Shown one piece after another: positions 1 through 64,000 of a stretch of DNA of 64,000 nucleotides. The translations under genes were made by a program, and so were the position numbers. Source of the stretch: a bacterium UBP2_UBA5202 (GTDB taxonomy: Bacteria; Edwardsbacteria; AC1; EtOH8); contig DHVS01000032.1 in assembly GCA_002412795.1 (NCBI GenBank), positions 27,577 to 91,576 of the forward strand. Reading direction: 5' to 3'. Within the stretch, counting starts at the first letter, position 1. Each line of letters starts with the position of its first letter. Under the pieces are notes generated by a model. The model did not search any database. It was not told where the DNA came from and saw nothing but the letters and a program-made list of their open reading frames with translations.

Positions 1-914
1 AGAGCCTGCTTTATTCCATCATGTCCGAGGAACAGCAGCGCCGCTACGAGAAGGACCTGGAGCTGGATTTTGCCTTCGGACTGGCCGGGGTGGCCCGGTT
101 CCGCATCAACATTTTCAGGCAGCGGGGCTATGTGGGGGCCATTATGAGGGTGATCCCGCTTAAGATCCGGACCCTGGAGGAATGGAAGCTGCCGCTGATA
201 CTGAAGGAACTGTCCCTGCTTCCCCGGGGCCTGATACTGATCACCGGCCCCACCGGCTCCGGCAAGTCCACCACCCTGGCGGCCATGGTGGAACACATCA
301 ACAACAACCGCCGCAGCCACCTGATCACCCTGGAGGACCCGATAGAGTTCCTGTACAAGGACAACCTGGCCATCATCGAACAGCGGGAGGTGGGCTCCGA
401 CACCCCCAGCTTCGCCTCCGGCCTGCGCCATGTGATGCGCCAGAACCCCGACGTGATCCTGGTGGGCGAGATGCGCAACTACGAGACCATGTCGCTGGCC
501 ATCGCCGCGGCCGAGACCGGGCACCTGGTGCTGGCCACCCTCCACACCACCGACGCCGCCCAGACCGTGGACCGGATCATCAACACCTATCCCCAGGAAT
601 CCCAGGCCCAGGCCCGGGTCCAGCTGGCCACCGTGCTTCAGGCCGTCATTTCCCAGGCCCTGCTGCCGGCGCTGGGCACCCGCAAACTGGTGGGGGCCTT
701 CGAAATCATGCTGGGCACCCCGGCCGTCCGCAGCGTCATCCGGGACGGCAAGACCCCCCAGATCTATTCCCTGATCCAGACCGGATCCAAGTTCGGGATG
801 CAGAGCCTGGACTCCGCCTTGAAGGAACTGGTGACCAGCGGGCAGGTGACACTGGAGGACGCCCTGGCCAAATCCTCCAACCCCGCCGAACTGGAGACTT
901 CCATCAGCCGGTAA
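1..914 (+). CDS. pilT: Type IV pilus retraction ATPase PilT, 5' partial (frame open to window start; ATG at 21 is internal)
   Basis: Walker A GPTGSGKST; PilT family motifs (RFRINIFRQ, HLVLATLHT); about 55 N-terminal residues missing relative to the paralog downstream. Confidence 0.8.
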   Translation, partial: SLLYSIMSEEQQRRYEKDLELDFAFGLAGVARFRINIFRQRGYVGAIMRVIPLKIRTLEEWKLPLILKELSLLPRGLILITGPTGSGKSTTLAAMVEHINNNRRSHLITLEDPIEFLYKDNLAIIEQREVGSDTPSFASGLRHVMRQNPDVILVGEMRNYETMSLAIAAAETGHLVLATLHTTDAAQTVDRIINTYPQESQAQARVQLATVLQAVISQALLPALGTRKLVGAFEIMLGTPAVRSVIRDGKTPQIYSLIQTGSKFGMQSLDSALKELVTSGQVTLEDALAKSSNPAELETSISR

Positions 915-958
915 CTTCCGTTATTTTATTTTTAATTTTTGATGTTTGATTTTAGAAG

Positions 959-2041
959 ATGCAGCTGGCCGAATTACTATATCTGACCTTTCAAAAAGGC
1001 GCTTCCGATCTGATCCTCAAGGTTGGCACCCCGCCGGCCTTAAGGCTTCAGGGCAACCTGGTGCCGGTGGAGCTGTCGGCGCTGACCTCGGAGGACACCA
1101 AGCGCTTTGCCGTGGACATCATGACCAAGGAGCAGCTGGAGCGGTTCCGCCGGGAGCGGGAGATGGACATGGCCTGCTCCATCGCCAACCTCTGCCGTTT
1201 CCGGGCCTCGGTTTTCTACCAAAGGAATGAGTTCGGCCTGGTGTTCCGGGTGGTGCCCAATAGGATACCCACCGTGGACGAGCTGAACCTGCCCATCGTC
1301 TGCAAGAACCTGGCCATGCGGCCCCGGGGCCTGATTCTGGTGACCGGCCCGGCCGGCTGCGGAAAGTCCACCACCATCGCCGCCATGGTGGAGACCCGCA
1401 ACACCAACCAGGACTGCCATATCGTCACCATCGAGGACCCCATCGAGTTCATCTACCAGGACAAGAAGGCCGAGATCAACCAGCGGGAGGTGGGCAAGGA
1501 CACCCACAGCTTCACCAACGCCCTGAAGAGCGTGCTGCGCCAGGACCCGGACATGATAGTGATCGGCGAGATGCGGGACCTGGAGACCATCCAGTTGGCC
1601 ATCACCGCGGCCGAGACCGGCCACCTGGTGCTTTCCACTTTGCACACCACCGATTCCATGCAGACCATCGACCGGATAGTGGAGGTCTTCCCGCCCCACC
1701 AGCAGGCCCAGGTCCGGATGCAGATCTCGGGCAACCTGCTGGCGGTGCTTTCCCAGGTGCTGCCCCGCCGGGCCGACGGCAAGGGCCGGATAGTGGCCTA
1801 CGAACTGATGCTGATCAACAGCGCCATCCGCAACCTGATTCGCGAGGGCAAGACCAGCCAGATCCCCTCGGCCATCCAGATGGGCACCAAGCAGGGCATG
1901 ATGCCTTTGAACCATTCCCTGGCCGAGCTGGTGCGCAAGCGGCTGATCACTTTGGACGAGGCTTTGATCCATACCGACAGCCCCGACGACCTGAAGAACA
2001 ACATGGCCCGGGCGGCCGCCCAGGTGCCGCCGGCAAAATGA
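959..2041 (+). CDS. pilT: Type IV pilus twitching-motility ATPase PilT/PilU paralog
   Basis: Full length 360 aa; GASDLILKVG N-terminal motif; Walker A GPAGCGKST; HLVLSTLHT; tandem with the upstream paralog. Confidence 0.85.
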   Translation: MQLAELLYLTFQKGASDLILKVGTPPALRLQGNLVPVELSALTSEDTKRFAVDIMTKEQLERFRREREMDMACSIANLCRFRASVFYQRNEFGLVFRVVPNRIPTVDELNLPIVCKNLAMRPRGLILVTGPAGCGKSTTIAAMVETRNTNQDCHIVTIEDPIEFIYQDKKAEINQREVGKDTHSFTNALKSVLRQDPDMIVIGEMRDLETIQLAITAAETGHLVLSTLHTTDSMQTIDRIVEVFPPHQQAQVRMQISGNLLAVLSQVLPRRADGKGRIVAYELMLINSAIRNLIREGKTSQIPSAIQMGTKQGMMPLNHSLAELVRKRLITLDEALIHTDSPDDLKNNMARAAAQVPPAK

Positions 2042-2082
2042 TCTTCCGGACAAAACTGTTTCCTGATAAATAAGCGCTTGCC

Positions 2083-2110
2083 AAGGTCGGATCTTCCGGC
2101 CTTTTGTTTT
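2083..2110 (+). terminator. Rho-independent terminator after the pilT pair
   Basis: GGTCGG-ATCTTC-CGGCC hairpin followed by TTTTGTTTTTT. Confidence 0.5.
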
Positions 2111-2322
2111 TTATTGACGAAGATTGAAGTGCCGGGAATTTTTATTAGGAATCCCAGCCTGCGCTAAAGCTACGGCGGACAGGCATGAAACCAGGAAATA
2201 TATTATTTGACTTCCGGTTTTTCTTTTTAGAAGCAAACTATCTCGCCCCTGCCTGTCTCCTTCCCTGTTCCAATTTCCAATTTAACTATTTTCTATTTAT
2301 TAATTTATTTCCTATTTAATTA

Positions 2323-3516
2323 ATGAAGCCTTCCCGCTATAATCACCTCATCCGCCGCCGGAGCCGGCCCCAGATGCTCTACAACTGCGTCCGCCGGAGT
2401 TTTTTGCCCCTGGACCAGGTGCAGGCGGCCATCTACGGCGGCCTGCAGATGCCCATCACCAGGAACCTGATGAACTTCAAGGACCCGGCGGTGGAGCAGA
2501 CCGTGCAGCTTCTGACTGAAGGCGGCTTCCTGGCCGGGGAGCAGGCCGACGAGATGCAGGAGCTGGAGCTGGCCTCCAACCTTTTCCGCTTCTCCCCCCG
2601 CCGGCTGGATCTGTGGATAGGTTTGACCACCCGCTGCGACCAGAACTGTCCCGGCTGCCCTTACCGGGAAAAGGCACAGGACCTGGGTCCCCGGGCGGTG
2701 GAAGTGATCAAGTCCCTGGTGCTGGAGCGCCCCGGGCTTAAGGAACTTTCGGTGACCTTTTGGGGCGGCGAGCCTTCCCTGGCCTGGCCCCTGGCTTTGG
2801 AACTGAAGGAATGGCTGGATGAAGCCTGCCGGAAACTGAACGCCCGGGCGGTTTACCATGTGATCACCAACGGCGGCCCGGACCACCTGCCGGTGATCCT
2901 CAAGGACAAGCAGAACCGGCCGGACCTGATGTTCATCAACCTGGGATCGGGTGAAACGGTGAATGATCCCTCGCTCCGGGCAGTTTACCTGACCAGCCTG
3001 GCCGGGTTGGAAGGAAACAGCAACAAGCTTCCCCCTTCGGCGGCGATAAAATTGATCCCAGGAAAACCTTCGGAAAAGCTCTGCCGCAACCTGGCCGGGT
3101 TCTGCCAGAGCGCCCCCCGGTTCAGCGACGATGAAACGGACGTCCTTAAGGGGCTGGTGAATTCGGGGTTTCAGGTCCTGAACCTGCCCCGGCCCAAGCC
3201 GGTCTGCTGCCAGGCAGCCGACCCCCAGAGTTTCATCGTGGATCCGGAAGGAAATCTTTACAAATGCTGGAACGACCTGGGCCGGCCGGAGAACCGGATC
3301 AACGATAAGATGGATGATCCCTTCTCCCCCCGGTTGTTCAAATGGATGGCCTGGAACCCTTACCGCCAGCAGCACTGCCGGATCTGCGGGCTGCTGCCCT
3401 GGTGCCTGGGCGGCTGCCTGGCCCAGCCCCCCGACGAGGACTGCGGGCTCTGGCATTACTCCCGGAGCGATATTTTGAAACTGCTGGCGGCAGAACATGA
3501 AAAAAGGACGAAGTGA
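2323..3516 (+). CDS. Radical SAM / SPASM-domain maturase-like enzyme with an about 100-aa N-terminal extension
   Basis: CDQNCPGC (CxxxCxxC) at aa 105-112; Cys-rich C-terminal SPASM/twitch-like region (CCQA..C..HCRICG..WCLGGC). Confidence 0.7.
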   Translation: MKPSRYNHLIRRRSRPQMLYNCVRRSFLPLDQVQAAIYGGLQMPITRNLMNFKDPAVEQTVQLLTEGGFLAGEQADEMQELELASNLFRFSPRRLDLWIGLTTRCDQNCPGCPYREKAQDLGPRAVEVIKSLVLERPGLKELSVTFWGGEPSLAWPLALELKEWLDEACRKLNARAVYHVITNGGPDHLPVILKDKQNRPDLMFINLGSGETVNDPSLRAVYLTSLAGLEGNSNKLPPSAAIKLIPGKPSEKLCRNLAGFCQSAPRFSDDETDVLKGLVNSGFQVLNLPRPKPVCCQAADPQSFIVDPEGNLYKCWNDLGRPENRINDKMDDPFSPRLFKWMAWNPYRQQHCRICGLLPWCLGGCLAQPPDEDCGLWHYSRSDILKLLAAEHEKRTK

Positions 3517-3552
3517 AAACTTCGTCCTTTTTGTTGCCGGGACCTAATAACG

Positions 3553-4260
3553 TTACTTCTCCCCGGCCCGGGCCATCAGGGTCAGATAGGTCTTGGCCCT
3601 TAAATTCTTTGGGTCCTTGGCCAGGCAGATCTGCCACTGCTTGCGGGCTTTATCCTTCTGCCCGTTCTTCAAATAGGCCACCCCCAGGAAGATGATGGCC
3701 TCAAGGTAATCGGGGTGGGACCTGGTCAGCGTCTCCAGTTCCTCGATGGCCATGTAATACTGCTCCAGGTTCAGGTGGGTCTTGGCCAGCTTTAAGCGGA
3801 CATCGTGGTGGTGTGGGTTGAGCTTCAGCGCCTTCTGGTACTCCTCGGCCCCTTCGTTATTGTAACCGATGTCGCAGTAGGTGTCACCCAGCCCGGCATG
3901 GGCCGAGGACAGCTTGTTGCGGATGCCGGTGGTCATCCCGCCCTTGATGTCCTCGGCCTCGGTGGCCTGGCTGAAAAAGGAGACCGCCTCCTCGTAACGG
4001 CCCAGTTCGTTCAGGGTGATGGCGATGTTCAGGTGGGCCTCCACATACCGGGGATTGAGCCTGATGGCCTGCTTAAAGGTCTTGATGGCCTGTTCGTATT
4101 CCCCGTTCAGGTGGTAGGCCAGGCCCAGATGGTTGTACAGGTCGGCGAAATTGGGAGAGATCTTGATGGCTTTTTTAAATTCCTGCACGGCCTCGCCGAA
4201 CCGCCCCTTGGAATAGAGTTCGTGGCCCAGCTGGCCGTGTCTTTCGCTTTCAAAGCCCAT
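3553..4260 (-). CDS. TPR repeat protein (start moved to ATG at 4260 with AAGGAAA SD; track start at 4308 is a GTG)
   Basis: Repeated 34-aa TPR units (AxxYxxLGxAYxxxGxYxxAIxxFxxAL). Confidence 0.7.
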   Translation of the reverse strand: MGFESERHGQLGHELYSKGRFGEAVQEFKKAIKISPNFADLYNHLGLAYHLNGEYEQAIKTFKQAIRLNPRYVEAHLNIAITLNELGRYEEAVSFFSQATEAEDIKGGMTTGIRNKLSSAHAGLGDTYCDIGYNNEGAEEYQKALKLNPHHHDVRLKLAKTHLNLEQYYMAIEELETLTRSHPDYLEAIIFLGVAYLKNGQKDKARKQWQICLAKDPKNLRAKTYLTLMARAGEK

Positions 4261-4283
4261 TTTCTTTTTCCTTTGTAACTGTT

Positions 4284-4468
4284 CAGTGCCACTAAGACAC
4301 CAAGGCACAAAAGGGGGATTTAAACCTTGGTTCGTTTTAAAAGTTATTTTGCAAGTTTCGCTTTCGTAAATCTATTTCCCCGAAAGCGGTTTTTTATAGA
4401 ATGACATTTTTATAGTAGCTACAATAATTATTCTATGCTCTTGGTGTCTTAGTGCCACCACGGCACTG
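4284..4468. repeat. About 20-bp inverted repeat arms (CAGTGCCACTAAGACACCAAGG / CTTGGTGTCTTAGTG..GCACTG) flanking about 135 bp of AT-rich DNA; MITE-like or structured RNA
   Basis: Arms read directly at 4284-4305 and 4440-4468; right arm has an 8-nt insertion; lies between the hemW stop and the TPR gene start. Confidence 0.4.
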
Positions 4469-4574
4469 CTCAGTGCATGCTTTGTGGCTGAACGGTTACT
4501 TCCCTTTTTATTGATGGCCGGATACGATAACGATACAAAATCCGGGGCCAAAAGTCAAGGGGAATCATCTACTC

Positions 4575-5690
4575 TTACGCCAGCTCCACCGCCAGGCCGT
4601 CGGCCAGCAGCAGGCCCTGGGGCGTAAGGCGCAAATTTCTGCCGTCCCATTCCGCCCAGCCCCGCTCTTTCCAGCGGAGCCAGACCTGCGGCTTGTGCTC
4701 CAGGGGGGATCTCCCGAATCTGCGCTGATAACTTTTTATCTCAATCCCCGCGGCCATCCGCAAGCCCAGGAACAAAGCCTCGAACCTCTGCTGTTCCGGA
4801 GAAATGGTCTCCCGGAAACCGGCCGGGCTTTTGCCGTTGTTAATGGACCGGACATACCGTTCGCTATTCTTGACATTGCTCCATCTTTTGCCGCCCCGGT
4901 GCGAATGGGCCCCGGCCCCGAACCCCAGGTAATCGCCGGCCCGCCAGTAATTGATGTTGTGCCGGGAGCAATATCCTTTTCGGGCAAAGTTGGAGATCTC
5001 GTAGCGCTTAAGCCCGGCCCGGTCAAGCCTGTCGACGGCCTCCAGATACATGTCGGCTTCAAGCTCTTCGCCGCAGGGAATTATTCTGCCTTCTGCCTTC
5101 TGCCTTCTGAATTCGGTGTTCTCCTCGTAGGTCAGCGAATAAAGCGACAGGTGCCGGGGTTCAAGCGAAAGAGCCTTGGCCAGGTCATTTTTCCAGTCGC
5201 CCAACGACTGCCCCGGCAGGGCGTAGATCAGGTCCAGGCCGATGTTGGCAAAACCAGCTTTGGCCCCCAGCTCAAAGGCTTTGACGGCCTGCCGGGCGGT
5301 GTGAACCCGGCCTATCTGCTTCAACCGGTCGTCGTTGAAGGACTGCACCCCCAGGCTCAGCCGGTTGAAACCCATTTCCCGCAGGGCTTTCAGTTTTTCT
5401 AATGTCACAGTTCCGGGATTGGCCTCTATGGTCAGTTCGGCGTCAGACGGCCAGGGCCGGAGCTCGTTAAGAACCTTCCCGATCAAAGCGGCTGAAGCAA
5501 TGGTGGGGGTGCCACCGCCGAAATAGATCGTCTTTATGTCTTTGATTTCTGCCCTTCGGCCGGCGATCTCCCGGGCCAGGGCCCGAAAATAATTTTTAAG
5601 CCCGGCCGGCTGTCCCAGCGGCTGGGAATTGAACCCGCAGTAGTGACACTTGGCCAGACAGAAGGGAATATGGATGTAAACTGAGTTCAT
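4575..5690 (-). CDS. hemW: Radical SAM heme chaperone HemW / oxygen-independent coproporphyrinogen-III oxidase-like
   Basis: N-terminal HIPFCLAKCHYCGF (CxxxCxxC with the HemN/HemW signature), 371 aa. Confidence 0.85.
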   Translation of the reverse strand: MNSVYIHIPFCLAKCHYCGFNSQPLGQPAGLKNYFRALAREIAGRRAEIKDIKTIYFGGGTPTIASAALIGKVLNELRPWPSDAELTIEANPGTVTLEKLKALREMGFNRLSLGVQSFNDDRLKQIGRVHTARQAVKAFELGAKAGFANIGLDLIYALPGQSLGDWKNDLAKALSLEPRHLSLYSLTYEENTEFRRQKAEGRIIPCGEELEADMYLEAVDRLDRAGLKRYEISNFARKGYCSRHNINYWRAGDYLGFGAGAHSHRGGKRWSNVKNSERYVRSINNGKSPAGFRETISPEQQRFEALFLGLRMAAGIEIKSYQRRFGRSPLEHKPQVWLRWKERGWAEWDGRNLRLTPQGLLLADGLAVELA

Positions 5691-5840
5691 GGATTTGTTA
5701 TGATTTATGATTGCAGCGTCGCCAGCAGTACCTTATAACATTTTTCCCAAAAAGTCAAACAATTTCAGGGCCGTTAAAATATCTCCTGGCCTGGCTTGTA
5801 TCCCCTTGACTTTTTGCCTGAAATTTGACATCATTAAAAT

Positions 5841-7622
5841 ATGTCCAAGTTTTTTGCATCAATAATGATAATGCTGATCTCCTGTTCCCCGGCCCTGGGC
5901 CAGAACCAGTTGTCCGAAGATATTCCGGCCGGGGATGGTTTTGATCTTATCACCATTCTCTCCCCCCTGCCGGATTCCGTCCTTTCCCCGGACGAGCCTT
6001 TGGAGATCTCCCTGCTGCTTTCTGACCTGCAGGATATTTCCCTCAGTCTGCGGTTGGACGGCGAGGACATCACGGCCGGGGCCCAGGTCACCGGCGACTA
6101 CCTCTACTATCTTTCGGACTTTGCCCCCCCGCCCGGGCCGCATCAGATAATTTTGACTGCCCTGAGCGGCCAGGACACTGTTTTTTCACACGGATGGCTG
6201 TTTTACGCCCCTGAAGCCGTGCCCGTCCCGGAAGAAACTTTGCCCTGGGATATCTGGGCCGGGCTGGGATGCCGGTACTCTGACTGCAGCGCCGACACCG
6301 CCGGGCTGGGCCTTTCCCACCCCATCGGTTTTCTGCCCCAGGCCGAACTTTCGCTGTCGGGACCGTTGGGCCGGGCCAATCTATCCGGCAACCTGTCCTA
6401 CGATCCGGCTTACGACAGAGATCCGCACGGCCAGCTACAGCTTTGCCACCCGCGGTGGGAACTGAACCTGGGAGAATTCTACCCCGGGCTTTCGGAACTG
6501 GCTTTTTCCGGTCTCTCCCCTCTGGGCGGGGCCGGAACCTATCAGAACGGCAGTTTAAAGATCGACCTGCTGGCCTGCCGCTCCCAGCCGGCCGACACCG
6601 GCTACCAGACATTCGCCCAGTACATTTACGGCGGCCAAAGCTCGCTGGAACTGCAGGACAGTCTGGTCCTATCGGCCGGGTATTATTCCGGATCCGACCA
6701 GCCTTCCTCCCTGCCGGACTCGGTCAGATATAAGACCAGTTCCTACATTTACACCGACCCCCTGCTGGGAATTTCCGATACCATAATATCCGTGGACACC
6801 CTGCACCCCGGCCGTAACCGGCTGATGATGCTTTCCCTGTCCTATCCTTTCAAAAAGCTGCTACTGTCCGGAGAGTACATCCGCACCCGGCTGATCCCCG
6901 ATAACGGAAAAACAATTTACGGCCACGGTTACTCGGCCAATGCAAGCTTCAGGCGGGAAAGGCACCTTTGGGCGGCCCGGTATATTTCGCTGGGCCAGTC
7001 TTTCTACAGTTTCGGCAACCCATACGCCGAGGCGGCCAAAAATGAACTGGCGCTGAACCAGGAGTCTGACTGGAATAAAATACTCAGCACCCTGGCCTAC
7101 GCCTCGGCCTATAAGATATTCACCGATTCCGCCGCCGGAAGCAGTTACAGGGCCGGGGCCTCGCTGCGGTTGGCCGGCCTTAGCCCGGACCGGTGGTTTT
7201 CCGGGTTTTCCATTACTTACGACTACAATCTCCGTCCTTACACCGGGTACACCTATCAGAGCCGCAGCCTGGGAGCAAGTTTGAGCTTAAAATGGAAACG
7301 GCTCCGGGCCATGCCCCTCTATTCTTATTCCGCCAGCCAAAGCGACCGGCTTACCCAATCCCAATCGGTCAACCTTGACCTGAACTACGCTGCCGGGAAA
7401 ACCTGGCAGATCAATTCCGGCTACCAGTATTATCAGATCCGGGATGACCTGAACACCATCGACCAACTCAAGCACACGGGGTATCTCAAGAACACCATCA
7501 GCCTGGGAAACAAATTCTCGCTGGAGCTGGGCGTCAAACAGATTAACAAGAGCGACCGTCTGGACCAATCCAAATCGTACCGCCAGCACCTGGCCTGGGT
7601 TGATTTTGGTTACAGGTTTTAA
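5841..7622 (+). CDS. Secreted protein, probable outer-membrane beta-barrel
   Basis: Signal peptide MSKFFASIMIMLISCSPALG; Gly/Ser/Tyr-rich alternating pattern; C-terminal aromatic residue (..GYRF). Confidence 0.4.
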   Translation: MSKFFASIMIMLISCSPALGQNQLSEDIPAGDGFDLITILSPLPDSVLSPDEPLEISLLLSDLQDISLSLRLDGEDITAGAQVTGDYLYYLSDFAPPPGPHQIILTALSGQDTVFSHGWLFYAPEAVPVPEETLPWDIWAGLGCRYSDCSADTAGLGLSHPIGFLPQAELSLSGPLGRANLSGNLSYDPAYDRDPHGQLQLCHPRWELNLGEFYPGLSELAFSGLSPLGGAGTYQNGSLKIDLLACRSQPADTGYQTFAQYIYGGQSSLELQDSLVLSAGYYSGSDQPSSLPDSVRYKTSSYIYTDPLLGISDTIISVDTLHPGRNRLMMLSLSYPFKKLLLSGEYIRTRLIPDNGKTIYGHGYSANASFRRERHLWAARYISLGQSFYSFGNPYAEAAKNELALNQESDWNKILSTLAYASAYKIFTDSAAGSSYRAGASLRLAGLSPDRWFSGFSITYDYNLRPYTGYTYQSRSLGASLSLKWKRLRAMPLYSYSASQSDRLTQSQSVNLDLNYAAGKTWQINSGYQYYQIRDDLNTIDQLKHTGYLKNTISLGNKFSLELGVKQINKSDRLDQSKSYRQHLAWVDFGYRF

Positions 7623-7730
7623 GCCTCCCCCGGGAGTTTCCCGGAACCGGGCAAAACAGTCCTCCAAGTCCTTTTGCTTTAACGTTTTAGGTCTTTATTG
7701 GATGCCTCGTTCAAATAATGCTCTTATCCG

Positions 7731-7759
7731 GGAACTGGGAGGGGTTAAAACGGCTCTAA
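7731..7759 (+). promoter_or_regulatory. Candidate ECF-type promoter (GGAACT-N18-TCTAA) upstream of the ECF sigma gene
   Basis: GGAACT at 7731-7736 and TCTAA at 7755-7759, 13 nt before the ATG; spacer one or two nt longer than typical. Confidence 0.25.
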
Positions 7760-7771
7760 CTTGATAGCAAT

Positions 7772-8335
7772 ATGACGGAAAACAGCAATATAGCATTTGA
7801 CCAGATAGTCCAGCGATACGATAAGCGGCTTTTTAATTTGCTTTTTCGTTTGACGGGCGATTATGACCTGGCCCAGGACCTGGCCCAGGAAGTTTTCCTG
7901 ATCGCTTACAAGGAGTACTCCAAGTTCCGGGGCGAATCCGATTTCTTTACCTGGCTTTATCGGATAGCGGTGAACCATCACCGCCGGTATTTAAGGAAAA
8001 AGAAGGTGCTGTCTTTCTTCGGCCTGGGTGAGAGAACTCCGGAGGAAGAGGTATCCGACCCCGGGGCTCTGGATCAGATGGAAAAGATAGAAAATTTATC
8101 CCAGGACAAGGCGGTCCGGGAAGCGGTGGCCGGGCTCCCGGCGGAATTCAGGGAAACAGTGGTGCTGTTTTACTTTGAGGACCAGGCCTGCGACGATATC
8201 GCCAAAATTTTGGACTGCTCCCCGGGCACCGTAAAATCACGCTTGTGGCGGGGCCGCCAGATCCTGGCTCAAAAGCTTAACGGCTTGAAGGCCGCCAATA
8301 ATCAGGGAGGAAAAAATGAACTGCAAACAAATTGA
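7772..8335 (+). CDS. RNA polymerase ECF (sigma-70 family, sigma-24) factor
   Basis: Region 2 (LAQEVFLIAYKEYSKF..WLYRIAVN) and region 4 HTH (CDDIAKILDCSPGTVKSRLWRGR). Confidence 0.85.
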   Translation: MTENSNIAFDQIVQRYDKRLFNLLFRLTGDYDLAQDLAQEVFLIAYKEYSKFRGESDFFTWLYRIAVNHHRRYLRKKKVLSFFGLGERTPEEEVSDPGALDQMEKIENLSQDKAVREAVAGLPAEFRETVVLFYFEDQACDDIAKILDCSPGTVKSRLWRGRQILAQKLNGLKAANNQGGKNELQTN

Positions 8336-9038
8336 AATATTTTTCCGGGACAATCCCGGCTCCGCTTTGCCGCCCCAGGCCCAAAGCCATGTCCGGGAAT
8401 GCCCGGAGTGCCGGGCTTTGGCATCGGAACAAGACGGATTGGAAGCTCTGCTGCGGAACCAGCCCAGAGTTGAACTTCCCCCTTATTTCCAGGCCAGGCT
8501 CTGGGCCAGGATAAACCGGGCCGAAGCCAGACCGAAGTTTTTTGAATTGCGGCCGGCCCGGCTTTCCCTGGCCGCCTCGGCCCTGATGATCGCCGCCGTG
8601 ATGCTGCTGTTCTTGCGGGCTCCGGTGCCGGAAAATGTTTTTGCCCCCCAGGCGGTTATCCAAACACCTTCACCCGCCACAACCCCGGAGAGTGTCACCG
8701 GTATGCCTGAAGTAAACATCGCCGTCGTTGCGCCGGAGGCCATTGAGCCCAGCCGGATCTATCCGGTCTGGCCCGGGGAGCAGGATGTAGCCGAGAGCCG
8801 GGATCTGAATATAGTGGCCTCCTTTTACCCGGCGGTTCAAACCAGCGACCGCATAAAGGTAAGCATTGACGAACGTCCCCTGGCTTCCTCCCATTATCAG
8901 ATGAAGGAAGATTATCTGACCATCACCCCCAATAACATGGCGCCGGGCCAGCACGTGGTGCAGGTATCCCTGACCGGCCGAGACGGCCGGGAGACCAACA
9001 AAAGCTGGAGCTTTTACCTGCTGGAGGAACGCTCATGA
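8316..9038 (+). CDS. Zinc-finger (ZAS-type) anti-sigma factor, single-pass membrane protein
   Basis: HVRECPECRA (Hx3Cx2C) near the N-terminus; one TM helix (LSLAASALMIAAVMLLFL); overlaps the sigma gene by 20 nt. Confidence 0.6.
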   Translation: MNCKQIEIFFRDNPGSALPPQAQSHVRECPECRALASEQDGLEALLRNQPRVELPPYFQARLWARINRAEARPKFFELRPARLSLAASALMIAAVMLLFLRAPVPENVFAPQAVIQTPSPATTPESVTGMPEVNIAVVAPEAIEPSRIYPVWPGEQDVAESRDLNIVASFYPAVQTSDRIKVSIDERPLASSHYQMKEDYLTITPNNMAPGQHVVQVSLTGRDGRETNKSWSFYLLEERS

Positions 9039-10708
9039 AAAACACCGCTATAATAATCTTGCTTTTGGCCGCCGGCTTTGCTTCAGCCCAGCAGCTGGAA
9101 GTATCGCCCAACCCGGCCGATGTCGCAACCGATGGAACTGTCCAGTTCTCGGTGCCGGGACGGGAACCGGCCACTGTCCGCTGGCAGTTGCTTCCCCCGT
9201 CTTTGGGCTCCATCTCTGATGTCGGACGATTTACAGCCGGAAGCTCCGCCGGACAGGGGATCGTGCGGGCCTCGGTGCGGCAGGGCGATAAAATGATTTT
9301 AGGCCATGCCCTGATAAAGATCACAGGCAGCAAAGCCGCTGGGTTGACCGTCAAGGTAATCCCGGGATCGGCCCGGTTGGTACCAGGCGCTGCCGAACAA
9401 TTTTCGGCCGAGGTCCGTTATTTGAACGGAGCCCCGGCGGCAGAAGCAGCAATATCCTGGCAGGTGGTGCCGGACGGGCTGGGAGAAATTGATGAAAAAG
9501 GAAAGTTTACCGCCTCGACTCCGGGAACCGGAAGGATTGTGGCCCGGGCCAGATCCGACAAATTCAATGGCCTCGGGCAGTCAAAAATAACCGTGGGGCC
9601 AAAACTTAAGCCCCAAAAACTGATGGTGGAGATGACCCCGGCCAAGGCAGACCTGAAGCCCGGCGAAGATGCGGTATTTTCGGTCTCCGTCAGCGGTCGG
9701 GACGGAAACCCGTTAACGGCGGAACTTGAATTCCTGGTGGAACCGCCAGGACTGGGAACCATAGACGGCTCCGGAAATTTCACCGCCGGAGACAAACCGG
9801 GGGTGGGAACGGTAAAAGTGCTGGCCAAAAGCGAAAAGGGATCGGGAACCGCCAAATCCCTGGCAGTGGTGACCGAAAAGACACCGCGTTATACCGTCAG
9901 GATAAAACCGCGCCAATCGGCGCTGGAGCCGGGACAGTCCCTGGAATTTTCCGCCGAGGCCTTTGACAACAGCGGCAACCTGGTCACTCCCCCCTACTGG
10001 GCCTGGAAGGTGATCCCGGAAAAATTGGGTGAGATCTCTTCCCAGGGAATATTCACCGCCGGGCAGAAATCCGGACAGGGCAAAGTAGTGGCCTCGCTTC
10101 CCCCCCAGTTCGGCCAGGGACAGGCGGCCGCCTCTGTCAGGGTAAAACCCGGCCAGCCGCTGCGGGTGAAGATCGATCCTCCCAACGCTCTGCTGCTGCC
10201 GGGTCAGCCCCAGCAGTTCACCGCGGCAGTATACAACACCCAGGGCCAGCTGATGCCTGAAATAAACATATTGTGGAAGGTCTCTCACGAAGGATTTGGG
10301 ACCGTCAGTCAAAACGGCCTGTTTCGGGCCGGCGACCAGCCCGGCAGAAAGGGATCGGTACTGGCGGTGGTCTCACCCCGCCAGGGTGCAGGCCAGGGGG
10401 CAGCGCTGGTCAGCATCTCTGAATATAAGGCCAGGATCGACCAAAAACCCGGACCCATCACTGTAAATTCCGGCGGCATTTATGCTTTCAGCGCCACCGT
10501 CACCGATGCCATGGGAAACACCATTGCTGTCGGCCAGTTGCAGTGGCTGACCGATCCCAACAGCCAGCAGTTCGGCACCATCAACCAGACCGGCCAGTTT
10601 ACCGCCGGTCATCCCCCGGGGCAGACCTCCGGCTGGGTGATAGTCAGGGCCACCATCAACGGTTCAGTTATCGCCGACAAAATAGCGGTGGTGGTGAAGA
10701 GCAATTAG
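9035..10708 (+). CDS. Secreted protein with six bacterial Ig-like (Big_2) repeats
   Basis: Signal peptide; six repeats of about 90 aa each ending in a G.G.FTAG..G.G motif; ATGA overlap with the anti-sigma gene. Confidence 0.65.
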   Translation: MKNTAIIILLLAAGFASAQQLEVSPNPADVATDGTVQFSVPGREPATVRWQLLPPSLGSISDVGRFTAGSSAGQGIVRASVRQGDKMILGHALIKITGSKAAGLTVKVIPGSARLVPGAAEQFSAEVRYLNGAPAAEAAISWQVVPDGLGEIDEKGKFTASTPGTGRIVARARSDKFNGLGQSKITVGPKLKPQKLMVEMTPAKADLKPGEDAVFSVSVSGRDGNPLTAELEFLVEPPGLGTIDGSGNFTAGDKPGVGTVKVLAKSEKGSGTAKSLAVVTEKTPRYTVRIKPRQSALEPGQSLEFSAEAFDNSGNLVTPPYWAWKVIPEKLGEISSQGIFTAGQKSGQGKVVASLPPQFGQGQAAASVRVKPGQPLRVKIDPPNALLLPGQPQQFTAAVYNTQGQLMPEINILWKVSHEGFGTVSQNGLFRAGDQPGRKGSVLAVVSPRQGAGQGAALVSISEYKARIDQKPGPITVNSGGIYAFSATVTDAMGNTIAVGQLQWLTDPNSQQFGTINQTGQFTAGHPPGQTSGWVIVRATINGSVIADKIAVVVKSN

Positions 10709-10729
10709 GGATAAGGTTTGACCGGACAT

Positions 10730-10770
10730 AAAAAGCCCCCCGCCAAAGGCGGGGGGCTTTTTTGTTTTTT
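10730..10770. terminator. Bidirectional rho-independent terminator
   Basis: AAAAAGCCCCCCGCC-AAAG-GCGGGGGGCTTTTTTGTTTTTT between convergent genes. Confidence 0.8.
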
Positions 10771-10782
10771 ATCTTCCGAAAT

Positions 10783-11961
10783 TTACTTCTTGGCCTTGAC
10801 CGGCTTTTTGGCTGCCGCAGCTTTTTTTACCAGCTTAACCACCTTGTGTTCTTTTTCCTCTTCCGCCGCTGGAGGGCATACTTCGGTCTCCTTTTCCTCC
10901 TGCCGTTCAAATATATTCCGGTCATCGCGCTTCATAACGATGATGCCGTAGATGATGGTCTGGCCCACCACCGTGGCGGCCGCGGCGTAGGAAAGGACCA
11001 GTAAGCGGACCAGGTTCAGCGACATCCCCATTAAAAAGGCCGAAACATGGCCGGACCAGTTGAGGTCCGGAGTATTCAGAAGGTAAAGCCCCTGGTCAAA
11101 TCCCCAGCCCTGCATGGCGCCCAACATAATATTCAGCACCATGGGCGGAGTATAAAGATTGAAGGCGGCGGCGGCCAGGTCCATAAATCTTTCCCCCATG
11201 AAGACCCCCATCAGTTTGTAGGAGATCATCACGGCATGATGGCTGAACCAGACAAAGACCCCGAAACTCAGCAGAACTACTAATTTCAGCAATCCGCTGT
11301 ACACCACCAAACGCCAGGGCTGGGAGGTCATGGCGGAGAATATCTCAAAGAGGTTGTCAAAGGTGTCGCTCTTGGCCGCTCCGGCCACTATCGGGGAATA
11401 GAACAGGGCCACCATCAGGGCCGCCAGCAGAAAGACTATGAACAGGCAGACCAGGTAAATGGGAAGGGCCAAAGCCGAGACCGTCAGCTCGCCCAGATAG
11501 GGTATCCGGCCCCACAGCCCCAGTACCAGACCGCCCAAGACCAGAAAAGCGATGAAAGTAACAATTACCAGCGGCGCGCCCAGCACCGCCTTCCAACCCT
11601 GTTTTACAAAAGCGGCCGCTTCCCTGATCTCATAGAATTCGTTGCCTGAGAGCTGTTCGGCGGTGATCCTGGCCACCACCGCCGAAGTCAGCATATAGAC
11701 CACTCCCAGTCCGGCGGCTCCCAGGAACCATAGAGCCCAGGCCCCAAAACCAAAATCCGACCAGGGCAGAGGCAGCAGCCCGAACATAGCCCAGGTTTCG
11801 GCCAGGGACCGGCCGGCGGCGGCATGGGACAGATAGCTGAACAGGTTGTAAATTGCCAGGCCCAATGCCAGACCGCAGAAGAAAGCCCAGATCTTTTTGG
11901 GCGAAAAGCCCAGCCGGGCCGCCCGGAACACGTCCTTAAAATTGAAATACATTTTAAGCAT
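10783..11961 (-). CDS. Polytopic integral membrane protein with lysine-rich C-terminal tail
   Basis: Multiple hydrophobic helices; C-terminal KKAAAAKKPVKAKK. Confidence 0.5.
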   Translation of the reverse strand: MLKMYFNFKDVFRAARLGFSPKKIWAFFCGLALGLAIYNLFSYLSHAAAGRSLAETWAMFGLLPLPWSDFGFGAWALWFLGAAGLGVVYMLTSAVVARITAEQLSGNEFYEIREAAAFVKQGWKAVLGAPLVIVTFIAFLVLGGLVLGLWGRIPYLGELTVSALALPIYLVCLFIVFLLAALMVALFYSPIVAGAAKSDTFDNLFEIFSAMTSQPWRLVVYSGLLKLVVLLSFGVFVWFSHHAVMISYKLMGVFMGERFMDLAAAAFNLYTPPMVLNIMLGAMQGWGFDQGLYLLNTPDLNWSGHVSAFLMGMSLNLVRLLVLSYAAAATVVGQTIIYGIIVMKRDDRNIFERQEEKETEVCPPAAEEEKEHKVVKLVKKAAAAKKPVKAKK

Positions 11962-12014
11962 GGGCTTTATTCCTCCTGTATTTTTGGGTTTGTATGATTC
12001 GCCGTAATGGTTTT

Positions 12015-13604
12015 TTAACCCAGGTATTCCACCAGCATCTGGCAGATGTAGTCCTCTATCCGGCGGGCCAGCTTGGCCCGGTAGATATTATTGACCATAA
12101 TGGAAAAGGCAAACATCTTTCCGTTCTTGGCGGTCAGATAGCCGGAAAGGGCCGAAACCCCTCCGATGGAGCCGGTCTTGGCGTAGACCCGGCCCGAGAC
12201 CTTGGGGCCGGAAAGCCGTCCGGTCAGGGTTCCGTCTATCCCCCCGATGGCCAGGGAATTATAAAAGTCCTCCCAGTAGGGCTGATTGGACATGAACTTC
12301 AGCAGGTTCACCACCTGTTGGGGGGAGACCGTGTTCAGCCGGGAGAGGCCGCAGCCGTCGTAAAGATCTATTGTCCCCAGGCCCATTTGTTCGGTAATCA
12401 CCCGTTCGGAGAGCGAGCCCTGCTGGCGGCTGCCCTCTCCTCCCATCTCGGAGCCGATGGTGTTAAGCAGAGCCTCGGCATACAGGTTGTGGCTGATCTT
12501 GTTGATGATCTTGATGATCTCGGAAAGCGGGGGCGAATAATTGGCGTATATCAGTTCCGCCTGCTGTTTCAGCGCCAGAGGTTTTTCGCTCAGGGCCAGG
12601 CCCTGGCCCGAGACTGTGATGCCCTTGTCCTGCAGGACCGCCGCAAACACCCGGGCAAAGTGGCCCTGGGGATCCTTGGCCACGAATAAGAATTTTTTAC
12701 TGGAACCCTGGGCCAGTTTTCCGGTTATTTTCAGGGCCTCGCCGTCGAAACTGGCGTAGGCCTTGCCCACATTGTAGACCTTGCGGGACTTGGTAACCAT
12801 CTTGCCGCTCTTGTCCTTTACCTGGCGGGTGACGGTGCTACTGCTGCCCTTGATGGTCCGGCTGAGGTTCTTTACTTTGACGGTCATGGGGGGATCGGTG
12901 GAAACCCGCAAGGGCTTGCCCAACTGCCCCCCGGAAATGGTGACCGCCACCAGATTGTCCCGGTAGGAAAGACCTGAGATCTGCCAGGCCATTCGTTTTT
13001 TGGATTTGACCATCTTGTTGGTGGCCCGGGGCACCATGGAAACTATCTTCTGGGGCACGAAATTTCCCTCGTCGCCGATGATATCACCATCCACCGCCGT
13101 TATCCCCTGGGATTTCAGGCTGTCGGCCCACTCCTCCAGCAGGGCCAGTTCGCTGATGGTGGGGTCTCCCGAGCCCTTGATGATCAAGTCGCCGTGCAAT
13201 ACCCCAAAGGAATCTATCTCGCCCAGGGCAAAGATCTCGGTCTGGTAGGAATAGTTGGGACCCAGCTGTTCCAGCGCCGCCGCCGTGGTGAAAAGCTTGG
13301 CATTTGAGGCCGGAATGAATTTGCTTTGGGAATTATGCTGGTAAATGATGTCCCCGCTTTCCAGGTCCATCACCGCGATGCCCCACCGGCCCAGCCGGGG
13401 CAGCTTTTGGTCGAACAGCTTGTCCAGATCATCCTGAATGTCACCGGTAGGTTTGGGCATATAGGACACCGACTGCCGCTGTTTGGTTTTTTTGGAGCCC
13501 TTTGCTTTTTTTGCTGTGGCCGCCTCCCCGGAGCAAAAAAACAACGCCCCGCCCAAAATAATGGCCAAGGCCGAAAGTATTATTTTATTCAGGCGAAGCG
13601 TCAA
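12015..13604 (-). CDS. dacB: D-alanyl-D-alanine carboxypeptidase/endopeptidase, PBP4 (peptidase S13) family
   Basis: Signal peptide; active-site-like SNAKLFTTAAAL and KTGSIGGVSALSGY (KTG) motifs; 529 aa. Confidence 0.8.
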   Translation of the reverse strand: MTLRLNKIILSALAIILGGALFFCSGEAATAKKAKGSKKTKQRQSVSYMPKPTGDIQDDLDKLFDQKLPRLGRWGIAVMDLESGDIIYQHNSQSKFIPASNAKLFTTAAALEQLGPNYSYQTEIFALGEIDSFGVLHGDLIIKGSGDPTISELALLEEWADSLKSQGITAVDGDIIGDEGNFVPQKIVSMVPRATNKMVKSKKRMAWQISGLSYRDNLVAVTISGGQLGKPLRVSTDPPMTVKVKNLSRTIKGSSSTVTRQVKDKSGKMVTKSRKVYNVGKAYASFDGEALKITGKLAQGSSKKFLFVAKDPQGHFARVFAAVLQDKGITVSGQGLALSEKPLALKQQAELIYANYSPPLSEIIKIINKISHNLYAEALLNTIGSEMGGEGSRQQGSLSERVITEQMGLGTIDLYDGCGLSRLNTVSPQQVVNLLKFMSNQPYWEDFYNSLAIGGIDGTLTGRLSGPKVSGRVYAKTGSIGGVSALSGYLTAKNGKMFAFSIMVNNIYRAKLARRIEDYICQMLVEYLG

Positions 13605-13620
13605 TGTTTTAAATCTTTAT

Positions 13621-14118
13621 TTATCGGTTGTTGCCCAAAAACAGGTAGGGCCGCCACCGCTGGTCCGGCAGCCCCAGATGATATTGGATGAAAGTGATAT
13701 AATGGGGATTTTTGGGTTTGCGCAACAGGTTCATTTTTATCCGGTTTAAGCTGAGATCTCCCTTTTTGTTGTTGCAGGCCACGCAGGCGCAGACCAGGTT
13801 CTCCCAGCTGTCCTCCCCGCCCTGGCTTTTGGGAATGACGTGATCGGCGGTCATGGCCCCCTGGGTGGTGCCGCAGTACTGGCAGGTCCGGTTGTCGCGC
13901 CGGACGATGTTCTGCTTGCTCAACCGGACGTTCTGGCGGGGCCGTTTGATGTAACAGTTGAGCCGGACCACGCTGGGCACAGTGAATTTCTGACGAAGGC
14001 TGCGCACCAAATGTTCGCTTTGTTCAACCACCTCGGCCTTCTGGCGGTAAAGCATCAGCAGGGCCCGGCGGGCATTGCAGACCGAGAGCGGTTCATAGTT
14101 CTGGTTAAGCACCAGCAC
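13621..14118 (-). CDS. HNH endonuclease family protein
   Basis: CQYCG..ADHVIPKSQGG..WENLV.ACVACNNKK HNH motif. Confidence 0.75.
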   Translation of the reverse strand: MLVLNQNYEPLSVCNARRALLMLYRQKAEVVEQSEHLVRSLRQKFTVPSVVRLNCYIKRPRQNVRLSKQNIVRRDNRTCQYCGTTQGAMTADHVIPKSQGGEDSWENLVCACVACNNKKGDLSLNRIKMNLLRKPKNPHYITFIQYHLGLPDQRWRPYLFLGNNR

Positions 14119-14144
14119 CTGCCGGTTAAGGCCGTTATGTAGGA

Positions 14145-14597
14145 CTACTGCTGCTGAGTTCCACCCTCCTTATGCTCAAAGTTGATTCTATGAGTATAAA
14201 TGTTGAACGGAAAGTATATCTCCACCGTATATCTGATCTCCATCTCCAATCCCTCGGAGGTCCTGGTCATATGTTCCAGGAAATATTGTTTGGCAAGTTC
14301 CAGATATTCCTTTTCTTGTTCCGGAGTCTCCGGTTGGTAGAAAAACTTTTTGCCGTCATCCCCGATTACTTGATAAAAATAATCACCGCTGATCGGAATT
14401 TTATCAAGTAGGGCGTTTTCGGATAGTTTAATGGCAATGCTGATGTCTGACTCGGAATTGGCCGATAGCACCGCCTCCTTGATCTTTTCCTTGATATCGG
14501 CAAAGCGAATATAGGGCAACAATATTACGATGGACATATATAAGGCAAAGCCCACCAATATCCACAGTATCCATTTGACTATTCTCGGCATTGGCAC
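14145..14597 (-). CDS. Hypothetical membrane-anchored protein
   Basis: N-terminal TM helix (IVKWILWILVGFALYMSIVILL); no recognisable motif. Confidence 0.4.
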   Translation of the reverse strand: MPMPRIVKWILWILVGFALYMSIVILLPYIRFADIKEKIKEAVLSANSESDISIAIKLSENALLDKIPISGDYFYQVIGDDGKKFFYQPETPEQEKEYLELAKQYFLEHMTRTSEGLEMEIRYTVEIYFPFNIYTHRINFEHKEGGTQQQ

Positions 14598-14769
14598 CTC
14601 CCGGATAAAAATATGAGCACAAGCGTTGATACTTGTGCCCTGAATGTCTAAATATCTTACGCTTGTTGAATTGAATTGTTGACCGGTTTGTGTAAAACCG
14701 ACAAGCGCGGCTATAGCCCCGGATTAAATCTGGCTTGCCCGACAAAGTCCGCCAAATGCGGACGAAATC

Positions 14770-14847
14770 TGGTGGACCTGAGGGGAATCGAACCCCTGAC
14801 CTCCTGACTGCCAGTCAGGCGCGCTACCAAAACTGCGCTACAGGCCC
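14770..14847 (-). tRNA. tRNA-Ala (anticodon GGC) with encoded CCA
   Basis: Reverse complement folds as a cloverleaf GGGCCTG..anticodon loop CTGGCAG..TTCGATT T-loop..CAGGTCC-ACCA; G3:U70 alanine identity pair. Confidence 0.85.
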
Positions 14848-14934
14848 GTCTAAAAAACTAAACAGATTGTAAGTTTACCAAAAAAACCGGCTTAAGTCAA
14901 GATGTAAATGAAGGATATGGGAATTATTGGGTTT

Positions 14935-15870
14935 TTAAACCGCCAGCATCCTTTCCAAAGCTTCCCTGGCTTTTTCCGCCATCTCTTCCGGCAGCCCTAT
15001 CTCATTTTCACCGTTCTCCAAAGCCCAGGCCACCTTGGCCAGGTTGATCATTTTCATGTTTTGGCACACCGCGTGCCGGGCCAGAGGATATATCCCTTTG
15101 CCGGGATGACTTTGGCTAAGTTGTTCCACCAGTCCCATCTCTGTCCCTATTATCCACTCACTGACCCCGCTTTGTTCGCTGACCGCCTTGACCATCCCCG
15201 AAGTGGAGGCCGCTTCATCGGCCAGCTCCACCACCTCCGGCCGGCACTCGGGGTGCACTATCAGCCGGGCGCCGGGATGTTCCTCCCGGGCGGCCTTCAC
15301 ATCTTCTGCCGTGAAACGATTGTGCACAAAGCAGAACCCCGGCCACAGTATCAGTTCCCGCCCGGACATTTTGGCGGTATAGGAACCCAGGTTCCTGTCC
15401 GGCACGAACAGTATCTGCCGGTCGCGGGGCAGGGAGTTCACCACCTTCACCGCATTGGAGGAAGTGCAGCAGATATGGCTCTGGGCCTTGACCGCCGCCG
15501 AACTGTTGACATAGGCCACCGCCAGCGGATCGCCATATTGTTTTTTGGCGGCGATCAGTGCCTCGGCCGTGATCATGTCGGCCATGGGGCAGCCGGCGTT
15601 CCGGTCCGGCATCAGCACTTTTTTCCCGGGATTCAGCAGCTTGGCGCTCTCGGCCATGAAGTGCACCCCGCAAAAGACTATGATACCTGCCTTGGTCTGG
15701 GCCGCGGCCTGGGCCAGGGCCAGTGAATCGCCCAGGAAATCGGCGATCTTCTGCACCTCCAGGGTCTGGTAATTGTGAACCAGGAAGACCACATCCTTTT
15801 GCCTTTTCAGCCCGGCTATCACGGTGTAAAGTTCTTCCGGCGGTAGTTTTTGGTATTCTTCAAGCGTCAT
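14935..15870 (-). CDS. nadA: Quinolinate synthase A
   Basis: Conserved NadA motifs across all three repeats incl. HICCTSS and VHPEC; 311 aa. Confidence 0.9.
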   Translation of the reverse strand: MTLEEYQKLPPEELYTVIAGLKRQKDVVFLVHNYQTLEVQKIADFLGDSLALAQAAAQTKAGIIVFCGVHFMAESAKLLNPGKKVLMPDRNAGCPMADMITAEALIAAKKQYGDPLAVAYVNSSAAVKAQSHICCTSSNAVKVVNSLPRDRQILFVPDRNLGSYTAKMSGRELILWPGFCFVHNRFTAEDVKAAREEHPGARLIVHPECRPEVVELADEAASTSGMVKAVSEQSGVSEWIIGTEMGLVEQLSQSHPGKGIYPLARHAVCQNMKMINLAKVAWALENGENEIGLPEEMAEKAREALERMLAV

Positions 15871-17027
15871 TTTAGTTTAGCCCCATCCAGCACTAGTTGA
15901 TTGAATATTTGTTGCTGAGCTTCGTCCATAAACCCTATCTCCACCGGCAGCACCAGCAACGGCTTGCCGAGATCAAGACCGGGCGGAAGTTTCACCGCGT
16001 CTTTTTCGGTGGTCAGCAGGCAGTCGCACTCCTCTGCCTTCCCGGCAATTTCCTTCAGTTGATCACGGGAATAGTTGTGATGGTCGGGGTATTTCAGATG
16101 GGCGGTAAAAGAAATCCCTGCCTGCCTGACGCTTTGTTCGAATGACCCCGGGCTGGCAATGCCGGAGAACAAAATGACCCTGGAGCTCTTTAGTGCTTCC
16201 ATGCTGGGAGTGGACCTGTCCGCAAATCTATAAGGCTGTCCGGTCTTATGCCGGGTCTTAAACATCGCGGCTTTTGAATTTTGAATTTTGAATTCTGAAT
16301 TCAGGTTGTTGCCCCTGGTCATCACCACGGCCTCCGCCCGGCGCAGCGCACTGACAGGCTCCCGCAGCATCCCGGCCGGCAGCAGCCAGCCGTTGTCATA
16401 AGGTCTCTGGCTGTCCAGCAGGACGATGTCCAGATCGCGCTTCAGCCGCAGGTGCTGGAAGCCGTCGTCCAGCACTATGACCTGCGCCCCCATCTCCGCG
16501 GCCTTCCCCGCCCCGGCCACCCGGTCCTTGCCGACGATGATCATGGCCCCCGGTTTCCCCTTCGTGCCGAGAAGCCGCAAGGCCATCAGAAACGGCTCAT
16601 CCCCCGACTCATCGGCCTTACAAAATATCGAGATCCCATCACTGACTACCAGTGATTTTGATTTTTGATTTCTTGCCCTGAGCTGCCAGGCTGAGCATGC
16701 CGAAGCCGATGCCGAAGGGCTGCTCTCTGCCTTTCTCTTGTAGCCCCGCGAAAGTATCGCCGTTCTCAGGCCATTGTCCATCAGCATCCTGGCGATATAA
16801 ATCGCCATGGGAGTCTTGCCGGTGCCGCCGGCCACTATGTTGCCAATGGATATGACCGGGACCGCAGCCTTATGGCTCCGGAACAAACCTGCCCTATAGG
16901 CGCCCGCCCTCAGCTCCATCATCAACCCGTAAAGCAGGGAGACCGGCCAAAGGAAAGCGATCTTTATGATATCTGAAAAATTCATTGCCCTATTAGGATA
17001 ACCCAAACTGCCCAAAAAAACAAGCAA
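15867..17027 (-). CDS. lpxK: Tetraacyldisaccharide 4'-kinase (lipid A biosynthesis) with a low-complexity insertion
   Basis: VPVISIGNIVAGGTGKTP P-loop typical of LpxK; SRGYKRK..GDEP region carries an extra Ser/Ala-rich insert; ATGA overlap with nadA. Confidence 0.75.
   Translation of the reverse strand: MLVFLGSLGYPNRAMNFSDIIKIAFLWPVSLLYGLMMELRAGAYRAGLFRSHKAAVPVISIGNIVAGGTGKTPMAIYIARMLMDNGLRTAILSRGYKRKAESSPSASASACSAWQLRARNQKSKSLVVSDGISIFCKADESGDEPFLMALRLLGTKGKPGAMIIVGKDRVAGAGKAAEMGAQVIVLDDGFQHLRLKRDLDIVLLDSQRPYDNGWLLPAGMLREPVSALRRAEAVVMTRGNNLNSEFKIQNSKAAMFKTRHKTGQPYRFADRSTPSMEALKSSRVILFSGIASPGSFEQSVRQAGISFTAHLKYPDHHNYSRDQLKEIAGKAEECDCLLTTEKDAVKLPPGLDLGKPLLVLPVEIGFMDEAQQQIFNQLVLDGAKLK
16262..16292. 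repeat. Heptamer microsatellite (TTTTGAA)x3 plus TTCTGAATTC inside lpxK coding sequence
   Basis: Direct read: ttttgaattttgaattttgaattctgaattc. Confidence 0.6.
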
Positions 17028-17084
17028 AAATTACGCATATTTTGTTTGACTTTGGCCCGATTTAGACTTATCATTAAATGTTGT

Positions 17085-17834
17085 ATGCTTAAAACAATCG
17101 CCGACTTACATACCCACACCGTTTTTTCCGACGGCCGGCTTTCGCCCCAAGAAGTTCTGCGGATCGCTGCGGACAAGGGGTACCGGGTGGGGCTGGCCGA
17201 CCACTGCGGCCCGGGAAATTTCCAGCTGGACAGCCGGGACCGGTTTGAAAAATATCTGTCAGCCATTCAGGACCTGCCAGTCTACCGAGCCGTGGAACTG
17301 GACCTGGGACGGGAGATTCCCATTTCACCGGAGGAGCTGAAACGCTGCCATTATCTGATCGGCGGGGTTCATTCAGTGGGAACGGCGGATTTCTTTGATC
17401 CCCGGATTACTGAGATCGATCTGCCCCTTCTGCTGGATGAGATGCTGGAAATAATCGGGCTCCAGTCCCAAAAATATTCTTTTGACATCCTGGCCCACCC
17501 CGGCCTGCTGCCCTGCAATTTCCGGGAGCAGAAAGACGCCATCACTGGCGGATGGCGGATGAAACTGGTGGAGCTGGCCCTGAAATGCAATTTGGCCATC
17601 GAACTCAGCTCCCGGTGGCTGGTCCCGGACCTGAAGCTGGCATCGATGGCCAAAGAGGCCGGATTGAAGTTTTCCCTGGGTTCGGACGGGCACGACGCCG
17701 ACAAAATGTGCCGGCTGGACTATTCGCTGGAGCTGGCCGGGAAACTGGAACTGGCCGACCGGGATCTGTTCTGGCCCTTGAACGGGGCTATTCCGTGGCA
17801 AACGAATCCTGGATCCGGTCATCCATCACCCTGA
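17085..17834 (+). CDS. PHP-domain metal-dependent phosphoesterase (start moved to MLKTIADLHTHT)
   Basis: DLHTHTVFSDG and ADHCGPG histidine clusters typical of the PHP family. Confidence 0.7.
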   Translation: MLKTIADLHTHTVFSDGRLSPQEVLRIAADKGYRVGLADHCGPGNFQLDSRDRFEKYLSAIQDLPVYRAVELDLGREIPISPEELKRCHYLIGGVHSVGTADFFDPRITEIDLPLLLDEMLEIIGLQSQKYSFDILAHPGLLPCNFREQKDAITGGWRMKLVELALKCNLAIELSSRWLVPDLKLASMAKEAGLKFSLGSDGHDADKMCRLDYSLELAGKLELADRDLFWPLNGAIPWQTNPGSGHPSP

Positions 17835-18246
17835 TCCTGGCCGAAAGGATCCGGGACATGGCCAGCATCATCTTGGCCGCTATCCTGGCCTCCTTGTCCA
17901 TCAGAAAGGCGATGTGCTTGCGGGTCAGAATATACAGCTCGGTGCTCTCCACCGCGTTGACATTGGCCGACCGGGGGGCCTTGTCCAGCAGGGACATTTC
18001 TCCGAAGAACTTTCCCGGACCCAGTTCGGCCAGCACCACGTCCCCCTGGTCGGTGGGCAGGCTGATCTGGACCTTGCCGCTCTTGATCAGGTACATGCTG
18101 TCGCCGGGTGCGTCCTTCTGGCAGATGATGGACCCGGGCATGAAATCCTCGGCCTCGGTGGAAAAAAGCTGGGTCAGGCGCATCATCTCGTCTTCGGCCA
18201 GTTCCTGGAACAGCAGGAAATCCCTGAGGTTGTTGATGGAGCTCAT
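17788..18246 (-). CDS. Standalone cyclic-nucleotide-binding (CNB) domain protein (start trimmed to MSSINN.., AGGAGG SD)
   Basis: GKFFGEMSLLDKAPRSANV phosphate-binding cassette; the track's longer start at 18396 would overlap the divergent gene by 80 nt and lacks an SD. Confidence 0.75.
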   Translation of the reverse strand: MSSINNLRDFLLFQELAEDEMMRLTQLFSTEAEDFMPGSIICQKDAPGDSMYLIKSGKVQISLPTDQGDVVLAELGPGKFFGEMSLLDKAPRSANVNAVESTELYILTRKHIAFLMDKEARIAAKMMLAMSRILSARIRVMDDRIQDSFATE

Positions 18247-18316
18247 TTCCCCTCCTGTTTGATGAAGTGATGGATTTTTAGGAACTTTACAATTTAAAAC
18301 CAAGGAGTCTGAAGGT

Positions 18317-18772
18317 ATGTCCCAGATCATCGAAGCCCTGACCAACAACCACCTTTTCTCCTCGCTGACCCCGGAGGAACTGGAGCGAATTGCCAAGCTG
18401 ATCTTTCTGCGCAGCTACCGCCAGGGCCGCACCCTGTTCTTTGAGGGCACTCCGGGCGAGGTGATGTATCTGATCCATTCCGGGCAGGTGGGCATTTACA
18501 AATCCGTTCCCGGAAAGGATGACCTTTTGCTGGCCACACTCAAACCCGGCAGTTTTTTTGGCGAGATGTCCCTGGTGGACGCCCAGCCCCGCTCGGCCAC
18601 CGCCCGGATAGCCGAGGATGCCGAACTGGTGGTGATCACCAAAAAGGTCTTTGACCAGATGCTGCTGACCGATCCCGGCATCACCTCCAAGTTGCTGGTG
18701 GCCCTGCTTAAAGTGGCTTTGGGGCGGCTGCGCTCCACCGACGAAAAATTCAAGAGCTTGAAGCCGGCCTAA
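18317..18772 (+). CDS. Standalone cyclic-nucleotide-binding (CNB) domain protein
   Basis: GSFFGEMSLVDAQPRSATARI phosphate-binding cassette; AAGGAG SD. Confidence 0.8.
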   Translation: MSQIIEALTNNHLFSSLTPEELERIAKLIFLRSYRQGRTLFFEGTPGEVMYLIHSGQVGIYKSVPGKDDLLLATLKPGSFFGEMSLVDAQPRSATARIAEDAELVVITKKVFDQMLLTDPGITSKLLVALLKVALGRLRSTDEKFKSLKPA

Positions 18773-18868
18773 CGGCCGGTTGACCACCCCGGACAATCAT
18801 AGCATATCAAAAGTCTCTCTCCCTGTCAAGCCGGTAAGGCGCATCTGAAAACATTTATTTTAAAGACC

Positions 18869-19204
18869 ATGAACAAGCAGCATAAAGACGCCGTTGTTAC
18901 GGAAACTCCAGACACCACCGGCGGGGCCGGATACCGTCATTACCTGGGGATGGTCAAGGTGCTGGAACGGTTGAAGAGGCAGAGCGACCTGGAATTCGGC
19001 CCCAGACTGATGAACAAGATCCTGGACGCCCGCCACGGCGGGCTGATCAGCGACGAGCAGGCGGTGGAGCTGACCGACCGGATCCATGCCTGGAGCCAGA
19101 AGCTGGAGGAACATTTCGTCAGCCAGGAATACCAGATGAAAAAACTGATGCTGGCCATAGAAATGGACGAGCGCCGCAGCGGAAAAAAACCATCCACCCT
19201 GTAA
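18869..19204 (+). CDS. Hypothetical small protein immediately upstream of the cyclase
   Basis: 111-aa ORF, 15 nt before the cyclase gene; no motif recognised. Confidence 0.35.
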   Translation: MNKQHKDAVVTETPDTTGGAGYRHYLGMVKVLERLKRQSDLEFGPRLMNKILDARHGGLISDEQAVELTDRIHAWSQKLEEHFVSQEYQMKKLMLAIEMDERRSGKKPSTL

Positions 19205-19218
19205 CCGGAGTTTGCCAA

Positions 19219-22200
19219 ATGGAACGAACCGAACTGGTCAGTAGAATACTGGAGAGGCTGGGTCAGATCACCCGCAAGGAACAGGCCGTCCCGGCGGATC
19301 AGCAGGAACAGACGGTGTTTGTGCGGCTGGACCAGGTGGAGAAGATCGTCAGTTCCATCGAACGTTACCTGCCCCGGCGGATAATTGACAAGATCCTGCT
19401 CAACCCCGAAGGAACCCAGGTGGAGGGCGAACGCCGCCCGGTGACAGTCTTGTTCGGGGATCTCTCCGGGTTTACCTCCATGTCCGAGACCATGGACCCG
19501 GAACAGGTGGTGGAGGTGGTCAACCAGTACTTCGATGCCATGGTGGAGATCGCCTCCCGCTACGGCGGGCATATAGACAAATTCATGGGCGACGCCTTGA
19601 TGGTGCTGTTCGGGGCGCCGGTGGTCCATGAGGACGACCCGTTGCGGGCCTGTCTGGCGGCCATCGAGATGCTGGAGGCCATGGACCGGTTCGCCGCCGA
19701 GCGCAAGATGGCGCTGGCCATGAGCATCGGCCTTAATTCCGGCGAAGTGGTGGCCCTGAACGTGGGATCCAGGGAAAGGATGGAATACACCGTGATCGGC
19801 GACGCCGTCAACCTGGCGGCCCGGCTGGAAAAGGTGGCCAACTCCCGGGAATGCGTGATCGGCGAGAATACCTATAAGAGGGTCAAGGGAAAGATCCGGC
19901 TGAAAAAACTGAAGCCGGTGATGGTCAAGGGAAAATCCAAGGCCCAGAATGTTTATTTGATCCTGGGACGGGTGGAAGCCGAGGAAAAGGCCGGAGCCCT
20001 TCGTTCCGGCTCCATCAAGATGGTGGGCCGCCAGGCCGAAATGAACGGGATCCGTCAGGCGGTTCAAAAAACCAAAGCCGGAGCCGGACAGATCGTAGCC
20101 ATCACCGGAGAACCGGGGCTTGGGAAATCCCGCCTGGCCAAGGAGCTGGAGCTTCTGGCCCGGGAGGATAACTTTAAATTCATCAAGGGCAAATGCTACT
20201 CCTACGCTTCTGGCGTCGCCTATCTGCCGTTCCTCCGCCAGTTGAATGTCTTGGCCGGTATCGCCGACTCTGATCCCGGTCCCAAGAAATCCGAAAAACT
20301 GCAGTCCTGCCTCCAAACATTAGACCTGCTGGAGTTCGAGCCTTATTTGGGCGCTTTGTTGGGGCTGAGCTATCCCGACATCGAAGCCCTGGACCCGGAA
20401 AAGCGCAAGAGAAAAACATTCGAGGCCTTCTCGCAGCTTTATTCCAAAACCTCAGCCAAACAGCCGCTGGTTTTGGCTTTTGAAGACCTGCATTGGGCGG
20501 ACACCATCACCCTGGAATTGCTGGAGCGCCTGGTGGAAGACCTGGAAAAGAAACCGGCGCTGGTCTGCTGCGATTACCGGCCGGAACTGGCCCTGCCTTT
20601 CATCGCCCGTTCCAACTGCACGAGCCTGGTGCTGAACAAACTGGACGTCCGGGAGACACTGCAGATGATCTCCGGACTGGCCCAGGTCCAGGACGTCAGC
20701 GAAGAGGTGCTTAAAAAGATAGAGGAACGGACCGAGGGCAATCCCCTGTTCATTGAGGAAACCATCCGCAACCTGCTCTCCCGCCGGCTGGTCAAACGGG
20801 ACGGCCCCAATCTGCAGGCCTCCAAGCGCTTTGAAAAAATATCCCTCCCCAACACGGTGGCCGCCATGGTGCTGGGCCGGATAGACAAGCTTTCCGAAGA
20901 GTTCCGCCGCACCCTGCAGTACGCCGCGGTGATCGGCAAGGAATTCGACAGCCGCCTGCTGGGAAAAATTTCGGGGCAGAACCCGGAACAGATCCAGCCC
21001 ATACTGGATAACCTGGAGCATTTTGAAGGGCTTTTGTATTCCAAACTGCTGGAGGGAAAACGGACCTACGAGTTCCACTCCACCACCACTCACGAGGCCG
21101 CCTACTCCACCCTGCTTAAGGGCCGGCGCAGGGAGCTGCACGGACAGGCCGCCCAGGCCTTGGAGCGGGAACACCAAAAGGATCTCTACTCCCACTACGA
21201 AGACCTGGCCCACCACTACTACCACAGCAAGGACAGCGACAAGGCGGTAAACTACCTGCACCGGGCCGGGGACAAGGCCCGGGGGCTTTATGCCAATCCC
21301 GAAGCGGTGGAGTTCTACCGCAAGGGGCTGGAGTTGGTCAAGCTGCTCAAGGAGAGCCGCCCCAACCTGCTGGAGACCGCCGAGTTGCTGGGGGCCCAGG
21401 GGGCCATTTTCCGGCTGACAGGCCAGCGGGACCAGGCCCTTAAGAACTTCCTCACCGCCGCCAAGATATCCCAGCGGGAGAAGGACGACAAGGCCGAAAG
21501 GAAATACCTGCTCTCGGCCGGAATAGTGTACGATATGCTGGGGCAGCCACAGAAGAGCCGGGATATCATCGACAACGTCCTGGACACGGCAGAGGGTTCG
21601 GGGGACCAGATCGCCCAGGCGGTAGCCCTGCACAACAAGGGCAATCTGTTGCTGCGCGGCGGAAACAACAATGAGGCGATAGACTCCTTTTCCAAAGCCC
21701 TCTCGATTTACCAGGCGCTGAAAAAGGAGCGGGAGATCGCCCAGATCCAGGGAAGCCTGGGAAAGGCCTTTGAACTGACCGGAGAGCTGCCCCGGGCGGT
21801 GGAGCATTACCGGAAGGCCATCGAAATTTCAACCTCCGTAAGATACACCGAAGGAATCGCTTTGCAGAACAACAACATCGGGAACCCCCTGCTGATGCTG
21901 GGCGAAGTCGAGGAGGCCGGCAAACACTTTGCCGCGGCGCTGGAAACCGCCAAAAAGATAGGCGACCGGAGAATAGAGTCCTTTGCCGGTTTCAACTTGG
22001 GAAACATTCAGTTTATGCTGGGCAGCTATACGGCGGCCTATGACCATTATGAGCGGGCGCTGCTGTCCGCCAAAGAGATCGGGGAGATAGCCCAGCAGAT
22101 GAACATCTCCTGCAATATCGGTTCGGTCTATCAGATCTGGGGTGACGCCCAGCCGGCAGTAGAACAGCACGCCGCGGCCCTCAAGATCTCACTGGTGATC

Positions 22201-23016
22201 AAGGACCGCAATACCGAGGCGGAGATCCGGAGGAACCTGGGCCTGGACCTGGCCCTGCATGGCAGATACCGGGAATCCCTGGAGGAGTTTGAAGGGGCGG
22301 CAGACTTGGCAGTTAAGATCGGTGACCCCCGGATGCAGGCCTATGTCAAGGCCAACCTGGGAGAACTTTTCCACCTGCTGGGCCGGCCGGAGCAGGCGGA
22401 GAGATCGATAACCGAAGCTCTGGAAGAAGCCCGCCAGGTCCGTGACCCCGAGGTCATCCTGGCCGCAGCCCGGGGTTTGGTGGAGTTCAAGCTGGCCACC
22501 GGAGATCTTCCCGGAGCCGAAGAGCATGTTAACCGCCTTTTGGGGCTGGCCGAAAAAACCCGGAACAAAAGGGAGACGGCTTACGGCCTGTTAAATTTAT
22601 CAGCCCTGATGATGAAGAAGGGCGAATCTGTAGAAATGACCCAGCCGCTTTCTGAATCCCTGGTCCTGGCCCAGGAACTTAAGGACAAATTTCTTTTGGG
22701 CCGGATTTACCTGCTGTTTGCCCAAAAGGCCTTACTTGCCAGCAATATCAGGGAAGCCGAAGACTATTTGAAGGATGCTTCGGAAATGGCCAAGAAAACG
22801 GAATCTCCTGAGCTTTCGTGGCAGACCGGTTATTATCTCAGCAAGTTATATGACCTGAAGGAAAATAGGGAACAAGCTGAAAAGGAGCTGGAAAACGCGC
22901 AGAATATAATCAAGCAAATGGAAAGCAGTTTGCCCCAGGTTGTTAGAGACGGCTTTATAGAAAAAACTTCCCGCAAGCTTGCGTTTACTAACGCGAGGGG
23001 CCAAGAACAACCATAA
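19219..23016 (+). CDS. Class III adenylate cyclase fused to STAND (AAA_16-type) NTPase and TPR repeat array
   Basis: Cyclase catalytic domain (FGDLSGFT, KFMGDALM, GDAVNLAARLE with Lys/Asp substrate residues indicating ATP); Walker A ITGEPGLGKSRLAKE; extensive C-terminal TPRs; 1265 aa. Confidence 0.8.
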   Translation: MERTELVSRILERLGQITRKEQAVPADQQEQTVFVRLDQVEKIVSSIERYLPRRIIDKILLNPEGTQVEGERRPVTVLFGDLSGFTSMSETMDPEQVVEVVNQYFDAMVEIASRYGGHIDKFMGDALMVLFGAPVVHEDDPLRACLAAIEMLEAMDRFAAERKMALAMSIGLNSGEVVALNVGSRERMEYTVIGDAVNLAARLEKVANSRECVIGENTYKRVKGKIRLKKLKPVMVKGKSKAQNVYLILGRVEAEEKAGALRSGSIKMVGRQAEMNGIRQAVQKTKAGAGQIVAITGEPGLGKSRLAKELELLAREDNFKFIKGKCYSYASGVAYLPFLRQLNVLAGIADSDPGPKKSEKLQSCLQTLDLLEFEPYLGALLGLSYPDIEALDPEKRKRKTFEAFSQLYSKTSAKQPLVLAFEDLHWADTITLELLERLVEDLEKKPALVCCDYRPELALPFIARSNCTSLVLNKLDVRETLQMISGLAQVQDVSEEVLKKIEERTEGNPLFIEETIRNLLSRRLVKRDGPNLQASKRFEKISLPNTVAAMVLGRIDKLSEEFRRTLQYAAVIGKEFDSRLLGKISGQNPEQIQPILDNLEHFEGLLYSKLLEGKRTYEFHSTTTHEAAYSTLLKGRRRELHGQAAQALEREHQKDLYSHYEDLAHHYYHSKDSDKAVNYLHRAGDKARGLYANPEAVEFYRKGLELVKLLKESRPNLLETAELLGAQGAIFRLTGQRDQALKNFLTAAKISQREKDDKAERKYLLSAGIVYDMLGQPQKSRDIIDNVLDTAEGSGDQIAQAVALHNKGNLLLRGGNNNEAIDSFSKALSIYQALKKEREIAQIQGSLGKAFELTGELPRAVEHYRKAIEISTSVRYTEGIALQNNNIGNPLLMLGEVEEAGKHFAAALETAKKIGDRRIESFAGFNLGNIQFMLGSYTAAYDHYERALLSAKEIGEIAQQMNISCNIGSVYQIWGDAQPAVEQHAAALKISLVIKDRNTEAEIRRNLGLDLALHGRYRESLEEFEGAADLAVKIGDPRMQAYVKANLGELFHLLGRPEQAERSITEALEEARQVRDPEVILAAARGLVEFKLATGDLPGAEEHVNRLLGLAEKTRNKRETAYGLLNLSALMMKKGESVEMTQPLSESLVLAQELKDKFLLGRIYLLFAQKALLASNIREAEDYLKDASEMAKKTESPELSWQTGYYLSKLYDLKENREQAEKELENAQNIIKQMESSLPQVVRDGFIEKTSRKLAFTNARGQEQP

Positions 23017-23148
23017 GGCCATAAATGGCCTTGGTCACCTGCGGCGGGCATCATTAACCCGGCCCTTAAGGGCTGGGTTAAACACAGACACTATACTGGA
23101 GTTTCAGGCCGTTCACGGCCTTTTAATAAATGGGATGTGGAAGGATTA

Positions 23149-23180
23149 AAAAAGGGCGGCCATTTGGCCGCCCTTTTTAT
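23149..23180. terminator. Bidirectional rho-independent terminator between convergent cyclase and T9SS cargo genes
   Basis: AAAAAGGGCGGCC-ATTT-GGCCGCCCTTTTTAT. Confidence 0.8.
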
Positions 23181-23190
23181 CTGAATGCTG

Positions 23191-26100
23191 TTATCTTAGC
23201 AGCACCATCCTTTGGGTAAGGCTGGTCCCTTCAAAATTCAGCTGGTAAAAATACACCCCGGCCGGCATCATCCTTCCCTGGCTGTCGTCGCCCTTCCAGG
23301 TCAGGCTGTAAGCTCCGCTTTGTTTTTGACCCTGGTCTAAAGTATTTACCCTCCGTCCGCAGATATCGTAGACATTTAGCGATACCGCTCCTGGTTTGTG
23401 CAGGGCATACTTGATTACAACCGCACCCGAGGAGGGGTTGGGATGACAGGGCATCAACTGCAGCTTATCGTAGACCAGACCTCCGCTTACCGCCATTACC
23501 GGGCCGTGCCAGGTCACCTGCCCGTTCAGGTCCTTGTCCCCCAGCCGGTAATAGTAAGTGGTGTTGGGCAATACCTCCGCATCGGTGTAGCTGTAGCTTC
23601 TGCCCACCGAGGATCCGCCCTCGGCCTCAATGGTTTTTATGTTTTGGAAATCTTCGGTGGGGCTGATTGAGCGCTCTATCAGCCATTGATAGTTGTCTTT
23701 CTCGCTGGCGGTTTGCCAGATCAATGTTATCCCCTCGTCCCCGCTCTGGCAGGCAAATTCAGAAAGTTCCACCGCCAAAGGCGTGGCCATAGCCCGGGGC
23801 GAAACCCCGGCAGCCAAGCTGTTGAATTGGTAGAAATAGGGATACTTGGCCACCGGGGCCTTGGAATCTTTGCCGATGTTGTTGGTGGTGGGGAAGGCGT
23901 TCCAGGAATGCTCGTTGGCCTCGTTGTTGCAGACCACCAGATATTTGAAGACATTGCCTACGGTATATTTCAAATAGGCGAACGGCACCTGGACCTCCAG
24001 GTAATTATATTTATTTATGCTGTCCAGCGACAAATAGCTGGTGTTGTATGAAGCTATGGAGTCCACCCAGGTCTTGCTGCCGGTGGATTTTTTCAGCACC
24101 GCGGTGGTTCCGTTCTCTATTATCAGGCAGAAATCCGGCCGGAAAGCGGGATCGAAACCGGAACAGGAATCCCCGGCATTATAGGTGCAGGTGGAATCGG
24201 CTCCGCCGGCCCGGGTGTCGAAATAAATGAACATGTCGCCGGCGGTTCGCCAATCGCAGCGGCTGTATCCCAGATAGAGATTGGATGCATCCCAAGTGGT
24301 GAACAGGGTGTCGCCGAGACGGATGCCTATCCTTTCGCTCTTGGTGAAATCGTTTACGCAGCCGTATGTGTAGCCCAGCCTGATCGTGTGGGGGGTGACC
24401 GTGTCGCCGGTGGCAATGATTCTCGGCTCGTTGCCCAAGGTACCCCATCTTACGGGTGAGCTCTCGTCGCCAGCTTTCAGGGCAAATATCAGGGTGTCGC
24501 CCGGAGCGAAGCCGAAGACATTTTTCTTTTCCCGGACATCCACGTTTGCCGGCACCCAAGCCTGATAATAGGTCATTCCGGTATCAATAAAATCTTCCTC
24601 GGAGCTCATCTTGCCCAAATCCGAGGCGGAGGCATTGTACTTGGTGTATTTTAACCAGTATTTACTGGCTTTTTCGGCCGCGTTGTCGTCGCTGACGGCA
24701 GTCCAGGAAAGCTCAACTGTGCCCTCGACGGTTCCGGTATAAACAGAATCCACCAGATCCACGATCGGCTCCGGCTCCACGTTAAAGCCCTGGTAGGCCA
24801 GGATCCGCCGGGTCAGCTCCGAGGCGGTGCTGGGAAATATGCCGTTTGTCAGTGAGCCGATGGAAAATGTCAGGTAGACGTTGTTGTGGACGGAAGCCTT
24901 GGTTCCCTTGTAATAGTCACCGTAGGAGGTGGCCCGGCCGTAGGTGATCTTGCCGGGGCCTTCGCTGGTCATGAGAAGGTTTGAGCCTGAAGCATACGGC
25001 TCTATGATGTCCACCGAATTGTCTGGCCCCTGTTGGAAAGGATAATCGAACATCATGCCATCGGTAAAGGTTCCGGCCAGGCCGTAGATCTTCTGGATGT
25101 TTCCGGTGGCGGCCGGGTTGCCGGGCCCGACATACTTGGAGCCGAACCTGGAGAACAGGGTGGTGGTGTTGTACATCTGCCCGAAGTCGTTGCCAGCCAT
25201 TATCAGGCACTTCAGGCTGTCGTCGGCGAAGGACACCAGGGAATCAAGCTGCTCCGGCTGGATGACTCCGGCTGTGCTGCCATCCTCGGCGTAACCCAGG
25301 TCCACCAGGCAGAGATCATAGGCTTCGCTGCTGTTAAGCTTGCCCTGCTTGCGCCAGGCGTATTCCAAAATGTCGGTGTTGGTGATCTGAACGAACTGCT
25401 GATTGGGGATGTTGCGTTCCTTGAAGGCCAGCACATAGGCCGAGTCCAGAGGGATATACAGGGATTCCGGCTCGGCGATGGGATCTTCGTTCCAGCCGGG
25501 GGTTGATGGATCATCGTAGCTCTTCTTGGGGTGGTACCAGATCTTCCGCCCCGATTCCTTGTCCTTGCTGATGTGGTAGTTTATGTCCACTTTCTTGAGG
25601 GTGTCCTGCTCCGCCTTGGCCGAATTGGTGAAATACTGGCCGAAGATGTCGCCCAGCCCGGTGGTGCGGCTGGAGTCCATCCAGGCAACCGAGAACCATT
25701 CCCCGAAGCGGCAGACCGCCGGGGCCCGCTGGCCGTTGGCCGGGTTTTGGTTGACCAGCTTGACCTTCTCCCACCTGGCGGCGTAGTCAAAATAGCGGGA
25801 CTTGATCTCATAACGATCCGAGCCCATCGAGTCAGCCCAGCTGACCCAGAAGGAGACATTGTCGGCATTCATAACGATGGAGGGTATCCGGCAGGCCACC
25901 GGATAGACCGGCAGGTTAACCTGAAAATTCTTGTCGATGGGCTTGGCATCCGGGTCAAAGCGTTGGGCATAAATATTACCCAGAACATTGCCGGTATAAT
26001 TTATCCAGGCGATGGTGAAAAAGCCGGTGTCATTGGCCGCGATGGCCGGGGTGAGGTGCGGCACTTCGACGTTCTCGCTGATCCGGGCTTCGTTGGTCAG

Positions 26101-26823
26101 GGGGCTGAGGTCGGCCTTGTAGTAGCGCAAGAAAATGCTGGGCCGGGATGGGCGGTGGTCCTGCCAGGTTATGGCGATGTACTTCTCGCTATAGCTTACC
26201 GCCGGCAGCACCTGATGGTACTTGTCGGGATCCTGGCTGATCTTGATATCGTCGCTGATCGGCTTGCAGTCGTAGTCGAACAGCCGGGCATAGATGTCCC
26301 AATCGCCGTCCCGTTCATCCTGCCAGACCACCACGAACCGCTGGTTAATGGGGTTGACCGCCACCTTGGGAAACTTGGCGTGCTTGGCTACTACCCGATT
26401 GATACGGAAATCCTCGGACAGCGGGAAACCGTCGGGCTTCATCTTGTGGCCGTAGATCTGCCAGAAGGGATCCTTGTAGATCGAGTCCTGCCACACCACA
26501 AAGACATAATCCCCCGACTTACCGGCCAAGTCAGGAGCCTTTTGGTCCCGGTTGTCCTGGGCCTTAGTGTTAACCAGAAAGGATGGCGTCAGCGGGGCGG
26601 GCTTGCGCTGCCACAGGCGGCCGTAGATGTTCCAGTTGCCGTCCCGGCGGTCGGCCCAGACGTAAGTGGAGTTGTAGTCCCGGTCCATCACCGCCGCCGG
26701 CGCCTCCTGGGCGGTCTCGCCGGCATCGTTGTCCCAAAGGAATATCTTGCAGGTGTCTTTGGCGGCCAGGGCCGCAGAGGACACGGCCATTACCGCGAAC
26801 AATAGACTTACTATTTTTTTCAC
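23191..26823 (-). CDS. Large secreted protein with repeated beta-propeller-like modules and C-terminal T9SS sorting domain
   Basis: Signal peptide MKKIVSLLFAVMAVSSAALA; repeated VVWQD..WDIY..F motif blocks; C-terminal ..LNVYDICGRRVNTL..GAYSLTWKGDD..GVYFYQL.. (Por/T9SS CTD pattern); 1210 aa. Confidence 0.7.
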   Translation of the reverse strand: MKKIVSLLFAVMAVSSAALAAKDTCKIFLWDNDAGETAQEAPAAVMDRDYNSTYVWADRRDGNWNIYGRLWQRKPAPLTPSFLVNTKAQDNRDQKAPDLAGKSGDYVFVVWQDSIYKDPFWQIYGHKMKPDGFPLSEDFRINRVVAKHAKFPKVAVNPINQRFVVVWQDERDGDWDIYARLFDYDCKPISDDIKISQDPDKYHQVLPAVSYSEKYIAITWQDHRPSRPSIFLRYYKADLSPLTNEARISENVEVPHLTPAIAANDTGFFTIAWINYTGNVLGNIYAQRFDPDAKPIDKNFQVNLPVYPVACRIPSIVMNADNVSFWVSWADSMGSDRYEIKSRYFDYAARWEKVKLVNQNPANGQRAPAVCRFGEWFSVAWMDSSRTTGLGDIFGQYFTNSAKAEQDTLKKVDINYHISKDKESGRKIWYHPKKSYDDPSTPGWNEDPIAEPESLYIPLDSAYVLAFKERNIPNQQFVQITNTDILEYAWRKQGKLNSSEAYDLCLVDLGYAEDGSTAGVIQPEQLDSLVSFADDSLKCLIMAGNDFGQMYNTTTLFSRFGSKYVGPGNPAATGNIQKIYGLAGTFTDGMMFDYPFQQGPDNSVDIIEPYASGSNLLMTSEGPGKITYGRATSYGDYYKGTKASVHNNVYLTFSIGSLTNGIFPSTASELTRRILAYQGFNVEPEPIVDLVDSVYTGTVEGTVELSWTAVSDDNAAEKASKYWLKYTKYNASASDLGKMSSEEDFIDTGMTYYQAWVPANVDVREKKNVFGFAPGDTLIFALKAGDESSPVRWGTLGNEPRIIATGDTVTPHTIRLGYTYGCVNDFTKSERIGIRLGDTLFTTWDASNLYLGYSRCDWRTAGDMFIYFDTRAGGADSTCTYNAGDSCSGFDPAFRPDFCLIIENGTTAVLKKSTGSKTWVDSIASYNTSYLSLDSINKYNYLEVQVPFAYLKYTVGNVFKYLVVCNNEANEHSWNAFPTTNNIGKDSKAPVAKYPYFYQFNSLAAGVSPRAMATPLAVELSEFACQSGDEGITLIWQTASEKDNYQWLIERSISPTEDFQNIKTIEAEGGSSVGRSYSYTDAEVLPNTTYYYRLGDKDLNGQVTWHGPVMAVSGGLVYDKLQLMPCHPNPSSGAVVIKYALHKPGAVSLNVYDICGRRVNTLDQGQKQSGAYSLTWKGDDSQGRMMPAGVYFYQLNFEGTSLTQRMVLLR

Positions 26824-27200
26824 TGGGTTTTTCTCCTTTTCCCTGGTGTTTTTTCCCGGATGGCAGCCAAAGCCATCGAGAGCAGTTTTATTCTTTTATC
26901 TTTGTCGTCCAAACACTGCTTTAGCAGTTTAAGTATATCTGATTTTTTTAAGTCGGAGGTGGGAAGGTACCAGTTCTCGCCTTTCTTTTTTATCTTCTGA
27001 AGTGTTTTGGCCTCTACGAATTGCTCCAAGCAGCAACTGATCTCGTCATGGCTTTTGCCCAACAACTTGGAAATGCTTTTGGGGGTTTCCTGGGCATTGG
27101 GCTGGCGGGCATAATGCAAAACAATGTCCAAAGCAGTGAAGCTGTGGATCGACCTTTGGATGAAATAGTCTAAGTCTTTATTTTCATTATCGCTATGCAT
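26820..27200 (-). CDS. Small protein, possible winged-helix DNA-binding regulator, co-transcribed with the T9SS cargo gene
   Basis: 126 aa; helix-turn-helix-like TALDIVLHYARQP..ETPKSISKLLGKSHDEISCCLEQFVEAK..KKGENWY; 4-nt overlap with downstream gene; lower GC than neighbours. Confidence 0.4.
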   Translation of the reverse strand: MHSDNENKDLDYFIQRSIHSFTALDIVLHYARQPNAQETPKSISKLLGKSHDEISCCLEQFVEAKTLQKIKKKGENWYLPTSDLKKSDILKLLKQCLDDKDKRIKLLSMALAAIREKTPGKRRKTQ

Positions 27201-27395
27201 AGTTATCTCTTATTGAGAACAATATAATGCAAAAACTATGCCAACTAGTTTATCAATTTATATTACCATGCAACAACTGGACTTATGTTACTTATTGATT
27301 TTATGCTTTTGGTTGAATTGTTGTATTTATATATAACGTCAATAAAAAAATGTACTGTCTACCTTTGGTTACATTTGCACAATTTATTTTAATAA

Positions 27396-27412
27396 TGCAT
27401 TTTTTGTGCCTT
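27396..27412 (-). promoter_or_regulatory. Candidate sigma54 (-24/-12) promoter reading toward the wHTH and T9SS cargo operon
   Basis: Minus strand reads AGGCAC-AAAAA-ATGCA with GG-N10-GC spacing, matching TGGCAC-N5-TTGCW; about 185 nt upstream of the ATG at 27200. Confidence 0.35.
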
Positions 27413-27547
27413 TTATTAATTTTGTTTATATATTTTCTATCTATCTTATTATCAACAATTTAGCCCCCTGCTCGTTATTACCAAACAACATATTGAGGTG
27501 TAATATTTACACTCCTGTTTCATCAATGCCATATCTTTCAAATAGTT

Positions 27548-27578
27548 ATAATAAGATGTAAATTTTACATCTTATTAT
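27548..27578. promoter_or_regulatory. 31-bp perfect palindrome (ATAATAAGATGTAAA-T-TTTACATCTTATTAT); candidate enhancer (UAS) for the adjacent sigma54 activator
   Basis: Direct read; arms of 15 bp identical on reverse complement; centre about 150 bp upstream of the candidate -24 element. Confidence 0.45.
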
Positions 27579-27592
27579 GGTTTCTTGCACGT

Positions 27593-27625
27593 AAAAAGGC
27601 CTTAACACAAGCTAAGGCCTTTTTG
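27593..27625. terminator. Rho-independent terminator after the sigma54 activator gene
   Basis: AAAAAGGCCTTA-ACACAAGC-TAAGGCCTTTTTG. Confidence 0.75.
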
Positions 27626-27663
27626 TAAATAGCTTTGTGAGTAATCATTGAATCTTAGTTGAC

Positions 27664-29241
27664 TTATTCTCTGTTGCGGGGCCGGATGATGTTCAGCTCC
27701 TTTAATAGCCGGGAAAGATAGGATGGCTGAATGTCCAAAACCTTGGCAGTTTTTCTTTGATTCCAGTTGTTCGCCTCCAGCGCTTTTATCATATATTCCC
27801 GCTTGAACACATCCTGGGCGCCGTCCCAGGTCATGGTGGGCGGTATGCCATCCCTGGTGGAAGTATCGTCAATCAGCCGGGGCAGGTTCTGCAGGGTTAT
27901 GGTCTGGCCGGAGCTGAGCACCACCGCCCTCTCCACCGCATTCTGCAGCTCCCGGATGTTTCCCGGCCAGGAATAGTTCTGCATGGCCTGGGCGGCCTCC
28001 TCGGTAAATTCCCTCACCTGCTTTTTGGTCTCCCGGCCGAATTGTTCCAGAAAATGCCGGGCCAAAACCGGGATGTCCTCCGCCCTTTGGCGCAGCGGCG
28101 GCAGGAATATTTGAAAAACATTCAGCCGGTAATAAAGATCCTCCCGGAATAATCCGGATTTCACCAGTTGCAGCAGGTCCTTGTTGGTGGCGGCGATGAT
28201 CCTGACATCCACTTTTATCGTCTCGCTGCTGCCCAGCCGCTCAAATTCCCTCTCCTGCAAAACCCTCAGGATCTTGGCCTGAATGGCCTGGGGCAGGTCC
28301 CCTACTTCGTCCAGGAAGATGGTGCCTCCGGCCGCCATCTCAAACCGTCCCTTGCGCCGGCTGCCGGCCCCGGTAAAGGCGCCCTTCTCGTGTCCGAACA
28401 GCTCGGATTCCAGCAGTTCCACCGGGATGGCGGCGCTGTTGACGGCCACAAAGGCCTTTTCGGCCCGGGGGCTTTGGTAATGAATGAACCGTGCCAGCAG
28501 TTCCTTGCCGGTCCCGTTCTCCCCCTGCAGCAGCACCGTGGTGTTCCCGGAGGCCACCTTGCGGGCCAGGCCCAGCACCTCTTCCACCGCCTGGCTCTTG
28601 CCGGTGATGGTGTAGCGGCTGGCCAGCTCGTCACGCAGCTGGACGTTCTCGTCCTTCAAGCGGCTGTATTTGTCGGCGTTCTCCAGCACCTGGGCCGCCA
28701 GATCGGCGAATTTCAAAAGCAGTTCCTGGTCCTGCTGGTCGAACCGCTGGCCGTCCTTTTTGTTCAGCACCTCTATCACGCCGATGGTCTGGCCCCTTGA
28801 AAGCAGCGGCACGCAGAGCAGGGACTTGGTGATAAACTTGGTCTTTTCATCTATTCCCTTGTACCAGCGCTCGTCCTGCTCGGCCTGGTTCACGATCTGG
28901 GGCTTTTGCTCCCGGGCCACCCACCCGGCTATCCCCTGGCCCATGGGGATGGAAAGTTTTTTCAGCTCCTCCGAGACCTCCCCGGTGGCATGGGCAAAAT
29001 GCAGGTTCTGGGTGGCCTGGTCCAGCAATAATAGAGAACTGGCCTCGGCCACGGTCAGCGTTTTGGCCGACTCAATGATGATGTCCAGCAGCTGGCTTTG
29101 ATCCAGGGTGGAAGAAAGCGATTTGCTGAAGGAAAGAAGAAATTCCAGTTCCTGGCGGGATTTCTGGTCGCTCATATGGTTTATATATCCTTTTTGTAAT
29201 ATTTCTTGTTCAATGATAGCAGTGAAATATATGTTTGTCAA
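27664..29241 (-). CDS. Sigma54-dependent transcriptional activator (bEBP) with N-terminal GAF sensor and C-terminal Fis-type HTH
   Basis: AAA+ sigma54-interaction domain (Walker A GENGTGKE, GAFTGA motif, Walker B DEV..); HTH (QRKTAKVLDIQPSYLSRLLKEL). Confidence 0.85.
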   Translation of the reverse strand: MTNIYFTAIIEQEILQKGYINHMSDQKSRQELEFLLSFSKSLSSTLDQSQLLDIIIESAKTLTVAEASSLLLLDQATQNLHFAHATGEVSEELKKLSIPMGQGIAGWVAREQKPQIVNQAEQDERWYKGIDEKTKFITKSLLCVPLLSRGQTIGVIEVLNKKDGQRFDQQDQELLLKFADLAAQVLENADKYSRLKDENVQLRDELASRYTITGKSQAVEEVLGLARKVASGNTTVLLQGENGTGKELLARFIHYQSPRAEKAFVAVNSAAIPVELLESELFGHEKGAFTGAGSRRKGRFEMAAGGTIFLDEVGDLPQAIQAKILRVLQEREFERLGSSETIKVDVRIIAATNKDLLQLVKSGLFREDLYYRLNVFQIFLPPLRQRAEDIPVLARHFLEQFGRETKKQVREFTEEAAQAMQNYSWPGNIRELQNAVERAVVLSSGQTITLQNLPRLIDDTSTRDGIPPTMTWDGAQDVFKREYMIKALEANNWNQRKTAKVLDIQPSYLSRLLKELNIIRPRNRE

Positions 29242-29378
29242 GGGGGTTGGTATCTATAAAATTTACAGCCCGTATCCTTTCATAATTGTTTTTCCGGCTG
29301 AAGCTTTTTTGTTTGCAAAATCCATAATAAAAATGATATGATTATACAAATTAAAACCTGAAAGAACATATTACATCT

Positions 29379-31376
29379 ATGAGCAAGTTGACCATTCAGC
29401 AGTACAAAAAAGCCGCCGATACTTTGCGCATGCTGGCGGTGGACGCGGTGGAGCAGGCCAATTCCGGCCATCCCGGGCTTCCGATGGGCGCGGCGGACTT
29501 TGCCTTTGTGCTGTGGCACGATTTTTTGCGGTTCAACCCCAAAGACCCCAAGTGGCCGGGACGCGACCGTTTCATCCTGTCGGCCGGCCACGGCTCGGCC
29601 CTGCTGTACGGGCTGCTGCACCTGTTCGGCTACGATGTCTCCCTGGAAGAACTTAAAAAATTCCGCCAGTGGGGGAGTTTGACCCCGGGCCATCCCGAAG
29701 CCGGGCACACCCCCGGCGTGGAGGTGACCACCGGCCCGCTGGGACAGGGATTTGCCAACGGAGTGGGCATGGCTTTGGCCCAGAAGATGGCCTCCGCCCG
29801 GCTGGGACTTGACCGGCAGAAAATCCTGGACCATTACATTTACGCCCTGGTCTCGGACGGAGACCTGATGGAAGGCATTTCTTCCGAAGCGGCTTCGCTG
29901 GCCGGGCATCTGAAGCTGGGCAACATCATTTACATCTACGACGACAACCATATCACCATCGACGGCCGTACCGAGGACAGCTTTTCCGAGGAGGTGGGCG
30001 CCAGGTTCAAGGCCCTGGGCTGGCACATCCAGAGTATAGACGGCCACGACCATGTGGCCATCCACAAGGCAGTCAAGAAAGCCCAAAAGGTCTCGGACAA
30101 GCCCTCGCTGATCCTGGCCCGGACCCACATAGCCCAGGGCAGCCCCAACAAACATGATCTGTCCTCGGCCCACGGCTCGCCGCTGGGAAAGGACGAAGCG
30201 GCCGCCACCCGCAGAAATTTAGGGTGGCCCGAACAGACATTTTACATCCCCGAGGAAGTGAGATCTCTGTGCCAGAAGAAGACCTCCGGAAACAAACGGG
30301 GACACAACAAATGGCAGAAGGAACTGGCCGCCTGGAGACTGCAGAACCCGGAAAAGGCCGGCCTTTGGGACAAGCTGGAGAAAAAAGAGATCCCCGCAGA
30401 CATTTACGGCATTTTATCAGCCGCCATTAAAATCGAATCAGCCGCCACCCGCAGCCTTTCCGGAGAGATGATCCAGAAGATCGCCGGGATCATTCCTTCA
30501 CTGGCCGGCGGCTCGGCCGACCTGGCCGGCTCCACCAATTCCGAGATCAAGGGATCGGCCCACGTATCAGCGGAAGATTTCAGCGGCCGCAACATTCATT
30601 TCGGCATCCGGGAACACGCCATGGGAGCCATGATGAACGGCATGTCCCTTTACGGGTTTTTCATCCCCTTCGGCTCCACTTTTCTGGTGTTCTCGGATTA
30701 TTGCCGCCCGGCCATCCGGCTTTCGGCCCTGATGAAACTGCCCGTGGTTTACATTTTCACCCACGACTCCTTTTATGTGGGCGAGGACGGCCCCACCCAC
30801 CAGCCCATTGAACATGTTTCCGCATTGAGAATGATCCCCAATCTGCAGGTCATCCGGCCGGCCGATGCCATGGAGACAGCCGCCGCCTGGACCCTGGCCC
30901 TGCAGAAAACGGACGGTCCCACCGCTTTGATCCTGACCCGTCAGAAACTGCCGGCGCTGGAGTGTTCTGATAGTTTTAAGCCCGGCGATGTTCTCCGAGG
31001 CGCATATAATTTGCATGTTTACGGCCGGGGCCGCAAAATAACCCTGATGGCCAGCGGATCGGAGTCCGGCCTGGCGGTGGAAGCCGCCAAACTGCTGGCT
31101 TCTCAGGAAATGGAGATCTCGGTGGTCTCGGTGCCCTGCCTGGAGCTGTTCCTGGAACAGGGCGAAGAGTACCGGGAATCGGTGATACCCGGCGACTCGG
31201 TAAAAGTGGCCCTGGAGGCCGGCCGCGGGGCTTTGTGGCACCAGGTGATCGGCCAGGACGGCCTGTTCATCGGGATCGAACATTTCGGGGCCAGTGCCCC
31301 GGACAAGGTCTTGGCCAGGGAGTTCGGCTTTACTGCGGAGCTGGTGGCGGAGAAAATTAAAAAGCATTTATCCTGA
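29379..31376 (+). CDS. tkt: Transketolase
   Basis: TPP-binding N-terminal motif [26 protein letters not shown]; 665 aa full length. Confidence 0.9.
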
Positions 31377-31444
31377 TTTTGTCCTCAGGTTTGAAAATTG
31401 AGAATGTGTTATGTTCCAAACAAAAATTATTTTGGGAGGTTATC

Positions 31445-31972
31445 ATGAAAAGCCTGTTTCTTCTAATTTTCACCGTTGTGCCGGTTCTAGCTATGGCCCA
31501 GACAAAACCTCTTCAGACCGTCCCCAAGGTTGACCTGAACCGCTACCTGGGAACCTGGTACGAGATCGCCACCATCCCCCAGCGGTTCCAAAAGGGCTGC
31601 ACCGGCGTCACCGCCACTTATTCCCTGCGTAAGGACGGAAAGATAGACGTGCTCAACCAATGCTACAAGGATTCTCTGAACGGAAAGCACAAACAGGTCC
31701 ATGGCAAGGCCTGGGTGGTTGACAAAGAGACCTATGCCAAGCTTAAGGTCCAGTTCTTCTGGCCCTTCTCGGGTTCCTACTGGATAATAGAGTTGGATTC
31801 CGTTGAATACCAGTATGCCGTGGTAGGACATCCCAACCGCAATTACCTGTGGATTCTCTGCCGGACCCCGGAGATGGATGAAGGGCGGTATGGGGATCTG
31901 TTGAGACGGCTGCAGGAAGTCCACGGTTACGACCTCTCTTACCTTAAAAAGACTCCGCAAAAAACAGACTAA
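31445..31972 (+). CDS. blc: Bacterial lipocalin (Blc family), secreted (start moved to MKSLFLL.. with GGGAGG SD)
   Basis: Lipocalin signature YLGTWYEIA; signal peptide. Confidence 0.8.
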   Translation: MKSLFLLIFTVVPVLAMAQTKPLQTVPKVDLNRYLGTWYEIATIPQRFQKGCTGVTATYSLRKDGKIDVLNQCYKDSLNGKHKQVHGKAWVVDKETYAKLKVQFFWPFSGSYWIIELDSVEYQYAVVGHPNRNYLWILCRTPEMDEGRYGDLLRRLQEVHGYDLSYLKKTPQKTD

Positions 31973-32023
31973 ACCAGGAATAAAAAAATTGGCGGACCCT
32001 TTTGACTTTCATCCCGGTCCAAT

Positions 32024-32061
32024 GCTTCCCTGCAATATGCGGGGAAGCATTTTTATTTTTT
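32024..32061 (+). terminator. Rho-independent terminator after blc
   Basis: GCTTCCCTGCA-ATAT-GCGGGGAAGC followed by ATTTTTATTTTTT. Confidence 0.75.
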
Positions 32062-32080
32062 AAATTTATGCTTTTAGTTG

Positions 32081-32109
32081 TTGACATTGTCCTTGAAATA
32101 TGTTAATTT
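32081..32109 (+). promoter_or_regulatory. Sigma70-like promoter for the polysaccharide export cluster
   Basis: TTGACA at 32081-32086, 17-nt spacer, TG-n-TAATTT at 32101-32109. Confidence 0.4.
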
Positions 32110-32142
32110 TATTTGATTATAACCTGTTTGCCCTAAAAGGGT

Positions 32143-32682
32143 TTGCAACAATTCAACGCTACATTAAGGAGACTTTGGGCGGTGAGATTTTTTTCTGTTA
32201 AATTAAAGGCGGCAACACTGATAGCCTGTTGGCTTTTAGGCGGAGCCAGTCTGGCCTTTGCCCAGTCCGGCGGGTACCTGGAAAGATCGCAGGGCCAGGC
32301 CGGAACTACCGGCGATATTTACGAGCGCGAGGTATTGATCGAGGTCCAGATCTGGGGACAGGTCTCCCGGCCGGGCCGTTACCGGGTGGCGGTGACCACA
32401 GATGTGGTGGGACTTCTATCGTACGCCGGCGGCCCCACCGAGGATGCCGCCCTTTCCCGGGTAAAACTGGTACGGGGGGCTTTTGGACCAGGACAGACCC
32501 AAAAAGTTAACGTTTCCAAATATACCGGGAGGGCCGACAAATCCCTGATACCAATGCTGGAGCAGGGCGATGTGGTGATAGTGCCCTCCACCCTCTTCCA
32601 TAAAATGATGCGGGCGGCAGGCTTTTTAAGCCAGGCCGCGGTAATAGTCACTGCCTACCTGGTAGTGGCCGGAGTGAGGTAG
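32143..32682 (+). CDS. Polysaccharide export protein, Wza-like SLBB-domain (true start probably the GTG near 32179 after an AAGGAG SD)
   Basis: Signal peptide; SLBB-type pattern (EVLIEVQIWGQVSRPGRY.V...T.VVGLLSYAGGPTEDAA...VKLVRG...GDVVIVPS). Confidence 0.6.
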   Translation: MQQFNATLRRLWAVRFFSVKLKAATLIACWLLGGASLAFAQSGGYLERSQGQAGTTGDIYEREVLIEVQIWGQVSRPGRYRVAVTTDVVGLLSYAGGPTEDAALSRVKLVRGAFGPGQTQKVNVSKYTGRADKSLIPMLEQGDVVIVPSTLFHKMMRAAGFLSQAAVIVTAYLVVAGVR

Positions 32683-32688
32683 CCGAAG

Positions 32689-34941
32689 ATGAGAAACGAT
32701 TTAGCCCAGGGCAAGCTTAACCCCGCTGAGTCCTCCCAGCCGGGATTGCAGGACCTGCTGCGGATAATTCTGCGGCGGCGGTGGATAGTGCTGGGAGCAT
32801 TTCTGACGGTGCTTATTTCCTCTATCATCTTTTCTTTCCGCCAGCCCAATATTTACGAAGCCAGCATCAGCCTGCTGGTCCAGCGGGACAACAAGCCCAT
32901 TTTGGGGATGATGCTGGAAACCGAGCAGAGCCGGAACCTGATCAACAACCAGGTGGAGATCATCCGCAGCCGCAGCCTGGCCGCCGAGGCCGCCCAGCTT
33001 TTACTGGCCCGGCCCGATGCCAAAGAGATGGGCTTTGCCGACCTGAACCAGGTGGCGGAGTTCGTCATGTATTCCATCACCGTGCTTTCGGCCCGCACCA
33101 CCGACATTATAACCGTGATCGCCACCGGCAACGATCCGGCCCAGGCGGCGGCCATTGCCAACACCGTGGGCCAGGCGTACATTGCCCGGAACCTGAGTTA
33201 CAGCCGGGGGGAATTTACCGAGGTCCGGCGTTTTCTGGAGGTCCAGCTGCCGGTGATCGAGAAAAAGCTTTTTAGCGAGGAAAATCAGCTCCGCCAGTTC
33301 AAACAGGCCAACCAGGTAATATCGCTTTCCGACGAATCGAAAAGTTTGATCGACAAGCTGACCACCTTCGAAGCCCAGTTCAACCTGACCGGGGTGGAAC
33401 GGGAATCGGCCGAAAAACGGCTGGCTTATCTCCAGAACCAGCTGGATTTCCAGAAGAAGAACATGCTGGAGAATGTGTCCCAGGTCTCTTCGCCTTTGGC
33501 TTCCGGCCTGCGCCAGGATCTATTGACCCTCCAGACCCAGATGGCCACCATGACCTCCCAGGGTTTTCCGGCCGACCACGCCAAGATGAAAGAGTTGGCC
33601 AAGAAAATTGAAAATACCAAATCCCGGCTCAAGGAAGAGATCTCCAAGATAGTGGCCCAGGAGAGCGGCGGAATAGACCCCATTCTGTTGTCCGAAGAAC
33701 TGGTGGGCAAGATCCTGGATCTTCAGGTGGAGATCGAGACCTACAAGGCCAAGGAGCTGGCCCAGCAAAGGGTGATCAGCAACTACCTGGTGAAACTGAA
33801 GGCCATTCCGCCCAAGGAGGTGGAGCTGGCCCGGCTGACCCGCCAGTTTGAACTGGGCGACAACATCTACAAAATGCTGATGGAGAAATACGAAGAGGTC
33901 CGCATCTCCGAAGCCGGCAAGCTGGGCAATGTCAAGATCATCGACCTGGCCCAGGTTCCCAAGGAGCCGGTGGGCCCCCGTCGCAAACTCAACATCCTGT
34001 TCGGCGGCATGCTGGGCCTGGCCTTGGGAATAGGGCTGGTGCTGCTGATGGAATACATGGACACCTCGCTGAAGAACATTCACGACATCGAGCAGTTTTT
34101 AGCCCTGCCGGTGCTGGGGATGATCCCGGCCATAGACCAGGAGGATGTGGCCAGCCGGACCGATGGCGGAAAGACAGTTAACGGGGCCACCTCCATTGCC
34201 GAGCGCCTGATCAGCCACCACCTCCCCAAGTCCCCCATCTCCGAGGCCTATCGGATACTGCGCACCAACCTCCAGTTCCTTAACCCCGACGCCCCGCTGA
34301 AGACCATCCTGGTGACCTCCTCCGGGCCGTCGGAAGGAAAGACCACCACCGCCTCCAACCTGGCCATTACCATGGCCCAGGTGGGTTCCCGCACTTTGAT
34401 CGTTGACGCCGACTTGCGGCGTCCCATGGTCAACGGTGTTTTCGGCATTCCCCAGGAGCCGGGACTGACAGAACTGCTGGTCAAGGGCGGCGACCTGCAA
34501 AAGGCCATGGTCTCCACCGATATTGAAAACCTTTTCATCCTGCCGGCCGGAACGATCCCCCCCAACCCGTCCGAGCTGCTGAGCTCGCAGAAGATGAAAC
34601 ATTTGATCCAGGAGATGAAAAAATGCTGCGATCTGGTGATCCTGGACTGTCCGCCGGTGATCACCGTCACCGACGCCGCCGTGCTGGCGGCCGAAGCCGA
34701 TTGCGTGGTGCTGGTTGTACAATCGGGCAAGACCGACCGCGAAGCCGCCCGGCGGGCCAAGACGCTTCTGTTGAACGTCAAAGCCAGGATAGCCGGCACG
34801 GTGCTGAATAACATCAGTTCCGACATGCTGGCAGGCTACAGTTATTATTATCACTATTACTACGAGGACGGCCACCGCAAAAAAGGCCAAAAGGGCCGGA
34901 AAAAGAAAAGTCTTTTAAGCGGATATTACTCAAAAAAATAG
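32689..34941 (+). CDS. Polysaccharide co-polymerase / tyrosine autokinase (Wzc/GumC-like, BY-kinase)
   Basis: N-terminal chain-length-determinant region with TM helix; C-terminal Walker A SSGPSEGKTTTASNLA, DADLRRP, Walker B DLVILDCPP; tyrosine-rich tail YSYYYHYYYEDG. Confidence 0.8.
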   Translation: MRNDLAQGKLNPAESSQPGLQDLLRIILRRRWIVLGAFLTVLISSIIFSFRQPNIYEASISLLVQRDNKPILGMMLETEQSRNLINNQVEIIRSRSLAAEAAQLLLARPDAKEMGFADLNQVAEFVMYSITVLSARTTDIITVIATGNDPAQAAAIANTVGQAYIARNLSYSRGEFTEVRRFLEVQLPVIEKKLFSEENQLRQFKQANQVISLSDESKSLIDKLTTFEAQFNLTGVERESAEKRLAYLQNQLDFQKKNMLENVSQVSSPLASGLRQDLLTLQTQMATMTSQGFPADHAKMKELAKKIENTKSRLKEEISKIVAQESGGIDPILLSEELVGKILDLQVEIETYKAKELAQQRVISNYLVKLKAIPPKEVELARLTRQFELGDNIYKMLMEKYEEVRISEAGKLGNVKIIDLAQVPKEPVGPRRKLNILFGGMLGLALGIGLVLLMEYMDTSLKNIHDIEQFLALPVLGMIPAIDQEDVASRTDGGKTVNGATSIAERLISHHLPKSPISEAYRILRTNLQFLNPDAPLKTILVTSSGPSEGKTTTASNLAITMAQVGSRTLIVDADLRRPMVNGVFGIPQEPGLTELLVKGGDLQKAMVSTDIENLFILPAGTIPPNPSELLSSQKMKHLIQEMKKCCDLVILDCPPVITVTDAAVLAAEADCVVLVVQSGKTDREAARRAKTLLLNVKARIAGTVLNNISSDMLAGYSYYYHYYYEDGHRKKGQKGRKKKSLLSGYYSKK

Positions 34942-34953
34942 GAGGTTCCATTC

Positions 34954-36636
34954 ATGAAGAAAATTATTCTTTCTGCCGCTGTTTTCCTGGCCTCCAGCTT
35001 AGCCTGGGCCACCATGTATCCGCTGATAGGAGGCCCGGGGCTGGTTCACCTGCAATCGGCCAAGGCCGGGCCGGGGTTTGGATACCGCAGTCTGACCGCC
35101 GTATCCTCTTATTCCAATCAGACCTTTTACGGCCTGCAGGGAACGGATGACGCCTTCACCGACCTGTGGAGTCACAACTCCATCAGCTATTCACCGCTGC
35201 CCGGCCTGGCGGTGATAAGCCAAGGCCTGGCCCACGCCGAGCAGTGGAATATCAAAAATCCCATGCCAGACAGTTTTATTGCCGACAAAAGCCTGGGTTG
35301 TCCCGGCGATGCCCTGGTAGCAATAAAATACCAGTGGAGCCTGCAGGACGGCCGTTGGGACCTGGGGCTTATGCCCATGGTAACCATACCTATGAGCCGC
35401 GCCAAATATCAGGATTCTCCGTCGCAAAGCGGCAAGGTGGATTTCGGCGGAAAGGTGTTGTCGGATATCAATTTTTCCAATCTGGCGGTCTTGGTCAACG
35501 CCGGATTCCTGACCCGGGGGGATGAACGTCCCCAGCTCCCCCTGGGCGTGGGAATTGAATATAGCTTTAGCGATAAATTTTCGGCCTTTTTTGAATCGTC
35601 GGCTGAGCTTAGAATGGGAGCCCAAAAAGATTCCCGCCCCGACTCCCTGATTAATAGGGGGCGGGGAGCCGACCGAAACGAGGCCAGGATTACACCGGGC
35701 CTGCGCTTTGCCCCGGTTTCTTATCTGGGGCTGAACCTGGCCTGCGATATCGGGCTGAGCCGGGCCGCGGCCCCCTGGCAGGCGGTAATCGGCATTGATT
35801 TTCCCGCCACGGCGGGCAGGTCGCTGGTGGCTCCGTTGTGGGGAGCGGTGGCCGGCATCATCAAGGACAACTCTTCCGGGGCCGCCATCAAGGGGATAAT
35901 ATCCTTCCCCGGCCAGGATATCCCGGCGGTGATCAGCGACGCCAAAGGAGCCTATAGACTTAAACTCAAACCCGGCCGCTATAAGATCCAGGTCAAAGCT
36001 GACGGATACCGAACCATTTCCAGGGAGATGGAAGTGAAGGCCGGACAGGACGCCGGTTGGGCGCTGGACCTTAACAAAAAACTGGGGCAGCTGACCCTGA
36101 AAGTTACCGATGCCGACGGAAAAACCCCGCTTAGGGCCTCGCTAATCTTTGGCGCCAGCGGCACGCAGCCCTACAGTACCGATCCTGTCTCGGGACAGTA
36201 TCAGGCTCAGCTGGTTCCCGGAAATTATACCCTGACGGTGGGCGCTCCCGGCTATATCTCCCAAAATGTAGCCATAGCCATCAAGGACAAGGAGGACCTG
36301 CAGCAGATGGTTGCCCTGCAGCCCTTGGTTCAGGCGGCTGTACCACCCAAGCCGGTAACGCCTTCCGCGGCCTCCGCCCAAGTCAAACCGAAGCCTGTCG
36401 CAACAAAACCACCGGTGGCGGCTACGCCGGCCAAACCGGCAACCCCGACCGCCCCCAAAATGTCGGCCGAGGAAGTGACCGCGCTTTACAAGAAGGGCGT
36501 CCAGCAGTTTATGAACGAGGAATATGCCCCGGCGGAAAAAACATTCAAACAGGTGCTGGCAGCCGATCCCGGACACGCCAAGGCCAAGGACTATCTGGGC
36601 AAGACCCGGGACAGGCTGAAAAAGTCAAAGGGATAG
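34954..36636 (+). CDS. Secreted protein, paralog A: porin-like N-terminal half, two CarboxypepD_reg-like Ig domains, Pro-rich linker, conserved TPR-like C-terminal tail
   Basis: Signal peptide; aligns along its length with the ORF at 36744-38471; C-terminal 57 aa nearly identical between the two. Confidence 0.4.
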   Translation: MKKIILSAAVFLASSLAWATMYPLIGGPGLVHLQSAKAGPGFGYRSLTAVSSYSNQTFYGLQGTDDAFTDLWSHNSISYSPLPGLAVISQGLAHAEQWNIKNPMPDSFIADKSLGCPGDALVAIKYQWSLQDGRWDLGLMPMVTIPMSRAKYQDSPSQSGKVDFGGKVLSDINFSNLAVLVNAGFLTRGDERPQLPLGVGIEYSFSDKFSAFFESSAELRMGAQKDSRPDSLINRGRGADRNEARITPGLRFAPVSYLGLNLACDIGLSRAAAPWQAVIGIDFPATAGRSLVAPLWGAVAGIIKDNSSGAAIKGIISFPGQDIPAVISDAKGAYRLKLKPGRYKIQVKADGYRTISREMEVKAGQDAGWALDLNKKLGQLTLKVTDADGKTPLRASLIFGASGTQPYSTDPVSGQYQAQLVPGNYTLTVGAPGYISQNVAIAIKDKEDLQQMVALQPLVQAAVPPKPVTPSAASAQVKPKPVATKPPVAATPAKPATPTAPKMSAEEVTALYKKGVQQFMNEEYAPAEKTFKQVLAADPGHAKAKDYLGKTRDRLKKSKG

Positions 36637-36743
36637 ATCCACTTCCAAATAAACCATGGTCAATGGTTCCCGGGCCTGCCTATTGGTGCAGTTCCGGATT
36701 CCGGATTTATAGTTAAGGTCCCTCAAACTTTAAGGGTTAAAAA

Positions 36744-38471
36744 ATGAAACGGCAGTATGTTTTACTGGGCCTGACCTTATTGTCAGCGTCACTGGCCGGG
36801 GCCGCCCGCTATCCGCTTTTTGGCGGGCCGGGACTGATCCATCTGCAATCCGCCAAGACCGGGATCGGTTACGGGGGTCGCAGCCTGGCGGCCCTGACAT
36901 CTTATTCCGGACAGAACTACTATGGGCAGTCGGGAAACCAGGACGCCCTGCTTGATGCCTGGAGCTTTAACACCCTGTATTTTGTGCCGGTAAAGAACTT
37001 TTCCCTGATGGCGGCCGGTGTGGGCCATGCCGAGCAATGGACTGTGGCGGCTCCCGACACCAGCCGGCCCGCCGACCAAAGCCTGGGCTGCCCCGGCGAT
37101 GTGGTGCTGGCTGCAAAATACTGCCTGCCTTTGATGGCCGGAAAATTGGACCTGGGCTTGATGCCCACCCTGTCGGTGCCGATGGATAAGGAAAAATACC
37201 AGGACGGCCCGTCCCAAACCGGCAAACTGGATTTCGGGGCAAAGGTCCTGACCGACATCAACCTGGGCCAGACAATGGTATTCGTCAACGCCGGCTTTTT
37301 GACCCGTGGCGACCAGCGGCCCCAGTTGCCTTTCGGGGCCGGAGCCGAATATTCATTCAAGGAAAACTTTTCCGCCTTTCTGGAAGTTTCGGGCGAATAC
37401 CGGCTGGGCGCCCAAAAAGACTCAATCCCCGATGACCTGGTTTTGCGGGGACGGGGGGCCGATCGGACGGAATTACGGGTAACCCCTGGCCTCAGGTATT
37501 CCCCCCTGCCGTTTTTAGGGATCAATCTGGCCTGCGATATCGGGATGACCCAGGCTACAGCTCCCTGGCAGCTGATCCTGGGGTTTGACTTTCCCGCCGC
37601 CGCCGGCAAGGCCGTCTCCGGGACGATCGGCGGCGCGGTGGCCGGCCTGATCAAAGACCGGGAGACCGGTGTTCCCATGAAGGGCATGATCACCTTCCCC
37701 GGCTCCAACCTGCCGGGACTGGTCAGCAACGAAGCCGGAGATTACCAGGCCAAGCTTCCCCCGGGCGAGTACAAGGTCCACATTTACGCCAACGGCTACC
37801 GCTGGCTGGAACGGAAGATAAAAGTCAAGGAAGGCAAGGTGGAGAAATGGGACCTGACCCTGAAGCGGAAGACCGCCGGATTCAAGGGCAAAGTGGTCGA
37901 CCGGGCCTCGGGCCAGCCTTTGCCGGCCATTGTCTCATTCAACAGCAGCCGGGCCGGCGATGTCAGCGCCGACCCCGCCACCGGGCAGTTCGCCACGGTG
38001 GTCGCCCCGGGGAAATATAAAATATCGGTCAGCCTGGAGGGTTATCGGAACTTTGAAGAAGAATTGACCCTCAAGGACAAGGCCGAGACCGAGCGCCAGA
38101 TAACGCTGGAGAAAGAAATTGTGGTGGCGGCCCCGGCCTCGGGCAAAAGGGCCAAAACACCATCTGCCCAACCCCTGGCCCCGGTGGCCTACCAGCCTCC
38201 GGCTTCACCCACTTCCGTGGCCCCCACGGAAAGGCCAAAAGCCACAGCCAAACCAGCCCCAAAACCGGCAGCTCCGGCCATAGCCAAACCGGCCAAGATG
38301 TCGGCCGACGAAGTGACCGCGCTTTACAAGAAGGGGGTCCAGCAGTTCATGAACGAGGAATATGCCGCGGCCGAAAAGACCTTCAAACAGGTGCTGGCCA
38401 ATGATCCAGGCCACGCCAAGGCCAAGGACTACCTGGGCAAGACCAGGGACCGTTTAAAAAAGAGCAAGTAG
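36744..38471 (+). CDS. Secreted protein, paralog B of 34954-36636
   Basis: Same architecture; YPLFGGPGLIHLQSAK.. start; identical C-terminal tail MSADEVTALYKKGVQQFMNEEYA.AEKTFKQVLA.DPGHAKAKDYLGKTRDRLKKSK. Confidence 0.4.
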   Translation: MKRQYVLLGLTLLSASLAGAARYPLFGGPGLIHLQSAKTGIGYGGRSLAALTSYSGQNYYGQSGNQDALLDAWSFNTLYFVPVKNFSLMAAGVGHAEQWTVAAPDTSRPADQSLGCPGDVVLAAKYCLPLMAGKLDLGLMPTLSVPMDKEKYQDGPSQTGKLDFGAKVLTDINLGQTMVFVNAGFLTRGDQRPQLPFGAGAEYSFKENFSAFLEVSGEYRLGAQKDSIPDDLVLRGRGADRTELRVTPGLRYSPLPFLGINLACDIGMTQATAPWQLILGFDFPAAAGKAVSGTIGGAVAGLIKDRETGVPMKGMITFPGSNLPGLVSNEAGDYQAKLPPGEYKVHIYANGYRWLERKIKVKEGKVEKWDLTLKRKTAGFKGKVVDRASGQPLPAIVSFNSSRAGDVSADPATGQFATVVAPGKYKISVSLEGYRNFEEELTLKDKAETERQITLEKEIVVAAPASGKRAKTPSAQPLAPVAYQPPASPTSVAPTERPKATAKPAPKPAAPAIAKPAKMSADEVTALYKKGVQQFMNEEYAAAEKTFKQVLANDPGHAKAKDYLGKTRDRLKKSK

Positions 38472-38592
38472 CCGTAAAATCTTACATTCCATGCAATCCG
38501 CCTGGGATGAATTGAACCACGAAGACGCCAAGGCCGCCAAGGATAACTTAAGCCATCTATTTGCCCTTGCGTCTTTCTGATTAGGTGCAACC

Positions 38593-39063
38593 ATGAACAA
38601 GTCATTTCTAACCGGGGTTCTTTGGGCCGTCCTGACACTCTTGACCGTCAATGTTTTTGCCCAGCCGTCCGACTTCAAAAAGGATGATTTTTACCTGGGC
38701 CAAAACCAGCAGCTGGAGATAGAGATCCACGTCTGGGGCGAGGTCAACCGGCCCGGGGTTTACCGGGTGCCGGACGGCTCCACCGTGCTGGACGTCATCT
38801 CCAGGGCCGGCGGACCGACCCAGTATGCGGCTTTGGGACGGATCAAGGTCTCGCATACCCTGGGACAAAACCCCCGCACCGAGAAATCCGACCTCGACAA
38901 GTACTTAAGCAAGGAGAAGGCCGACACCCTGATGGTGATGATGCCCGGAGACGCCGTGATGGTCCCCCGCAACGCCCGGTTCTTCTGGAAGGACGCGGTC
39001 CGCTTCGTGGCCGACCTGGCGGTCATCGCCAACGTATACTACCTTATCTCCCGGAACCGTTGA
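38593..39063 (+). CDS. Polysaccharide export protein, Wza-like SLBB-domain (second copy)
   Basis: Signal peptide; SLBB-type pattern (EIEIHVWGEVNRPGVYRVPDGSTVLDVISRAGGPT..GDAVMVP). Confidence 0.6.
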   Translation: MNKSFLTGVLWAVLTLLTVNVFAQPSDFKKDDFYLGQNQQLEIEIHVWGEVNRPGVYRVPDGSTVLDVISRAGGPTQYAALGRIKVSHTLGQNPRTEKSDLDKYLSKEKADTLMVMMPGDAVMVPRNARFFWKDAVRFVADLAVIANVYYLISRNR

Positions 39064-39140
39064 ACCGGCACAGGTTCACCGCAAGCTAACAGAGAATACG
39101 GTCCGTAAAGAGATTATTTTTTGCCGAACTATCAACATCT

Positions 39141-41405
39141 TTGATGAAAGCCAGACATTTGAACCAGGAATTAAAGACCCGGACCAGCGAGTCCAACATT
39201 TATGAGCTGATAGACCTTTTGTGGCGGCGGCGGCTTTTGATAGCGGCCTGTCTGCTGGGAGTGGTGCTGCCCATCGTCCTGGCCAATTTCACCATGCCGC
39301 CGGTTTACGAGGCCCAAACCACCATCATCTTTGAGCAGAGCCGGGAGCCGCTTCCCTCCTTCGACATCTCCGAGGCCTTCTCCCGCAAGAGCTACATAGT
39401 TAACCAGATCGAGGAGATCAAGTCCCGCAGCCTGGCCGAGGAAGTGGTCCGGCTTTTGGACCCGGAATATTCCCTGCTGCTGCTGCGGGGGCGGGACCGG
39501 AGCCTGAGCCAGGAGAGGAAGGACTACCGGCTGACCCAGATCATCAAAAAAAGCATCACCGCCGAGCCCATCCGCGATTCCGACGTGATACTGGTCAAAG
39601 TACAGGGTCCCACCCCGGAGGCGGCCTCCAACATCGCCAACCTGGTGGCCGAGGTCATCAAGGAACGGAGCGCTTCGGTCAAGCGGGAACAGGCCTCCTC
39701 CACCCGCAAATTCATAGAGGCCCAGCTGCCCTCGGTGGAGGCCACCCTGAATACCGCCGAAGAGGCCATCAAGAACTTCAAATCCCAGAACCAGGTGGTC
39801 TCGCTCTCCGACGAGGGCAAGGAAATCCTGTCCCGGGCCACCGAGGCCGACAAGCAGATGATCGCCGCCTCCACCGAACGCCAGAGCATCGAAGGCCGGC
39901 TGACCGCCATCTATGACCAGCTTAAGTCCCAGGGCGCCCTGACCGAGAACAGCCTGCCCCTGAGCGCCGGCTCCATGGCCGACAGCCTGCGCAGCAGCCT
40001 GGTAAACCTGCAGATGGAGATCATCAAGCTGCAGGTCAAGGGCTACGCTCCGGACCACCCCCAGATCAGGAACCTCAACGCCCAGATCGCCAATGTCAAG
40101 TCCCGGCTGCTGGAGGAACTGCAGAAGATCACCCAGAAGAACCGGCTTTCGCCCATGCCCCAGATCCAGTCGCTGCTGGACCAGATCCCTCCGCTGGAGA
40201 TCCAGCGGGCCACCATGTCGGCCCGGGAAACAGCCTTAAAGACCATCCTGTCACAGTACGATTTCGGCCTTTCCAAGCTTCCCAACAAAGAGCTGCAGCT
40301 GGCCCGGCTGCTGCGGGCCAAGGAGGTGGGGGAGAGCGTCTACCGGCTGCTGCTGATGAAGCACGAGGAGGCCAAGATCACCGAAGCCGGGAAGATCGGG
40401 AACGTCCGGGTGATAGACCCGGCCCAGCCGCCCCAGTTCCCCATCAAGCCCCGCAAGGTGCTGAACTTCGCCATCGGCCTGGTGGTGGGATTGACCCTGG
40501 GAGTGGGACTGTCTTTCTTTTTGGATTCCCTGGACAATTCGGTAAAAACGGTGGAGGACATCGAGCATAACTTTGAACTGCCGGTGCTGGGACTGATCCC
40601 CGCCATTCACTCCGAGGGAGGAAAGAACGGCCGCAAGAACGGCGGCGACGAGGTGGCCCGGATCTCGGCCACCCTGGTCACCAAATACACACCCCGCTCC
40701 CATGTGTCGGAAGCCTACCGCTCCCTAAGAACCAACATCCAGTTCTCCCGGATCGACGACCCCCTGAAGACCGTGGTCATATCATCGGCCGCGCCCTCCG
40801 AAGGCAAGTCCACCTCGGCCGCCAATATTGCCATCACCACCGCCCTGTCCGGCATCCGCACCCTGCTGGTGGACGCCGACCTCAGAAGGCCGGTGATCCA
40901 CTCCCTGTTCGGGCTGGAACGGGAGCCGGGGTTAAGCAACCTGCTGGCCGAACGCCTGGCCCTGGAGAAAGTGATCAAACCATCGGGAATAGAAAACCTT
41001 TCCATCCTAACCTGCGGGGCCATCCCGCCCAACCCCTCGGAGCTTTTGGGCTCCCAGCGGATGCGGGACCTGATCAAGCTGCTGAGCCAGCAGTACGACC
41101 TGGTGCTGTTCGACAGCCCGCCGGTGATCACCGTCACCGACACGGCGGTCTTAAGTCCCCAGGTGGACGGGCTGGTGCTGGTGGTAAAATCCCATGCCAC
41201 CGACAAGCGGGCTTTGTTGCGTGCCAAGACCATTCTGACCAATCTCAAGGCCAATATTTTGGGCGTGGTGCTGAATAAGATCGAGCTTTCCGGTCTGGCC
41301 GGTAGTTACGATTATTATTACCACTACAATTATTATTATGCCGAGGACGGCGCCAAGAAAAAACGGGACCGGCAGCATAAATGGTGGAATGTTTTGAAGG
41401 GCTGA
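39141..41405 (+). CDS. Polysaccharide co-polymerase / tyrosine autokinase (Wzc-like), second copy
   Basis: Same architecture as 32689-34941; Walker A SSAAPSEGKSTSAANIA; DADLRRP; tyrosine tail SYDYYYHYNYYYAEDG. Confidence 0.8.
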   Translation: MMKARHLNQELKTRTSESNIYELIDLLWRRRLLIAACLLGVVLPIVLANFTMPPVYEAQTTIIFEQSREPLPSFDISEAFSRKSYIVNQIEEIKSRSLAEEVVRLLDPEYSLLLLRGRDRSLSQERKDYRLTQIIKKSITAEPIRDSDVILVKVQGPTPEAASNIANLVAEVIKERSASVKREQASSTRKFIEAQLPSVEATLNTAEEAIKNFKSQNQVVSLSDEGKEILSRATEADKQMIAASTERQSIEGRLTAIYDQLKSQGALTENSLPLSAGSMADSLRSSLVNLQMEIIKLQVKGYAPDHPQIRNLNAQIANVKSRLLEELQKITQKNRLSPMPQIQSLLDQIPPLEIQRATMSARETALKTILSQYDFGLSKLPNKELQLARLLRAKEVGESVYRLLLMKHEEAKITEAGKIGNVRVIDPAQPPQFPIKPRKVLNFAIGLVVGLTLGVGLSFFLDSLDNSVKTVEDIEHNFELPVLGLIPAIHSEGGKNGRKNGGDEVARISATLVTKYTPRSHVSEAYRSLRTNIQFSRIDDPLKTVVISSAAPSEGKSTSAANIAITTALSGIRTLLVDADLRRPVIHSLFGLEREPGLSNLLAERLALEKVIKPSGIENLSILTCGAIPPNPSELLGSQRMRDLIKLLSQQYDLVLFDSPPVITVTDTAVLSPQVDGLVLVVKSHATDKRALLRAKTILTNLKANILGVVLNKIELSGLAGSYDYYYHYNYYYAEDGAKKKRDRQHKWWNVLKG

Positions 41406-41436
41406 ACTAATTTAACAATCTGTCTTGTTTTTAAAC

Positions 41437-41679
41437 ATGAGCCCGTCAATATTTAGGGAAAAAGGTTATCGCTTTTACTTTCTCTCCAATTAGGAAGAAC
41501 GCATACACGTCCATGTTACCTGCGAAACCGGAGAAGCCAAATTTTGGCTTGAGCCCATCGTCTCACTGGCAGTAAACCATGGATTAAACCAAAGAAAACT
41601 GAAGGACATTCAGCATATCGTGGAGAAACACAAAGATGAGATCATTAAAGCCTGGCAAAAACATTTTATTGAGCGTTGA
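41437..41679 (+). pseudogene. DUF4160-family small protein interrupted by an in-frame amber codon (TAG at 41491-41493)
   Basis: MSPSIFREKGYRFYFLSN*EERIHVHVTCETGEAKFWLEP..; family-typical ..YF..N.E..PHVHV..GEAKFWL pattern continues in frame across the stop. Confidence 0.5.
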
Positions 41680-41977
41680 GAATATCACGCCTTTCGGCAT
41701 TTGGCTCTTTGTAAAAGGAAAAGAATACTTTATGAGTTTTCAACAGTATCCTTATTTCAAAGACCAGACATTGAATTCCATACAAAAGGTCCAGTTGCTG
41801 CATGGTTACCATTTATATTGGCCGGACCTGGATGTTGACCTGGAAATAGATAATCTCGAGAATCCTGGAAAATATAAACTGCGATCCAAGGCTCCTGCAC
41901 AATCAAGGAGAAAACAGCCTTATTCTAAGCTGCCATTGCGTGATGTTCGTAAAGGAAATGCCGCGAGACCAATGTGA
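41636..41977 (+). CDS. DUF2442-family small protein (usual partner of DUF4160)
   Basis: 113 aa; ..GIWLFVKGKEYFMSF..LHGYHLYWPDLDVDLEIDNL pattern; overlaps the DUF4160 3' end. Confidence 0.5.
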   Translation: MRSLKPGKNILLSVENITPFGIWLFVKGKEYFMSFQQYPYFKDQTLNSIQKVQLLHGYHLYWPDLDVDLEIDNLENPGKYKLRSKAPAQSRRKQPYSKLPLRDVRKGNAARPM

Positions 41978-42005
41978 CCAAGTAAAAGATATAAAGGATG
42001 TATAT

Positions 42006-42044
42006 AAAAAACCGGCGTATTTATATATACGCCGGTTTTTTATT
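42006..42044. terminator. Bidirectional rho-independent terminator
   Basis: AAAAAACCGGCGTAT-TTATATA-TACGCCGGTTTTTTATT between convergent genes. Confidence 0.8.
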
Positions 42045-42067
42045 GTTCCTGGCTTTGCTTCCCGTCT

Positions 42068-43237
42068 TCACATATTCCTGACTGTTTCCCTGAACTGTAT
42101 GCCCCGTTTCTTAAAATCCTTTATGAACAGCACCGGATCGATGGACTTCTCCAGCGGCACCGCGCCTTTGGGCGCCAGACCCTGCACCAGGTGGTGGGCC
42201 ACTATGGCCGCCGGGAACCCGGTGGTCCGCTCCATGGCGGTGAACCCGGTCCTGTCGTCCTGAAAATCAATGATGTCTATCTTGGCCTCCACTTTTTTGC
42301 CGTTGAGCTTTCCCAGGGCCGTCACCCGCAGCACTATCAGGTCCTTGTCCTTGGGGAAATCTATGGCCCTGGTAATCAGGGCATGGCTTAGGCGGCGGGG
42401 GATGACCTTCTGGCCCTTGACGTCGAGCGGAACCTGGTCGAAGAACCCCAGCTCCAGCATGGTCTTGATCTTCTGGTGGTGTCCGGGATAGCGCACCGTC
42501 TTATAGTCGTACTCTTTGACCTTCCCGGCAAAGGTCCAGGGCGCGGTGGAGGTGCCGCCGCTGGTGACGAAGGCCTCGCACCTGCCCACCGGCTGGGGGA
42601 ACTCAATGGTCTCCAGACCGTCAAAGGTCGGGACCTTGGCCACCTTGCCGTTCCTGACGATGTAGGCCTCGCCGAAATATTCGTTGATCAGGCCCTCCAC
42701 CGAGAACACCAGTTTGTAGTTCAGCGGCCCCCTGGGTTTTTGGGGCAGGCCCCCGCAGCGCATATGGATCTCGTCCACCTTGTCCAGTTTGTTGATGAAG
42801 TAGGCGGCCAGGGTGTTGCCCATGCCCGGCATCAGTCCGGTGTCCGGCACGATGGTGATTCCTTTGGCCCTGGCCTGCCTGTGGAGCGAAAGCTCTTTCA
42901 TCACCACATCCGTGTTGCCGCCCAGGTCGCAGAAGTTGGCCCCGGCCTCCACCGCGGCCCTGGCCACTCCGTAATTGTAGTGGTAGGGCACGGCGCTGAC
43001 CACGCAGTCGGCCCCGGCGAACAGTTTTTTGAGCGCCGCCGGATTTCCGGCGTCGGCCTTGACCGCCCTGGAGATCCCCGGCTTCACCAGTTTGTTGACC
43101 CGGGCCGCGCCGGTCCGGGCCAGTTTCAAGTCGTGGTCGGCCAATATGACCGGCCCGGCCTGGCAGAACTTTGCCAGGTCATAGGCTATGGCCACTCCCT
43201 GGCGGCCAGCCCCCAGAACTATGTATTTGTATTTCAT
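42068..43237 (-). CDS. Saccharopine dehydrogenase family NAD(P)-binding oxidoreductase (start trimmed to MKYKYIVLGAGRQG)
   Basis: N-terminal Rossmann GxGxxG (LGAGRQG); overall match to saccharopine dehydrogenase / homospermidine synthase-like fold. Confidence 0.65.
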   Translation of the reverse strand: MKYKYIVLGAGRQGVAIAYDLAKFCQAGPVILADHDLKLARTGAARVNKLVKPGISRAVKADAGNPAALKKLFAGADCVVSAVPYHYNYGVARAAVEAGANFCDLGGNTDVVMKELSLHRQARAKGITIVPDTGLMPGMGNTLAAYFINKLDKVDEIHMRCGGLPQKPRGPLNYKLVFSVEGLINEYFGEAYIVRNGKVAKVPTFDGLETIEFPQPVGRCEAFVTSGGTSTAPWTFAGKVKEYDYKTVRYPGHHQKIKTMLELGFFDQVPLDVKGQKVIPRRLSHALITRAIDFPKDKDLIVLRVTALGKLNGKKVEAKIDIIDFQDDRTGFTAMERTTGFPAAIVAHHLVQGLAPKGAVPLEKSIDPVLFIKDFKKRGIQFRETVRNM

Positions 43238-43505
43238 GTTTTGATTATACCCCAAGGACCGTGATTTGTCAAAATTTATTTTTTGTTTTGGTTGCATAAT
43301 TCGCCCCGTCCATATATAATTAACCTGTCATCCTGAGCGGTGCATTGATTTATTCGTAATGCCCAATACCCTGCCCGACAGACCGAAGGATGATCCGGGA
43401 CTTCATCCCGGTGACCGGTTATCTGGACGATCTGGTGCTGGCGCTTTGGCCGCTGATCCTGGCTTTGTTAGCATGGATAATCATAAAAGTAATCGGAAAA
43501 CATTG

Positions 43506-43997
43506 ATGCCGACCGTCCAAAAGATAATAAAACTTTTAAAGCTCAAGCCCCTGCCCCAGGAAGGCGGGCTTTACCGGGAGACCTACCGTTCTGCCTTGAA
43601 GGTAGATTGCGGAACCGGGGCCAAACGCAGCGTGGGAACCTCAATTTACTATCTTATAACCCCGGATAGATTTTCGGCCCTGCATCGCGTTTCCTCCGAT
43701 GAGATCTTTCACTTTTATCTCGGCGATCCGGTGGAGATGCTGCTGCTCTACCCTAACGGCAGGTCCCGGAAAGTGATCCTGGGACCGGACATCGAAAAAG
43801 GCCAACACCCTCAGTTCCTGGTTCCCAAGAATGTCTGGCAGGGTTCGCGGCTTAAAGGAGACGGCAAGTACGCCCTGCTAGGCACCACTGTTTTTCCGGG
43901 CTTCGATTTCGCCGATTACCGGCAGGGCAGCAGGAAAGAACTATTGAAGCTCTACCCAAAATGCAAACAAGCAATAACTGCATTGACCGCAGAATGA
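43506..43997 (+). CDS. Cupin-fold protein, DUF985 family (start trimmed to MPTVQKII)
   Basis: LPQEGGLYRETYRS..SIYYLI..SALHRVSSDEIFHFYLGDP..GTTVFPGFDFADY pattern. Confidence 0.7.
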   Translation: MPTVQKIIKLLKLKPLPQEGGLYRETYRSALKVDCGTGAKRSVGTSIYYLITPDRFSALHRVSSDEIFHFYLGDPVEMLLLYPNGRSRKVILGPDIEKGQHPQFLVPKNVWQGSRLKGDGKYALLGTTVFPGFDFADYRQGSRKELLKLYPKCKQAITALTAE

Positions 43998-44752
43998 AGG
44001 TCTATCTTCTTTTAACCCTATCGCTGGCCCTGTTGGTTGCCGCGGCTTCAGCCCAAACCGGTTTTAAACGGATGCAGCTGCGGAACCCCAGGGTGCGGCA
44101 GGCCTATGTCCAAAAAGAGCCGGGAGTAAAAGCATTGTTCAAAGCCCGTGAACTTACCTATCCCCCAAAGCAGATCCTGATCAGAATATTCAAGCAGGAA
44201 ATGCTGCTGGAACTCTGGGCCGCCGATTCTGCCGGAACGGCCATGATCCCGGTAAAAGAATATCCGGTTTGCGCCTCTTCCGGGGAGCCCGGTCCCAAGC
44301 GAAAGCGCGGCGACGGCCAGGTGCCGGAGGGCTTTTACTCCATCAATCATTTCAATCCCGCCAGCAACTTTCACCTTTCCCTGGGACTTGATTACCCCAA
44401 CCGCTCCGACCAGCTGCTGGGCGACCGGGACGACCCCGGCAGCGCCATTTACATCCACGGGGACTGCGTGACCATCGGCTGCATCCCCATCACCGACGAG
44501 GGGATCAAGGAGCTGTACCTGATGGCGCTGGAAGCCAGAAACGGCGGGCAGGAGAAGATCCCCGTCCACCTTTTTCCCTGCCGGATGGAGGGGTCAAGCT
44601 ATCAGAAAATGCTGGAGGAACATCGGGAAGACCCGGTTCTCTTGAGGTTCTGGGACAACCTGAAACAGGGTTATGATTTTTTTGGAGCCAACAAAACCGT
44701 TCCCCGGATAATGGTGGACCGCAAGGGGAGTTATTTTTTCAACCAACCGTAA
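43994..44752 (+). CDS. L,D-transpeptidase (YkuD) catalytic-domain protein, secreted
   Basis: Signal peptide MKVYLLLTLSLALLVAAASA; catalytic HG..TIGCI motif (IYIHGDCVTIGCIPI); ATGA overlap with upstream gene. Confidence 0.6.
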   Translation: MKVYLLLTLSLALLVAAASAQTGFKRMQLRNPRVRQAYVQKEPGVKALFKARELTYPPKQILIRIFKQEMLLELWAADSAGTAMIPVKEYPVCASSGEPGPKRKRGDGQVPEGFYSINHFNPASNFHLSLGLDYPNRSDQLLGDRDDPGSAIYIHGDCVTIGCIPITDEGIKELYLMALEARNGGQEKIPVHLFPCRMEGSSYQKMLEEHREDPVLLRFWDNLKQGYDFFGANKTVPRIMVDRKGSYFFNQP

Positions 44753-44758
44753 AACGCC

Positions 44759-45559
44759 ATGTTTAAAAACCTGAGCATTCCCGTTCAAAGGCTGTATGTT
44801 CAGATAACCGCCGCCATCGTCACCAACAGCTACTTTTTGGCGCCTTATCTGAAATACCTGCCCTGCCCCTCGCTGAACTGCTACGCCTGCCCGGCGGCTA
44901 ATTTCGCCTGCCCCATCGGGACCCTGCAGTACTTCGTGATCATCGGGGTCTTCCCGTTCCTGCTGCTGGGAATATTGTTCCTGGTGGGAGGGTTCTTGGG
45001 ACGATGGGCCTGCGGCTACCTGTGCCCCTTCGGATTATTTCAGGATCTGCTGGCCAAAATAAGAAAGGCCAAGCTTGAGATGCCCACCTGGCTGGGCTGG
45101 GGCCGCTATGTCTCTTTGGTCGGCGTGGCCATAATAATTCCGGCCATCACCAAGGAGCCCTGGTTCAGCAAACTCTGCCCGGCCGGAACGCTGGAGGCCG
45201 GGATACCGATAGTGGGCTGGGCCTTCTTCAAGACCAAGGCGCTGGGACAGTATTCAACGATATTGGGCATGACCGGCTGGCTGTTCTGGGTCAAGGTCGG
45301 ACTGCTGGCCGGGACCATCGCGGCCGCCATCTACATCAAGCGTCCCTTCTGCCGGTTCATCTGCCCGCTGGGAGCCATCTTCGGTTTGTTCAACCGGGTC
45401 TCCCTGCTGCAGATCAAGGTGAATCATCACGCCCTGCACCTGCCGGCCGACTGCCGCAAGATCTGTCCGGTGGACATTGATATCAGAAAGGACCCGGTCT
45501 CGGCCAAGTGCATCCGGTGCATGCAGTGCACCAAGTGTCCGGGAGTGTCCCAGAAATAG
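44759..45559 (+). CDS. Membrane-bound 4Fe-4S ferredoxin-type protein (NapH/MauN-like)
   Basis: TM helices plus Cys clusters CPFGLFQDLL, CRFICPLGAIFG, CIRCMQCTKCPG. Confidence 0.7.
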   Translation: MFKNLSIPVQRLYVQITAAIVTNSYFLAPYLKYLPCPSLNCYACPAANFACPIGTLQYFVIIGVFPFLLLGILFLVGGFLGRWACGYLCPFGLFQDLLAKIRKAKLEMPTWLGWGRYVSLVGVAIIIPAITKEPWFSKLCPAGTLEAGIPIVGWAFFKTKALGQYSTILGMTGWLFWVKVGLLAGTIAAAIYIKRPFCRFICPLGAIFGLFNRVSLLQIKVNHHALHLPADCRKICPVDIDIRKDPVSAKCIRCMQCTKCPGVSQK

Positions 45560-45573
45560 CATTGTGAAAAAAG

Positions 45574-45608
45574 AAAAGCCCGAAGGATTTTATCCTTCGG
45601 GCTTTTTG
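45574..45608. terminator. Bidirectional rho-independent terminator
   Basis: AAAAGCCCGAAGGAT-TTTAT-CCTTCGGGCTTTTTG. Confidence 0.8.
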
Positions 45609-45637
45609 TTAGAAGAAAACTACTAAGTACCGGCGAT

Positions 45638-45973
45638 TCACTGCCGCTGGGCCACACGGGCGGCCCAGGTGAAGGCGCCGAAATACCTGCGCCACAGGTC
45701 ATCGGTGGAGGAAAAACTGTTCTCGAACCAGAAATAATCCGCCAGCGCTTCGTACAGCCTGGTCAGCTCTTTCAGCCGCGTTTTGTTCCTGGGGTCATCG
45801 ATGGTCAGCCAAAGCAGTTCCAGCCCGCGTTCGGCTGCCCGGCGGCTGATCCCCTCGTCCCGGCCCCGCCACTTGATGGTCCGCTCCACTTCGCTGCCGA
45901 TGTTGGCCATTTGTCCGGCAAAGGTCAGGGTCTGCCAGCGGCCGGAAGCCAGTTCGCTATGAACGAAACTCAC
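45638..45973 (-). CDS. Hypothetical protein (111 aa)
   Basis: High-GC ORF with ATGA-type overlap to upstream ORF; no confident motif. Confidence 0.35.
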   Translation of the reverse strand: MSFVHSELASGRWQTLTFAGQMANIGSEVERTIKWRGRDEGISRRAAERGLELLWLTIDDPRNKTRLKELTRLYEALADYFWFENSFSSTDDLWRRYFGAFTWAARVAQRQ

Positions 45974-46311
45974 CTGGCCACCAGCCTTTCCACCACCGAG
46001 GCGATGCGCCGCCGGAGTTCCGGATCATCCACCCCGCGGCTGCGGTTGCCCTGCGACGGCCGGAGGTTGATCATGGAGTCGAATTCCAGCCAGTCTTCGC
46101 CTTTCACTTCGGGGTAAAAGTTTATCCCCCACAGGTCGCGCTGGCGCGAACCGGCCTCCAGCAACAGGGCCTCCTCGTCGGAATGCAGCTCGCCGCCGAC
46201 GGCCATCAGGTTCCGTTCCACATCCACCACGGCCTTGACCATGTCGCCGAACCGTTCCTGCGCCAGCTCCTGCAGACGGGCCAGGGTTATTTTTTCACGT
46301 ATGATCTCCAT
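45970..46311 (-). CDS. Hypothetical protein (114 aa; trimmed from the 226-aa track ORF)
   Basis: N-terminal half of the track ORF is low-complexity alternate-frame read-through of the YD-repeat remnant; real start MEIIREKITL at 46311. Confidence 0.35.
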   Translation of the reverse strand: MEIIREKITLARLQELAQERFGDMVKAVVDVERNLMAVGGELHSDEEALLLEAGSRQRDLWGINFYPEVKGEDWLEFDSMINLRPSQGNRSRGVDDPELRRRIASVVERLVAR

Positions 46312-46318
46312 ATGGTAA

Positions 46319-46990
46319 TTATCCCAAATATGTAAGCAAAAAGCAAGCCTGTCCTTGGTAAGCTTGGGAACAATTAAAACGCTCCCAGGCGTTGTCGGCG
46401 GTGACCCGCGCCTTGATGTCATCCGGCAGCCAGGAGGCTCCCGAGCCGAACTTCTGGTCGGTGTCCAGGGCGATGTAGATGTTCTCGTAGTTCCCCTGGG
46501 AGGTGCCGTAAAGATATTTGTGGGTGATCTCGAAGAACAGGAAATTGTCGTTGACGTGGACCTTAAGCGTTCCCATGTCCCGGGCGTCGTCGTGGCCGTC
46601 CCCGCTGGGGGCGGAAGCCAAAAGATCATCGTAGACCTCCACCCTGTCAACCTCGTTCTGGGGGTCCGTGCCGCCGGAGACGGTTACGGTCTTAATGGCA
46701 GATGTGCGCAGGCCCTCTGCGTTGTATATGTAATCGTTGCGGGTGGTGCTGTTGCCCACTGATTGGCTTAGGCGGGTCAGCTTGCCCAGATAGTTGTAAT
46801 GGTAATTCCAGACCCCGTCGTTTACCAGGTTACCGTTGCCGTCGTAGGTGTGGGTGACGCCGTTGGCGGTTTACAGGTGGTTGGTGCCTTGGTAGTAGCT
46901 GTTTTCATAGAGCTGTTAGTGAAAGCCTCGTATCGGGTGGGGCTGAATGTTTGGTATTGATGAGCCTAGTTACGGTGATCCGGTTGCGGA
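46319..46990 (-). pseudogene. RHS/YD-repeat protein remnant with internal stop codons
   Basis: Minus-strand translation gives TANGVTHTYDGNGNLVNDGVWNYHYNYLGKLTRL..YIYNAEGLRTS (YD repeats) interrupted upstream by TAA/TAA stops. Confidence 0.45.
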
Positions 46991-47148
46991 CGACTGCCCC
47001 TCGACGAGCTTTTTGGCGGAGTTGCAGACCTCCAGTCCCAGTTTTTTCTGGCAAAGAAGGCAGAGCATTGCTCATGTTTAGCAATTATTGTTGGATAAGA
47101 CAAACTGTTCACTAGAAAAAATACTTCGCTTTAGGAGGAGCATTTTTG

Positions 47149-48099
47149 CTATTGTACATTAAAAGGCATAAGGTGATCGTCTTTACCTTCTGTTATTTTC
47201 CTAGTATTTTTATTCCTTAAGTCCAATTCATATATATCCCACTTATTATCAATATTTGAAGAATATAATATCATATTTTTACTTAACAGAACTAGATCAA
47301 GGATGAATCCACCGTCATCGATTAGTAATTTTGTTTCACTCTTACTCATATCATAATCATATAACTTGCTAATCTTTTCATCAATCTGAATAACAAATAC
47401 TAAATGGCCATTAGTATAAACCATAGTTACAACATCGTAAGGCTTGTCAATTAATACTTTGTCTTCTTTTGTACATAAATTCATTTTACATATCATTTGT
47501 TTGTTAACATCATAATATATGAAATTATTATTATCTAACCATTTTGGAGCTATTGGCCCAAGTATGCCTTTTGACACATAATTGCATGAATCCTTTTTAA
47601 AGTCATACAATAATATTCCATTTACATTACCGTATAAAAAGCGTTGTCCATTAGGTGAAAGTGATAGGTTGCCCGGAAAATCAACTGCCTTTGTTAAATA
47701 TTTATAGCTATTGTTTTGTTTTTCATATACGACATTAATGCTATCCGGCTTGCTCAACATCACAATCATCTTGTTTCTATTAATGCTAAACAAATTATGA
47801 CCTGATGCTGCGCTTAATGTAGATAATTTTTCATTGGAAATCATATCGTACTCATATAATACCCTTCTAGGTTGCACTTTTCTCTGTTCATCAAGCATAA
47901 CATATACTCTTTTTTTAAAACATGCTACGTCAACTATAGAATATGAAGTTGATTCATCTAATTTTGATATTATGTATGGTTTATTTTTGTAAACAATAAA
48001 TAATTGGTTTTTGCTTTTATTTATGTATCCATAATTTTCTTTTGCAAAATAAATGGTTCCTTGTGTTAGTATCAATATGCTTAATAATATTTTTCGCAT
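47149..48099 (-). CDS. Candidate immunity protein for the upstream RHS toxin; secreted, possible PD40/TolB-like beta-propeller (start moved to MRKILLSILIL with GAGGAG SD)
   Basis: About 30% GC; signal peptide; SD overlaps the toxin stop codon; WDIYELDLRNKNTRKIT resembles TolB-type repeats. Confidence 0.4.
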   Translation of the reverse strand: MRKILLSILILTQGTIYFAKENYGYINKSKNQLFIVYKNKPYIISKLDESTSYSIVDVACFKKRVYVMLDEQRKVQPRRVLYEYDMISNEKLSTLSAASGHNLFSINRNKMIVMLSKPDSINVVYEKQNNSYKYLTKAVDFPGNLSLSPNGQRFLYGNVNGILLYDFKKDSCNYVSKGILGPIAPKWLDNNNFIYYDVNKQMICKMNLCTKEDKVLIDKPYDVVTMVYTNGHLVFVIQIDEKISKLYDYDMSKSETKLLIDDGGFILDLVLLSKNMILYSSNIDNKWDIYELDLRNKNTRKITEGKDDHLMPFNVQ

Positions 48100-48109
48100 G
48101 TTTCTCCTC

Positions 48110-48972
48110 TCATTCGATTGTTGGTTGTAATATTTCATCAGACGTTTCTTTTGGGATTGATTTTTCATCAATTTTAGGGTTATCTATCAACTCCTCCAAT
48201 ATTTTATCCTCGATTTCTTTTGCCTCCCAAGTGCAATCATTTACGTTGGGATCATCAGTTGTCCTACCGTTTTTTGCAATATAATTCTCGTAGTCTTTTG
48301 GTGTTTGAATATTGGGTTTTGCCATTTCTAGATTATGTGCAAATTCATGCCCTATTGTTGATAAACCACTGCTAGGTTTTATTAACGAATAAATCTGCTT
48401 TTTACCATCAATAACATCATTAAAATATGAAATACCAGGAGCGCTTCCAAATTTCTTTTGTTCAGCTGCATACATGTTTCTCAGTAATACTTCTGCCTTG
48501 TTATTCCTTCTTGCAGCATCATAAATATTTCTAAAGGTTTCGGAACGTAAGTACAATTGTACAACTCGTGCTTGCATTTTAGACCCAACAACGGATACTT
48601 TCATTCCATCTGGATCAACATATTTCAAAGGATTATTCAAACAATAGACATACGGGTTCAACATCTGCGGATTATACAAGAACTTTATATCCGGCACGCC
48701 CTTCAGTAACGGCTCCGGCTGGCTCCATCTGCCCAAACCCGTAGTAAAATACCTGGCTTTTGCGTAATACTGCCCGGTGGCATCGTCCTTTATATGCCCC
48801 GTAAACTTATGGGTATTGCCCGTAGCAACCGTCCCGGCCTCACTGCCGAAAGCCAAATAATCCTGCCGCCACACCACTGCCCCGGTAGCATCGGTCATCA
48901 CTCTGGGACTATTTAGATAATCCGCATGGTAGTAATACGTGCTCCAATTGCGGGAGCAGGGGTGCCTTTTAT
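48110..48972 (-). CDS. Orphan RHS C-terminal cassette: conserved RHS core end plus variable zincin (HExxH) toxin domain; no recognisable start codon or N-terminal shell
   Basis: YYYHADYLNSPRVMTDATGAVVWRQDYLAFGSE..RYFTTGLGRWSQPEP..YVDPDGM (RHS core with DPxG(L/M) site) then AT-rich tip containing HEFAH at 48335-48349. Confidence 0.6.
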
Positions 48973-48974
48973 GT

Positions 48975-49601
48975 TTACTGGGCTGTATACCTGAACACAT
49001 CCCCGAACATAAAATACAGCGCTCCGGCCAGATCCTCCCTGCTCTGCCTTCCCCCGCCTTTCCGCAGGTAATCGTTGATGATCTCGCCCCTGTCGTTCTT
49101 GTAATCATAGGGATGCCGCAGGTTCATCTTGATCCGGCCCACCCGGCCCGACCCGTAGTGCAGGATGACCACCGTCCCGTCCGCCTGCACCTCCTCCACC
49201 AAGCCCACATGGGTGATCTTGTCGTAGCTGTTCTCCAAAGTGTTCTTGAAGAACACCGCGTCGGCCGGCCGGGGCGGCATGTCAACGTATGACAGGTTCT
49301 TGTCCCTTAAGGTAAGGTACAGGGACTCCGAGAGCGGCCGGCCCTGGCGGACGAAATTGTATTTTATCTTGCGGCCCATCACGGCATAAACCCCGTTGAC
49401 ATATCCCGAGCAGTCGTTCTTGAACCTTTTGTCCATCTCGCTCAGCCGCTTCACGCCGATAAGACTCTTGGCATAATTGACCAAAGCCTGCCTGGACTGC
49501 ATCTCCTCGCCGGCCGGCTCCTTTCTTTGGACATAGGCCGGGGAGCAGGACACTACCAGCCCGGCGGTCAAGATCATCAGACCATGACGCCAGTATCTCA
49601 T
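48975..49601 (-). CDS. NlpC/P60 (C40) family cell-wall peptidase, lipoprotein
   Basis: Lipobox LVVSC; catalytic Cys (NDCSGYVNGVY) and His (ITHVGLV). Confidence 0.7.
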   Translation of the reverse strand: MRYWRHGLMILTAGLVVSCSPAYVQRKEPAGEEMQSRQALVNYAKSLIGVKRLSEMDKRFKNDCSGYVNGVYAVMGRKIKYNFVRQGRPLSESLYLTLRDKNLSYVDMPPRPADAVFFKNTLENSYDKITHVGLVEEVQADGTVVILHYGSGRVGRIKMNLRHPYDYKNDRGEIINDYLRKGGGRQSREDLAGALYFMFGDVFRYTAQ

Positions 49602-49852
49602 GCCTTCTTCCCAAAAGGAACATATTTCTTGAACCAGTGGAAACCGAACTTCTCCATCATTTTCAGATACCCGTCATTGCCTTCCGGCATGTAGTCTGCG
49701 CTGTAGTGCAGGCCGAAGCAGCGCTGGGCCGGGTTGATGTATCCCTGTTTTTGGATCCTGGCCAGGGCCCTTTTGACCAGGGCCGGGCCGCCGGTATTGC
49801 GGCAAACCCGCTCCATGTCCTTGAGCCTTTCCGGGGTAATGGCCACTTTCAT
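49598..49852 (-). CDS. Hypothetical small protein, translationally coupled to the NlpC/P60 gene
   Basis: 84 aa; 4-nt overlap with downstream gene. Confidence 0.3.
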   Translation of the reverse strand: MKVAITPERLKDMERVCRNTGGPALVKRALARIQKQGYINPAQRCFGLHYSADYMPEGNDGYLKMMEKFGFHWFKKYVPFGKKA

Positions 49853-49861
49853 TCCGGGATA

Positions 49862-50542
49862 TTATTCGTCAAAAGCTTTGAACAGTTCCTTGTCGCTCAG
49901 TTCCCTGTATCTTTCGGAATGGACCATGACCTTGACCGGAAGTTTTTTACGGGGCACCGGTTTTGCCTTGGGGTAACCGATACATAAAAGGACCACTGGA
50001 AAGACTCCCCGGGGCAGCTTGAACATTTTCTTGAGGGCCGGGAAGAATTCCAGCACCGTCCCGATGTAACAGCAGCCCAGGCCCAAAGCGTCGGCCGCGG
50101 TGCAGATGTTCTGGGCGCTGATGATGGTGTCCTGGAACGAGATCCAGAAATGACGGAAGGAGCTGGTTGCGGTGAAGGGCGCATCTGATAGCTTCGACCA
50201 GCGCTCCAGCCTTCGCCAGTCTATGCAGAACAGCAGATTGACCGGGGCCTGGCCCACAAAGGGCTGTCCGCACAACTTGGCCAGCTTGGCGTTGGCGGAC
50301 CGGTTCTCTATTTTGATGATGGAATAAGGCTGCAGGTTTCCCCCGGTCGGGGCCCGCACCCCGGCTTCGAGTACCTGCTCCAGTACTTTGGCCGGGATCT
50401 TCTTGCCTCTAAAAATGCGGCAGCTGCCCCTTTCCAGCAGCAGCCTGATGGTGGGATCGGCGGCCCGGGATGCTTTCTGCTCCGTTACTCCGTGATGTGA
50501 CTTCATTTTATTGGTTCTCCTCCCTGGCTGCGGTTTTTTCAA
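49862..50542 (-). CDS. Nitroreductase family protein
   Basis: RRS.R.F...I....L..VLEAGVRAPTGGNLQPY motif typical of NAD(P)H nitroreductases. Confidence 0.7.
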   Translation of the reverse strand: MKKPQPGRRTNKMKSHHGVTEQKASRAADPTIRLLLERGSCRIFRGKKIPAKVLEQVLEAGVRAPTGGNLQPYSIIKIENRSANAKLAKLCGQPFVGQAPVNLLFCIDWRRLERWSKLSDAPFTATSSFRHFWISFQDTIISAQNICTAADALGLGCCYIGTVLEFFPALKKMFKLPRGVFPVVLLCIGYPKAKPVPRKKLPVKVMVHSERYRELSDKELFKAFDE

Positions 50543-51920
50543 GCTCCGTGATCATCAGTTTATAATCATGGTCGAATGTCTGGCCGTATAATTCCCTTAA
50601 ACGAGACATTGCCTGGTCCTGATGCTTTTTGCTTCCTGTAATGCCGGACAATTCAAAGTAAACCAGCGCTTCCAGTATAATCCCGGGCTGTTTGTCGAGA
50701 AGGTCCAAAAGCATTTTTTCTATCCGGGGCCGGTCGTTCCCGGCCGCTATTTTTATTTCCAGTATCTCCGCTTTGGCCAAGATATCCTCGCTTTTATTTT
50801 TTTGGGCCGAAAGCTTTGCCTTTTCTAGATGATCCAGGGCCCCGGTCTTGTCCCCGGCCTTGGAACATACTTCGGCCAGCTGGAGATAATTTGAATCCAG
50901 CTCCTTGTCAAATCCGGCCTCCAGGTCTATCTCCACCGCTTTCAGAAAATATTCCCGGGCCCTCCCGTATTCTCCGGTCTTGGCGTATACCATTCCCAGC
51001 CCGCAACATCCCCCCTCCCGGCCTTCCGGATCTCCGGCCTCTTCGGAGATGCTCAGCTGTCTTTCAAAATACTCCAGCGCCGTCTGGTACTGCTCCTGCT
51101 CGGCATGAACTATACCCAGGTTGCCGCAGGACTGGCTGATGCCGGCCTTGTAATCCAGTTTTTGTGAGATCTCCAGCTTGGTCCGGTAACAGTCCACCGC
51201 CTCCCGGTACTTTCCCTGGCGGTAGTTGATGTTCCCTATGTTTCCCACCGCTATGCTTTGGTTGGCGGGGTCTCCCAGCCGCTGGGCCAGGTCCAGCTGT
51301 TTCTTGTAATATTCATGGGACCTGTCCAGCCGGTCCTGGAAAAAATAGACGTTGCCCATGGTCCCGTAGGTGATGCTCAGGAACAGGCTGTCATTCTCCC
51401 GCAAGGAGGCCTCGGCGCACTGCTCCAGGCATTCCAGGGCCTGGTCGAACCGGCCCCGGCTCATATGAACCTGGCTGAGGTTGCCCAGCCCGCTGATCAG
51501 ATGCTTGCTGTCCCCGAAGCGCCTGCTCCGGGCGATCAGGTCATTGAAACATTCCTCGGCTTTCTGCTGTTTGCCCTGGGCGGCATATACCAGCCCGATG
51601 TTGTTGATGGTCTGGCTGATCCCGGGCTGGTCTCCCAGCTCGGTATAGATGGTCAGCGCCTCGTCAAGCGAGGCCAGCGGGTCATGCACCTTTCCCATGT
51701 ACCGCATTATCCGGAACAGCTTGATCTGGGAATCGGCCGTCTGGCTTTGGGCTCCGGCCTGCTTGGCGAATTCCAGGTTTTTCCGGAACAGTTCTTCCGC
51801 CTGCTGCCATTCGCCCGACAGCTCCAGCACATCGGCCTTGCTGAGACAGACCGAATAGGCATAGTACTGCCCGCCGGCTTCCAGCCACAGTTTGTTTATG
51901 TGATACCGGGATTGGGGCAT
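50508..51920 (-). CDS. TPR repeat protein
   Basis: About 10 consecutive TPR units (..A...Y..AL.I....GD....A....N.G.VY..QG.Y..A..). Confidence 0.7.
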   Translation of the reverse strand: MPQSRYHINKLWLEAGGQYYAYSVCLSKADVLELSGEWQQAEELFRKNLEFAKQAGAQSQTADSQIKLFRIMRYMGKVHDPLASLDEALTIYTELGDQPGISQTINNIGLVYAAQGKQQKAEECFNDLIARSRRFGDSKHLISGLGNLSQVHMSRGRFDQALECLEQCAEASLRENDSLFLSITYGTMGNVYFFQDRLDRSHEYYKKQLDLAQRLGDPANQSIAVGNIGNINYRQGKYREAVDCYRTKLEISQKLDYKAGISQSCGNLGIVHAEQEQYQTALEYFERQLSISEEAGDPEGREGGCCGLGMVYAKTGEYGRAREYFLKAVEIDLEAGFDKELDSNYLQLAEVCSKAGDKTGALDHLEKAKLSAQKNKSEDILAKAEILEIKIAAGNDRPRIEKMLLDLLDKQPGIILEALVYFELSGITGSKKHQDQAMSRLRELYGQTFDHDYKLMITELEKTAAREENQ

Positions 51921-51958
51921 CTGCTCCTTAAAAGATGTTTTCAGAAAGACCTGGCCGG

Positions 51959-52387
51959 TCAGTCGCCGGAGTTCCCAACTTTTTTCCGCAGGGACTTGGT
52001 CTGCCCCTTTTTCTTTTTATCATCCACCCTCCTGGCCCTGGAAGCATAGGTGGGCTTGGTCTTCCGGCGAATCTTGGGCCGGACGGCCGCCAGCCTGATG
52101 ATCTCCGCCAGGCGCTGCCGGGCTTCCAGCCGGTTGGCCTCGCGGGTCCGGTGGTTGCGGGCATCGATGACCAGATAACCGTCCAGGTTGATCCGATTCC
52201 GGTAAAGGGAAAACAGCCGCTGCTTCACCTCCGCCGTCAGGCAAAGACTGCCGGCCGCATTGAACTTCAGCTTGACCGCAGTGGCCACCTTGTTGACGTT
52301 CTGTCCGCCCGGCCCCGAAGCCCGGATGAACTCTTCGGAAAGTTCGTCTTCGGCTATCATTATGTTCTGGTTGACTGTCAGCGCCAT
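51959..52387 (-). CDS. arfB: Alternative ribosome-rescue factor ArfB (peptidyl-tRNA hydrolase, RF-1 domain)
   Basis: GGQ motif (ASGPGGQNVNKV); basic C-terminal tail; 142 aa. Confidence 0.8.
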   Translation of the reverse strand: MALTVNQNIMIAEDELSEEFIRASGPGGQNVNKVATAVKLKFNAAGSLCLTAEVKQRLFSLYRNRINLDGYLVIDARNHRTREANRLEARQRLAEIIRLAAVRPKIRRKTKPTYASRARRVDDKKKKGQTKSLRKKVGNSGD

Positions 52388-52449
52388 TTGGCAAAATATT
52401 CTGATATCATTTTTCCGCCTTATAAGCTAATTGATCCACCGGAAAGTTA

Positions 52450-52545
52450 TTATTTTCCTTTGAGTACATGGGCAAAGCTGTAAACCGTCAAGAATATTAT
52501 CAGGCCCCAGGAAAGGGCCATGAACAGAGTGCCCCAAGCATTCAT
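52450..52545 (-). CDS. Unannotated 31-aa single-TM peptide immediately downstream of the NSS transporter
   Basis: ATG at 52545 preceded by AAGGAGG SD; MNAWGTLFMALSWGLIIFLTVYSFAHVLKGK with a 22-residue hydrophobic core; 28 nt after the transporter stop. Confidence 0.4.
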   Translation of the reverse strand: MNAWGTLFMALSWGLIIFLTVYSFAHVLKGK

Positions 52546-52572
52546 GTTATACTGCCTCCTTGTGTTAACCTT

Positions 52573-54132
52573 TCAGGCATTTTCAACTTTGCTTTTTCGC
52601 TTCCAGGCCCAGGCCACCAGCCCTATGATCACCGCCCATAAACCGAATACCAATCCCCGGGCGGCCCACTGGTACGGCTGGTCGGCCGGGGCCACCCCCT
52701 TCATCGCGATGAACGGCCAGAACTGCTGATAGGACCAGACCCCCAGCAGGATCAGCAGATAGGCCGGGGTCACGTATTTGATGATGGGTTTGTAGATCGC
52801 GGGGATCCTCATCTGGGCGCCCTGATGCATCTCCTTCCATCCTTTTTCGATCCCGAATACCCAGGAGAACAGGATGATCTCGATGGTGGCGAACACCACC
52901 AGGAACAGGGTGCCGCCCCAGAAATCAAGCTCGTCCACGAAGCCGTGGCCCAGAAAGAAGATGGCGGGCAGACAGGCCGTCAGAGAGACCGCGCCCAGCG
53001 CCAGCACCGATCTCCGGCGGCTCCACCCGAGCTCGTCCTCCAGGAACGAGATGGCCGGCTGGATCAGGGAGACCGAGGAAGTTATTCCGGCAATGAACAG
53101 CAGCAAAAACCACAGCCCGGAGAACATTGCCCCCCAAGGCATTTTCCCGAAGATCATGGGCATGGTCACAAAGCCCAGGTTGAAGGTGCCGCTCTGGGCG
53201 GCGGTTAAAGCTCCGGCCGCCCCGCCCAGGAAGATGAAGGCCGCCGGGATCACTATGGAACCGCCCAGGATCACTTCGCAGAATTCGTTGGTGGCCGAAG
53301 CCGTCAGCCCCGACAGCGCCACATCGTCGTTTTTCTTGAGATAACTGGCGTAGGTCAGGATCACCCCGATCCCCACCGACAGGGTGAAGAATATCTGGCC
53401 GGCGGCCTCTATCCAGACCCTGGCGTTGGCGAGCTGGGAAAAATCCGGATTCCAGACAAAGCCCAGGGCGTTCTTCACCGAAAGTTCCGGCATAGCCGGA
53501 TCCGGGGTTCCCAGGGACAGCACCCGGATGGCCAGCAATATTCCTATTCCTATCAGCACCGGCATCCCGTACTTGGAAAGTTTTTCTATTCCCCCCTGAA
53601 TTCCTTTATAGATGAAATAGAAATTAATCAGGAAGGTCAGGGCAAAGAAGACCAGGGCCGGGGCCAACCCCGAGAAATACTGGTTCTGGGCCAGTCCCTG
53701 AAAGCCAGACAAGAAAGCCTTCATCTCGGCCTGGCCGCCTCCGAACGGCAGATGCCCGGTGAAAGAATACCAGGCATAGGCCAGGGTCCAGGATTCGATG
53801 TACATGTAGTAAATGAGGATGATGAAAGGCCCCAGCACTCCTATGGTCCCCAGGTATTTGGCCCAGCGCCCTGTCCCGTCCAGTTTGTCAAAGATGCCGG
53901 GGGCGGTGCCGTGGCCACGCTGTCCTCCCAGGCGCCCGATCGTCCATTCCACCCACATCATGGGAATGCCCAAAAGCAGAAAGGCAATGAAATAGGGGAT
54001 CATAAAGGCCCCGCCGCCGTTAAGCACCGCCTTGGCCGGGAACCGCAGGAAATTCCCCAGCCCCACCGCGCTTCCGGCCACGGCCAGAATGACCCCCAGT
54101 TTGGAGCCCCATTGTTCGCGTTTTTCTGACAT
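52573..54132 (-). CDS. Neurotransmitter:sodium symporter (NSS/SLC6) family transporter
   Basis: N-terminal NSS signature WGSKLGVILAVAGSAVGLGNFLRFP; about 12 TM helices; 519 aa. Confidence 0.85.
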   Translation of the reverse strand: MSEKREQWGSKLGVILAVAGSAVGLGNFLRFPAKAVLNGGGAFMIPYFIAFLLLGIPMMWVEWTIGRLGGQRGHGTAPGIFDKLDGTGRWAKYLGTIGVLGPFIILIYYMYIESWTLAYAWYSFTGHLPFGGGQAEMKAFLSGFQGLAQNQYFSGLAPALVFFALTFLINFYFIYKGIQGGIEKLSKYGMPVLIGIGILLAIRVLSLGTPDPAMPELSVKNALGFVWNPDFSQLANARVWIEAAGQIFFTLSVGIGVILTYASYLKKNDDVALSGLTASATNEFCEVILGGSIVIPAAFIFLGGAAGALTAAQSGTFNLGFVTMPMIFGKMPWGAMFSGLWFLLLFIAGITSSVSLIQPAISFLEDELGWSRRRSVLALGAVSLTACLPAIFFLGHGFVDELDFWGGTLFLVVFATIEIILFSWVFGIEKGWKEMHQGAQMRIPAIYKPIIKYVTPAYLLILLGVWSYQQFWPFIAMKGVAPADQPYQWAARGLVFGLWAVIIGLVAWAWKRKSKVENA

Positions 54133-54234
54133 ACTCTCTCCTCTTAAACGCTTGAATGAATATTGAATTTAGGAGACGGTAGACCGGACAACCCTTCAGT
54201 ATTCTGACTTCAATATTCTGTATCCCGGTTCAGC

Positions 54235-55440
54235 TCACATATTCTTCCTGATCATGGTGGCCAGCCTCAGGATTCCTTCCTCGATCTGGGCCTCGGTGGG
54301 ATAGGAGAAATTCATCCGCATGGCGTTCTGGCCCTTGCCGTCGCAATGGAAGGCGGTGCCCACCACGTAGGCCACCTTCTCTTCTATGGCTTTGGGAAAA
54401 AGCTCGTTGGCGCTCATGTTCTTGGGCAGCCTGATCCACAGGAACAGCCCGCCTTCGGGCTTGGTCCATTTCACCCCCTTGGGCATGTGCTTCTTCAGGG
54501 CTTTCAGCATCACCTGGCGCTTCTGGCCATAGATCAGCTTGATCCGCTCGATCTGGGGCTGCAGCAGGCCCTGCTTCATGTATTCGGCGGTAATCAGCTG
54601 GTTGAAGGAGGGGCTGCACAGGTCCATGCTCTGCTTGGCCACTATCATCCGGTCCATCCATTCGGCCGGGGCGGTGATCCAGGCCAGGCGCAGGCCCGGG
54701 CAGAAGATCTTGGAGAAGGTCCCCAGCACTATCACCTGGTTCTGGGTGTCCAGGCTGTAGATGGGCGGCACCGGATCCCCGGTGAAGCGCAGGTCGCGGT
54801 AGGGGCTGTCCTCCACGATGGGCACTTCGTACCGGTAGGCCAGCTCCAGCAGTTTCTTTCGGCGCTCCAGGCTCATGGTGATCCCCGACGGGTTCTGGAA
54901 ATCGGGCACCACATAGATGAATTTGGGCTTCTTTTTCTTCTGGGCCATTTTGCCCAGGACCTTCTCCAGCTTGTCCATCCGCATCCCCTCATCGTCCTGG
55001 GGCACGCCCACCATCTTGGCCCGGTAGGCGGTGAAGGCCTGGAGCCCGCCCACGTAGCTGGGGAGTTCTACGATCACGGTGTCGCCGGGATCCAAAAACA
55101 CCTTGGACACGATGTCCAGCCCCTGCTGGGAGCCAGAGGTGATGAAGATGTTCTCCGGCTTGATGCCCGACTTTTCCTGGGACATCCACTTGGCCAGCTC
55201 CTCGCGCAGGGGCGCCTCGCCCTCGGTGGTCCCGTACTGCAGGGCCGTGGCCCCTTTTTCCCGCAGCAGCCGGCAGGAGATCTCCTCTATCTCCTTGACC
55301 GGGAAGGTGTCGGGGGCCGGCAGTCCGCCGGCAAAGCTGATGATGCCGGGCTGGCGGGTGAACTTCAAAAGTTCGCGGATCTCGGAACGCTTCATGTTCA
55401 GGGCGTTCTTGGAATAAAAGGCCGAAAGGTCTTTGATCAT
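54235..55440 (-). CDS. PLP-dependent aminotransferase, class I/II
   Basis: PLP-lysine region SFSKIFCPGLRLAW; fold-type I pattern throughout. Confidence 0.8.
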   Translation of the reverse strand: MIKDLSAFYSKNALNMKRSEIRELLKFTRQPGIISFAGGLPAPDTFPVKEIEEISCRLLREKGATALQYGTTEGEAPLREELAKWMSQEKSGIKPENIFITSGSQQGLDIVSKVFLDPGDTVIVELPSYVGGLQAFTAYRAKMVGVPQDDEGMRMDKLEKVLGKMAQKKKKPKFIYVVPDFQNPSGITMSLERRKKLLELAYRYEVPIVEDSPYRDLRFTGDPVPPIYSLDTQNQVIVLGTFSKIFCPGLRLAWITAPAEWMDRMIVAKQSMDLCSPSFNQLITAEYMKQGLLQPQIERIKLIYGQKRQVMLKALKKHMPKGVKWTKPEGGLFLWIRLPKNMSANELFPKAIEEKVAYVVGTAFHCDGKGQNAMRMNFSYPTEAQIEEGILRLATMIRKNM

Positions 55441-55540
55441 GGCTGGTGACTCCGATATTTTATATTGATTTATTGGTTTATCGCTTTGGCGCCGTTCTAA
55501 GAAACTAACTCTTTTTCATAATTTCCGGACAATAACTAAT

Positions 55541-55954
55541 TTATATCTTAATGCTTTTCTGCTCCAGACCCGTCTCTTTGGCCATCATTTCAAAATGCCG
55601 GTCGGCATGCAGCAGCAGGCAGCGGTACTTTATGGCCAGACGGGCAATGATCAGATCGGTGGTTGGTATCCTTAGACCGGCCCTTATCAGGCGATGGCCC
55701 AATTGGGCAACCATCTTCCATTCCTCCTCCGGGAACGGCAGATAATGTAAGGAGCCCAGCTCGCTGGAGAGATCTTGATACTCCCCCTCGTTTCGGGCTC
55801 CCTGTAAAAGTTCTGCCAGGATCATTCCGGCGGTGGCCGCCCGGTCATGCTCCAGCAGGTCCCCCACCAATGCTTGGGCCTGCGTTGAACCCTTGGGCCT
55901 TAAGGCTAGGATCCAGGCCGAGCTGTCTATCAGGACCAATCCGCTACCGGGCAT
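55541..55954 (-). CDS. vapC: PIN-domain toxin VapC
   Basis: N-terminal LIDSSAW with conserved acidic residues; 137 aa; overlaps the antitoxin gene. Confidence 0.75.
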   Translation of the reverse strand: MPGSGLVLIDSSAWILALRPKGSTQAQALVGDLLEHDRAATAGMILAELLQGARNEGEYQDLSSELGSLHYLPFPEEEWKMVAQLGHRLIRAGLRIPTTDLIIARLAIKYRCLLLHADRHFEMMAKETGLEQKSIKI

Positions 55955-56147
55955 TTCTGGATGCCTCCAGCTTGTTCAGCGTAAGGTTCAGTCCGGTCCG
56001 GCCCAGGCGCTGCTTAAGGCTGACCATCCTTTTCTGGCGCACCAGTTCCTCCAGGGAAAGGTTTAACACCTGCCGCTTGGTCTTGGCGCCGGTCAGCCGA
56101 AAGGCTTCCTTCAACAAATGTTCGTCCAATTCAACCAATGTTTTCAT
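55944..56147 (-). CDS. vapB: VapB-type antitoxin
   Basis: 67-aa ORF overlapping vapC by 11 nt. Confidence 0.5.
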   Translation of the reverse strand: MKTLVELDEHLLKEAFRLTGAKTKRQVLNLSLEELVRQKRMVSLKQRLGRTGLNLTLNKLEASRNAR

Positions 56148-56192
56148 ATATACCTCCTATATATATAAATATAGGCCATTTATATATATAAG

Positions 56193-57122
56193 TCAAGCAA
56201 AAACTTTCTTTATTTTTTTCCGATCCCCGGCAATGGCCTGCTTCAGTTCCCTCAGGCTTTCGAACTTCTTGCCGGACCGGATGAATTTGTGAATCTCCAG
56301 TATCAGCTCCTTGCCGTAAAGGTCTCCCGGGTTCCCGAAGGCATTGAATTCTATCGCCCGGGCGCTTCTGCCGCCGAAGGTCGGCCGGCTCCCTATATAA
56401 AGCATCCCGTCATAGGCCTTTTTGCCAGTCAAAGCCCTGGCGGCATAGACCCCGTCCCCGGGGATGAGTTTCAGTCTATCGCGGATTTTTAGGTTGGCGG
56501 TGGGATAACCCAGTTTCCTTCCCATTCTCCTCCCCTTCACCACCCGGCCGCCGATCAGGTAGGGGTGGCCCAGCAATTTTACCGCCTGGTTAAAAAGGCC
56601 GTCCTGGATCTGCTTCCGGATCAGGGTACTGCCGATCTTTTTCTGCCGTGACTGGCAGGCGGCGATCCCCTCCGCCTTAAATCCGTATTTCAGCCCCAGC
56701 TGCTTCAGCAGCAAGATGTCTCCCCGGCGCCCGGCCCCGAACCCGCAGTCCTGGCCGCAGACCACCTTAGCGGCTCCCAGCCGGTTGACCAGTATTCTTT
56801 TTACAAACTGCTCCGGATCCATGGCGGCCATGCTTTGAGAGAAGCGGATCACGGCCATCACATCCGCCCCCATCCGGGAAAGAAGTTGTTTCTTCTCGTT
56901 TCCAGTGGTCAAAATGAACGGCTGGTTCGAACGGCGGAGAATCTTCTGGGGATGGGGCTCAAAGGTCAGCACCACGCTTTGATGGCCTGCCGCTTTGGCC
57001 CTGCCGACCAGTTTTTTTATCAGGGCCTGGTGGCCGCGGTGCAAGCCGTCAAAAACACCCAGGGCCACTACTGCTCCGGGATGCTTTTCGCCGAAGTTAT
57101 TGAGGCGGGTGATGGTCAGCAT
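56193..57122 (-). CDS. ribF: Bifunctional riboflavin kinase / FMN adenylyltransferase (start moved to MLTITRL..)
   Basis: GVFDGLHRGHQALI nucleotidyltransferase motif; C-terminal riboflavin kinase domain. Confidence 0.85.
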   Translation of the reverse strand: MLTITRLNNFGEKHPGAVVALGVFDGLHRGHQALIKKLVGRAKAAGHQSVVLTFEPHPQKILRRSNQPFILTTGNEKKQLLSRMGADVMAVIRFSQSMAAMDPEQFVKRILVNRLGAAKVVCGQDCGFGAGRRGDILLLKQLGLKYGFKAEGIAACQSRQKKIGSTLIRKQIQDGLFNQAVKLLGHPYLIGGRVVKGRRMGRKLGYPTANLKIRDRLKLIPGDGVYAARALTGKKAYDGMLYIGSRPTFGGRSARAIEFNAFGNPGDLYGKELILEIHKFIRSGKKFESLRELKQAIAGDRKKIKKVFA

Positions 57123-58084
57123 TGCGGTGCCAATACCGCCTGCGGTTTGAACACGTTGTTTTGGAGCGTACCCAAAGCCAGTATCTGGCCCTGATAGCGG
57201 GCCTTGATCTGTCCGGCGTCGGGATGGGAACATTCCACCTGGTTGCCGTGGCTTATCCTTTGGGCCTGTTCCGGGGATAATTCCAGGGATTCCAGAAAGT
57301 ACAGGGCCTGGTCTATGGAGAGTGCAGCGGATGCCAGCTCTGCTCTGCCGGCATTTCCGGACACGGCCCGGTCCAGGGTGAATTCTCCCACCGCCGTTCT
57401 GACCAGTTTTGACAGGACCGCACCGCAGCCCAATAATTTTCCCAGATCAAAGGCCAGCGAGCGGATGTAGGTCCCTTTGGAGCATTTGATTATAATGGTG
57501 ATCTCGGGCAATTCGACCGATTCCAGATTGATCCGCCGGATCTCCACCAGGCGGGGAACCAGCTCCACCGCTATTCCCTGGCGGGCCGTCTTGTACAAGG
57601 GCTGGCCGTCCTTTTTGATGGCCGAGAAGGCCGGCGGTGCCTGCCTGATGGAGCCCCGAAAGCTGCTTAACGCTTTCTCTATTTCGTCCCAGCTGAACTG
57701 GGGAACGTCTGAAGTGGAAAGGATCTGTCCGCTCAAATCATAGGTATCGGTGGTTATCCCCAGTTTGATGACTGCCAGGTATTCCTTGTCCAGGGCCTCG
57801 AAATATCTTGCGGCCCGGGTGGCCTGGCCGGTCAGTATTATCAGGATGCCGGAGGCATCTGGGTCAAGGGTTCCGGCGTGCCCGGCCTTCTTGATGCCCA
57901 AAAGCCGCCTGAGACTGGCTACCTGGGCAAAGGAGGTAGGTCCCGGCGGCTTGTTGACGATGTAAACCGAGCCTCCGCCTTCGCTAACGGGTCCGGCGAG
58001 TCCTGGCTTGCCTGCCGGAGCCCCCGCGAAGGCCGGGCGCAGTTGAACGCTGCTGCGGACAGATTCCGGTTGCTGACTGCTCAT
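57116..58084 (-). CDS. truB: tRNA pseudouridine(55) synthase
   Basis: KKAGHAGTLDPDASGIL catalytic-Asp motif; classical truB-ribF order. Confidence 0.9.
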   Translation of the reverse strand: MSSQQPESVRSSVQLRPAFAGAPAGKPGLAGPVSEGGGSVYIVNKPPGPTSFAQVASLRRLLGIKKAGHAGTLDPDASGILIILTGQATRAARYFEALDKEYLAVIKLGITTDTYDLSGQILSTSDVPQFSWDEIEKALSSFRGSIRQAPPAFSAIKKDGQPLYKTARQGIAVELVPRLVEIRRINLESVELPEITIIIKCSKGTYIRSLAFDLGKLLGCGAVLSKLVRTAVGEFTLDRAVSGNAGRAELASAALSIDQALYFLESLELSPEQAQRISHGNQVECSHPDAGQIKARYQGQILALGTLQNNVFKPQAVLAPQC

Positions 58085-59952
58085 GTCCGGGCCTTAAAAT
58101 ATTTTTCTGCCGAAGCCGCTATGCCCTGAACGCTGAGGCCGTTCTTTTCCAAAAGCAGCGGCCGCGGGCCGGCCTCCACGAAACTGTCGGGCAGGCCCAG
58201 CCGCTGGATATCGGTTTTCAAATGATGCCGGTTGGCCAGCTCCAGCACGGACGATCCAAAGCCCCCGGCCAGAACATTTTCTTCGATGGTCAGTACTTTT
58301 TTATGGCGGACCAGGATGTCGCGGATGGTTTCTTCGTCCAGGGGGCTGGCGAACCTGGCGTTCCATACCTCTATCTCCATACCCTTTGCTGCCAGGAGTT
58401 CCGCCGCCTGACGGCCCAGGGTGGCCCCGATGCCCAGCCCCAATATGGCCCCGTCCTTTCCCTCCCGCAGCTTTTCGGCCCGCCCTAAGGGCAGTTCCTG
58501 CGGGGCGGTCAGCCTGACCCCGAAACCGCTGCCCCGGGGATAGCGGATGGCCGAAGGGCCCTGATGTTTGAGGGCGGTCAGCAGCATGTCCTTCAATTCC
58601 TGCTCATCCCTGGGAGCCATCAAAAGCAGATTGGGAATGCAGCGCAGATAGGAGATGTCGAAAGGCCCGTGATGGGTGGGGCCGTCCTCGCCCACCAGCC
58701 CGGCCCGGTCTATTGCCAGCACCACCGGAAGCTTTTGGAGCGCTATGTCGTGGATGATCTGGTCGTAGCCCCGCTGTAAAAAAGTGGAGTAGACGGCCAC
58801 TACCGGCCGGAAACCACGGGCGGCCAGCCCGGCGGCAAAGGTCAAAGCGTGCTGTTCGGCGATGCCCACGTCATAGAACCTTTCCGGAATGGCCTCCCGG
58901 AAGATGTCCAGCCCGGTGCCCTCGGGCATGGCCGCGGTGATGGCCACGATCAGTGGATCCTTTAGCCCCAGTTCGGTCAGGGTCTGGCCGAAGACCTCTG
59001 TGTAGGAGGGAATGTCCGACTGGGTGCGGGAGTTGCCGGTCTCGGGATCGAAGGCCCCCACTCCGTGAAATTTTTCAGCATTGCTCTCGGCCGGGGCATA
59101 CCCTTTTCCCTTGGTGGTCAGCACGTGAAGCATGGTGGGGCCGGGCAGATCCTTGATCCGGTCCAGTATCTTGATCAAAGCCTGCAGGTCATGGCCGTCC
59201 ACCGGGCCTTCGTAATGGTAGCCCAGTTCTTCAAATGTCAGGCCGGGCACTATCAGGTTCTTGAACCCCTGGCGCAGGCGGCGGAACAGCACCCGGGTGG
59301 GCAGCCCTACGTCAGGCGGCAGGGTTCCCAGAAAATCCCAGACGTTTTTTTCAAAATTGGTATAGGCCGGAGCGGTGGTGATCCTGGTCAGATACTGGCC
59401 CAGGGCCCCCACCCGTTTGGAGATGGCCATCCGGTTGTCGTTCAAGACCACCAGCATGTTCTTCTTTAACTGGCCGGCGTGATTCAGGCCCTCAAAGGCC
59501 AGGCCCCCGGTCAGCGAGCCGTCGCCGATGATGGCCGCCACCCGGAAATTTTCCCCGGTCAGGTCCCGGGCGCAGGCCATTCCCAGGGCCGCCGAGATGG
59601 AGGTGGAGGCGTGCCCGGTGTCGAAGCAGTCATAGCAGCTTTCAACCCGCTTGGGAAACCCGCTCAGGCCCTGATAGGTCCGCACCGTGCAGAATTCCTT
59701 TTTCCTTCCGGTCAGGATCTTGTGGGCATAGGTTTGGTGGCCCACGTCCCAGATCAGCTTGTCCTCCGGAGTGTCAAAGACGTAGTGCAGGGCAATGGTC
59801 AGTTCCACCGTGCCCAGGCTGGGTGCCAGATGCCCGCCGTTCTTGGAAATCACGCTGATGATATGCTGTCGGACTTCTGAAGCCAGCTGCTGCAGCTGGG
59901 GCAGGTTGAGATCCTTCAGGTCGCTAGGATTATTTATATTGTCCAAAATCAT
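58081..59952 (-). CDS. dxs: 1-deoxy-D-xylulose-5-phosphate synthase
   Basis: TPP-binding GHQTYAHKILTGR and GDGSLTGGLAFEGLNHAG motifs; 623 aa. Confidence 0.9.
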   Translation of the reverse strand: MILDNINNPSDLKDLNLPQLQQLASEVRQHIISVISKNGGHLAPSLGTVELTIALHYVFDTPEDKLIWDVGHQTYAHKILTGRKKEFCTVRTYQGLSGFPKRVESCYDCFDTGHASTSISAALGMACARDLTGENFRVAAIIGDGSLTGGLAFEGLNHAGQLKKNMLVVLNDNRMAISKRVGALGQYLTRITTAPAYTNFEKNVWDFLGTLPPDVGLPTRVLFRRLRQGFKNLIVPGLTFEELGYHYEGPVDGHDLQALIKILDRIKDLPGPTMLHVLTTKGKGYAPAESNAEKFHGVGAFDPETGNSRTQSDIPSYTEVFGQTLTELGLKDPLIVAITAAMPEGTGLDIFREAIPERFYDVGIAEQHALTFAAGLAARGFRPVVAVYSTFLQRGYDQIIHDIALQKLPVVLAIDRAGLVGEDGPTHHGPFDISYLRCIPNLLLMAPRDEQELKDMLLTALKHQGPSAIRYPRGSGFGVRLTAPQELPLGRAEKLREGKDGAILGLGIGATLGRQAAELLAAKGMEIEVWNARFASPLDEETIRDILVRHKKVLTIEENVLAGGFGSSVLELANRHHLKTDIQRLGLPDSFVEAGPRPLLLEKNGLSVQGIAASAEKYFKART

Positions 59953-59970
59953 GTTTTTAATTTACTAAGA

Positions 59971-61005
59971 TTACAAACAATCTCTCAGTATGCTATCTAA
60001 ATCATCTGATTTCATTTTTTCAGATTTCCAAATTAGCTTTCCTTGTTTATTGATATATCCAATCCGATCCTTGAACCTCACCATAGCTACTTCACCTAAA
60101 TAATCACTAACCACATCATAATTGGTGGTAAGCCTTATAAAACCATTTACGTCAATATAACACCATCGGGTCTTATATTTAACACGCGCTAACCCTTCCG
60201 AAAAATTATATGCATCCTCGTATTGTGGCTGTATAATGTATCTACCTTCTTTGTCCGTATATCCGTATTTCTCGCTGACTTTTACGGCCGCTACACCGTC
60301 TTTAAAACTATTGGCAATTTCGTATTGAGGCATAACAACGATTTTACCAATGGTATTAATAAAACCATATCTATTGTCAACCTTTATTAGACCTAGTCCC
60401 TCCGTAAATGGCAAAGCAAAATCAAACACAGGGTTAATGATAAAAACACCCCGTTTGTTAATATAACCATATTTGCCCAAACTATCAACAGGTGCAAGCC
60501 CTTCAGAAAAATATGTAGGATTTTTATATTCTGGTACTATTATAATATTCCCATTTTCATCAATGTAACCACACTTACCGCCAATAATAACTGCAGCTAA
60601 AGAATCATTGAAGAAATTTGTATATTCAAACTTTGGGGTGATTACTTCTTCACCTTTTTTGTTGATATAACCCCATTTATCATTTACTTTAACTGCGGCC
60701 AAACCGTTACTAAAATAATATGCAAGTTCATATATAGGCTTGATTACGACATTGCCCATTCTATCTATAAACCCATATTTATTATTTATCTTTACGACCG
60801 CTAAACTATCAATATAATAACCAGCACTTTCAAATTGGGGCTTTATGACTGTTTTTCCCTTGTTGTCTATATACCCCCATTTTCCTTTAACGACAACTGG
60901 GTAAAGTTTGATCTTCCCTTTTTCTTTTTGTGAAAAAACAAGACCCGATATACAAAGCATTGCGCAAATTGTAAAAAATACAAACCTTACCTTAACTATT
61001 TGCAT
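59971..61005 (-). CDS. WG-repeat (KWG) family secreted protein, AT-rich
   Basis: About ten tandem repeats of ..KYGYI(D/N).(K/E)G..VI.P.YE.A..FSEGLA.V..; signal peptide; GC far below the window average. Confidence 0.7.
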   Translation of the reverse strand: MQIVKVRFVFFTICAMLCISGLVFSQKEKGKIKLYPVVVKGKWGYIDNKGKTVIKPQFESAGYYIDSLAVVKINNKYGFIDRMGNVVIKPIYELAYYFSNGLAAVKVNDKWGYINKKGEEVITPKFEYTNFFNDSLAAVIIGGKCGYIDENGNIIIVPEYKNPTYFSEGLAPVDSLGKYGYINKRGVFIINPVFDFALPFTEGLGLIKVDNRYGFINTIGKIVVMPQYEIANSFKDGVAAVKVSEKYGYTDKEGRYIIQPQYEDAYNFSEGLARVKYKTRWCYIDVNGFIRLTTNYDVVSDYLGEVAMVRFKDRIGYINKQGKLIWKSEKMKSDDLDSILRDCL

Positions 61006-61011
61006 TTTCGC

Positions 61012-61464
61012 TCATCCTATCAGGTAGTGAAACAAAATACCCCAGCCGATGCCCAGCAGGCATCCGGCCAAAACCTCGATCGGGGTGTGGCCCAGCAGTT
61101 CTATGATCTGCAGCCCCTGGGCCTTTTTTTTAAGGGTTCTGCTTTCCAGTATCCGGTTCAGGGCTATGGCCTGGCGGCCCACCGCCCGCCGCACTCCGGC
61201 CGCGTCGTACATCACCACAAAGGCCACATAGGCCGACAGGGCGAACAGCCAGCTGTCGAACCCGGCGCTTAATCCTATCATGATGGCCAGGGTGGCCGAG
61301 GAAGCGGCGTGGGAGCTGGGCATCCCGCCGGGCTCCAGGGTCCGCTTCCAGTTGAGCCGGCCCTCCCAGATTATTGAGGCAAAGGCCTTCAGTATCTGGG
61401 TGGACAGCCCGCTGGCGGCCACGGCCCACAGCAGCTTGTTATTTAGGATCTCCCAGAACGGCAT
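61012..61464 (-). CDS. Divergent PAP2 family (DUF212) membrane protein
   Basis: GGMPSSHAA motif and TM helices. Confidence 0.65.
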   Translation of the reverse strand: MPFWEILNNKLLWAVAASGLSTQILKAFASIIWEGRLNWKRTLEPGGMPSSHAASSATLAIMIGLSAGFDSWLFALSAYVAFVVMYDAAGVRRAVGRQAIALNRILESRTLKKKAQGLQIIELLGHTPIEVLAGCLLGIGWGILFHYLIG

Positions 61465-61575
61465 AGGTCAGTGAACGGATCGTTGGGATTTGATATTAGG
61501 GCCTGGTGTACAAAAGACAATAAGCAATAAGCAATGAACAGTGAACTATGAACGGCAAACACCAAACTGGTTAAG

Positions 61576-62835
61576 TTAGAACGTCCGGTTGACCATGTAA
61601 TCGGCCCACTGCATCAGAAGCTGCTTGTACTCCGTCTCCGGCATCGGCTCCAGCGCGTTGATGGCCTTGCGCACATATTTCTGGGCCAGCTCGGCGGCGT
61701 GCTCGATGCCGCCCAGTTTTACGAACAGCTTGGTCACATTTTTGACCTGGGCCGGGGTGGCCTTGGGATTGCCCAAAGTTTTCAGGATCAGGCTTCTTTC
61801 GGACCTGGAGGCCGCACTAAGCGAATGGTAGACTATCACCGTCCGCTTGCCCTCGCGGATGTCCGAACCCACCGGCTTGCCCAGGGTCTTCTCGTTACCC
61901 AGAATGCCCAGGATGTCGTCCTGGAGCTGAAAAGCCATTCCGCAGTGGGAGGTGAACTGGGACAGGGCCTCCACATAGGGGTGCTTGTTGTTGGGCTGGT
62001 CGATCCCGATCATGGCCCCGGCCTTGCCGGCGAACTGGTACAGGGCCCCGGTCTTCTTCCAGAGCATGGCCAGGATCTTTTCCTCGTTCAGCGATTCCAG
62101 CGGCATCTTGGAGTACTGGACATCCAAAGCCTCGCCCTCGATCAGGGCCGACTGGACGTCGATCTCCAGGTCCAGGATCAGCTGCAGCACCAGGATGGGG
62201 TTCACCCCCCGCTCCCGCACCAGTTCGGTCAGCAGCGCGATGGTCCAGCCCTGCTGCAGGTCCCCGGCCAGGATGGCCATGGAGGTTCCGTAGTGCCGGG
62301 CCTCCTCGCCCTTAAGCCCCAGACGCTTGGCGGCCCGCTGGGTCAGCTCCTCGTGCACCGTGGCCGCGCCCCGGCGCAGCTTGTCCCGGTCGATGATGTC
62401 GTCGTGGACCAGGGTCCAGGTGTGGTAGACCTCGATGGCCGCCGCCGCCGGCAGGGCTTTTTCCTCGTCGCCGCCCACCGCCCCGCAACAGAACAGGCAG
62501 ACCGCGGGCCGCAATGATTTGCCTCCTATGCCCAGGTAGCTGTGCATCCCCCGGTAGATGTCCTCGGGCAAAAACCTGTCGGGCCTGTCTTTTAATTTAA
62601 GATACTGGTGAACGCTCTCCTTGCGCTTCTTGACCTCTTCCAAAAGCCTGGCCAGGGGGCTGATCGGGACCGGGAGGGCCTTGGCTGTAGGCTTGCCCAC
62701 CTTCTTGGCGGCAGGCCTGGCTGGTTTCCTGACAACTGGCTTGACCGGCCGTTTGGCTACGGGCTTTTTGGCGGCAGCCTTGGGAGGGGTCTTGGATCTT
62801 ACCGTTTTCGCTTTTTTGGTTTTACTATTGCTCAT
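61576..62835 (-). CDS. Polyprenyl diphosphate synthase (FPP/GGPP synthase, IspA-like) with about 60-aa Lys/Pro/Ala-rich N-terminal extension
   Basis: First DDxxD (LVHDDIIDRD) and second (LQDDILGILG) aspartate-rich motifs; N-terminal KTKKAKTVRSKTPPKAAAKKPVAKRPVKP.. Confidence 0.85.
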   Translation of the reverse strand: MSNSKTKKAKTVRSKTPPKAAAKKPVAKRPVKPVVRKPARPAAKKVGKPTAKALPVPISPLARLLEEVKKRKESVHQYLKLKDRPDRFLPEDIYRGMHSYLGIGGKSLRPAVCLFCCGAVGGDEEKALPAAAAIEVYHTWTLVHDDIIDRDKLRRGAATVHEELTQRAAKRLGLKGEEARHYGTSMAILAGDLQQGWTIALLTELVRERGVNPILVLQLILDLEIDVQSALIEGEALDVQYSKMPLESLNEEKILAMLWKKTGALYQFAGKAGAMIGIDQPNNKHPYVEALSQFTSHCGMAFQLQDDILGILGNEKTLGKPVGSDIREGKRTVIVYHSLSAASRSERSLILKTLGNPKATPAQVKNVTKLFVKLGGIEHAAELAQKYVRKAINALEPMPETEYKQLLMQWADYMVNRTF

Positions 62836-63091
62836 TGGGACCCTCCTCCAATTTCATTGCTTCGGTTTTAAATTCCCCCTGGCCGGTCAGGGTAAGTTTT
62901 TTGATCTTGAAATTCACCTCGTTCAGGGAGGCTTTGGCCTGGCCCATCAGTTCCATACCTTCCTGATACAGGCCCAGGGCCTGGTCTATCTCCACTTCGC
63001 CGGATTCCAGCTTCTCCACGATCTGCTCCAGCCGCTTCAATGCTGTTTCCAGTTTGAAGTCTTTCGGCTGGTTTTTCTTTGCGGCTTTCAT
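62825..63091 (-). CDS. xseB: Exodeoxyribonuclease VII small subunit
   Basis: LKRLEQIVEKLESGEVEIDQALGLYQEGMEL pattern; 88 aa. Confidence 0.85.
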   Translation of the reverse strand: MKAAKKNQPKDFKLETALKRLEQIVEKLESGEVEIDQALGLYQEGMELMGQAKASLNEVNFKIKKLTLTGQGEFKTEAMKLEEGPNEQ

Positions 63092-64000
63092 CGGCCCGTC
63101 TCCTTAACTGTCGTTTTAGCCCATCCCCGGGAAAACTCTGCGGTCAAACTGTCTTCCGGTTTAATTGTTTTTGAGTCCTTGATCACCCGGCCCTGCTGAT
63201 CGCGGCAGATGCTGTAACCCCGGGCCAGCACCGAGCCGGGACCGAGAGCCGCCAGCGACAGGCTTAATCCGTCCAGCCTGGTTTTCAATAATCCCACCTG
63301 CCAGGACATGACCGCGCCCAGTTGTTTCTGGGTCCGGGCCAGCTGTTGCGATTTCTGTTCCACCAGGTCGGCCAGCCTCATCATCCCGTAACTGCGGCCC
63401 GCTGCTTTCAGCCGTTGCTCATACCGGGAGGCCAGCCACAGCAGGGCGTTCTTCATTCTGACGCCAAAATCCGAAAGACCCGATCTGACCTCGGCCAGGT
63501 CCGGCACCGCCAGTTCGGCTGCGGCCGAAGGGGTGGGGGCCCTGAGGTCGGCCACAAAATCGGCGATGGTAAAATCCACCTCGTGCCCAACTGCAGAGAT
63601 CACCGGAAGCTTGGATTCATAGATGGCCCGGGCCACCGCTTCCTCGTTGAAGGCCCATAGGTCCTCGGCCGATCCCCCGCCCCGGCCCACTATCAGGAAC
63701 TGTACCCGGCCGAAGCGGTTGAATTGTTCTATGGCCTGGGCGATCTTGTCCCCGGCCCCCAGCCCCTGCACCGGCACCGGGTTCAGGATCAACTGACACA
63801 GCGGCCAGCGGCGTTTTATGACCTTGATGATGTCCCGCAGAACCGCCCCGGTGGGCGAGGTCACCAGTCCGATGGCAGTGGGATATTTGGGAATGGGCCG
63901 CTTGTGTTCGGGATCGAAAAGCCCTTCCTGGAACAGTTTGTTCTTTAATCGTTCAAAGGCCAGGGCCAGTTCGCCCTGCCCCGCTATTTGAAGCTGCTGG
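63088..64000 (-). CDS. xseA: Exodeoxyribonuclease VII large subunit, 3' part (5' end beyond window)
   Basis: ORF remains open to the window edge; conserved xseA-xseB overlap; PTAIGLVTSPTGAVLRDI region. Confidence 0.8.
   Translation of the reverse strand, partial: QQLQIAGQGELALAFERLKNKLFQEGLFDPEHKRPIPKYPTAIGLVTSPTGAVLRDIIKVIKRRWPLCQLILNPVPVQGLGAGDKIAQAIEQFNRFGRVQFLIVGRGGGSAEDLWAFNEEAVARAIYESKLPVISAVGHEVDFTIADFVADLRAPTPSAAAELAVPDLAEVRSGLSDFGVRMKNALLWLASRYEQRLKAAGRSYGMMRLADLVEQKSQQLARTQKQLGAVMSWQVGLLKTRLDGLSLSLAALGPGSVLARGYSICRDQQGRVIKDSKTIKPEDSLTAEFSRGWAKTTVKETGR

Follow-up and report, generated by a model that had tools for sequence, protein, structure and literature searches.

A sensor-type class III cyclase kept beside two cNMP-binding proteins without a DNA-binding domain: a probable cAMP signalling unit of TA06/Edwardsbacteria

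In this study, we examined a bacterial cyclase and the two cyclic-nucleotide-binding (CNB) proteins encoded in its vicinity, which carry no output domain. The locus lies in a 64-kb window, the whole stretch of Edwardsbacteria DNA that was analysed, in which the original prediction had placed a self-contained cAMP signalling island, with two divergent standalone CNB genes next to a 1265-aa cyclase-STAND-TPR fusion. ORF calls and Pfam matches confirm the two CNB genes and the fusion as claimed. Judged from sequence comparison, our findings support, with a rough probability of 0.6, a model where TA06/Edwardsbacteria carry at this locus a cAMP signalling unit that is chromosomal and passed on vertically, CNB1 and CNB2 reading the signal of the cyclase. 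The unit is nonetheless larger than anticipated and cannot be called self-contained, since two further conserved genes, PHP and ORF111, are part of the block. The first gene is PHP (17085..17834, plus strand, 249 aa; Pfam PHP, E 5e-6), followed by CNB1 (17788..18246, minus strand, 152 aa; Pfam cNMP_binding, E 1e-22) and CNB2 (18317..18772, plus strand, 151 aa; Pfam cNMP_binding, E 6e-24), with 70 bp separating both start codons (18247..18316). The cyclase gene (19219-23016, plus strand; Guanylate_cyc, AAA_16, and TPR in Pfam) does not adjoin the CNB genes, as ORF111, coding for a conserved, lineage-specific helical protein of 111 aa (18869..19204, plus strand), sits between CNB2 and the cyclase. 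Nor is the word island supported: the GC content of the locus (0.56-0.585) is that of the rest of the window, the block is flanked by the housekeeping genes LpxK and NadA, and its inheritance is, from sequence, vertical and chromosomal.

The catalytic domain of the cyclase (residues 73-248; 19435..19962, plus strand; Pfam Guanylate_cyc, E 3e-29) follows an N-terminal helical segment (residues 1-72; 19219..19434, plus strand). The metal-binding Asp pair, on which the original prediction hung, is present on alignment with CyaB and Cya2: D81 (FGDLSGFT) and D125 (FMGDA) show no variation among 17 homologues, and neither do Lys121 of IDKFMGD and the transition-state pair Asn198 and Arg202 (N-x3-R). 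The remaining substrate position, Thr191, seven residues before Asn198, is Thr in 15 of the 17, Ser in one, and Ile in another; overall, the six catalytic residues and the Walker A and B motifs are kept in these homologues at identities down to 33%. The substrate positions follow the rule set by D1018, N1025, and R1029 in AC2 numbering. Thr in place of the Asp of classes IIIa and IIIc is a marker of sAC-like class IIIb (PMC3383692). The best prediction is thus a class IIIb, ATP-type cyclase with a purine (ATP) substrate. Cyclic AMP had been deduced from the Lys and an Asp in GDAVN; Lys121 and the ATP prediction stand, but D195 as specificity residue does not, this role falling to Thr191. An invariant YLPxRxxxKI motif (columns Y50, L51, P52, R54, K58, I59, and P63) precedes the catalytic domain, and from residue 41 onward the segment can be aligned with the linker in 6fht, a phytochrome-cyclase fusion. 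Among solved structures, the closest relatives are Cya2 (2w01), the engineered fusion 6fht, and Pseudomonas aeruginosa CyaB (3r5g), the best-scoring being the cyanobacterial Cya2 cyclase domain 2w01 with its engineered adenylate-cyclase fusion 6fht; we take 2w01 to be a guanylyl cyclase, whereas the search lists it as adenylate cyclase. Class IIIb cyclases (CyaB 3r5g, sAC-like) share with the present protein the full residue set and the preceding conserved helical element, yet they carry an N-terminal sensor (MASE, GAF, PAS, or phytochrome); here, the conserved pre-catalytic helix has only ~45 residues ahead of it, and the regulator, a STAND NTPase and TPR array, is C-terminal.

This C-terminal portion starts with an AAA_16 STAND-type NTPase core (residues 268-448; 20020..20562, plus strand; Pfam E 3e-25), in which Walker A (GEPGLGKS, K303) and Walker B (LAFEDLHWAD, E422 and D423) are invariant among homologues, and ends in a TPR array (21316..23016, plus strand; Pfam TPR_12, TPR_1, and TPR_MalT types) with TPR_12 and TPR_MalT matches spanning residues ~700-1250. 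Walker motifs, TPR arm, and N-terminal effector domain, the core features of a STAND NTPase, are all recognizable in the sequence. A sequence search of the PDB found no solved relative of the NTPase portion and, for the repeats, TPR proteins only. The array, presumably a sensor or scaffold, is the most divergent portion of the protein: among lineage members identity is 80-97% in the catalytic domain versus 34-71% in the TPR array (53-84% for the whole cyclase). The cyclase-NTPase-repeat architecture recurs in more than 4,400 proteins of the database. Among described proteins, the mycobacterial mclx group (Rv0386, Rv1358, and Rv2488c) joins a cyclase homology domain to an AAA/NB-ARC domain and a LuxR HTH (PMC4452763). 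These proteins, like those of TIGR03903, resemble ours in having a class III cyclase N-terminal to an AAA_16/NB-ARC-type NTPase and helical repeats, but the C-terminal LuxR HTH of mclx is absent from the present cyclase. Furthermore, the substrate residues of Rv0386 are unusual, whereas here they are the canonical K/T. The NCBIfam model TIGR03903 (TOMM system kinase/cyclase fusion protein) aligns over cyclase residues 20-845 (E 3e-95); membership was rejected, as the score of 320 bits falls far below the cut-off (705) and the match begins at profile position 231, the kinase part being absent.

The succession of N-terminal effector, STAND core, and C-terminal repeats also recalls Avs, and the PADLOC models PycC and PycTIR match the cyclase and CNB domains, so that an anti-phage role could be envisaged, with an Avs-like STAND sensor and cyclase effector signalling to CNB receptors in a Pycsar-like fashion. 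We consider this highly improbable. The PADLOC matches are generic (PycC E 1.5e-28, Pfam Guanylate_cyc E 3.4e-29), those to PycTIR covering the CNB part of the models only, and no Avs model matched in PADLOC; antiviral STAND proteins were also set aside on the grounds that different genomes keep both the locus and its neighbours, rather than showing a sporadic or mobile distribution. Pycsar loci do similarly place a class III-type cyclase gene beside genes for CNB-domain proteins; however, their CNB is joined to an effector of TIR or transmembrane type, whereas CNB1 and CNB2 are single-domain proteins devoid of TIR, TM, or other killing domain, and their cyclase is pyrimidine-specific, whereas Lys121 and Thr191 predict a purine here. 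The present cyclase is, in addition, STAND-fused, single-copy, and vertically inherited at a fixed chromosomal position among housekeeping genes; the GC content is normal for the window, and the distribution across genomes largely follows the species tree.

How, then, are the two receptors built? In Pfam, cNMP_binding is the sole match of both proteins and HTH_Crp_2 is absent. CNB2 is a paralogue of CNB1 (34% identity) and likewise consists of a CNB domain and C-helix only. The alignment of CNB1 spans residues 8-142 of a 228-aa CRP, that of CNB2 residues 8-144 of a CRP; identity of the pair to environmental CRP regulators is 30-43%. CNB1 orthologues form 19 clusters of 152-157 aa, after which the next-best homologues are full CRP/FNR regulators of 220-237 aa, and CNB2 orthologues measure 150-158 aa. 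The AF2 model of CNB1 (pLDDT 89) ends in a 32-residue helix and finds its best fold matches in Mtb CRP, GlxR, and TtCAP; with the CRP family (Mtb CRP 3d0s, GlxR 4byy, Thermus thermophilus CAP 4ev0, and Sinorhizobium meliloti Clr 7pza) it gives TM scores of 0.78-0.85, which cover the whole query, matching in CNB fold, phosphate-binding cassette, and long C-helix. The CRP family carries HTH_Crp_2, whereas its absence is conserved in CNB1 and CNB2. Based on sequence and model, both are CRP/FNR-family sensors that end just after the dimerization helix, without a DNA-binding domain. The receptor-only nature originally proposed, with neither effector nor DNA-binding domain, is therefore upheld by the lone cNMP_binding match and by lengths conserved across 19 clusters, and without HTH_Crp_2 the proteins cannot alone act as CRP-type transcription factors. 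That they are frameshifted CRP fragments was rejected: the length of 152 aa is conserved, the 3' end of CNB1 shares 47 bp with the convergent PHP gene and leaves no space for further coding sequence, and ORF111 does not encode an HTH. Mfla_1926 (PDB 3gyd, TM 0.86) is similarly a lone CNB domain, flanked by helices and lacking an output domain; yet 3gyd is a structural-genomics entry with no function in its PDB description, whereas CNB1 and CNB2 are a conserved paralogous pair in a cyclase operon.

The binding loops read FFGEMSLLDKAPRSAN in CNB1 and FFGEMSLVDAQPRSAT in CNB2, and the G-E...R-S-A pocket is invariant in 38 sequences. RSAN in CNB1 versus RSAT/S in CNB2 is a paralogue-specific difference, conserved across both orthologue sets. 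The difference first pointed out is thus real, but the hint at distinct nucleotide preference that was read from it does not hold: the discriminating position directly after the Arg is Ser in both proteins, RSAN occurs in ordinary CRP regulators, and RSAT is found in cGMP-binding PfPKG sites. From pocket sequence, cAMP and cGMP are not separable. The long C-helix and the N-terminal helices are conserved as strongly as the pocket, which would be unexpected for a pure ligand sink. This counts against a buffer or sponge, an alternative already named in the original prediction, in which CNB-only proteins bind cAMP and set its free level or kinetics with no downstream partner. The missing output domain agrees with such a role, two paralogues whose conserved pockets differ slightly could offer two affinities, and a feedback damper would be well served if CNB1 and the cyclase operon are transcribed reciprocally, as predicted below; on balance, we find it improbable. 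Truncation exactly after the dimerization helix, and nearest non-orthologous homologues that are full CRP regulators, would also be expected of "micro-CRPs" that titrate or redirect, through C-helix heterodimers and in a cAMP-dependent manner, either full CRP/FNR proteins or the 1072-aa protein with two CNB domains that adjoins the block at five loci (L007, L012, L090, L091, and L093). Conversely, the 64-kb window contains neither a full-length CRP gene nor any further CNB gene, and the identity of only 30-43% to CRP regulators leaves the interface fit uncertain; this explanation is possible, though unlikely.

The 24 homologues of ORF111 are 67-100% identical, residues 22-105 forming a core of high conservation, and copies 45-56% identical occupy the same position in relatives; only 11 representatives occur among 1.8 billion proteins. 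Pfam, NCBIfam, and PADLOC gave no match, and a structure search with its AF2 model (three helices, pLDDT 76) found no specific fold match. ORF111 stops 14 bp short of the cyclase start, a spacing that measures 1-39 bp in most relatives and 69 bp at the partial locus L013, so that translation of ORF111 and the cyclase is probably coupled. The PHP protein is a predicted PHP-family metal-dependent phosphoesterase with an HxH motif (DLHTHT), its NCBIfam matches all falling under their cut-offs. One PHP diesterase has weak cAMP activity (PMC5460133); by this precedent and its adjacency, the protein would be a candidate cAMP-removing phosphodiesterase, the weakest step of our model.

Regarding expression, the CNB genes had been described as transcribed divergently from their shared 70-bp region. 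The length is exact, but a transcription start there is not apparent: the gap is taken up by the ribosome-binding sites of both genes (GGAGG in each case), and no sigma70-like site, even at 9/12, lies within 200 bp of it; in nine relatives the gap measures 32-52 bp. Two sigma70-like sites occur elsewhere. One lies 5' of PHP (17046..17074, plus strand, TTGACT-17-TATCAT in the window scan), with an equivalent, TTGAC[AT]-17/18-TAnnAT, in all eight relatives having upstream sequence (8/8). The other lies 3' of CNB2 (18801..18829, minus strand, TTGACA-17-TGaTATGCT, a 10/12 match with the TG of an extended -10) and points through CNB2, in antisense, to CNB1; TTGACA does not vary in 10/10 loci, where the spacing is 17, or 18 in a single case, with a variable spacer sequence. 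In the window-wide scan, strong TTGACA-type sites are located just upstream of genes, so the promoter model suits this organism. No minus-strand terminator-like site was found between the 18801..18829 site and CNB1, nor any plus-strand promoter-like site separating CNB2 from ORF111-cyclase, although promoters of other sigma types might still serve CNB2 or ORF111-cyclase. We thus predict from these motifs overlapping antisense transcription, with one transcript running from the PHP promoter through PHP, CNB1 (antisense), CNB2, ORF111, and the cyclase, and a minus-strand transcript beginning beyond CNB2 and encoding CNB1. Downstream of the cyclase, a hairpin (23149..23178; AAAAAGGGCGGCCA-TT-TGGCCGCCCTTTTT) with a perfect 14-bp stem and an A-run and T-run on its sides looks like a bidirectional terminator, separating it from a T9SS-cargo gene (23191..26823, minus strand; a secreted 1210-aa protein ending in a T9SS sorting domain, with Por_Secre_tail/FlgD_ig in Pfam and NCBIfam). 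For the convergent promoters, a comparison is offered by the Listeria excludons (PMC3377988), where the mRNA of one gene similarly starts beyond its divergent neighbour and is antisense to all of it; here, on the other hand, the arrangement is predicted from conserved promoter-like motifs alone.

Does the block persist as a unit? PHP-CNB1-CNB2-ORF111-cyclase is syntenic in ~12 Edwardsbacteria/TA06 genomes (loci L007-L013, L016, L024, L090, L091, and L093), with upstream flanks that vary between LpxK, the 1072-aa CNB protein, and others. The synteny foreseen for the triad is therefore borne out within this lineage but not in WOR-3/Stahlbacteria, where CNB genes are absent beside the cyclase orthologues. 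The cyclase gene itself is single-copy and in TA06/Edwardsbacteria, WOR-3, and Stahlbacteria stands each time at the same position by the T9SS gene, the only neighbour kept beyond the lineage: 12 of the 13 WOR-3/Stahlbacteria loci having downstream sequence retain this convergent partner (~30% identity). The T9SS-cargo operon would have stood beside the cyclase since before the TA06/WOR-3 split. In Edwardsbacteria MAG059, PHP-CNB1-CNB2 and the cyclase are on different contigs, and thus their adjacency is not obligatory; ORF111 was found at neither MAG059 locus. Synteny inside one lineage could partly be due to shared descent rather than function. Such losses would fit a coincidental neighbourhood, in which adjacency reflects shared ancestry and the CNB proteins answer another ligand or cyclase; CRP/FNR-family domains are indeed able to bind other ligands. 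Several observations nevertheless make this quite improbable: the block is kept despite differing upstream flanks, the residues binding the cNMP phosphate are invariant, no plus-strand promoter-like site parts CNB2 from ORF111-cyclase, and in remote lineages a cyclase of the same architecture has independently been paired with CRP. In the latter (L027 and L043-L045), the cyclase-STAND-TPR gene is followed by an overlapping gene for a CNB and HTH_Crp_2 regulator; this translational coupling of a full CRP to the same cyclase type renders a cyclase-receptor relation plausible.

Overall, in the signalling unit that we favour, ligand binding by the TPR arm and ATP binding by the NTPase would lead to oligomerization, as in other STAND proteins, which would pair two cyclase domains into a two-subunit active site and yield cAMP. 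CNB1 and CNB2 would read this cAMP and, having no output domain, must work via protein contacts, possibly as homo- or heterodimers; their candidate partners are ORF111, the cyclase, and any full-length CRP-type proteins encoded outside this locus. Alternatively, they may buffer free cAMP. The PHP phosphoesterase is the candidate remover of the signal. PHP, CNB2, ORF111, and the cyclase would share one long plus-strand transcript, and the head-on transcripts may let CNB1 expression and cyclase-operon expression interfere mutually. Pushed further, the block could act as an inbuilt toggle for a cAMP signal gated by STAND, its receptors on overlapping head-on transcripts, CNB1 expressed from the promoter beyond CNB2, and CNB2, ORF111, and cyclase from that of PHP; this we offer as a speculative and doubtful extension. 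If true, making one receptor would suppress the other receptor and the cyclase, the receptors would work purely by contacting other proteins (ORF111, the cyclase, or CNB proteins of larger size), and the output might affect the sigma54/GAF-controlled T9SS-cargo operon. Our findings thus illustrate an unusual layout of familiar cAMP signalling rather than a new kind of system, the unusual part being a sensor-type cyclase kept beside two predicted cAMP-receptor proteins that lack the DNA-binding half.

We read this locus as encoding a housekeeping-type cAMP signalling unit, with a probability of roughly 0.6. ORF listing and a Pfam domain search bore out the three proteins of the original prediction: CNB1 (152 aa; 17788-18246, minus strand) and CNB2 (151 aa; 18317-18772, plus strand), whose start codons lie exactly 70 bp apart, and a 1265-aa cyclase (19219-23016, plus strand) joining a Guanylate_cyc domain (residues 73-248), a STAND-type AAA_16 domain (268-448) and a TPR array with TPR_MalT-type matches. 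A 202-aa TTG-extended ORF was rejected as CNB1, the ATG at 18246 being used by public gene calls and all orthologues. The cyclase shares the locus with the CNB genes as proposed, but is not their direct neighbour: a gene for a 111-aa protein, ORF111 (18869-19204, plus strand), overlooked in the first reading, lies in between and is called in all public copies of the contig, which occurs in ENA, JGI and Logan assemblies. Homologues carry the names candidate division TA06 or Candidatus Edwardsbacteria. Since the GC content of the region (0.56-0.585) is in line with that of the window and the flanking genes are LpxK and NadA, it is not aptly called an island. Among these housekeeping genes (PBP4-type peptidase S13, NadA, LpxK), all contig copies also carry a gene for a 165-aa HNH endonuclease-domain protein (13621-14118, minus strand). 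Stretches of low GC (0.44-0.48, vs about 0.56-0.60 elsewhere in the window) occur at 46001-50000, 60001-62000 and 26001-28000.

CNB1 and CNB2 are CRP-family sensors minus the DNA-binding domain, and the short form is the conserved product. Both match cNMP_binding strongly and keep the phosphate-binding cassette, in which G, F-G-E, S, D and R-S-A are invariant among 38 sequences. The loss of the DNA-binding domain follows from database clusters, alignment end points and fold matches. The CNB1 search gave 19 clusters of CNB-only proteins of 152-157 aa (58-100% identity), all from the Edwardsbacteria/TA06 lineage; the next matches are only 30-43% identical, each a 220-237-aa CRP/FNR regulator with HTH_Crp_2. 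In BLASTP against one such regulator, residues 7-146 of CNB1 and 8-148 of CNB2 align to residues 8-144, through the C-helix, and stop there. AF2 models CNB1 (pLDDT 89) as a CNB beta-roll that leads into a 32-residue helix. Its best PDB matches are Mtb CRP, GlxR, Thermus thermophilus CAP and Clr, with TM of 0.78-0.85 across the entire query but just about 0.55-0.6 of the targets; a further match is 3gyd, a stand-alone CNB protein. The possibility that these are CRP fragments whose HTH sits in a missed frame fails: the 3' end of CNB1 overlaps by 47 bp the convergent gene for a PHP-family phosphoesterase (17085-17834, plus strand), the lengths of both proteins are conserved, and the ORF following CNB2, ORF111, is not an HTH. 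RSAN in CNB1 and RSA[TS] in CNB2 consistently separate the two orthologue sets. The difference had been taken as a hint of distinct nucleotide preference; it is uninformative on the ligand, because RSAN also occurs in ordinary CRP regulators, RSAT in cGMP-binding PfPKG sites, and the residue directly after the Arg is Ser in both proteins. That the pair act as dominant-negative partners of full CRP or CNB proteins is possible but unlikely, and we consider it improbable that they are a pure cAMP buffer. A literature search on stand-alone bacterial CNB proteins returned nothing relevant, and we know of no function assigned to single-domain CNB proteins.

The closest solved relatives of the cyclase domain are cyanobacterial Cya2 (2w01; engineered fusion 6fht) and Pseudomonas aeruginosa CyaB (3r5g). 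In an alignment of 17 homologues, with identity down to 33%, the metal-binding Asp pair (D81 and D125), the substrate residue K121 and the transition-state residues N198 and R202 are all invariant, as are the Walker A (GxPGxGK[ST], K303) and Walker B (hhhhEDxxW, E422/D423) motifs. The Asp of GDAVN (D195), originally named as the second specificity residue, falls in the wrong column; by mammalian AC2 (D1018/N1025/R1029), we take the specificity position to lie seven residues before the Asn, at Thr191 here (15 of the 17 homologues have T, one has S and one I). That the enzyme uses ATP nevertheless remains the prediction, on better grounds, namely Lys121 and Thr191, which by residue identity are a class IIIb (sAC-like) signature. 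A published proposal is that the class IIIb Thr predicts regulation by bicarbonate (PMC3383692). A conserved YLPxRxxxKI helix N-terminal to the cyclase domain corresponds in the alignment to the 6fht signalling linker. Within the lineage, identity drops along the protein, from 80-97% in the cyclase domain to 59-90% in the STAND part and 34-71% in the TPR array. The architecture itself is common: one search gave more than 4,400 proteins at E <= 1e-20, and 'class 3 adenylate cyclase/predicted ATPase' is a frequent annotation among them. The NCBIfam TOMM kinase/cyclase model aligns to residues 20-845, but with a score far below its cut-off, and it has a kinase part that this cyclase lacks. The best-known relatives of the type are the mycobacterial CHD-AAA/NB-ARC-LuxR proteins (PMC4452763). 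A search for a solved relative of the STAND part gave TPR matches only, and a literature search for studies of NTPase/TPR control of the cyclase in such cyclase-STAND-TPR proteins found none; we know of no established mechanism for such control.

Conservation of gene order was followed in 80 loci fetched from species-representative genomes, whose ORFs were called and clustered. The order PHP (plus strand), CNB1 (minus), CNB2, ORF111 and cyclase (plus), then a convergent gene for a T9SS-sorted cargo protein (23191-26823, minus strand), recurs in L007-L013, L016 and L024, from Edwardsbacteria/TA06 genomes with cyclases 55-77% identical, and in L090, L091 and L093, on contigs located by protein look-ups. 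Upstream of PHP the genes vary: LpxK in the window, a 1072-aa two-CNB protein in five relatives, and other genes elsewhere. This 1072-aa protein (L090 632-3850; L091 672-3890; L007 and L012 about 1700-4920; the end of L093) is encoded immediately before PHP, in the same orientation, and apart from two cNMP_binding domains at its C-terminus it has no Pfam match; LpxK occupies its place in the 64-kb window, which holds no third CNB gene. The triad is thus syntenic in the Edwardsbacteria/TA06 loci, as anticipated, but not universally: in one Edwardsbacteria genome, MAG059, the cyclase and T9SS gene lie on one contig (L041) and PHP-CNB1-CNB2 on another (L092), with ORF111 found at neither, and no CNB, PHP or ORF111 gene lies near the WOR-3/Stahlbacteria orthologues (cyclase 32-34% identical). 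At L041 a secreted, T9SS-related Reg_prop/PorZ-N-like beta-propeller gene (5309-6871) lies upstream of the cyclase. In a further cyclase clade at about 28% identity (L028-L031, L038, L050-L055; WOR-3 and TA06 32_111), the next gene is always co-directional and encodes a protein of about 850 aa that no Pfam family matches; beyond this gene, two minus-strand genes are conserved in the loci with downstream sequence (L029, L038, L050-L055). In L027 and L043-L045 a CRP regulator (CNB and HTH_Crp_2) directly follows the cyclase, the genes overlapping. The cyclase-CNB association is therefore real but confined to one lineage, and the pairing of a cyclase with a full CRP is an independent parallel to it. 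A role in anti-phage defence, highly improbable in our estimate, is rejected, since PADLOC gave generic PycC and PycTIR-CNB domain matches only and no Avs match, no killing domain is attached to the CNB proteins, a purine substrate is predicted from the cyclase residues, and the locus is fixed and vertically inherited.

ORF111 is a real, lineage-specific helical protein. It has 24 close homologues (67-100% identity), almost invariant over residues 22-105 and variable at the N-terminus, and relatives further removed have copies 45-56% identical in the same place; an exhaustive profile search found only 11 matches among 1.8 billion representatives. The weakest matches examined, P0151 (E 7e-8) and P0153 (E 2.5e-5), lie in unrelated contexts with no cyclase or CNB genes, and are probably coiled-coil noise rather than distant relatives. 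From its stop to the cyclase start there are 14 bp in the window, 1-39 bp in most relatives and 69 bp in the partial locus L013; ORF111 is probably co-translated with the cyclase and probably binds it.

The original prediction had CNB1 and CNB2 transcribed divergently from a shared 70-bp region. The layout argues otherwise: the gap, only 32-52 bp in relatives, is filled by two ribosome-binding sites, and in 10 loci no sigma70-like site was found within 200 bp of it even at 9/12 matches. A positionally conserved promoter-like motif (TTGAC[AT]-17/18-TAnnAT; window 17046-17074) lies just upstream of PHP, and a minus-strand one (TTGACA-17-TAT[GCT]CT with a TG extension; window 18829-18801) between CNB2 and ORF111, the latter with invariant hexamers and spacing and a variable spacer in 10/10 loci. 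No plus-strand site before ORF111 was found even at 8/12 in 8/10 loci, nor any terminator-like hairpin interrupting either path; a perfect bidirectional one stands 3' of the cyclase (23149-23178). Strong TTGACA-type sites just upstream of genes across the window indicate that the promoter model suits the organism. A search of the intergenic regions for known RNA elements (Rfam) gave nothing credible, with one snoRNA match at E 0.18. A perfect 12/12 sigma70 consensus (TTGACA-17-TATAAT) occurs at 43244-43272 (minus strand), where the ORF at 42068-43297 begins. The simplest reading of these motifs would be two overlapping transcripts, one on the plus strand carrying PHP, antisense-CNB1, CNB2, ORF111 and the cyclase, the other on the minus strand, starting about 20 nt beyond the CNB2 stop, running antisense through CNB2 and encoding CNB1; such a layout would predict reciprocal expression. 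It resembles an excludon (PMC3377988), here predicted from promoter-like motifs alone. The layout is not reproduced in MAG059, whose block and cyclase are unlinked. A merely coincidental adjacency of CNB and cyclase genes is improbable, as the block is kept while its flanks change, no internal promoter was found, and cyclase and CRP genes have paired independently.

No neighbour of the cyclase is conserved more deeply than the T9SS-cargo gene. The convergent pair of cyclase and T9SS-sorted protein (about 1100-1200 aa) spans Edwardsbacteria/TA06 to WOR-3 and Stahlbacteria, where the T9SS protein is about 30% identical and the cyclase 32-34%; there the T9SS-tail partner is kept in 12 of the 13 loci with downstream sequence, while upstream genes vary. 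Loci listed with it are L015, L017-L023, L026, L035, L039 and L046, besides the window. The N-terminal ~1100 aa of the cargo protein have no Pfam match and contain repeated W-x-D...DIY-type motifs. The two genes are not co-transcribed. A near-consensus sigma54 promoter, TGGCATAGTTTTTGCA (27228-27243, minus strand), the only 1-mismatch match in the window, lies 28 nt upstream of ORF126 (26820-27200, minus strand), which shares 4 bp with the start of the T9SS-cargo gene; just upstream is a gene for a GAF, Sigma54_activat and HTH_8 activator (27664-29175, minus strand). Equivalent matches occupy the same place in L007, L012, L090 and L091, and WOR-3 locus L017 has one upstream of its T9SS gene. 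The GC dip at 26-28 kb is this AT-rich promoter region. No sigma54 promoter was found for the CNB or cyclase genes.

As a housekeeping-type cAMP unit, the locus would most likely work as follows. Ligand on the TPR arm and ATP on the STAND core would drive oligomerisation and so assemble cyclase dimers, with ORF111 as a putative cyclase partner; the cAMP would be sensed by CNB1 and CNB2, the HTH-less CRP paralogues, acting through protein contact or buffering. PHP might, speculatively, remove the signal; weak activity on cAMP/cGMP is described for one PHP diesterase (PMC5460133).

All component families are already known, and the system is a conventional one, in which a class III cyclase makes cAMP and CRP-like domains read it. 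The new features are the conserved association of a STAND-type cyclase with two output-less CRP paralogues, the coupled helical protein ORF111, specific to the lineage, the predicted nested antisense promoter layout, and the deep linkage of the cyclase to the T9SS-cargo gene. As a compact, conserved test case, the locus unites a sensor cyclase with a small coupled partner and two receptors that have no output domain; relatives with a full CRP and relatives without CNB genes provide natural comparison states. If the predicted overlapping transcription is true, it would be a clear non-model instance of antisense control inside a second-messenger operon.

Follow-up and report, generated by a model that had tools for sequence, protein, structure and literature searches.

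A probable sigma-54 control module upstream of a predicted type IX secretion cargo gene in a TA06-group bacterium

Known sigma-54 systems and the layout of the locus

NifA-dependent nif promoters, for example that of Klebsiella nifH, combine a GAF-AAA+-HTH activator with the UAS TGT-N10-ACA, an IHF site and a -24/-12 element, and in the PspF-pspA system a locally encoded sigma-54 activator works with IHF-assisted looping. The type IX machinery of Porphyromonas gingivalis is reportedly controlled by the two-component pair PorX/PorY together with the ECF sigma factor SigP. The orp operons of Desulfovibrio vulgaris are a further example of a sigma-54 activator encoded next to its target and aided by IHF in looping (PMC3897727, PMC2709558), and the looping between activator and polymerase, usually helped by IHF, has been described (PMC2709558).

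The locus analyzed here lies in a stretch of 64,000 nucleotides (the window) from an uncultured TA06-group bacterium. From its sequence and that of its relatives we consider it probable that the locus is a sigma-54 switch made up of an activator gene, two putative activator sites and two predicted promoters. The domain order of the activator (GAF, AAA+ with GAFTGA, Fis-type HTH) is that of NifA, which is its best NCBIfam model and PDB hit, but the score of 427.5 falls below the NifA cut-off of 528.85. Shared with the nif promoters are TGT...ACA dyads approximately 100-180 bp upstream, an IHF-like site between enhancer and promoter, and a weak -24 variant (GGTAT or GGTAC) resembling that of nifH. 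In contrast to the nif systems, TGT and ACA are separated by N7 and not N10, the GAF domain is nearer to cNMP-binding GAFs, two -24/-12 elements are arranged in tandem and a secreted protein takes the place of nitrogenase as the predicted target. As at pspA and orp, the activator gene adjoins the target operon, and the enhancers, the IHF-like site and the -24/-12 elements occupy one intergenic region; here, however, the activator gene is not divergent but lies upstream on the same strand with a terminator between, and the host belongs to the TA06 group. Transcriptional control tied to type IX secretion is what the locus shares with PorX/PorY-SigP, although here it would involve a single cargo gene and a sigma-54 activator. 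No publication connecting sigma-54 to type IX secretion cargo turned up in our literature search.

Three minus-strand genes, the activator reading frame (27664-29241, 525 aa, open up to TTG 29241), the small-protein gene (26820-27200, 126 aa, the first gene of the operon) and the cargo gene (23191-26823, 1210 aa), are followed by a convergent plus-strand cyclase gene (19219-23016, 1265 aa). The features listed in an earlier note on this DNA (the ORFs, a palindrome, a -24/-12 element and a gene overlap) were all found where that note had placed them. Its AT-rich island of about 460 bp was recovered as the 463-bp intergenic region 27201-27663; its GC content is 27.4% in a window of 55.5%, where the note had put 25% and 60%. 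AT-richness also marks other intergenic regions of the window.

We compared the locus with about 13 related loci, whose small proteins are 31-100% identical. Every locus with enough sequence preserves the order activator, small gene, cargo gene. One contig (P0017) carries the small and cargo genes without an adjacent activator. Among nine distinct intergenic sequences, 22 of the 24 motif-defining positions (enhancer half-sites, GG and GC) were invariant, compared with 25.6% of columns overall (hypergeometric P 1.5e-12, the enhancer positions having been picked after the alignment was seen). These diverged orthologous loci support the core of the earlier reading, in which the GAF activator drives a -24/-12 promoter in front of the small and cargo genes.

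The activator gene and its boundaries

All activator domains reached the Pfam thresholds: GAF_2 (1e-21), Sigma54_activat (4e-71), AAA_lid_14 and HTH_8 (28.2 bits, cut-off 22 bits). The translation carries GAFTGA, Walker A (GENGTGKE) and Walker B (FLDEVG) motifs. The orthologues are 71-97% identical, and gene callers assign them 501-506 aa. The reading frame and the GAF and sigma-54 domains recognized earlier stand, but translation most likely begins at ATG 29175, which yields a gene at 27664..29175 (minus strand) and a protein of 503 and not 525 aa. This start lies downstream of a sigma-70-like promoter (29213..29241, minus strand; TTGACA-17-TATCAT with a TG extension) that matches 11 of 12 consensus positions and whose TTGACA and TATCAT are kept in close orthologues. 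Immediately upstream of this promoter is an enhancer-like dyad, TATAAAATTTACA (29255..29267), one of only four sites in the window within one mismatch of TGTAA-N3-TTACA (0.57 expected). A palindrome is retained at this position in the orthologues, and the dyad is a candidate autoregulatory site of the activator.

An intrinsic terminator hairpin with perfect 12-nt arms, AAAAAGGCCTTA-N8-TAAGGCCTTTTT (27593..27624, minus strand), lies 3' of the activator gene and folds as RNA at -19.9 kcal/mol (z -4.6). It is conserved, with a matching G:C pair added in locus L003, and in L019 its place is taken by a different GC-rich hairpin with a T-run. To judge from the conservation of the terminator and its compensating base pair, the island and the operon would form a transcription unit separate from the activator gene.

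Paired dyads and tandem -24/-12 elements

An inverted-repeat search confirmed the 31-bp palindrome at 27548..27578, whose 15-nt arms (27548-27562 and 27564-27578) are 100% complementary around a 1-nt spacer. The earlier note had described the palindrome as a whole. The conserved unit is its inner 13 bp, TGTAA-N3-TTACA (UAS1, TGTAAATTTTACA, 27557-27569), in which 10 of 13 positions are invariant against 12 of 31 over the whole palindrome; the outer arms vary, with differences among genomes in the outermost 9 nt on the left. A second copy that had been missed, UAS2 (TGTAATATTTACA, 27499..27511), lies 58 bp downstream of UAS1. Exact TGTAA-N3-TTACA occurs at these two sites only in the 64 kb, where 0.02 would be expected in the window and 0.005 in the island (shuffles). 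Across the loci the exact motif is confined to this intergenic region, in matching pairs 58-59 bp apart. L019 and L020 carry two TGAAAAATTTTCA sites 52 bp apart, in which both copies share the symmetric change TGAAA-N3-TTTCA.

Situated 15 nt past the terminator, the palindrome has an RNA folding energy of -13.1 kcal/mol (z -6.4), as would suit a second terminator or a stabilizer of the activator mRNA, and MITE and IS insertions are present in this region in relatives, as would suit a mobile-element remnant. Both explanations are most improbable: the outer arms are unconserved and show no compensating changes, the 13-bp core alone is kept, no U-tract follows, and a second copy of the core alone lies 58 bp away. 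The earlier note had considered that the palindrome might be a repeat scattered through the genome, which was not the case in the sequences searched: neither the window nor the loci hold a further copy of the 31 bp. Nor did the island RNA, including the conserved block described below, contain any conserved RNA structure or Rfam match, which points to conservation at the DNA level.

We infer that the Fis-type HTH of the activator binds the two dyads. They might instead be operators of another regulator, either the small winged-helix protein (autoregulation) or a cNMP-binding-domain protein encoded at 17788-18414, with the activator binding elsewhere or acting from solution. Nothing computed links the dyads directly to the activator HTH, and L018 lacks TGTAA-N3-TTACA although its recognition helix is nearly identical. 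The 58-bp spacing corresponds to about 5.5 helical turns and so places UAS1 and UAS2 on opposite faces of the DNA, which is unusual for a pair of activator sites; NtrC-type enhancer pairs lie on the same face. The small protein is fast-evolving, and the dyads also differ among lineages. We nevertheless regard another regulator as unlikely, because the position of the dyads (-120/-178 from P1), their pairing, the adjacent activator gene and the IHF-like site constitute a standard enhancer layout, a related dyad is present at the activator's own promoter, and the dyads change little as small-protein identity falls from 100% to 67%.

The -24/-12 element of the earlier note, P1 (AGGCACAAAAAATGCA, 27396..27411, minus strand; predicted start approximately 27385), was present with exact GG-N10-GC spacing, reading from 27411 to 27396 with GG at 27410-27409 and GC at 27398-27397. 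Its GG and AATGC do not vary across nine lineages, and GG-N10-GC is retained wherever a lineage has an intergenic region of this type; in four lineages 100-102 bp separate UAS2 from the GG. P1 departs from the consensus at -26 and -15 and, in many lineages, also at -23 (C/T/A). A stronger match, P2 (TGGCATAGTTTTTGCA, 27228..27243, minus strand), was overlooked in the earlier note. P2 lies approximately 168 bp downstream of P1 and 28 nt before the start codon, and transcription from it is predicted to begin near 27217, leaving a leader of about 17 nt. No other sequence in the window is as good a sigma-54 match: P2 is the sole hit there within one mismatch of TGGCAC-N5-TTGCW and the sole exact match to TGGCAY-N5-TTGCW. 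Its TTGGCAT...TGC is invariant wherever P2 is present, it is a perfect consensus in L019 and L020, and in the 218 kb of window plus loci 15 of the 17 near-consensus sigma-54 sites are P2.

Measured against background, as the earlier note had proposed, P1 alone is unremarkable (19 two-mismatch -24/-12 hits in the window, 36 expected from shuffles), but the island exceeds its own shuffles: its gene strand holds two matches with GG and GC intact and at most two mismatches, where 0.029 are expected and none of 3000 shuffles reaches the count. The island could be ordinary AT-rich DNA with a housekeeping promoter, chance -24/-12 matches and an activator whose target is unlinked. The whole-window statistics of P1, the commonness of AT-rich intergenic DNA and the failure to find rpoN fit such an explanation. 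It is very improbable, given the shuffle result, the GG/GC invariance in all lineages, and the -24/-12 sites, perfect or nearly so, that precede the small gene in L018, L019 and L021, with perfect TGGCAC-N5-TTGCA in some remote relatives. Furthermore, the gene strand showed no sigma-70-like site in the stretch from the activator gene to the small gene.

Two further elements lie in the island. Midway between UAS2 and P1, an IHF-like site was read from the sequence (TATCAACAATTTA, fitting WATCAANNNNTTR; 27449..27461, plus strand); its core TCAA-N4-(G)TTA is conserved and 7 of 13 positions are invariant, but alone it is weak (P = 0.09 in island shuffles). Between P1 and P2 is a strongly conserved block with an imperfect dyad (AGTACATTTTTTTATTGACGTTATATATAAATACAAC, 27318..27356, minus strand), located approximately 95 bp upstream of P2, a spacing equal to that of UAS2 and P1.

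Both promoters would fire in the arrangement that we favor. It is possible, though we hold it doubtful, that just one of them works. P2 could drive the operon, with P1 a site for another protein: P2 is nearer to the consensus and to the start codon, and the single promoters of L018 and L021 lie 52-53 nt before the ATG, that of L018 being a perfect site at a distance similar to that of P2. Alternatively, P1 could be activator-dependent and P2 redundant or otherwise regulated, for example through the conserved block with its matching spacing. P1 stands at classical distances from the enhancers and the IHF-like site, and natural deletions in L013 and L017 have removed P2 and the conserved block, leaving P1 as the sole -24/-12 element beside the IHF-like site and the two enhancer copies. 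Against a single promoter, P1 and P2 both keep GG/GC, exact spacing and a mutual distance of 164-169 bp, even where the small proteins are just 45% identical, which suggests that both are under selection.

The sensor, the operon products and the proposed switch

The GAF domain of the activator resembles cAMP- and cGMP-binding GAFs far more closely than those of other activators. Its top 20 PDB hits were all cNMP-binding GAFs or close relatives, the best being Leptospira Lcd1 (5w10, 7e-26), PDE2A GAF-B (1mc0, 5e-23) and Anabaena CyaB2 (1ykd, 8e-21), compared with only 2e-6 for Nlh1, an activator GAF. The N-K-x5-F-x3-D spacing is that of PDE2A GAF-B, and the GIAG, Y..D..T...T and E positions, which in PDE2A we take to contact cGMP, align. 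The output domain differs, being a sigma-54 AAA+ activator and not a cyclase, phosphodiesterase or GGDEF domain, and the GAF domain, like that of Lcd1, has Ala at the position of PDE2A Asp439. Four of the five positions of the NKFDE motif (PMC11977230, PMC4411481) are matched, with Q replacing the final E. Many GAF domains of this type bind other ligands, and the motif is incomplete here; the most likely ligand is cAMP.

The product of the neighboring gene 19219..23016 (plus strand) is a class III cyclase with Guanylate_cyc, AAA_16 and TPR Pfam domains. It is predicted to be adenylate-specific from its adenylate-type Lys and Thr: it has IDKFMGD, as in the adenylate-cyclase fusion (6fht) of the guanylate cyclase Cya2 (2w01, IDEFMGD), and YTVIG, as in CyaB (3r5g). 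This cyclase is a candidate source of the activator's ligand. In L018, whose gene content upstream of the activator is different, the cyclase again adjoins the cluster; the test of the link comes from L018 alone and on the activator side alone, synteny among close relatives being weak evidence.

The small and cargo genes overlap at GTGA (26820-26823), which confirms the 4-nt coupling reported earlier. The small protein gave no Pfam or NCBIfam hit above threshold. It probably has a winged-helix fold, as the earlier note had suggested, but the label is weakly supported: the AF2 model (pLDDT 65.7) shows a helix-helix-helix-helix-hairpin topology, and its best fold matches are ArsR/MarR repressors (E 0.045). 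The family is narrow and fast-evolving, with about 70 remote stand-alone relatives, mostly of about 110-155 aa. The GTG start of the cargo gene yields a typical signal peptide, (M)KKIVSLLFAVMAVSSAALA|AKD, followed by an N-terminal beta-propeller (pLDDT mostly 70-94; fold matches include GH145 BT3686 and sialidases), a lower-confidence alpha/beta and beta-rich middle and a C-terminal T9SS type A sorting domain (TIGR04183, 32.6 bits, cut-off 23), which bears out the earlier cargo label. The protein is predicted to be secreted or surface-located after sorting by T9SS, and TA06 and Candidatus Edwardsbacteria MAGs encode relatives of full length.

Taken as a whole, a self-contained sigma-54 control module, most likely gated by cAMP, is the explanation that we find likely. 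The activator gene (29175 to 27664) would be transcribed from its own sigma-70-type promoter and end at the intrinsic terminator, and the island would be the control region of a two-gene operon for the small winged-helix-like protein and the 1210-aa T9SS-sorted protein. The Fis-type HTH would bind the dyads TG(T/A)AA-N3-TT(A/T)CA, whose centers lie at about -120 and -178 relative to the P1 start, and a bend at the IHF-like site, near -70, would let the AAA+ ring touch the sigma-54 RNA polymerase at P1. P2, the stronger element 168 bp downstream, is probably served by this activator too. ATP hydrolysis through the GAFTGA loop would open the promoter, with the N-terminal GAF gating activity in response to cAMP made by the neighboring STAND/TPR adenylate cyclase. 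The domains and motifs, with their coordinates, their conservation and their restriction to this locus, come directly from the sequences, whereas the DNA bend, the identity of the ligand and the occurrence of sigma-54 are parts of this mechanism that we infer; sigma-54 is assumed for the organism, since the window and all compared loci yielded neither an rpoN gene nor an RpoN box. The earlier note spoke of secretion under the control of the activator; it is transcription of the cargo gene that would be controlled, not secretion as such. The design of the switch itself is ordinary and textbook-style, and the cAMP link is potentially the one novel element of the locus.

Genes and transcription units around the AT-rich island

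The GAF-domain sigma-54 activator proposed in the earlier note was found as an open frame of 525 codons on the minus strand (27664-29241), whose product contained GAF, Sigma54_activat (PF00158, 4.2e-71), AAA_lid_14 and HTH_8 domains, all above the Pfam thresholds. The Fis-type HTH (PF02954) scored 28.2 bits against a cut-off of 22, and the translation contained GAFTGA, the Walker A sequence GENGTGKE and the Walker B sequence FLDEVG. NifA was both the best full-length PDB match (9qq6) and the best NCBIfam model (TIGR01817, an equivalog). Since the score against this model, 427.5 bits, was below its cut-off of 528.85, the activator is NifA-like in architecture only. Its true start is probably the ATG at 29175, giving a protein of 503 aa, because this codon lies downstream of a sigma-70-like promoter, TTGACA-17-TATCAT (11/12 consensus positions), and because 501-506 aa are called for the orthologues.

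The intergenic island between the activator gene and the small gene (27201-27663) is AT-rich and 463 bp long, as had been claimed, with a GC content of 27.4% in a window of 55.5%; these values replace the earlier estimates of 25% and 60%. A strong hairpin followed by a T-run at 27593-27624, just 3' of the activator gene (-19.9 kcal/mol, z -4.6), was kept across an alignment of nine distinct intergenic regions. This terminator-like structure indicates that the small gene (26820-27200, minus strand, 126 codons) and the cargo gene (23191-26823, minus strand, 1210 codons) form a predicted transcription unit apart from the activator gene. The proposed 4-nt coupling of the two genes was present, the stop codon of the first overlapping the GTG start of the second in the sequence GTGA.

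The small protein gave no Pfam or NCBIfam match above threshold. Its AF2 model (pLDDT 65.7) showed a winged-helix topology (helix-helix-helix-helix-hairpin) followed by two C-terminal helices, and the best Foldseek matches were ArsR/SmtB/MarR proteins, at a weak E of 0.045 and a TM of about 0.3. Some 70 remote relatives were found, mostly stand-alone proteins of about 110-155 aa with only sub-threshold matches to MarR_2, TrmB and HTH_24.

The assignment of the 1210-aa product as a type IX secretion (T9SS) cargo was borne out by a typical N-terminal signal peptide, read from the translation, and by a sorting domain of T9SS type A at the C-terminus (TIGR04183; score 32.6 bits, cut-off 23). Among the Pfam models, FlgD_ig, at 39.8, scored above its cut-off and Por_Secre_tail, at 22.9, below its own of 27. 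Homologues are named T9SS type A sorting domain proteins by NCBI, and full-length relatives came from TA06 and Candidatus Edwardsbacteria MAGs. No T9SS machinery genes were recognised among the scanned ORFs of the window. The AF2 model of the cargo contained a confident N-terminal beta-propeller (pLDDT mostly 70-94), then lower-confidence mixed alpha/beta and beta-rich domains, and finally the sorting domain. A fold search matched nothing but generic propeller and FN3 folds and so assigned the cargo no specific function. GH145 BT3686 (TMt 0.63), a PL42 lyase and sialidases are the proteins that the propeller resembles, at identities of about 10-13%, and on the strength of this structural likeness a role in glycan binding or cleavage is possible.

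Elsewhere in the window we noted two paralogous polysaccharide-export pairs (32143-34941 and 38581-41405; SLBB/Wza-like plus Wzz-GNVR-AAA_31/Wzc-like) with two CarboxypepD_reg/PEGA proteins between them. A stand-alone HNH endonuclease gene (13621-14169) and a short RHS-repeat protein fragment (48110-49123) are both unrelated to the sigma-54 module.

Putative promoter elements, dyads and an IHF-like site in the island

The minus-strand GG-N10-GC element that the earlier note had placed in the island was present with exact spacing (27411 to 27396, AGGCACAAAAAATGCA; GG 27410-27409, GC 27398-27397), and its GG and GC were kept in orthologues. We refer to this element as P1. A second -24/-12 element, P2, was found at 27243 to 27228 (TGGCATAGTTTTTGCA; GG 27242-27241, GC 27230-27229), 28 nt ahead of the small-gene ATG. 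Both elements have exactly 10 nt between GG and GC and read in the direction of the gene that follows. P2 has one mismatch to TGGCAC-N5-TTGCW and is the sole such site in the 64-kb window, as well as the only exact match there to TGGCAY-N5-TTGCW. A scan with the sigma-54 consensus, a check of the kind suggested in the earlier note, gave a divided answer for P1, which has two mismatches and did not exceed the whole-window background, and was significant inside the island. When the island was shuffled with its dinucleotide content preserved, gene-strand matches with intact GG/GC and at most two mismatches were expected 0.029 times; two were observed, a number reached in 0/3000 shuffles. Two -24/-12 elements in tandem, with a distance of about 168 bp that is conserved, are an unusual feature.

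The 31-bp palindrome described upstream of P1 was recovered exactly as claimed, with perfect 15-nt arms at 27548-27562 and 27564-27578. Its core, TGTAA-N3-TTACA (27557-27569), is repeated 58 bp away at 27499-27511, and we consider these two dyads to be candidate enhancer sites. They are the only exact copies in 64 kb, where 0.02 would be expected; within the island the expectation from dinucleotide-preserving shuffles was 0.005. Across the nine intergenic regions the invariant part of the palindrome was limited to TGTAA..TTTAC (10/13 core positions compared with 12/31 for the whole palindrome), and the outer 9 nt of the left arm varied from genome to genome. The second dyad showed the same pattern of conservation, and the distance between the dyads was 58-59 bp wherever both occurred, a spacing of 5.5 turns that is an unusual feature. 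We also considered that the palindrome might be a dispersed repeat. A search of the window for the half-site ATAATAAGATGTAAA with up to three mismatches yielded, apart from the two arms themselves, no more than a partial copy (27438-27452) and one weak distant match, which disposes of a scattered repeat.

The plus-strand sequence TATCAACAATTTA (27449-27461), halfway from the second dyad to P1, matched the IHF consensus WATCAANNNNTTR exactly. One such match in the island had a probability of 0.09 in dinucleotide-preserving shuffles, so this match is weak taken alone; its core, TCAA-N4-(G)TTA, was conserved across the aligned intergenic regions.

A further dyad with one mismatch (TATAAAATTTACA) was located at 29255-29267, some 14 nt before the -35 element of the sigma-70-like promoter predicted for the activator gene itself. 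Only four sites in 64 kb differed from the dyad by no more than one mismatch, against 0.57 expected, and orthologues retained a palindrome at this position, for example CCATAAATTTTATGG in locus L001. The location of this dyad suggests autoregulation of the activator gene.

Between P1 and P2 lies a highly conserved imperfect dyad (27318-27356, AGTAYATTTTTTTATTGACRTTATATATAAATACAAC). Its centre precedes the P2 GG by about 95 bp, just as far as the second dyad precedes the P1 GG, and the block was missing where P2 was missing. It could serve as a second enhancer or as an operator to which the small protein binds. Readings of the conserved island other than sigma-54 promoters were weighed as well. 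No site of sigma-70 type was found on the gene strand in the stretch from the activator gene to the small gene, and a conserved TTGAC block had no matching -10 at a spacing of 16-18 nt. An Rfam scan of 26700-27750 gave no match at E <= 1. RNA structure was rejected as the reason for conservation because the 190-nt leader from P1 gave an RNAalifold value of -1.65 and a single-sequence z of 0.12; the conserved block likewise had no RNA structure, nor did it have sigma-70 geometry.

Conservation of the layout in related loci

The small-protein family is narrow, consisting of 27 proteins that are 67-100% identical and derive from TA06 or unclassified MAGs. The gene order on their contigs was transketolase (opposite strand), activator, small gene, cargo of about 1215 aa and a convergent cyclase-AAA_16-TPR gene. 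To obtain more loci we employed a metagenome scan, a genome scan and a profile search reaching remote relatives. Because the family is so narrow, the metagenome and genome scans with the small-protein profile added only 5 loci.

In all lineages aligned, P1 retained GG, A at -22 and AATGC, with position -23 varying between C, T and A; in P2, where present, TTGGCAT and TGC were invariant. Motif-defining positions were invariant in 22/24 cases compared with 25.6% of intergenic columns (hypergeometric P 1.5e-12), a test in which the dyad positions had been set after inspection of the alignment and the GG/GC of P1 were a prior prediction of the earlier note. Within 218 kb of sequence (window and loci, both strands) there were 17 sites with at most one mismatch to the consensus, and 15 of the 17 were P2 itself. 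These counts, together with the sigma-54 sites in the loci compared, place at least one -24/-12 element before the small gene in every lineage whose intergenic DNA was examined. We observed directly the motifs, how they are conserved and that they are specific to this locus.

The layout varied among the related loci. Two of them (L013 and L017; small protein 83-85% identical to that of the window) contained the dyad pair, the IHF-like core and P1, spaced as in the other loci, the distance from the second dyad to the P1 GG being 102 bp compared with 100-101 bp in the window and in locus L009. P2 was absent from both. Their segment 3' of P1, about 250 bp up to the start codon (L013 2751-3000, L017 5749-6000), was unrelated to that of the other loci, contained neither P2 nor the conserved block, and was 80% identical between the two. 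Locus L009 (small protein 83%, from a truncated gene call) had a MITE-like insertion of 232 bp between P2 and the ATG (5671-5902), with imperfect inverted repeats (ATGAYTATCCC...CCTTC) at its termini and a target duplication of 10 bp, TTAAGAAAAA; no second copy was present in the window or the loci sequences. L007 and L008 (small protein 72-73%) retained P1, the conserved block and P2, and about 40 bp ahead of P1 they carried one end of an IS30-like transposase. The C-terminal end of this transposase (L007 1-366; also in L008 and L016) displaces the dyad pair and the IHF-like site, and the L007 contig terminates within the element.

At greater distance, L019 and L020 (small protein 45%) contained a P1 of sequence AGGTATAAAAAATGCA and a perfect P2, TGGCACAATAATTGCA, 168 bp apart as in the window. 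Their two dyads are identical (TGAAAAATTTTCA) and 52 bp apart; they are versions of the window dyad in which, in each copy, the two half-sites have changed symmetrically. Locus L018 (small protein 31%, activator 71%, cargo 68%) kept the four-gene cluster, with UvrD and radical SAM genes instead of transketolase upstream of the activator. Its intergenic region of 164 bp carried a perfect TGGCACATCAATTGCA 53 nt before the ATG and lacked TGTAA-N3-TTACA despite a nearly identical recognition helix in the activator; two TTATAAC-N3/4-ATTATAA dyads, 66 bp apart (4838-4922), lay upstream of the perfect sigma-54 consensus. In L021, a remote relative, AGGCACTGTTTATGCA stood 52 nt ahead of the ATG. The small protein has changed far more rapidly than the activator and the cargo in the same genome pairs: identities to the window in L001, L019 and L018 were 81, 45 and 31% for the small protein, 97, 85 and 71% for the activator and 75, 65 and 68% for the cargo.

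On one contig with the small gene and cargo (P0017, JGI 3300075153), the pair was preceded not by the activator gene but by an opposite-strand gene for a Peptidase_C1 protein with a T9SS sorting domain. The small gene-cargo operon can therefore exist without an adjacent activator gene.

The observation made in the earlier note was confirmed, and its sigma-54 interpretation is supported by these sequence comparisons, with amendments. We infer which partners bind each other, that both promoters are in use, what the ligand is and that the organism has sigma-54. Made from its own promoter, with autoregulation through the dyad at 29255-29267, the activator would occupy both candidate enhancer dyads, whose centres lie near -120 and -178 when counted from the P1 start. 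DNA bending at the IHF-like site, around -70, would allow it to reach the sigma-54 RNA polymerase at P1 and probably that at P2 too; such IHF-assisted looping is the general mechanism of this promoter class (PMC2709558). The resulting transcript would code for the small protein and the cargo, and the latter would be exported by Sec and then T9SS-sorted. A search for the RpoN box in all six reading frames of the window, and of the loci that this search included, found none.

The GAF domain, the neighbouring cyclase and a possible signalling cassette

The best PDB matches of the activator GAF domain were Leptospira Lcd1 (5w10, 7e-26), PDE2A GAF-B (1mc0, 5e-23) and CyaB2 (1ykd, 8e-21), followed by the GAF domains of PDE10, PDE5 and PDE6; Nlh1, an activator GAF, matched at 2e-6 (4g3k). 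Its closest relatives are thus proven cNMP-binding GAF domains. A search with the GAF domain only returned mostly stand-alone GAF proteins of about 190 aa and was uninformative on context. The NKFDE motif is a mark of cNMP-binding GAF domains (PMC4411481, PMC11977230). At its position the activator has N-K-x5-F-x3-D-Q, that is four of the five residues with the spacing of PDE2A GAF-B, identical in 5/5 orthologues examined; Lcd1 has N-R-F-D-L. Residues aligned with PDE2A Ser424, Ile458/Ala459, Tyr481, Asp485, Thr488, Thr492 and Glu512 were conserved, and the counterpart of Asp439 was Ala, as in Lcd1. These PDE2A residues are reportedly ligand contacts in the PDE2A structure.

The convergent neighbour of the cargo gene (19219-23016) encodes a class III cyclase (PF00211, 3.4e-29). 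It reads IDKFMGD, compared with IDEFMGD in the guanylate cyclase Cya2 (2w01) and IDKFMGD in the adenylate-cyclase fusion derived from Cya2 (6fht), and its second specificity position is Thr (YTVIGDAVN), like CyaB (3r5g). Lys and Asp/Thr at these positions specify adenine, and on the basis of both residues the enzyme is predicted to make cAMP. A cNMP-type GAF next to a predicted STAND adenylate cyclase is an unusual feature. Adjoining the cyclase gene is a gene for a cyclic-nucleotide-binding domain protein (17788-18414, minus strand; PF00027, 2.6e-22), the third cyclic-nucleotide-related gene within 12 kb.

We tentatively consider, as a reading that we hold to be somewhat improbable, that the four genes form a cAMP-to-sigma-54 signalling cassette. 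The STAND/TPR adenylate cyclase would integrate a cue and make cAMP, which would bind the PDE/CyaB-type GAF of the activator and free its AAA+ ring. With the ring free, the activator would switch on both sigma-54 promoters of the tandem, and the products would be a winged-helix protein that evolves fast and a T9SS surface protein bearing a propeller. Our literature searches turned up neither a sigma-54 activator gated by cAMP nor any report that ties sigma-54 to cargo of type IX secretion. If true, the cassette would contain the first cAMP-gated bacterial enhancer-binding protein known to us or found in these searches, and would link cAMP to transcription without CRP. Should the GAF domain bind cAMP from the adjacent cyclase, the locus would represent a new coupling of cyclic-nucleotide signalling to transcription; otherwise it would be an ordinary example of a well-known design.

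The layout is a textbook sigma-54 design in an uncultured phylum, and the comparison of loci provides a comparatively validated enhancer/promoter arrangement for a phylum without cultured members. It also defines a candidate activator-binding motif, TG(T/A)AA-N3-TT(A/T)CA, and two predicted promoters. These results suggest that the canonical -24/-12 consensus and looping architecture reach TA06/Edwardsbacteria, and the layout fits the proposal that sigma-54 controls mainly the cell exterior and surface components (PMC3162934).

What the first reader, a model, noticed from the sequence alone, without database searches (positions are those of the whole stretch)
46319..49852. Degenerate polymorphic-toxin locus: orphan RHS C-terminal cassette with a zincin toxin tip, AT-rich immunity gene, and a YD-repeat pseudogene
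On the minus strand there is an NlpC/P60 lipoprotein gene. About 35 nt later, with no plausible start codon, comes the conserved end of an RHS core: YYYHADYLNSPRVMTDATG..VWRQDYLAFGSE..RYFTTGLGRWSQPEP..YVDPDGM. This runs straight into a 160-aa C-terminal domain containing HEFAH (48335-48349), a zinc-metallopeptidase signature. GC drops sharply exactly at the tip. The next gene has its GAGGAG SD overlapping the toxin stop codon and encodes a secreted, roughly 30% GC, repeat protein. This is the classic toxin/immunity arrangement. Further downstream is a broken YD-repeat fragment and two small unknown ORFs. This is the hallmark of a displaced rhs-CT/rhsI module that is exchanged by recombination at the YYYHAD region. 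The zincin tip is an uncommon RHS payload.
Basis: partly seen in the sequence, partly recalled or inferred. Interest (0 to 1): 0.65.

Follow-up and report, generated by a model that had tools for sequence, protein, structure and literature searches.

The report
Decayed rhs toxin island, zincin tip
This is the broken remnant of a bacterial "rhs" toxin locus in an uncultured TA06-group bacterium: a 3.4-kb strain-specific insertion that keeps an undeliverable toxin tip (a new small family of zinc-protease-like domains) and an intact exported protector gene.

Summary
On the minus strand, 35 nt after a conserved CHAP/NlpC-like lipoprotein gene, there is an rhs core end (TIGR03696, 1e-17; PLKYVDPDGM). 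It runs into a 163-aa tip with HEFAH, followed by an SD-led 316-aa signal-peptide protein at 28% GC, then an internal rhs shell fragment with an in-frame stop.

New findings:
- All of this, plus DUF5674 and a 111-aa ORF, is a 3,361-bp island (45611-48971). It sits between the CHAP stop codon and its terminator. The site is empty in three related lineages.
- Sister strains carry the island with a different low-GC cassette. The left breakpoint lies inside the YYYH(A/C)DYL codons.
- In four of the five loci the partner is a PD40-type beta-propeller with a signal peptide, so the toxin probably acts in the periplasm.

Zincin tips on RHS proteins have been known since 2012, so the payload is not unusual in kind. 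Verdict: an orphan rhs toxin/immunity module in a decayed island, and a new member of a known kind.

The parts
45611..48971 (-). Whole island (3,361 bp), inserted between the CHAP stop codon and the bidirectional terminator hairpin.
   Evidence: Homology with empty-site TA06 relatives L034 and L036 stops at 48972/48985 and resumes at 45610/45607. Only 6-25 nt separate these points in the relatives. The site is also empty in L040-L046.
46517..48914 (-). Strain-variable inner segment: core end, tip, immunity gene and the first part of the shell fragment. Sister strains have an unrelated 891-nt, 31.5% GC cassette here.
   Evidence: blastn of the window against L007/L008, junction alignments and GC values.
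48599..48940 (-). rhs core end (C-terminal plug / aspartyl-protease region), 5'-truncated, with no start codon of its own.
   Evidence: PF03527 at 1.3e-6. TIGR03696 at 1e-17, full length. 77-83% aa identity to four core copies in the L037 rhs array; equals aa 1780-1893 of its 2085-aa main RHS.
48602..48631 (-). PLKYVDPDGM: the PxxxxDPxG(L/M) boundary and autocleavage motif between shell and toxin.
   Evidence: Read from the sequence. Motif definition from PMC8636562.
48113..48601 (-). 163-aa toxin tip, a zincin-like HExxH domain. The stop codon is at 48110-48112.
48335..48349 (-). HEFAH motif (H85, E86 and H89 of the tip).
   Evidence: Sequence. Invariant in all five family members.
48104..48109 (-). 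GAGGAG Shine-Dalgarno sequence, directly after the toxin stop codon and 4 nt before the immunity ATG.
   Evidence: Sequence.
47149..48099 (-). Putative immunity gene: 316 aa, N-terminal signal peptide, diverged PD40-type beta-propeller, 28% GC.
   Evidence: BLASTP 1e-7 to the PD40 partner in L004. 20.8 bits against an HMM of three PD40 partners, versus at most 8.9 bits for 200 shuffles. Those partners pass the Pfam PD40 threshold. Only a self hit in the 5.8-billion-protein database.
46358..46897 (-). Internal rhs shell fragment (pseudogene): last YD repeats plus a non-YD insert domain, truncated at both ends, with an in-frame TAA at 46871-46873.
   Evidence: tblastn to aa 1282-1466 of the L037 main RHS: 57% identity, E 9e-54. 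The insert part is 73% identical. GC3 is 0.80.
45970..46311 (-). DUF5674 gene (113 aa). Part of the island, function unknown.
   Evidence: Pfam PF18924 at 1.3e-36. Absent from empty-site relatives. 96% identical in sister strains.
45638..45973 (-). 111-aa ORF overlapping the DUF5674 stop by 4 nt. Part of the island, function unknown.
   Evidence: No Pfam, NCBIfam or PADLOC hit. 99% identical in sister strains.
45574..45606 (.). Flank: 15-bp perfect hairpin terminator. In empty-site relatives it sits directly after the CHAP gene.
48975..49601 (-). Flank: conserved CHAP/NlpC-like lipoprotein gene. Not part of the island.

Best explanation
The region is a 3.36-kb strain-specific island in a candidate-division-TA06-like bacterium. 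It is the decayed remnant of an rhs polymorphic-toxin locus.

It contains:
- a 5'-truncated orphan rhs module: the last ~114 codons of the RHS core with the PxxxxDPxG(M) cleavage motif, then a 163-aa zincin-like HExxH toxin tip;
- a translationally adjacent gene for an exported PD40-type beta-propeller, the cognate immunity protein;
- a second, non-adjacent internal piece of an rhs shell, which is a pseudogene;
- two genes of unknown role (DUF5674 and a 111-aa ORF).

The tip and immunity gene (GC3 about 0.25, against 0.80 for the host) were acquired horizontally as a cassette. They were joined to resident rhs sequence by recombination inside the conserved core.

Inferred mechanism. In intact relatives the tip sits inside a Sec-exported RHS shell, is released by aspartyl autoproteolysis at DPxG(L/M), and acts as a zinc metallopeptidase on an envelope or periplasmic substrate of competitor cells. 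The periplasmic beta-propeller blocks it. Here the shell and the N-terminal delivery region are gone, so the toxin cannot be delivered. The element most likely persists as an immunity gene, read through from the CHAP operon and translated from its own SD, plus a silent toxin reservoir for future recombination.

Shown: the anatomy, the island boundaries, the strain polymorphism, family membership of the core, conserved toxin-partner pairing, and the zincin-like predicted fold.
Inferred: protease activity, periplasmic target, immunity function and expression.
For: Core end:
- TIGR03696 at 1e-17 and PF03527.
- 77-83% identity to the cores of a classic rhs array, L037 (main 2085-aa RHS plus at least 3 orphan/immunity pairs, sawtooth GC).

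Island and polymorphism:
- Empty sites in L034, L036 and L040-L046.
- Sister strains L007/L008 diverge at 48915, inside the YYYH(A/C)DYL codons, and rejoin at 46516, inside the rhs insert domain. In between they carry a different low-GC cassette with a 133-aa multi-TM protein behind a GAGGAG SD.

Toxin family:
- P0003, P0005, P0006 and P0007 all follow RHS cores and DPDG(K/R).
- P0003 is the fourth orphan in a long array whose other tips are Amidase_3, NLPC_P60, M23 and SLT.
- P0006 follows a 1210-aa signal-peptide RHS.
- HExxH is invariant.
- AF2 gives pLDDT 88.8 and pTM 0.85.

Partner:
- PD40 propellers with N-terminal signal or lipobox sequences in L004, L005 and L006.
- The window protein is homologous to them.

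Expression and assembly:
- GC3 contrast.
- On the minus strand, only a weak 5-bp terminator-like match (46393-46378) lies between the CHAP gene and the strong hairpin at 45606.
- The same junctions were assembled independently in the ENA and Logan data (100% identical over 45500-50000), and a JGI/IMG contig of 138,368 bp encodes the same proteins.
Against: - No full-length rhs lies in the 64-kb window, and none could be sought in the rest of the genome. The 'reservoir' role therefore has no demonstrated recipient.
- The order of the rhs pieces (core end first, mid-shell piece second) is not that of one simply truncated gene. It needs at least two events.
- The third zinc ligand is not identified. 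Candidates are E92, D103 and E137.
- The AF2 model rests on only 5 sequences.
- The partner in L003 is not demonstrably homologous.
- No activity, expression or neutralisation data exist.
- The related periplasmic zincin toxin VgrG2b showed no peptidoglycan hydrolase activity (PMC6899460), so the substrate is open.
Confidence: 0.8

Rival explanations
1. The stub is a live, self-standing toxin gene. It would be translated from an internal start (ATG 48898, TTG 48856, or ATG 49000 overlapping the CHAP gene end) as a 248-296-aa protein and used without an RHS shell, for example released by lysis or an unknown exporter.
For: The 277-codon frame from YYYH to the stop is intact in AT-rich DNA (P about 1e-6 for the tip alone). 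Gene callers in three pipelines call it. It sits behind an operon, with only a weak 5-bp terminator-like match (46393-46378) before the strong hairpin at 45606.
Against: No signal peptide or known delivery domain precedes the core. The possible starts lack convincing SD sequences. In intact relatives the tip is carried by a Sec-exported 1210-aa RHS or lies in orphan arrays. The sister strain has already lost the equivalent toxin and kept only the downstream small membrane protein. That pattern is expected if immunity, not toxin, is under selection.
Confidence: 0.1
2. The pair works as an intracellular toxin-antitoxin-like module, as reported for the Salmonella orphan rhs element (PMC7043789), rather than in inter-bacterial competition.
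For: There is a precedent for orphan Rhs modules behaving as type II TA-like systems (title and abstract of PMC7043789). The toxin and partner genes are tightly linked.
Against: The partner carries an N-terminal signal peptide, and its relatives carry signal or lipobox sequences. It is therefore exported and cannot neutralise a cytoplasmic toxin. The tip has no export signal, so the two proteins would be in different compartments.
Confidence: 0.04
3. The HExxH domain is not a protease toxin. The motif would serve another metal-dependent activity, as in YbeY-type RNases or HExxH oxygenases, or a non-catalytic role. The beta-propeller would then be an accessory or target-binding protein rather than an immunity protein.
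Confidence: 0.12
4. Assembly chimera: the 1.5-kb low-GC stretch comes from another organism and was mis-joined in a metagenome assembly.
For: There is an abrupt GC change (0.56 to 0.28) in a MAG-derived sequence.
Against: Identical sequence across both junctions was assembled independently in the ENA ERZ27315058 and Logan SRR1313274 data, and a JGI/IMG contig of 138,368 bp encodes the same toxin-cluster and immunity proteins. The reading frame runs seamlessly from GC-normal core into the AT-rich tip. The same sawtooth GC pattern is seen in the L037 rhs array.
Confidence: 0.02

Closest known systems
Orphan rhs-CT/rhsI modules of Enterobacteria, e.g. Salmonella Typhimurium LT2 and Dickeya/E. coli (PMC3967940, PMC3150448)
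   Same: A 5'-truncated rhs piece begins in the conserved core and lacks its own start and delivery region. It is followed by a variable toxin tip and a tightly linked immunity gene with deviant GC. Homology to full-length rhs cores allows recombination. Alleles differ between strains, with the breakpoint in the core.
   Different: It is not downstream of a full-length rhs. It sits alone in a 3.4-kb island inserted after a housekeeping lipoprotein gene. It is accompanied by a second, out-of-order rhs shell fragment. The host is an uncultured TA06-type bacterium, with no T6SS context in the window.
Zincin-like RHS toxin tips: Tox-MPTase1-5, Tox-HopH1/NleD-like, Peptidase_M91 (PMC3482391, PMC13556075)
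   Different: No member of the present family reaches any Pfam model (best hits Astacin 0.032 and M91 0.43 in single members). Its own signature is GHExxHxxE ... TxxDY ... CT. Zhang et al. list no immunity family for Tox-MPTase1-5, whereas here there is a conserved PD40 propeller partner.
VgrG2b C-terminal metallopeptidase and its immunity protein PA0261 of Pseudomonas aeruginosa (PMC6899460; PDB 6h56)
   Different: It is delivered as a VgrG fusion by a T6SS, not in an RHS shell. There is no detectable sequence similarity. Homology between its immunity protein (PA0261) and the PD40 partner was not tested here.
The rhs array on JGI contig Ga0074195_1000001 (locus L037)
   Same: It is the closest sequence relative of both rhs pieces: core 77-83% aa identity, shell/insert piece 57-73%. 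It shows the intact layout: main RHS, immunity, then at least 3 orphan/immunity pairs with sawtooth GC.
   Different: Its tips differ (the main tip looks NlpC/CHAP-like). None is the HExxH family and none of its immunity genes is a PD40 propeller. It is intact rather than decayed.

Membership tests
RHS / YD-repeat polymorphic toxin (C-terminal part) | RHS repeat-associated core domain (TIGR03696 / PF03527) immediately before the variable tip | tested here: met
   TIGR03696 at 1e-17 and 64.4 bits (cut-off 32.5), full 1-76/76. PF03527 at 28.5 bits (cut-off 27.9)..
RHS / YD-repeat polymorphic toxin (C-terminal part) | PxxxxDPxGL motif separating shell from toxin | tested here: met
   PLKYVDPDGM at 48602-48631, with M in place of L. 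Motif as defined in PMC8636562.
RHS / YD-repeat polymorphic toxin (full-length, deliverable) | YD-repeat shell of more than 1000 aa and an N-terminal secretion/delivery region in the same ORF | tested here: not met
   Only two pieces exist in the window, equal to aa 1780-1893 and 1282-1466 of a 2085-aa relative. The 64-kb window has no other rhs sequence.
Orphan rhs-CT/immunity module | 5'-truncated rhs beginning in conserved core sequence, without its own translation start, followed by tip and immunity gene with deviant composition | tested here: met
   No start codon between the CHAP stop and YYYH. GC3 is 0.26/0.25 against 0.80 for the host.
Orphan rhs-CT/immunity module | Located downstream of a full-length rhs gene that shares the core sequence | tested here: not met
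   The upstream neighbour is a CHAP lipoprotein gene, and there is no full-length rhs in the window. The rest of the genome could not be searched.
Orphan rhs-CT/immunity module | Allelic exchange between strains with the breakpoint in the conserved core | tested here: met
   Sister strains L007/L008 share 91.5-97% identical flanks. They diverge inside the YYYH(A/C)DYL codons (48915) and rejoin inside the rhs insert domain (46516)..
Zincin metallopeptidase fold | Invariant HExxH on a helix preceded by a beta-sheet, with structural similarity to known zincins | tested here: met
Zincin metallopeptidase fold | Third zinc ligand (Glu, Asp or His) and catalytic activity | tested here: inconclusive
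   Invariant acidic candidates are E92 (HExxHxxE), D103 (TxxDY on the next helix, aspzincin-like) and E137. Activity is not testable here.
Tox-MPTase1-5 / Peptidase_M91 / other Pfam zincin toxin families | Match to the family profile at or near its threshold | tested here: not met
   The window tip has no family hit at E up to 10. Single other members hit Astacin at 0.032 and M91 at 0.43 only. PDB profile search best E is 0.12, to an unrelated protein.
PD40 / TolB-like beta-propeller (immunity partner) | Pfam PD40 repeat above threshold | tested here: inconclusive
   The window protein has no PD40 hit, only weak TolB/Dpp5/Str_synth hints. It is homologous to partners that do pass PD40: BLASTP 1e-7, and HMM 20.8 bits against at most 8.9 for shuffles. 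No structure prediction was run for it.
Toxin/immunity pair | The partner specifically neutralises the toxin | not testable with these tools
   The only support is conserved adjacency in 4 loci with homologous partners.

The most novel reading that the evidence does not exclude
The tip would define an undescribed zincin toxin family (GHExxHxxE...TxxDY...CT, possibly aspzincin-like). It would be confined to uncultured FCB-type phyla (TA06, WOR-3 and relatives), carried by Sec-exported, T6SS-independent RHS proteins, and act in the competitor's periplasm. A periplasmic PD40 beta-propeller would inhibit it, a toxin/immunity fold pairing I found no description of in the papers searched. In addition, the island would show that rhs cassettes can be seeded into a naive chromosomal site, the stop-codon/terminator gap of a housekeeping gene, without any full-length rhs nearby.
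Probability: 0.45. Interest if true: 0.4.

Novelty: new member of a known kind. Interest (0 to 1): 0.3.

Why it matters
The locus is a clean natural example of rhs cassette turnover in a lineage with no cultured representative. Empty site, occupied site and replaced allele are all available, at 79-97% flank identity. This suggests that TA06/WOR-3-type bacteria fight neighbours with envelope-directed RHS toxins. It does not change the understanding of how RHS systems work.

Tried and rejected
- Single-sequence AF2 of the tip gave pLDDT 40 and was unusable. The 5-sequence alignment fixed this.
- Foldseek against the PDB gave no significant match. afdb50 was not available.
- PDB sequence and profile searches of the tip gave nothing.
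- The genome-contig scan did not contain this genome, so a search for a full-length rhs elsewhere failed. The metagenome-contig scan also lacked the source samples, but it found the informative L037 array.
- The L011 (Gemmatimonadetes) RHS tip, first suggested as a sixth family member, matches only around HExxH (5.7 bits). It was rejected.
- The L003 partner protein could not be shown to be homologous to the window immunity protein.
- I first thought the sequence after the YD repeats in the 146-aa ORF was foreign (glucodextranase-like). This was rejected: it is an insert domain that is part of full-length RHS proteins of this clade.
- The promoter scan was uninformative in AT-rich DNA.
- No direct or inverted repeats flank the island or the cassette.
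- PADLOC gave no hits for any island protein. No paper mentions DUF5674.


Full report
**1. What is in the sequence**

All genes discussed are on the minus strand.

- A 208-aa lipoprotein with a weak CHAP/NlpC-P60 signature lies at 48975-49601.
- Its TAA stop is followed by 35 nt with no in-frame start codon. Then comes STYYYHADYLNSPRVMTD..., continuing to ...NNPLKYVDPDGM.
- This stretch matches PF03527 (1.3e-6) and the whole of TIGR03696, the 'RHS repeat-associated core domain' (1e-17, positions 1-76 of 76).
- PLKYVDPDGM (48602-48631) fits the PxxxxDPxGL motif that separates the RHS shell from the toxin (PMC8636562).
- The frame runs on for 163 codons (48113-48601) containing HEFAH (48335-48349).
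- It stops at TGA, followed directly by GAGGAG, four bases and the ATG (48099) of a 316-aa protein. That protein has a signal peptide (MRKILLSILILTQGTIYFA).

Composition:
- GC falls from 0.56 to 0.35 (tip) and 0.28 (partner gene), then returns to 0.58.
- GC3 is 0.80 in the flanking CHAP gene and 0.26/0.25 in the tip and partner.
- The fall begins about 90 nt before the tip, within the last ~30 core codons.

The open frames are not chance: P is about 1e-6 and 4e-14 given the base composition.

**2. The downstream 'YD pseudogene' is an internal piece of an rhs gene**

A metagenome scan with the rhs peptides found a classic rhs array on a 2.68-Mb contig (L037).
- It has a 2085-aa main RHS, an immunity gene, and at least three orphan/immunity pairs with a sawtooth GC profile.
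- Window 48940-48599 equals aa 1780-1893 of that main RHS (77% identity; 83% to its second orphan).
- Window 46897-46358 equals aa 1282-1466 (57%, E 9e-54). This includes a non-YD insert domain (APSGDGHDDARDMG...IYIA(L/M)DTDQ) that is 73% identical.
- The whole 146-aa ORF plus the YD repeats before it, with an in-frame TAA at 46871-46873, is therefore one rhs shell fragment truncated at both ends.
- No other rhs sequence exists in the 64-kb window.
- The two pieces are in the 'wrong' order for a single truncated gene: core end first, mid-shell second. They are best read as the remains of two successive modules of an array.

**3. The whole thing is a strain-specific island**

The window sequence was assembled identically in the ENA and Logan data, and a JGI/IMG contig of 138,368 bp encodes the same proteins. 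This argues against a chimera.

The organism is close to MAGs named candidate division TA06:
- the SNF transporter falls in the same 90% cluster;
- flank DNA identity to GCA_016235665.1 is 87-90%.

In that MAG (L034), in GCA_030655055.1 (L036) and in a third lineage (L040-L046, 79% flank identity), the CHAP gene is followed within 6-25 nt by a hairpin terminator and the convergent Fer4_5 gene.

Homology with the window ends at 48972 and resumes at 45610. The island is therefore 45611-48971 (3,361 bp), inserted exactly between the stop codon and the terminator.

The island also contains DUF5674 (45970-46311) and a 111-aa ORF (45638-45973). These and the shell fragment have host-like GC3 (0.78-0.81), so they probably came from within the lineage. 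The tip and partner gene are foreign.

No repeats or mobility genes mark the island.

**4. Strain polymorphism at the rhs core**

Sister strains (L007, L008; flanks 91.5-97% identical) have the island, but its inner 2.4 kb (48914-46517) is replaced by 891 nt of unrelated 31.5% GC DNA.
- The left breakpoint lies inside the YYYH(A/C)DYL codons.
- The right breakpoint lies inside the rhs insert domain. Both junctions are thus in conserved rhs sequence.
- The sister cassette holds a 78-codon ORF remnant and a 133-aa multi-TM protein behind a GAGGAG SD. This looks like a decayed toxin with a membrane-type immunity gene.

It also suggests that the immunity gene outlives the toxin.

**5. The tip is a new small family of zincin-like RHS toxins**

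The word-indexed search of 5.8 billion proteins found only the protein itself. A full HMMER pass over 1.84 billion representatives found two true relatives, P0003 and P0005. A profile search added P0006 and P0007, the latter from a WOR-3 MAG.

All four relatives follow an RHS core and DPDG(K/R):
- P0003 is the fourth orphan of a long array behind a 1903-aa RHS. The other tips in that array are Amidase_3, NLPC_P60, M23, SLT and DUF5675.
- P0006 follows a 1210-aa signal-peptide RHS, with one frameshift in that assembly.

Invariant residues are Y17, S20, F23, Y27, D28, R31, G84-H85-E86-x-x-H89-x-x-E92, T100, D103-Y104, C123-T124, E137 and D145.

Structure and profile evidence:
- No Pfam, NCBIfam, PADLOC or PDB sequence match exists for any member.
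- With the 5-sequence alignment, AF2 gave pLDDT 88.8 and pTM 0.85: three strands, then the HExxH helix, then three more helices.
- Foldseek found nothing.

The fold assignment is therefore 'zincin-like, no close relative'. The third ligand is unresolved. E92, D103 (TxxDY, reminiscent of the aspzincin GTxDxxYG, from my own knowledge) and E137 are candidates.

Zincin tips on RHS proteins are well documented (Tox-MPTase1-5, HopH1/NleD-like, M91; PMC3482391, PMC13556075).

**6. The partner**

In L004, L005 and L006 the next gene encodes a 356-395-aa protein that passes the Pfam PD40 threshold and begins with a signal or lipobox-like sequence.

The window's 316-aa protein is a diverged homologue:
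- BLASTP 1e-7 over 196 residues;
- 20.8 bits against a 3-sequence HMM, versus at most 8.9 bits for 200 shuffles.

The L003 partner is similar in size and has a signal peptide, but it is not demonstrably homologous.

A conserved, exported partner implies that the toxin's site of action is the periplasm or envelope. The company it keeps in L003, a set of cell-wall hydrolase tips, points the same way. As a caution, the periplasmic zincin toxin VgrG2b has no peptidoglycan hydrolase activity (PMC6899460), so the substrate remains open.

**7. How it most likely works**

In intact relatives (inferred):
- the RHS is exported by Sec (signal peptide in L006);
- the tip is enclosed in the shell and released by aspartyl autoproteolysis at DPxG(L/M) (PMC8636562);
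- the tip cleaves an envelope substrate in the neighbour's periplasm;
- the producer's propeller inhibits it.

In this window the shell and N-terminal region are missing, so the toxin cannot be delivered.

The immunity gene is intact and has its own SD. On the minus strand, only a weak 5-bp terminator-like match (46393-46378) lies between the CHAP operon and the strong hairpin at 45606. It can therefore be expressed by read-through, which is also an inference.

The most likely present function is protection against neighbours that deploy this toxin, plus a silent toxin copy. A TA-like role is unlikely because toxin and partner would be in different compartments. A stand-alone toxin role lacks any export signal.

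**8. Comparison and verdict**

The module works like, and meets most defining features of, an orphan rhs-CT/immunity module. It fails the criterion 'downstream of a full-length rhs' within the window, and the rest of the genome could not be searched.

The tip meets the sequence and fold features of a zincin but belongs to no described family. The partner is a PD40-type propeller by transitive homology.

Novelty: a new member of a known kind. Interest is modest. The island, empty-site and replaced-allele series is a neat illustration of rhs turnover in an uncultured phylum, and the toxin/propeller pair is a reasonable target for experimental work. Nothing here contradicts current understanding.

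Noticed in passing
window 49598-50542 (minus strand); TAA at 49862-49864: The nitroreductase gene is split by a nonsense codon: FDE*YPGMKV here, against FDEKYPGMKV in L007 and L034, whose proteins are 302-309 aa. The 84-aa ORF at 49598-49852 is its C-terminal part, not an independent gene. This is either a pseudogene or a sequencing error.
   Followed up: partly
window 45638-46311 (minus strand): DUF5674 (113 aa) and a 111-aa ORF overlap by 4 nt and have host-like GC3 (0.78-0.81). Yet they belong to the inserted island and are absent from all empty-site relatives. No PADLOC, NCBIfam or literature information exists. They could be another conflict-system pair.
   Followed up: partly
L004 (JGI 3300031585, Ga0315534_1006663), 49-1870 and 4937-6757: The contig ends repeat at 99.89% identity with an offset of 4,888 bp, suggesting a tandem or circular 4.9-kb unit. 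The unit has a 332-aa Y1_Tnp-domain protein, then 22 nt later an rhs-CT HExxH toxin of this family, its PD40 partner and two small genes. This may be a transposase-linked vehicle for rhs cassettes.
   Followed up: partly
L003 (JGI 3300048575, Ga0498942_000981), 1-16933: A long rhs orphan array follows a 1903-aa RHS. Its tips include Amidase_3, NLPC_P60, Peptidase_M23, SLT and DUF5675, an arsenal aimed at the cell wall. DUF5675 appears here as an RHS toxin tip.
   Followed up: no
L037 4200-4760 (main RHS aa ~1374-1560); window 46358-46640: RHS proteins of this clade carry a non-YD insert domain inside the shell region (APSGDGHDDARDMG...IYIAMDTDQ...). It is conserved at 73% in the window pseudogene. 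It has no Pfam match and its role is unknown.
   Followed up: partly
window about 55541-56147 (from L001 2710-3316): A VapB/PIN toxin-antitoxin pair lies between the FAD synthetase and aminotransferase genes. It is present in this strain and in L034 but absent in sister strain L007 and in L036, making it a second small presence/absence polymorphism in the same neighbourhood.
   Followed up: no
window 23191-26823 (minus strand): A 1210-aa protein carries a C-terminal FlgD_ig / Por_Secre_tail (T9SS sorting) domain. This indicates an FCB-type organism with type IX secretion, with no link to the rhs island established.
   Followed up: no
L007 10716-11526: The sister-strain cassette has a 78-codon ORF remnant (GWAYFSKDGFGQEKNVARYF...) and a 133-aa protein with several hydrophobic segments behind GAGGAG. 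Neither matches anything in the loci held. It is probably a decayed toxin plus a membrane immunity protein of another family.
   Followed up: partly
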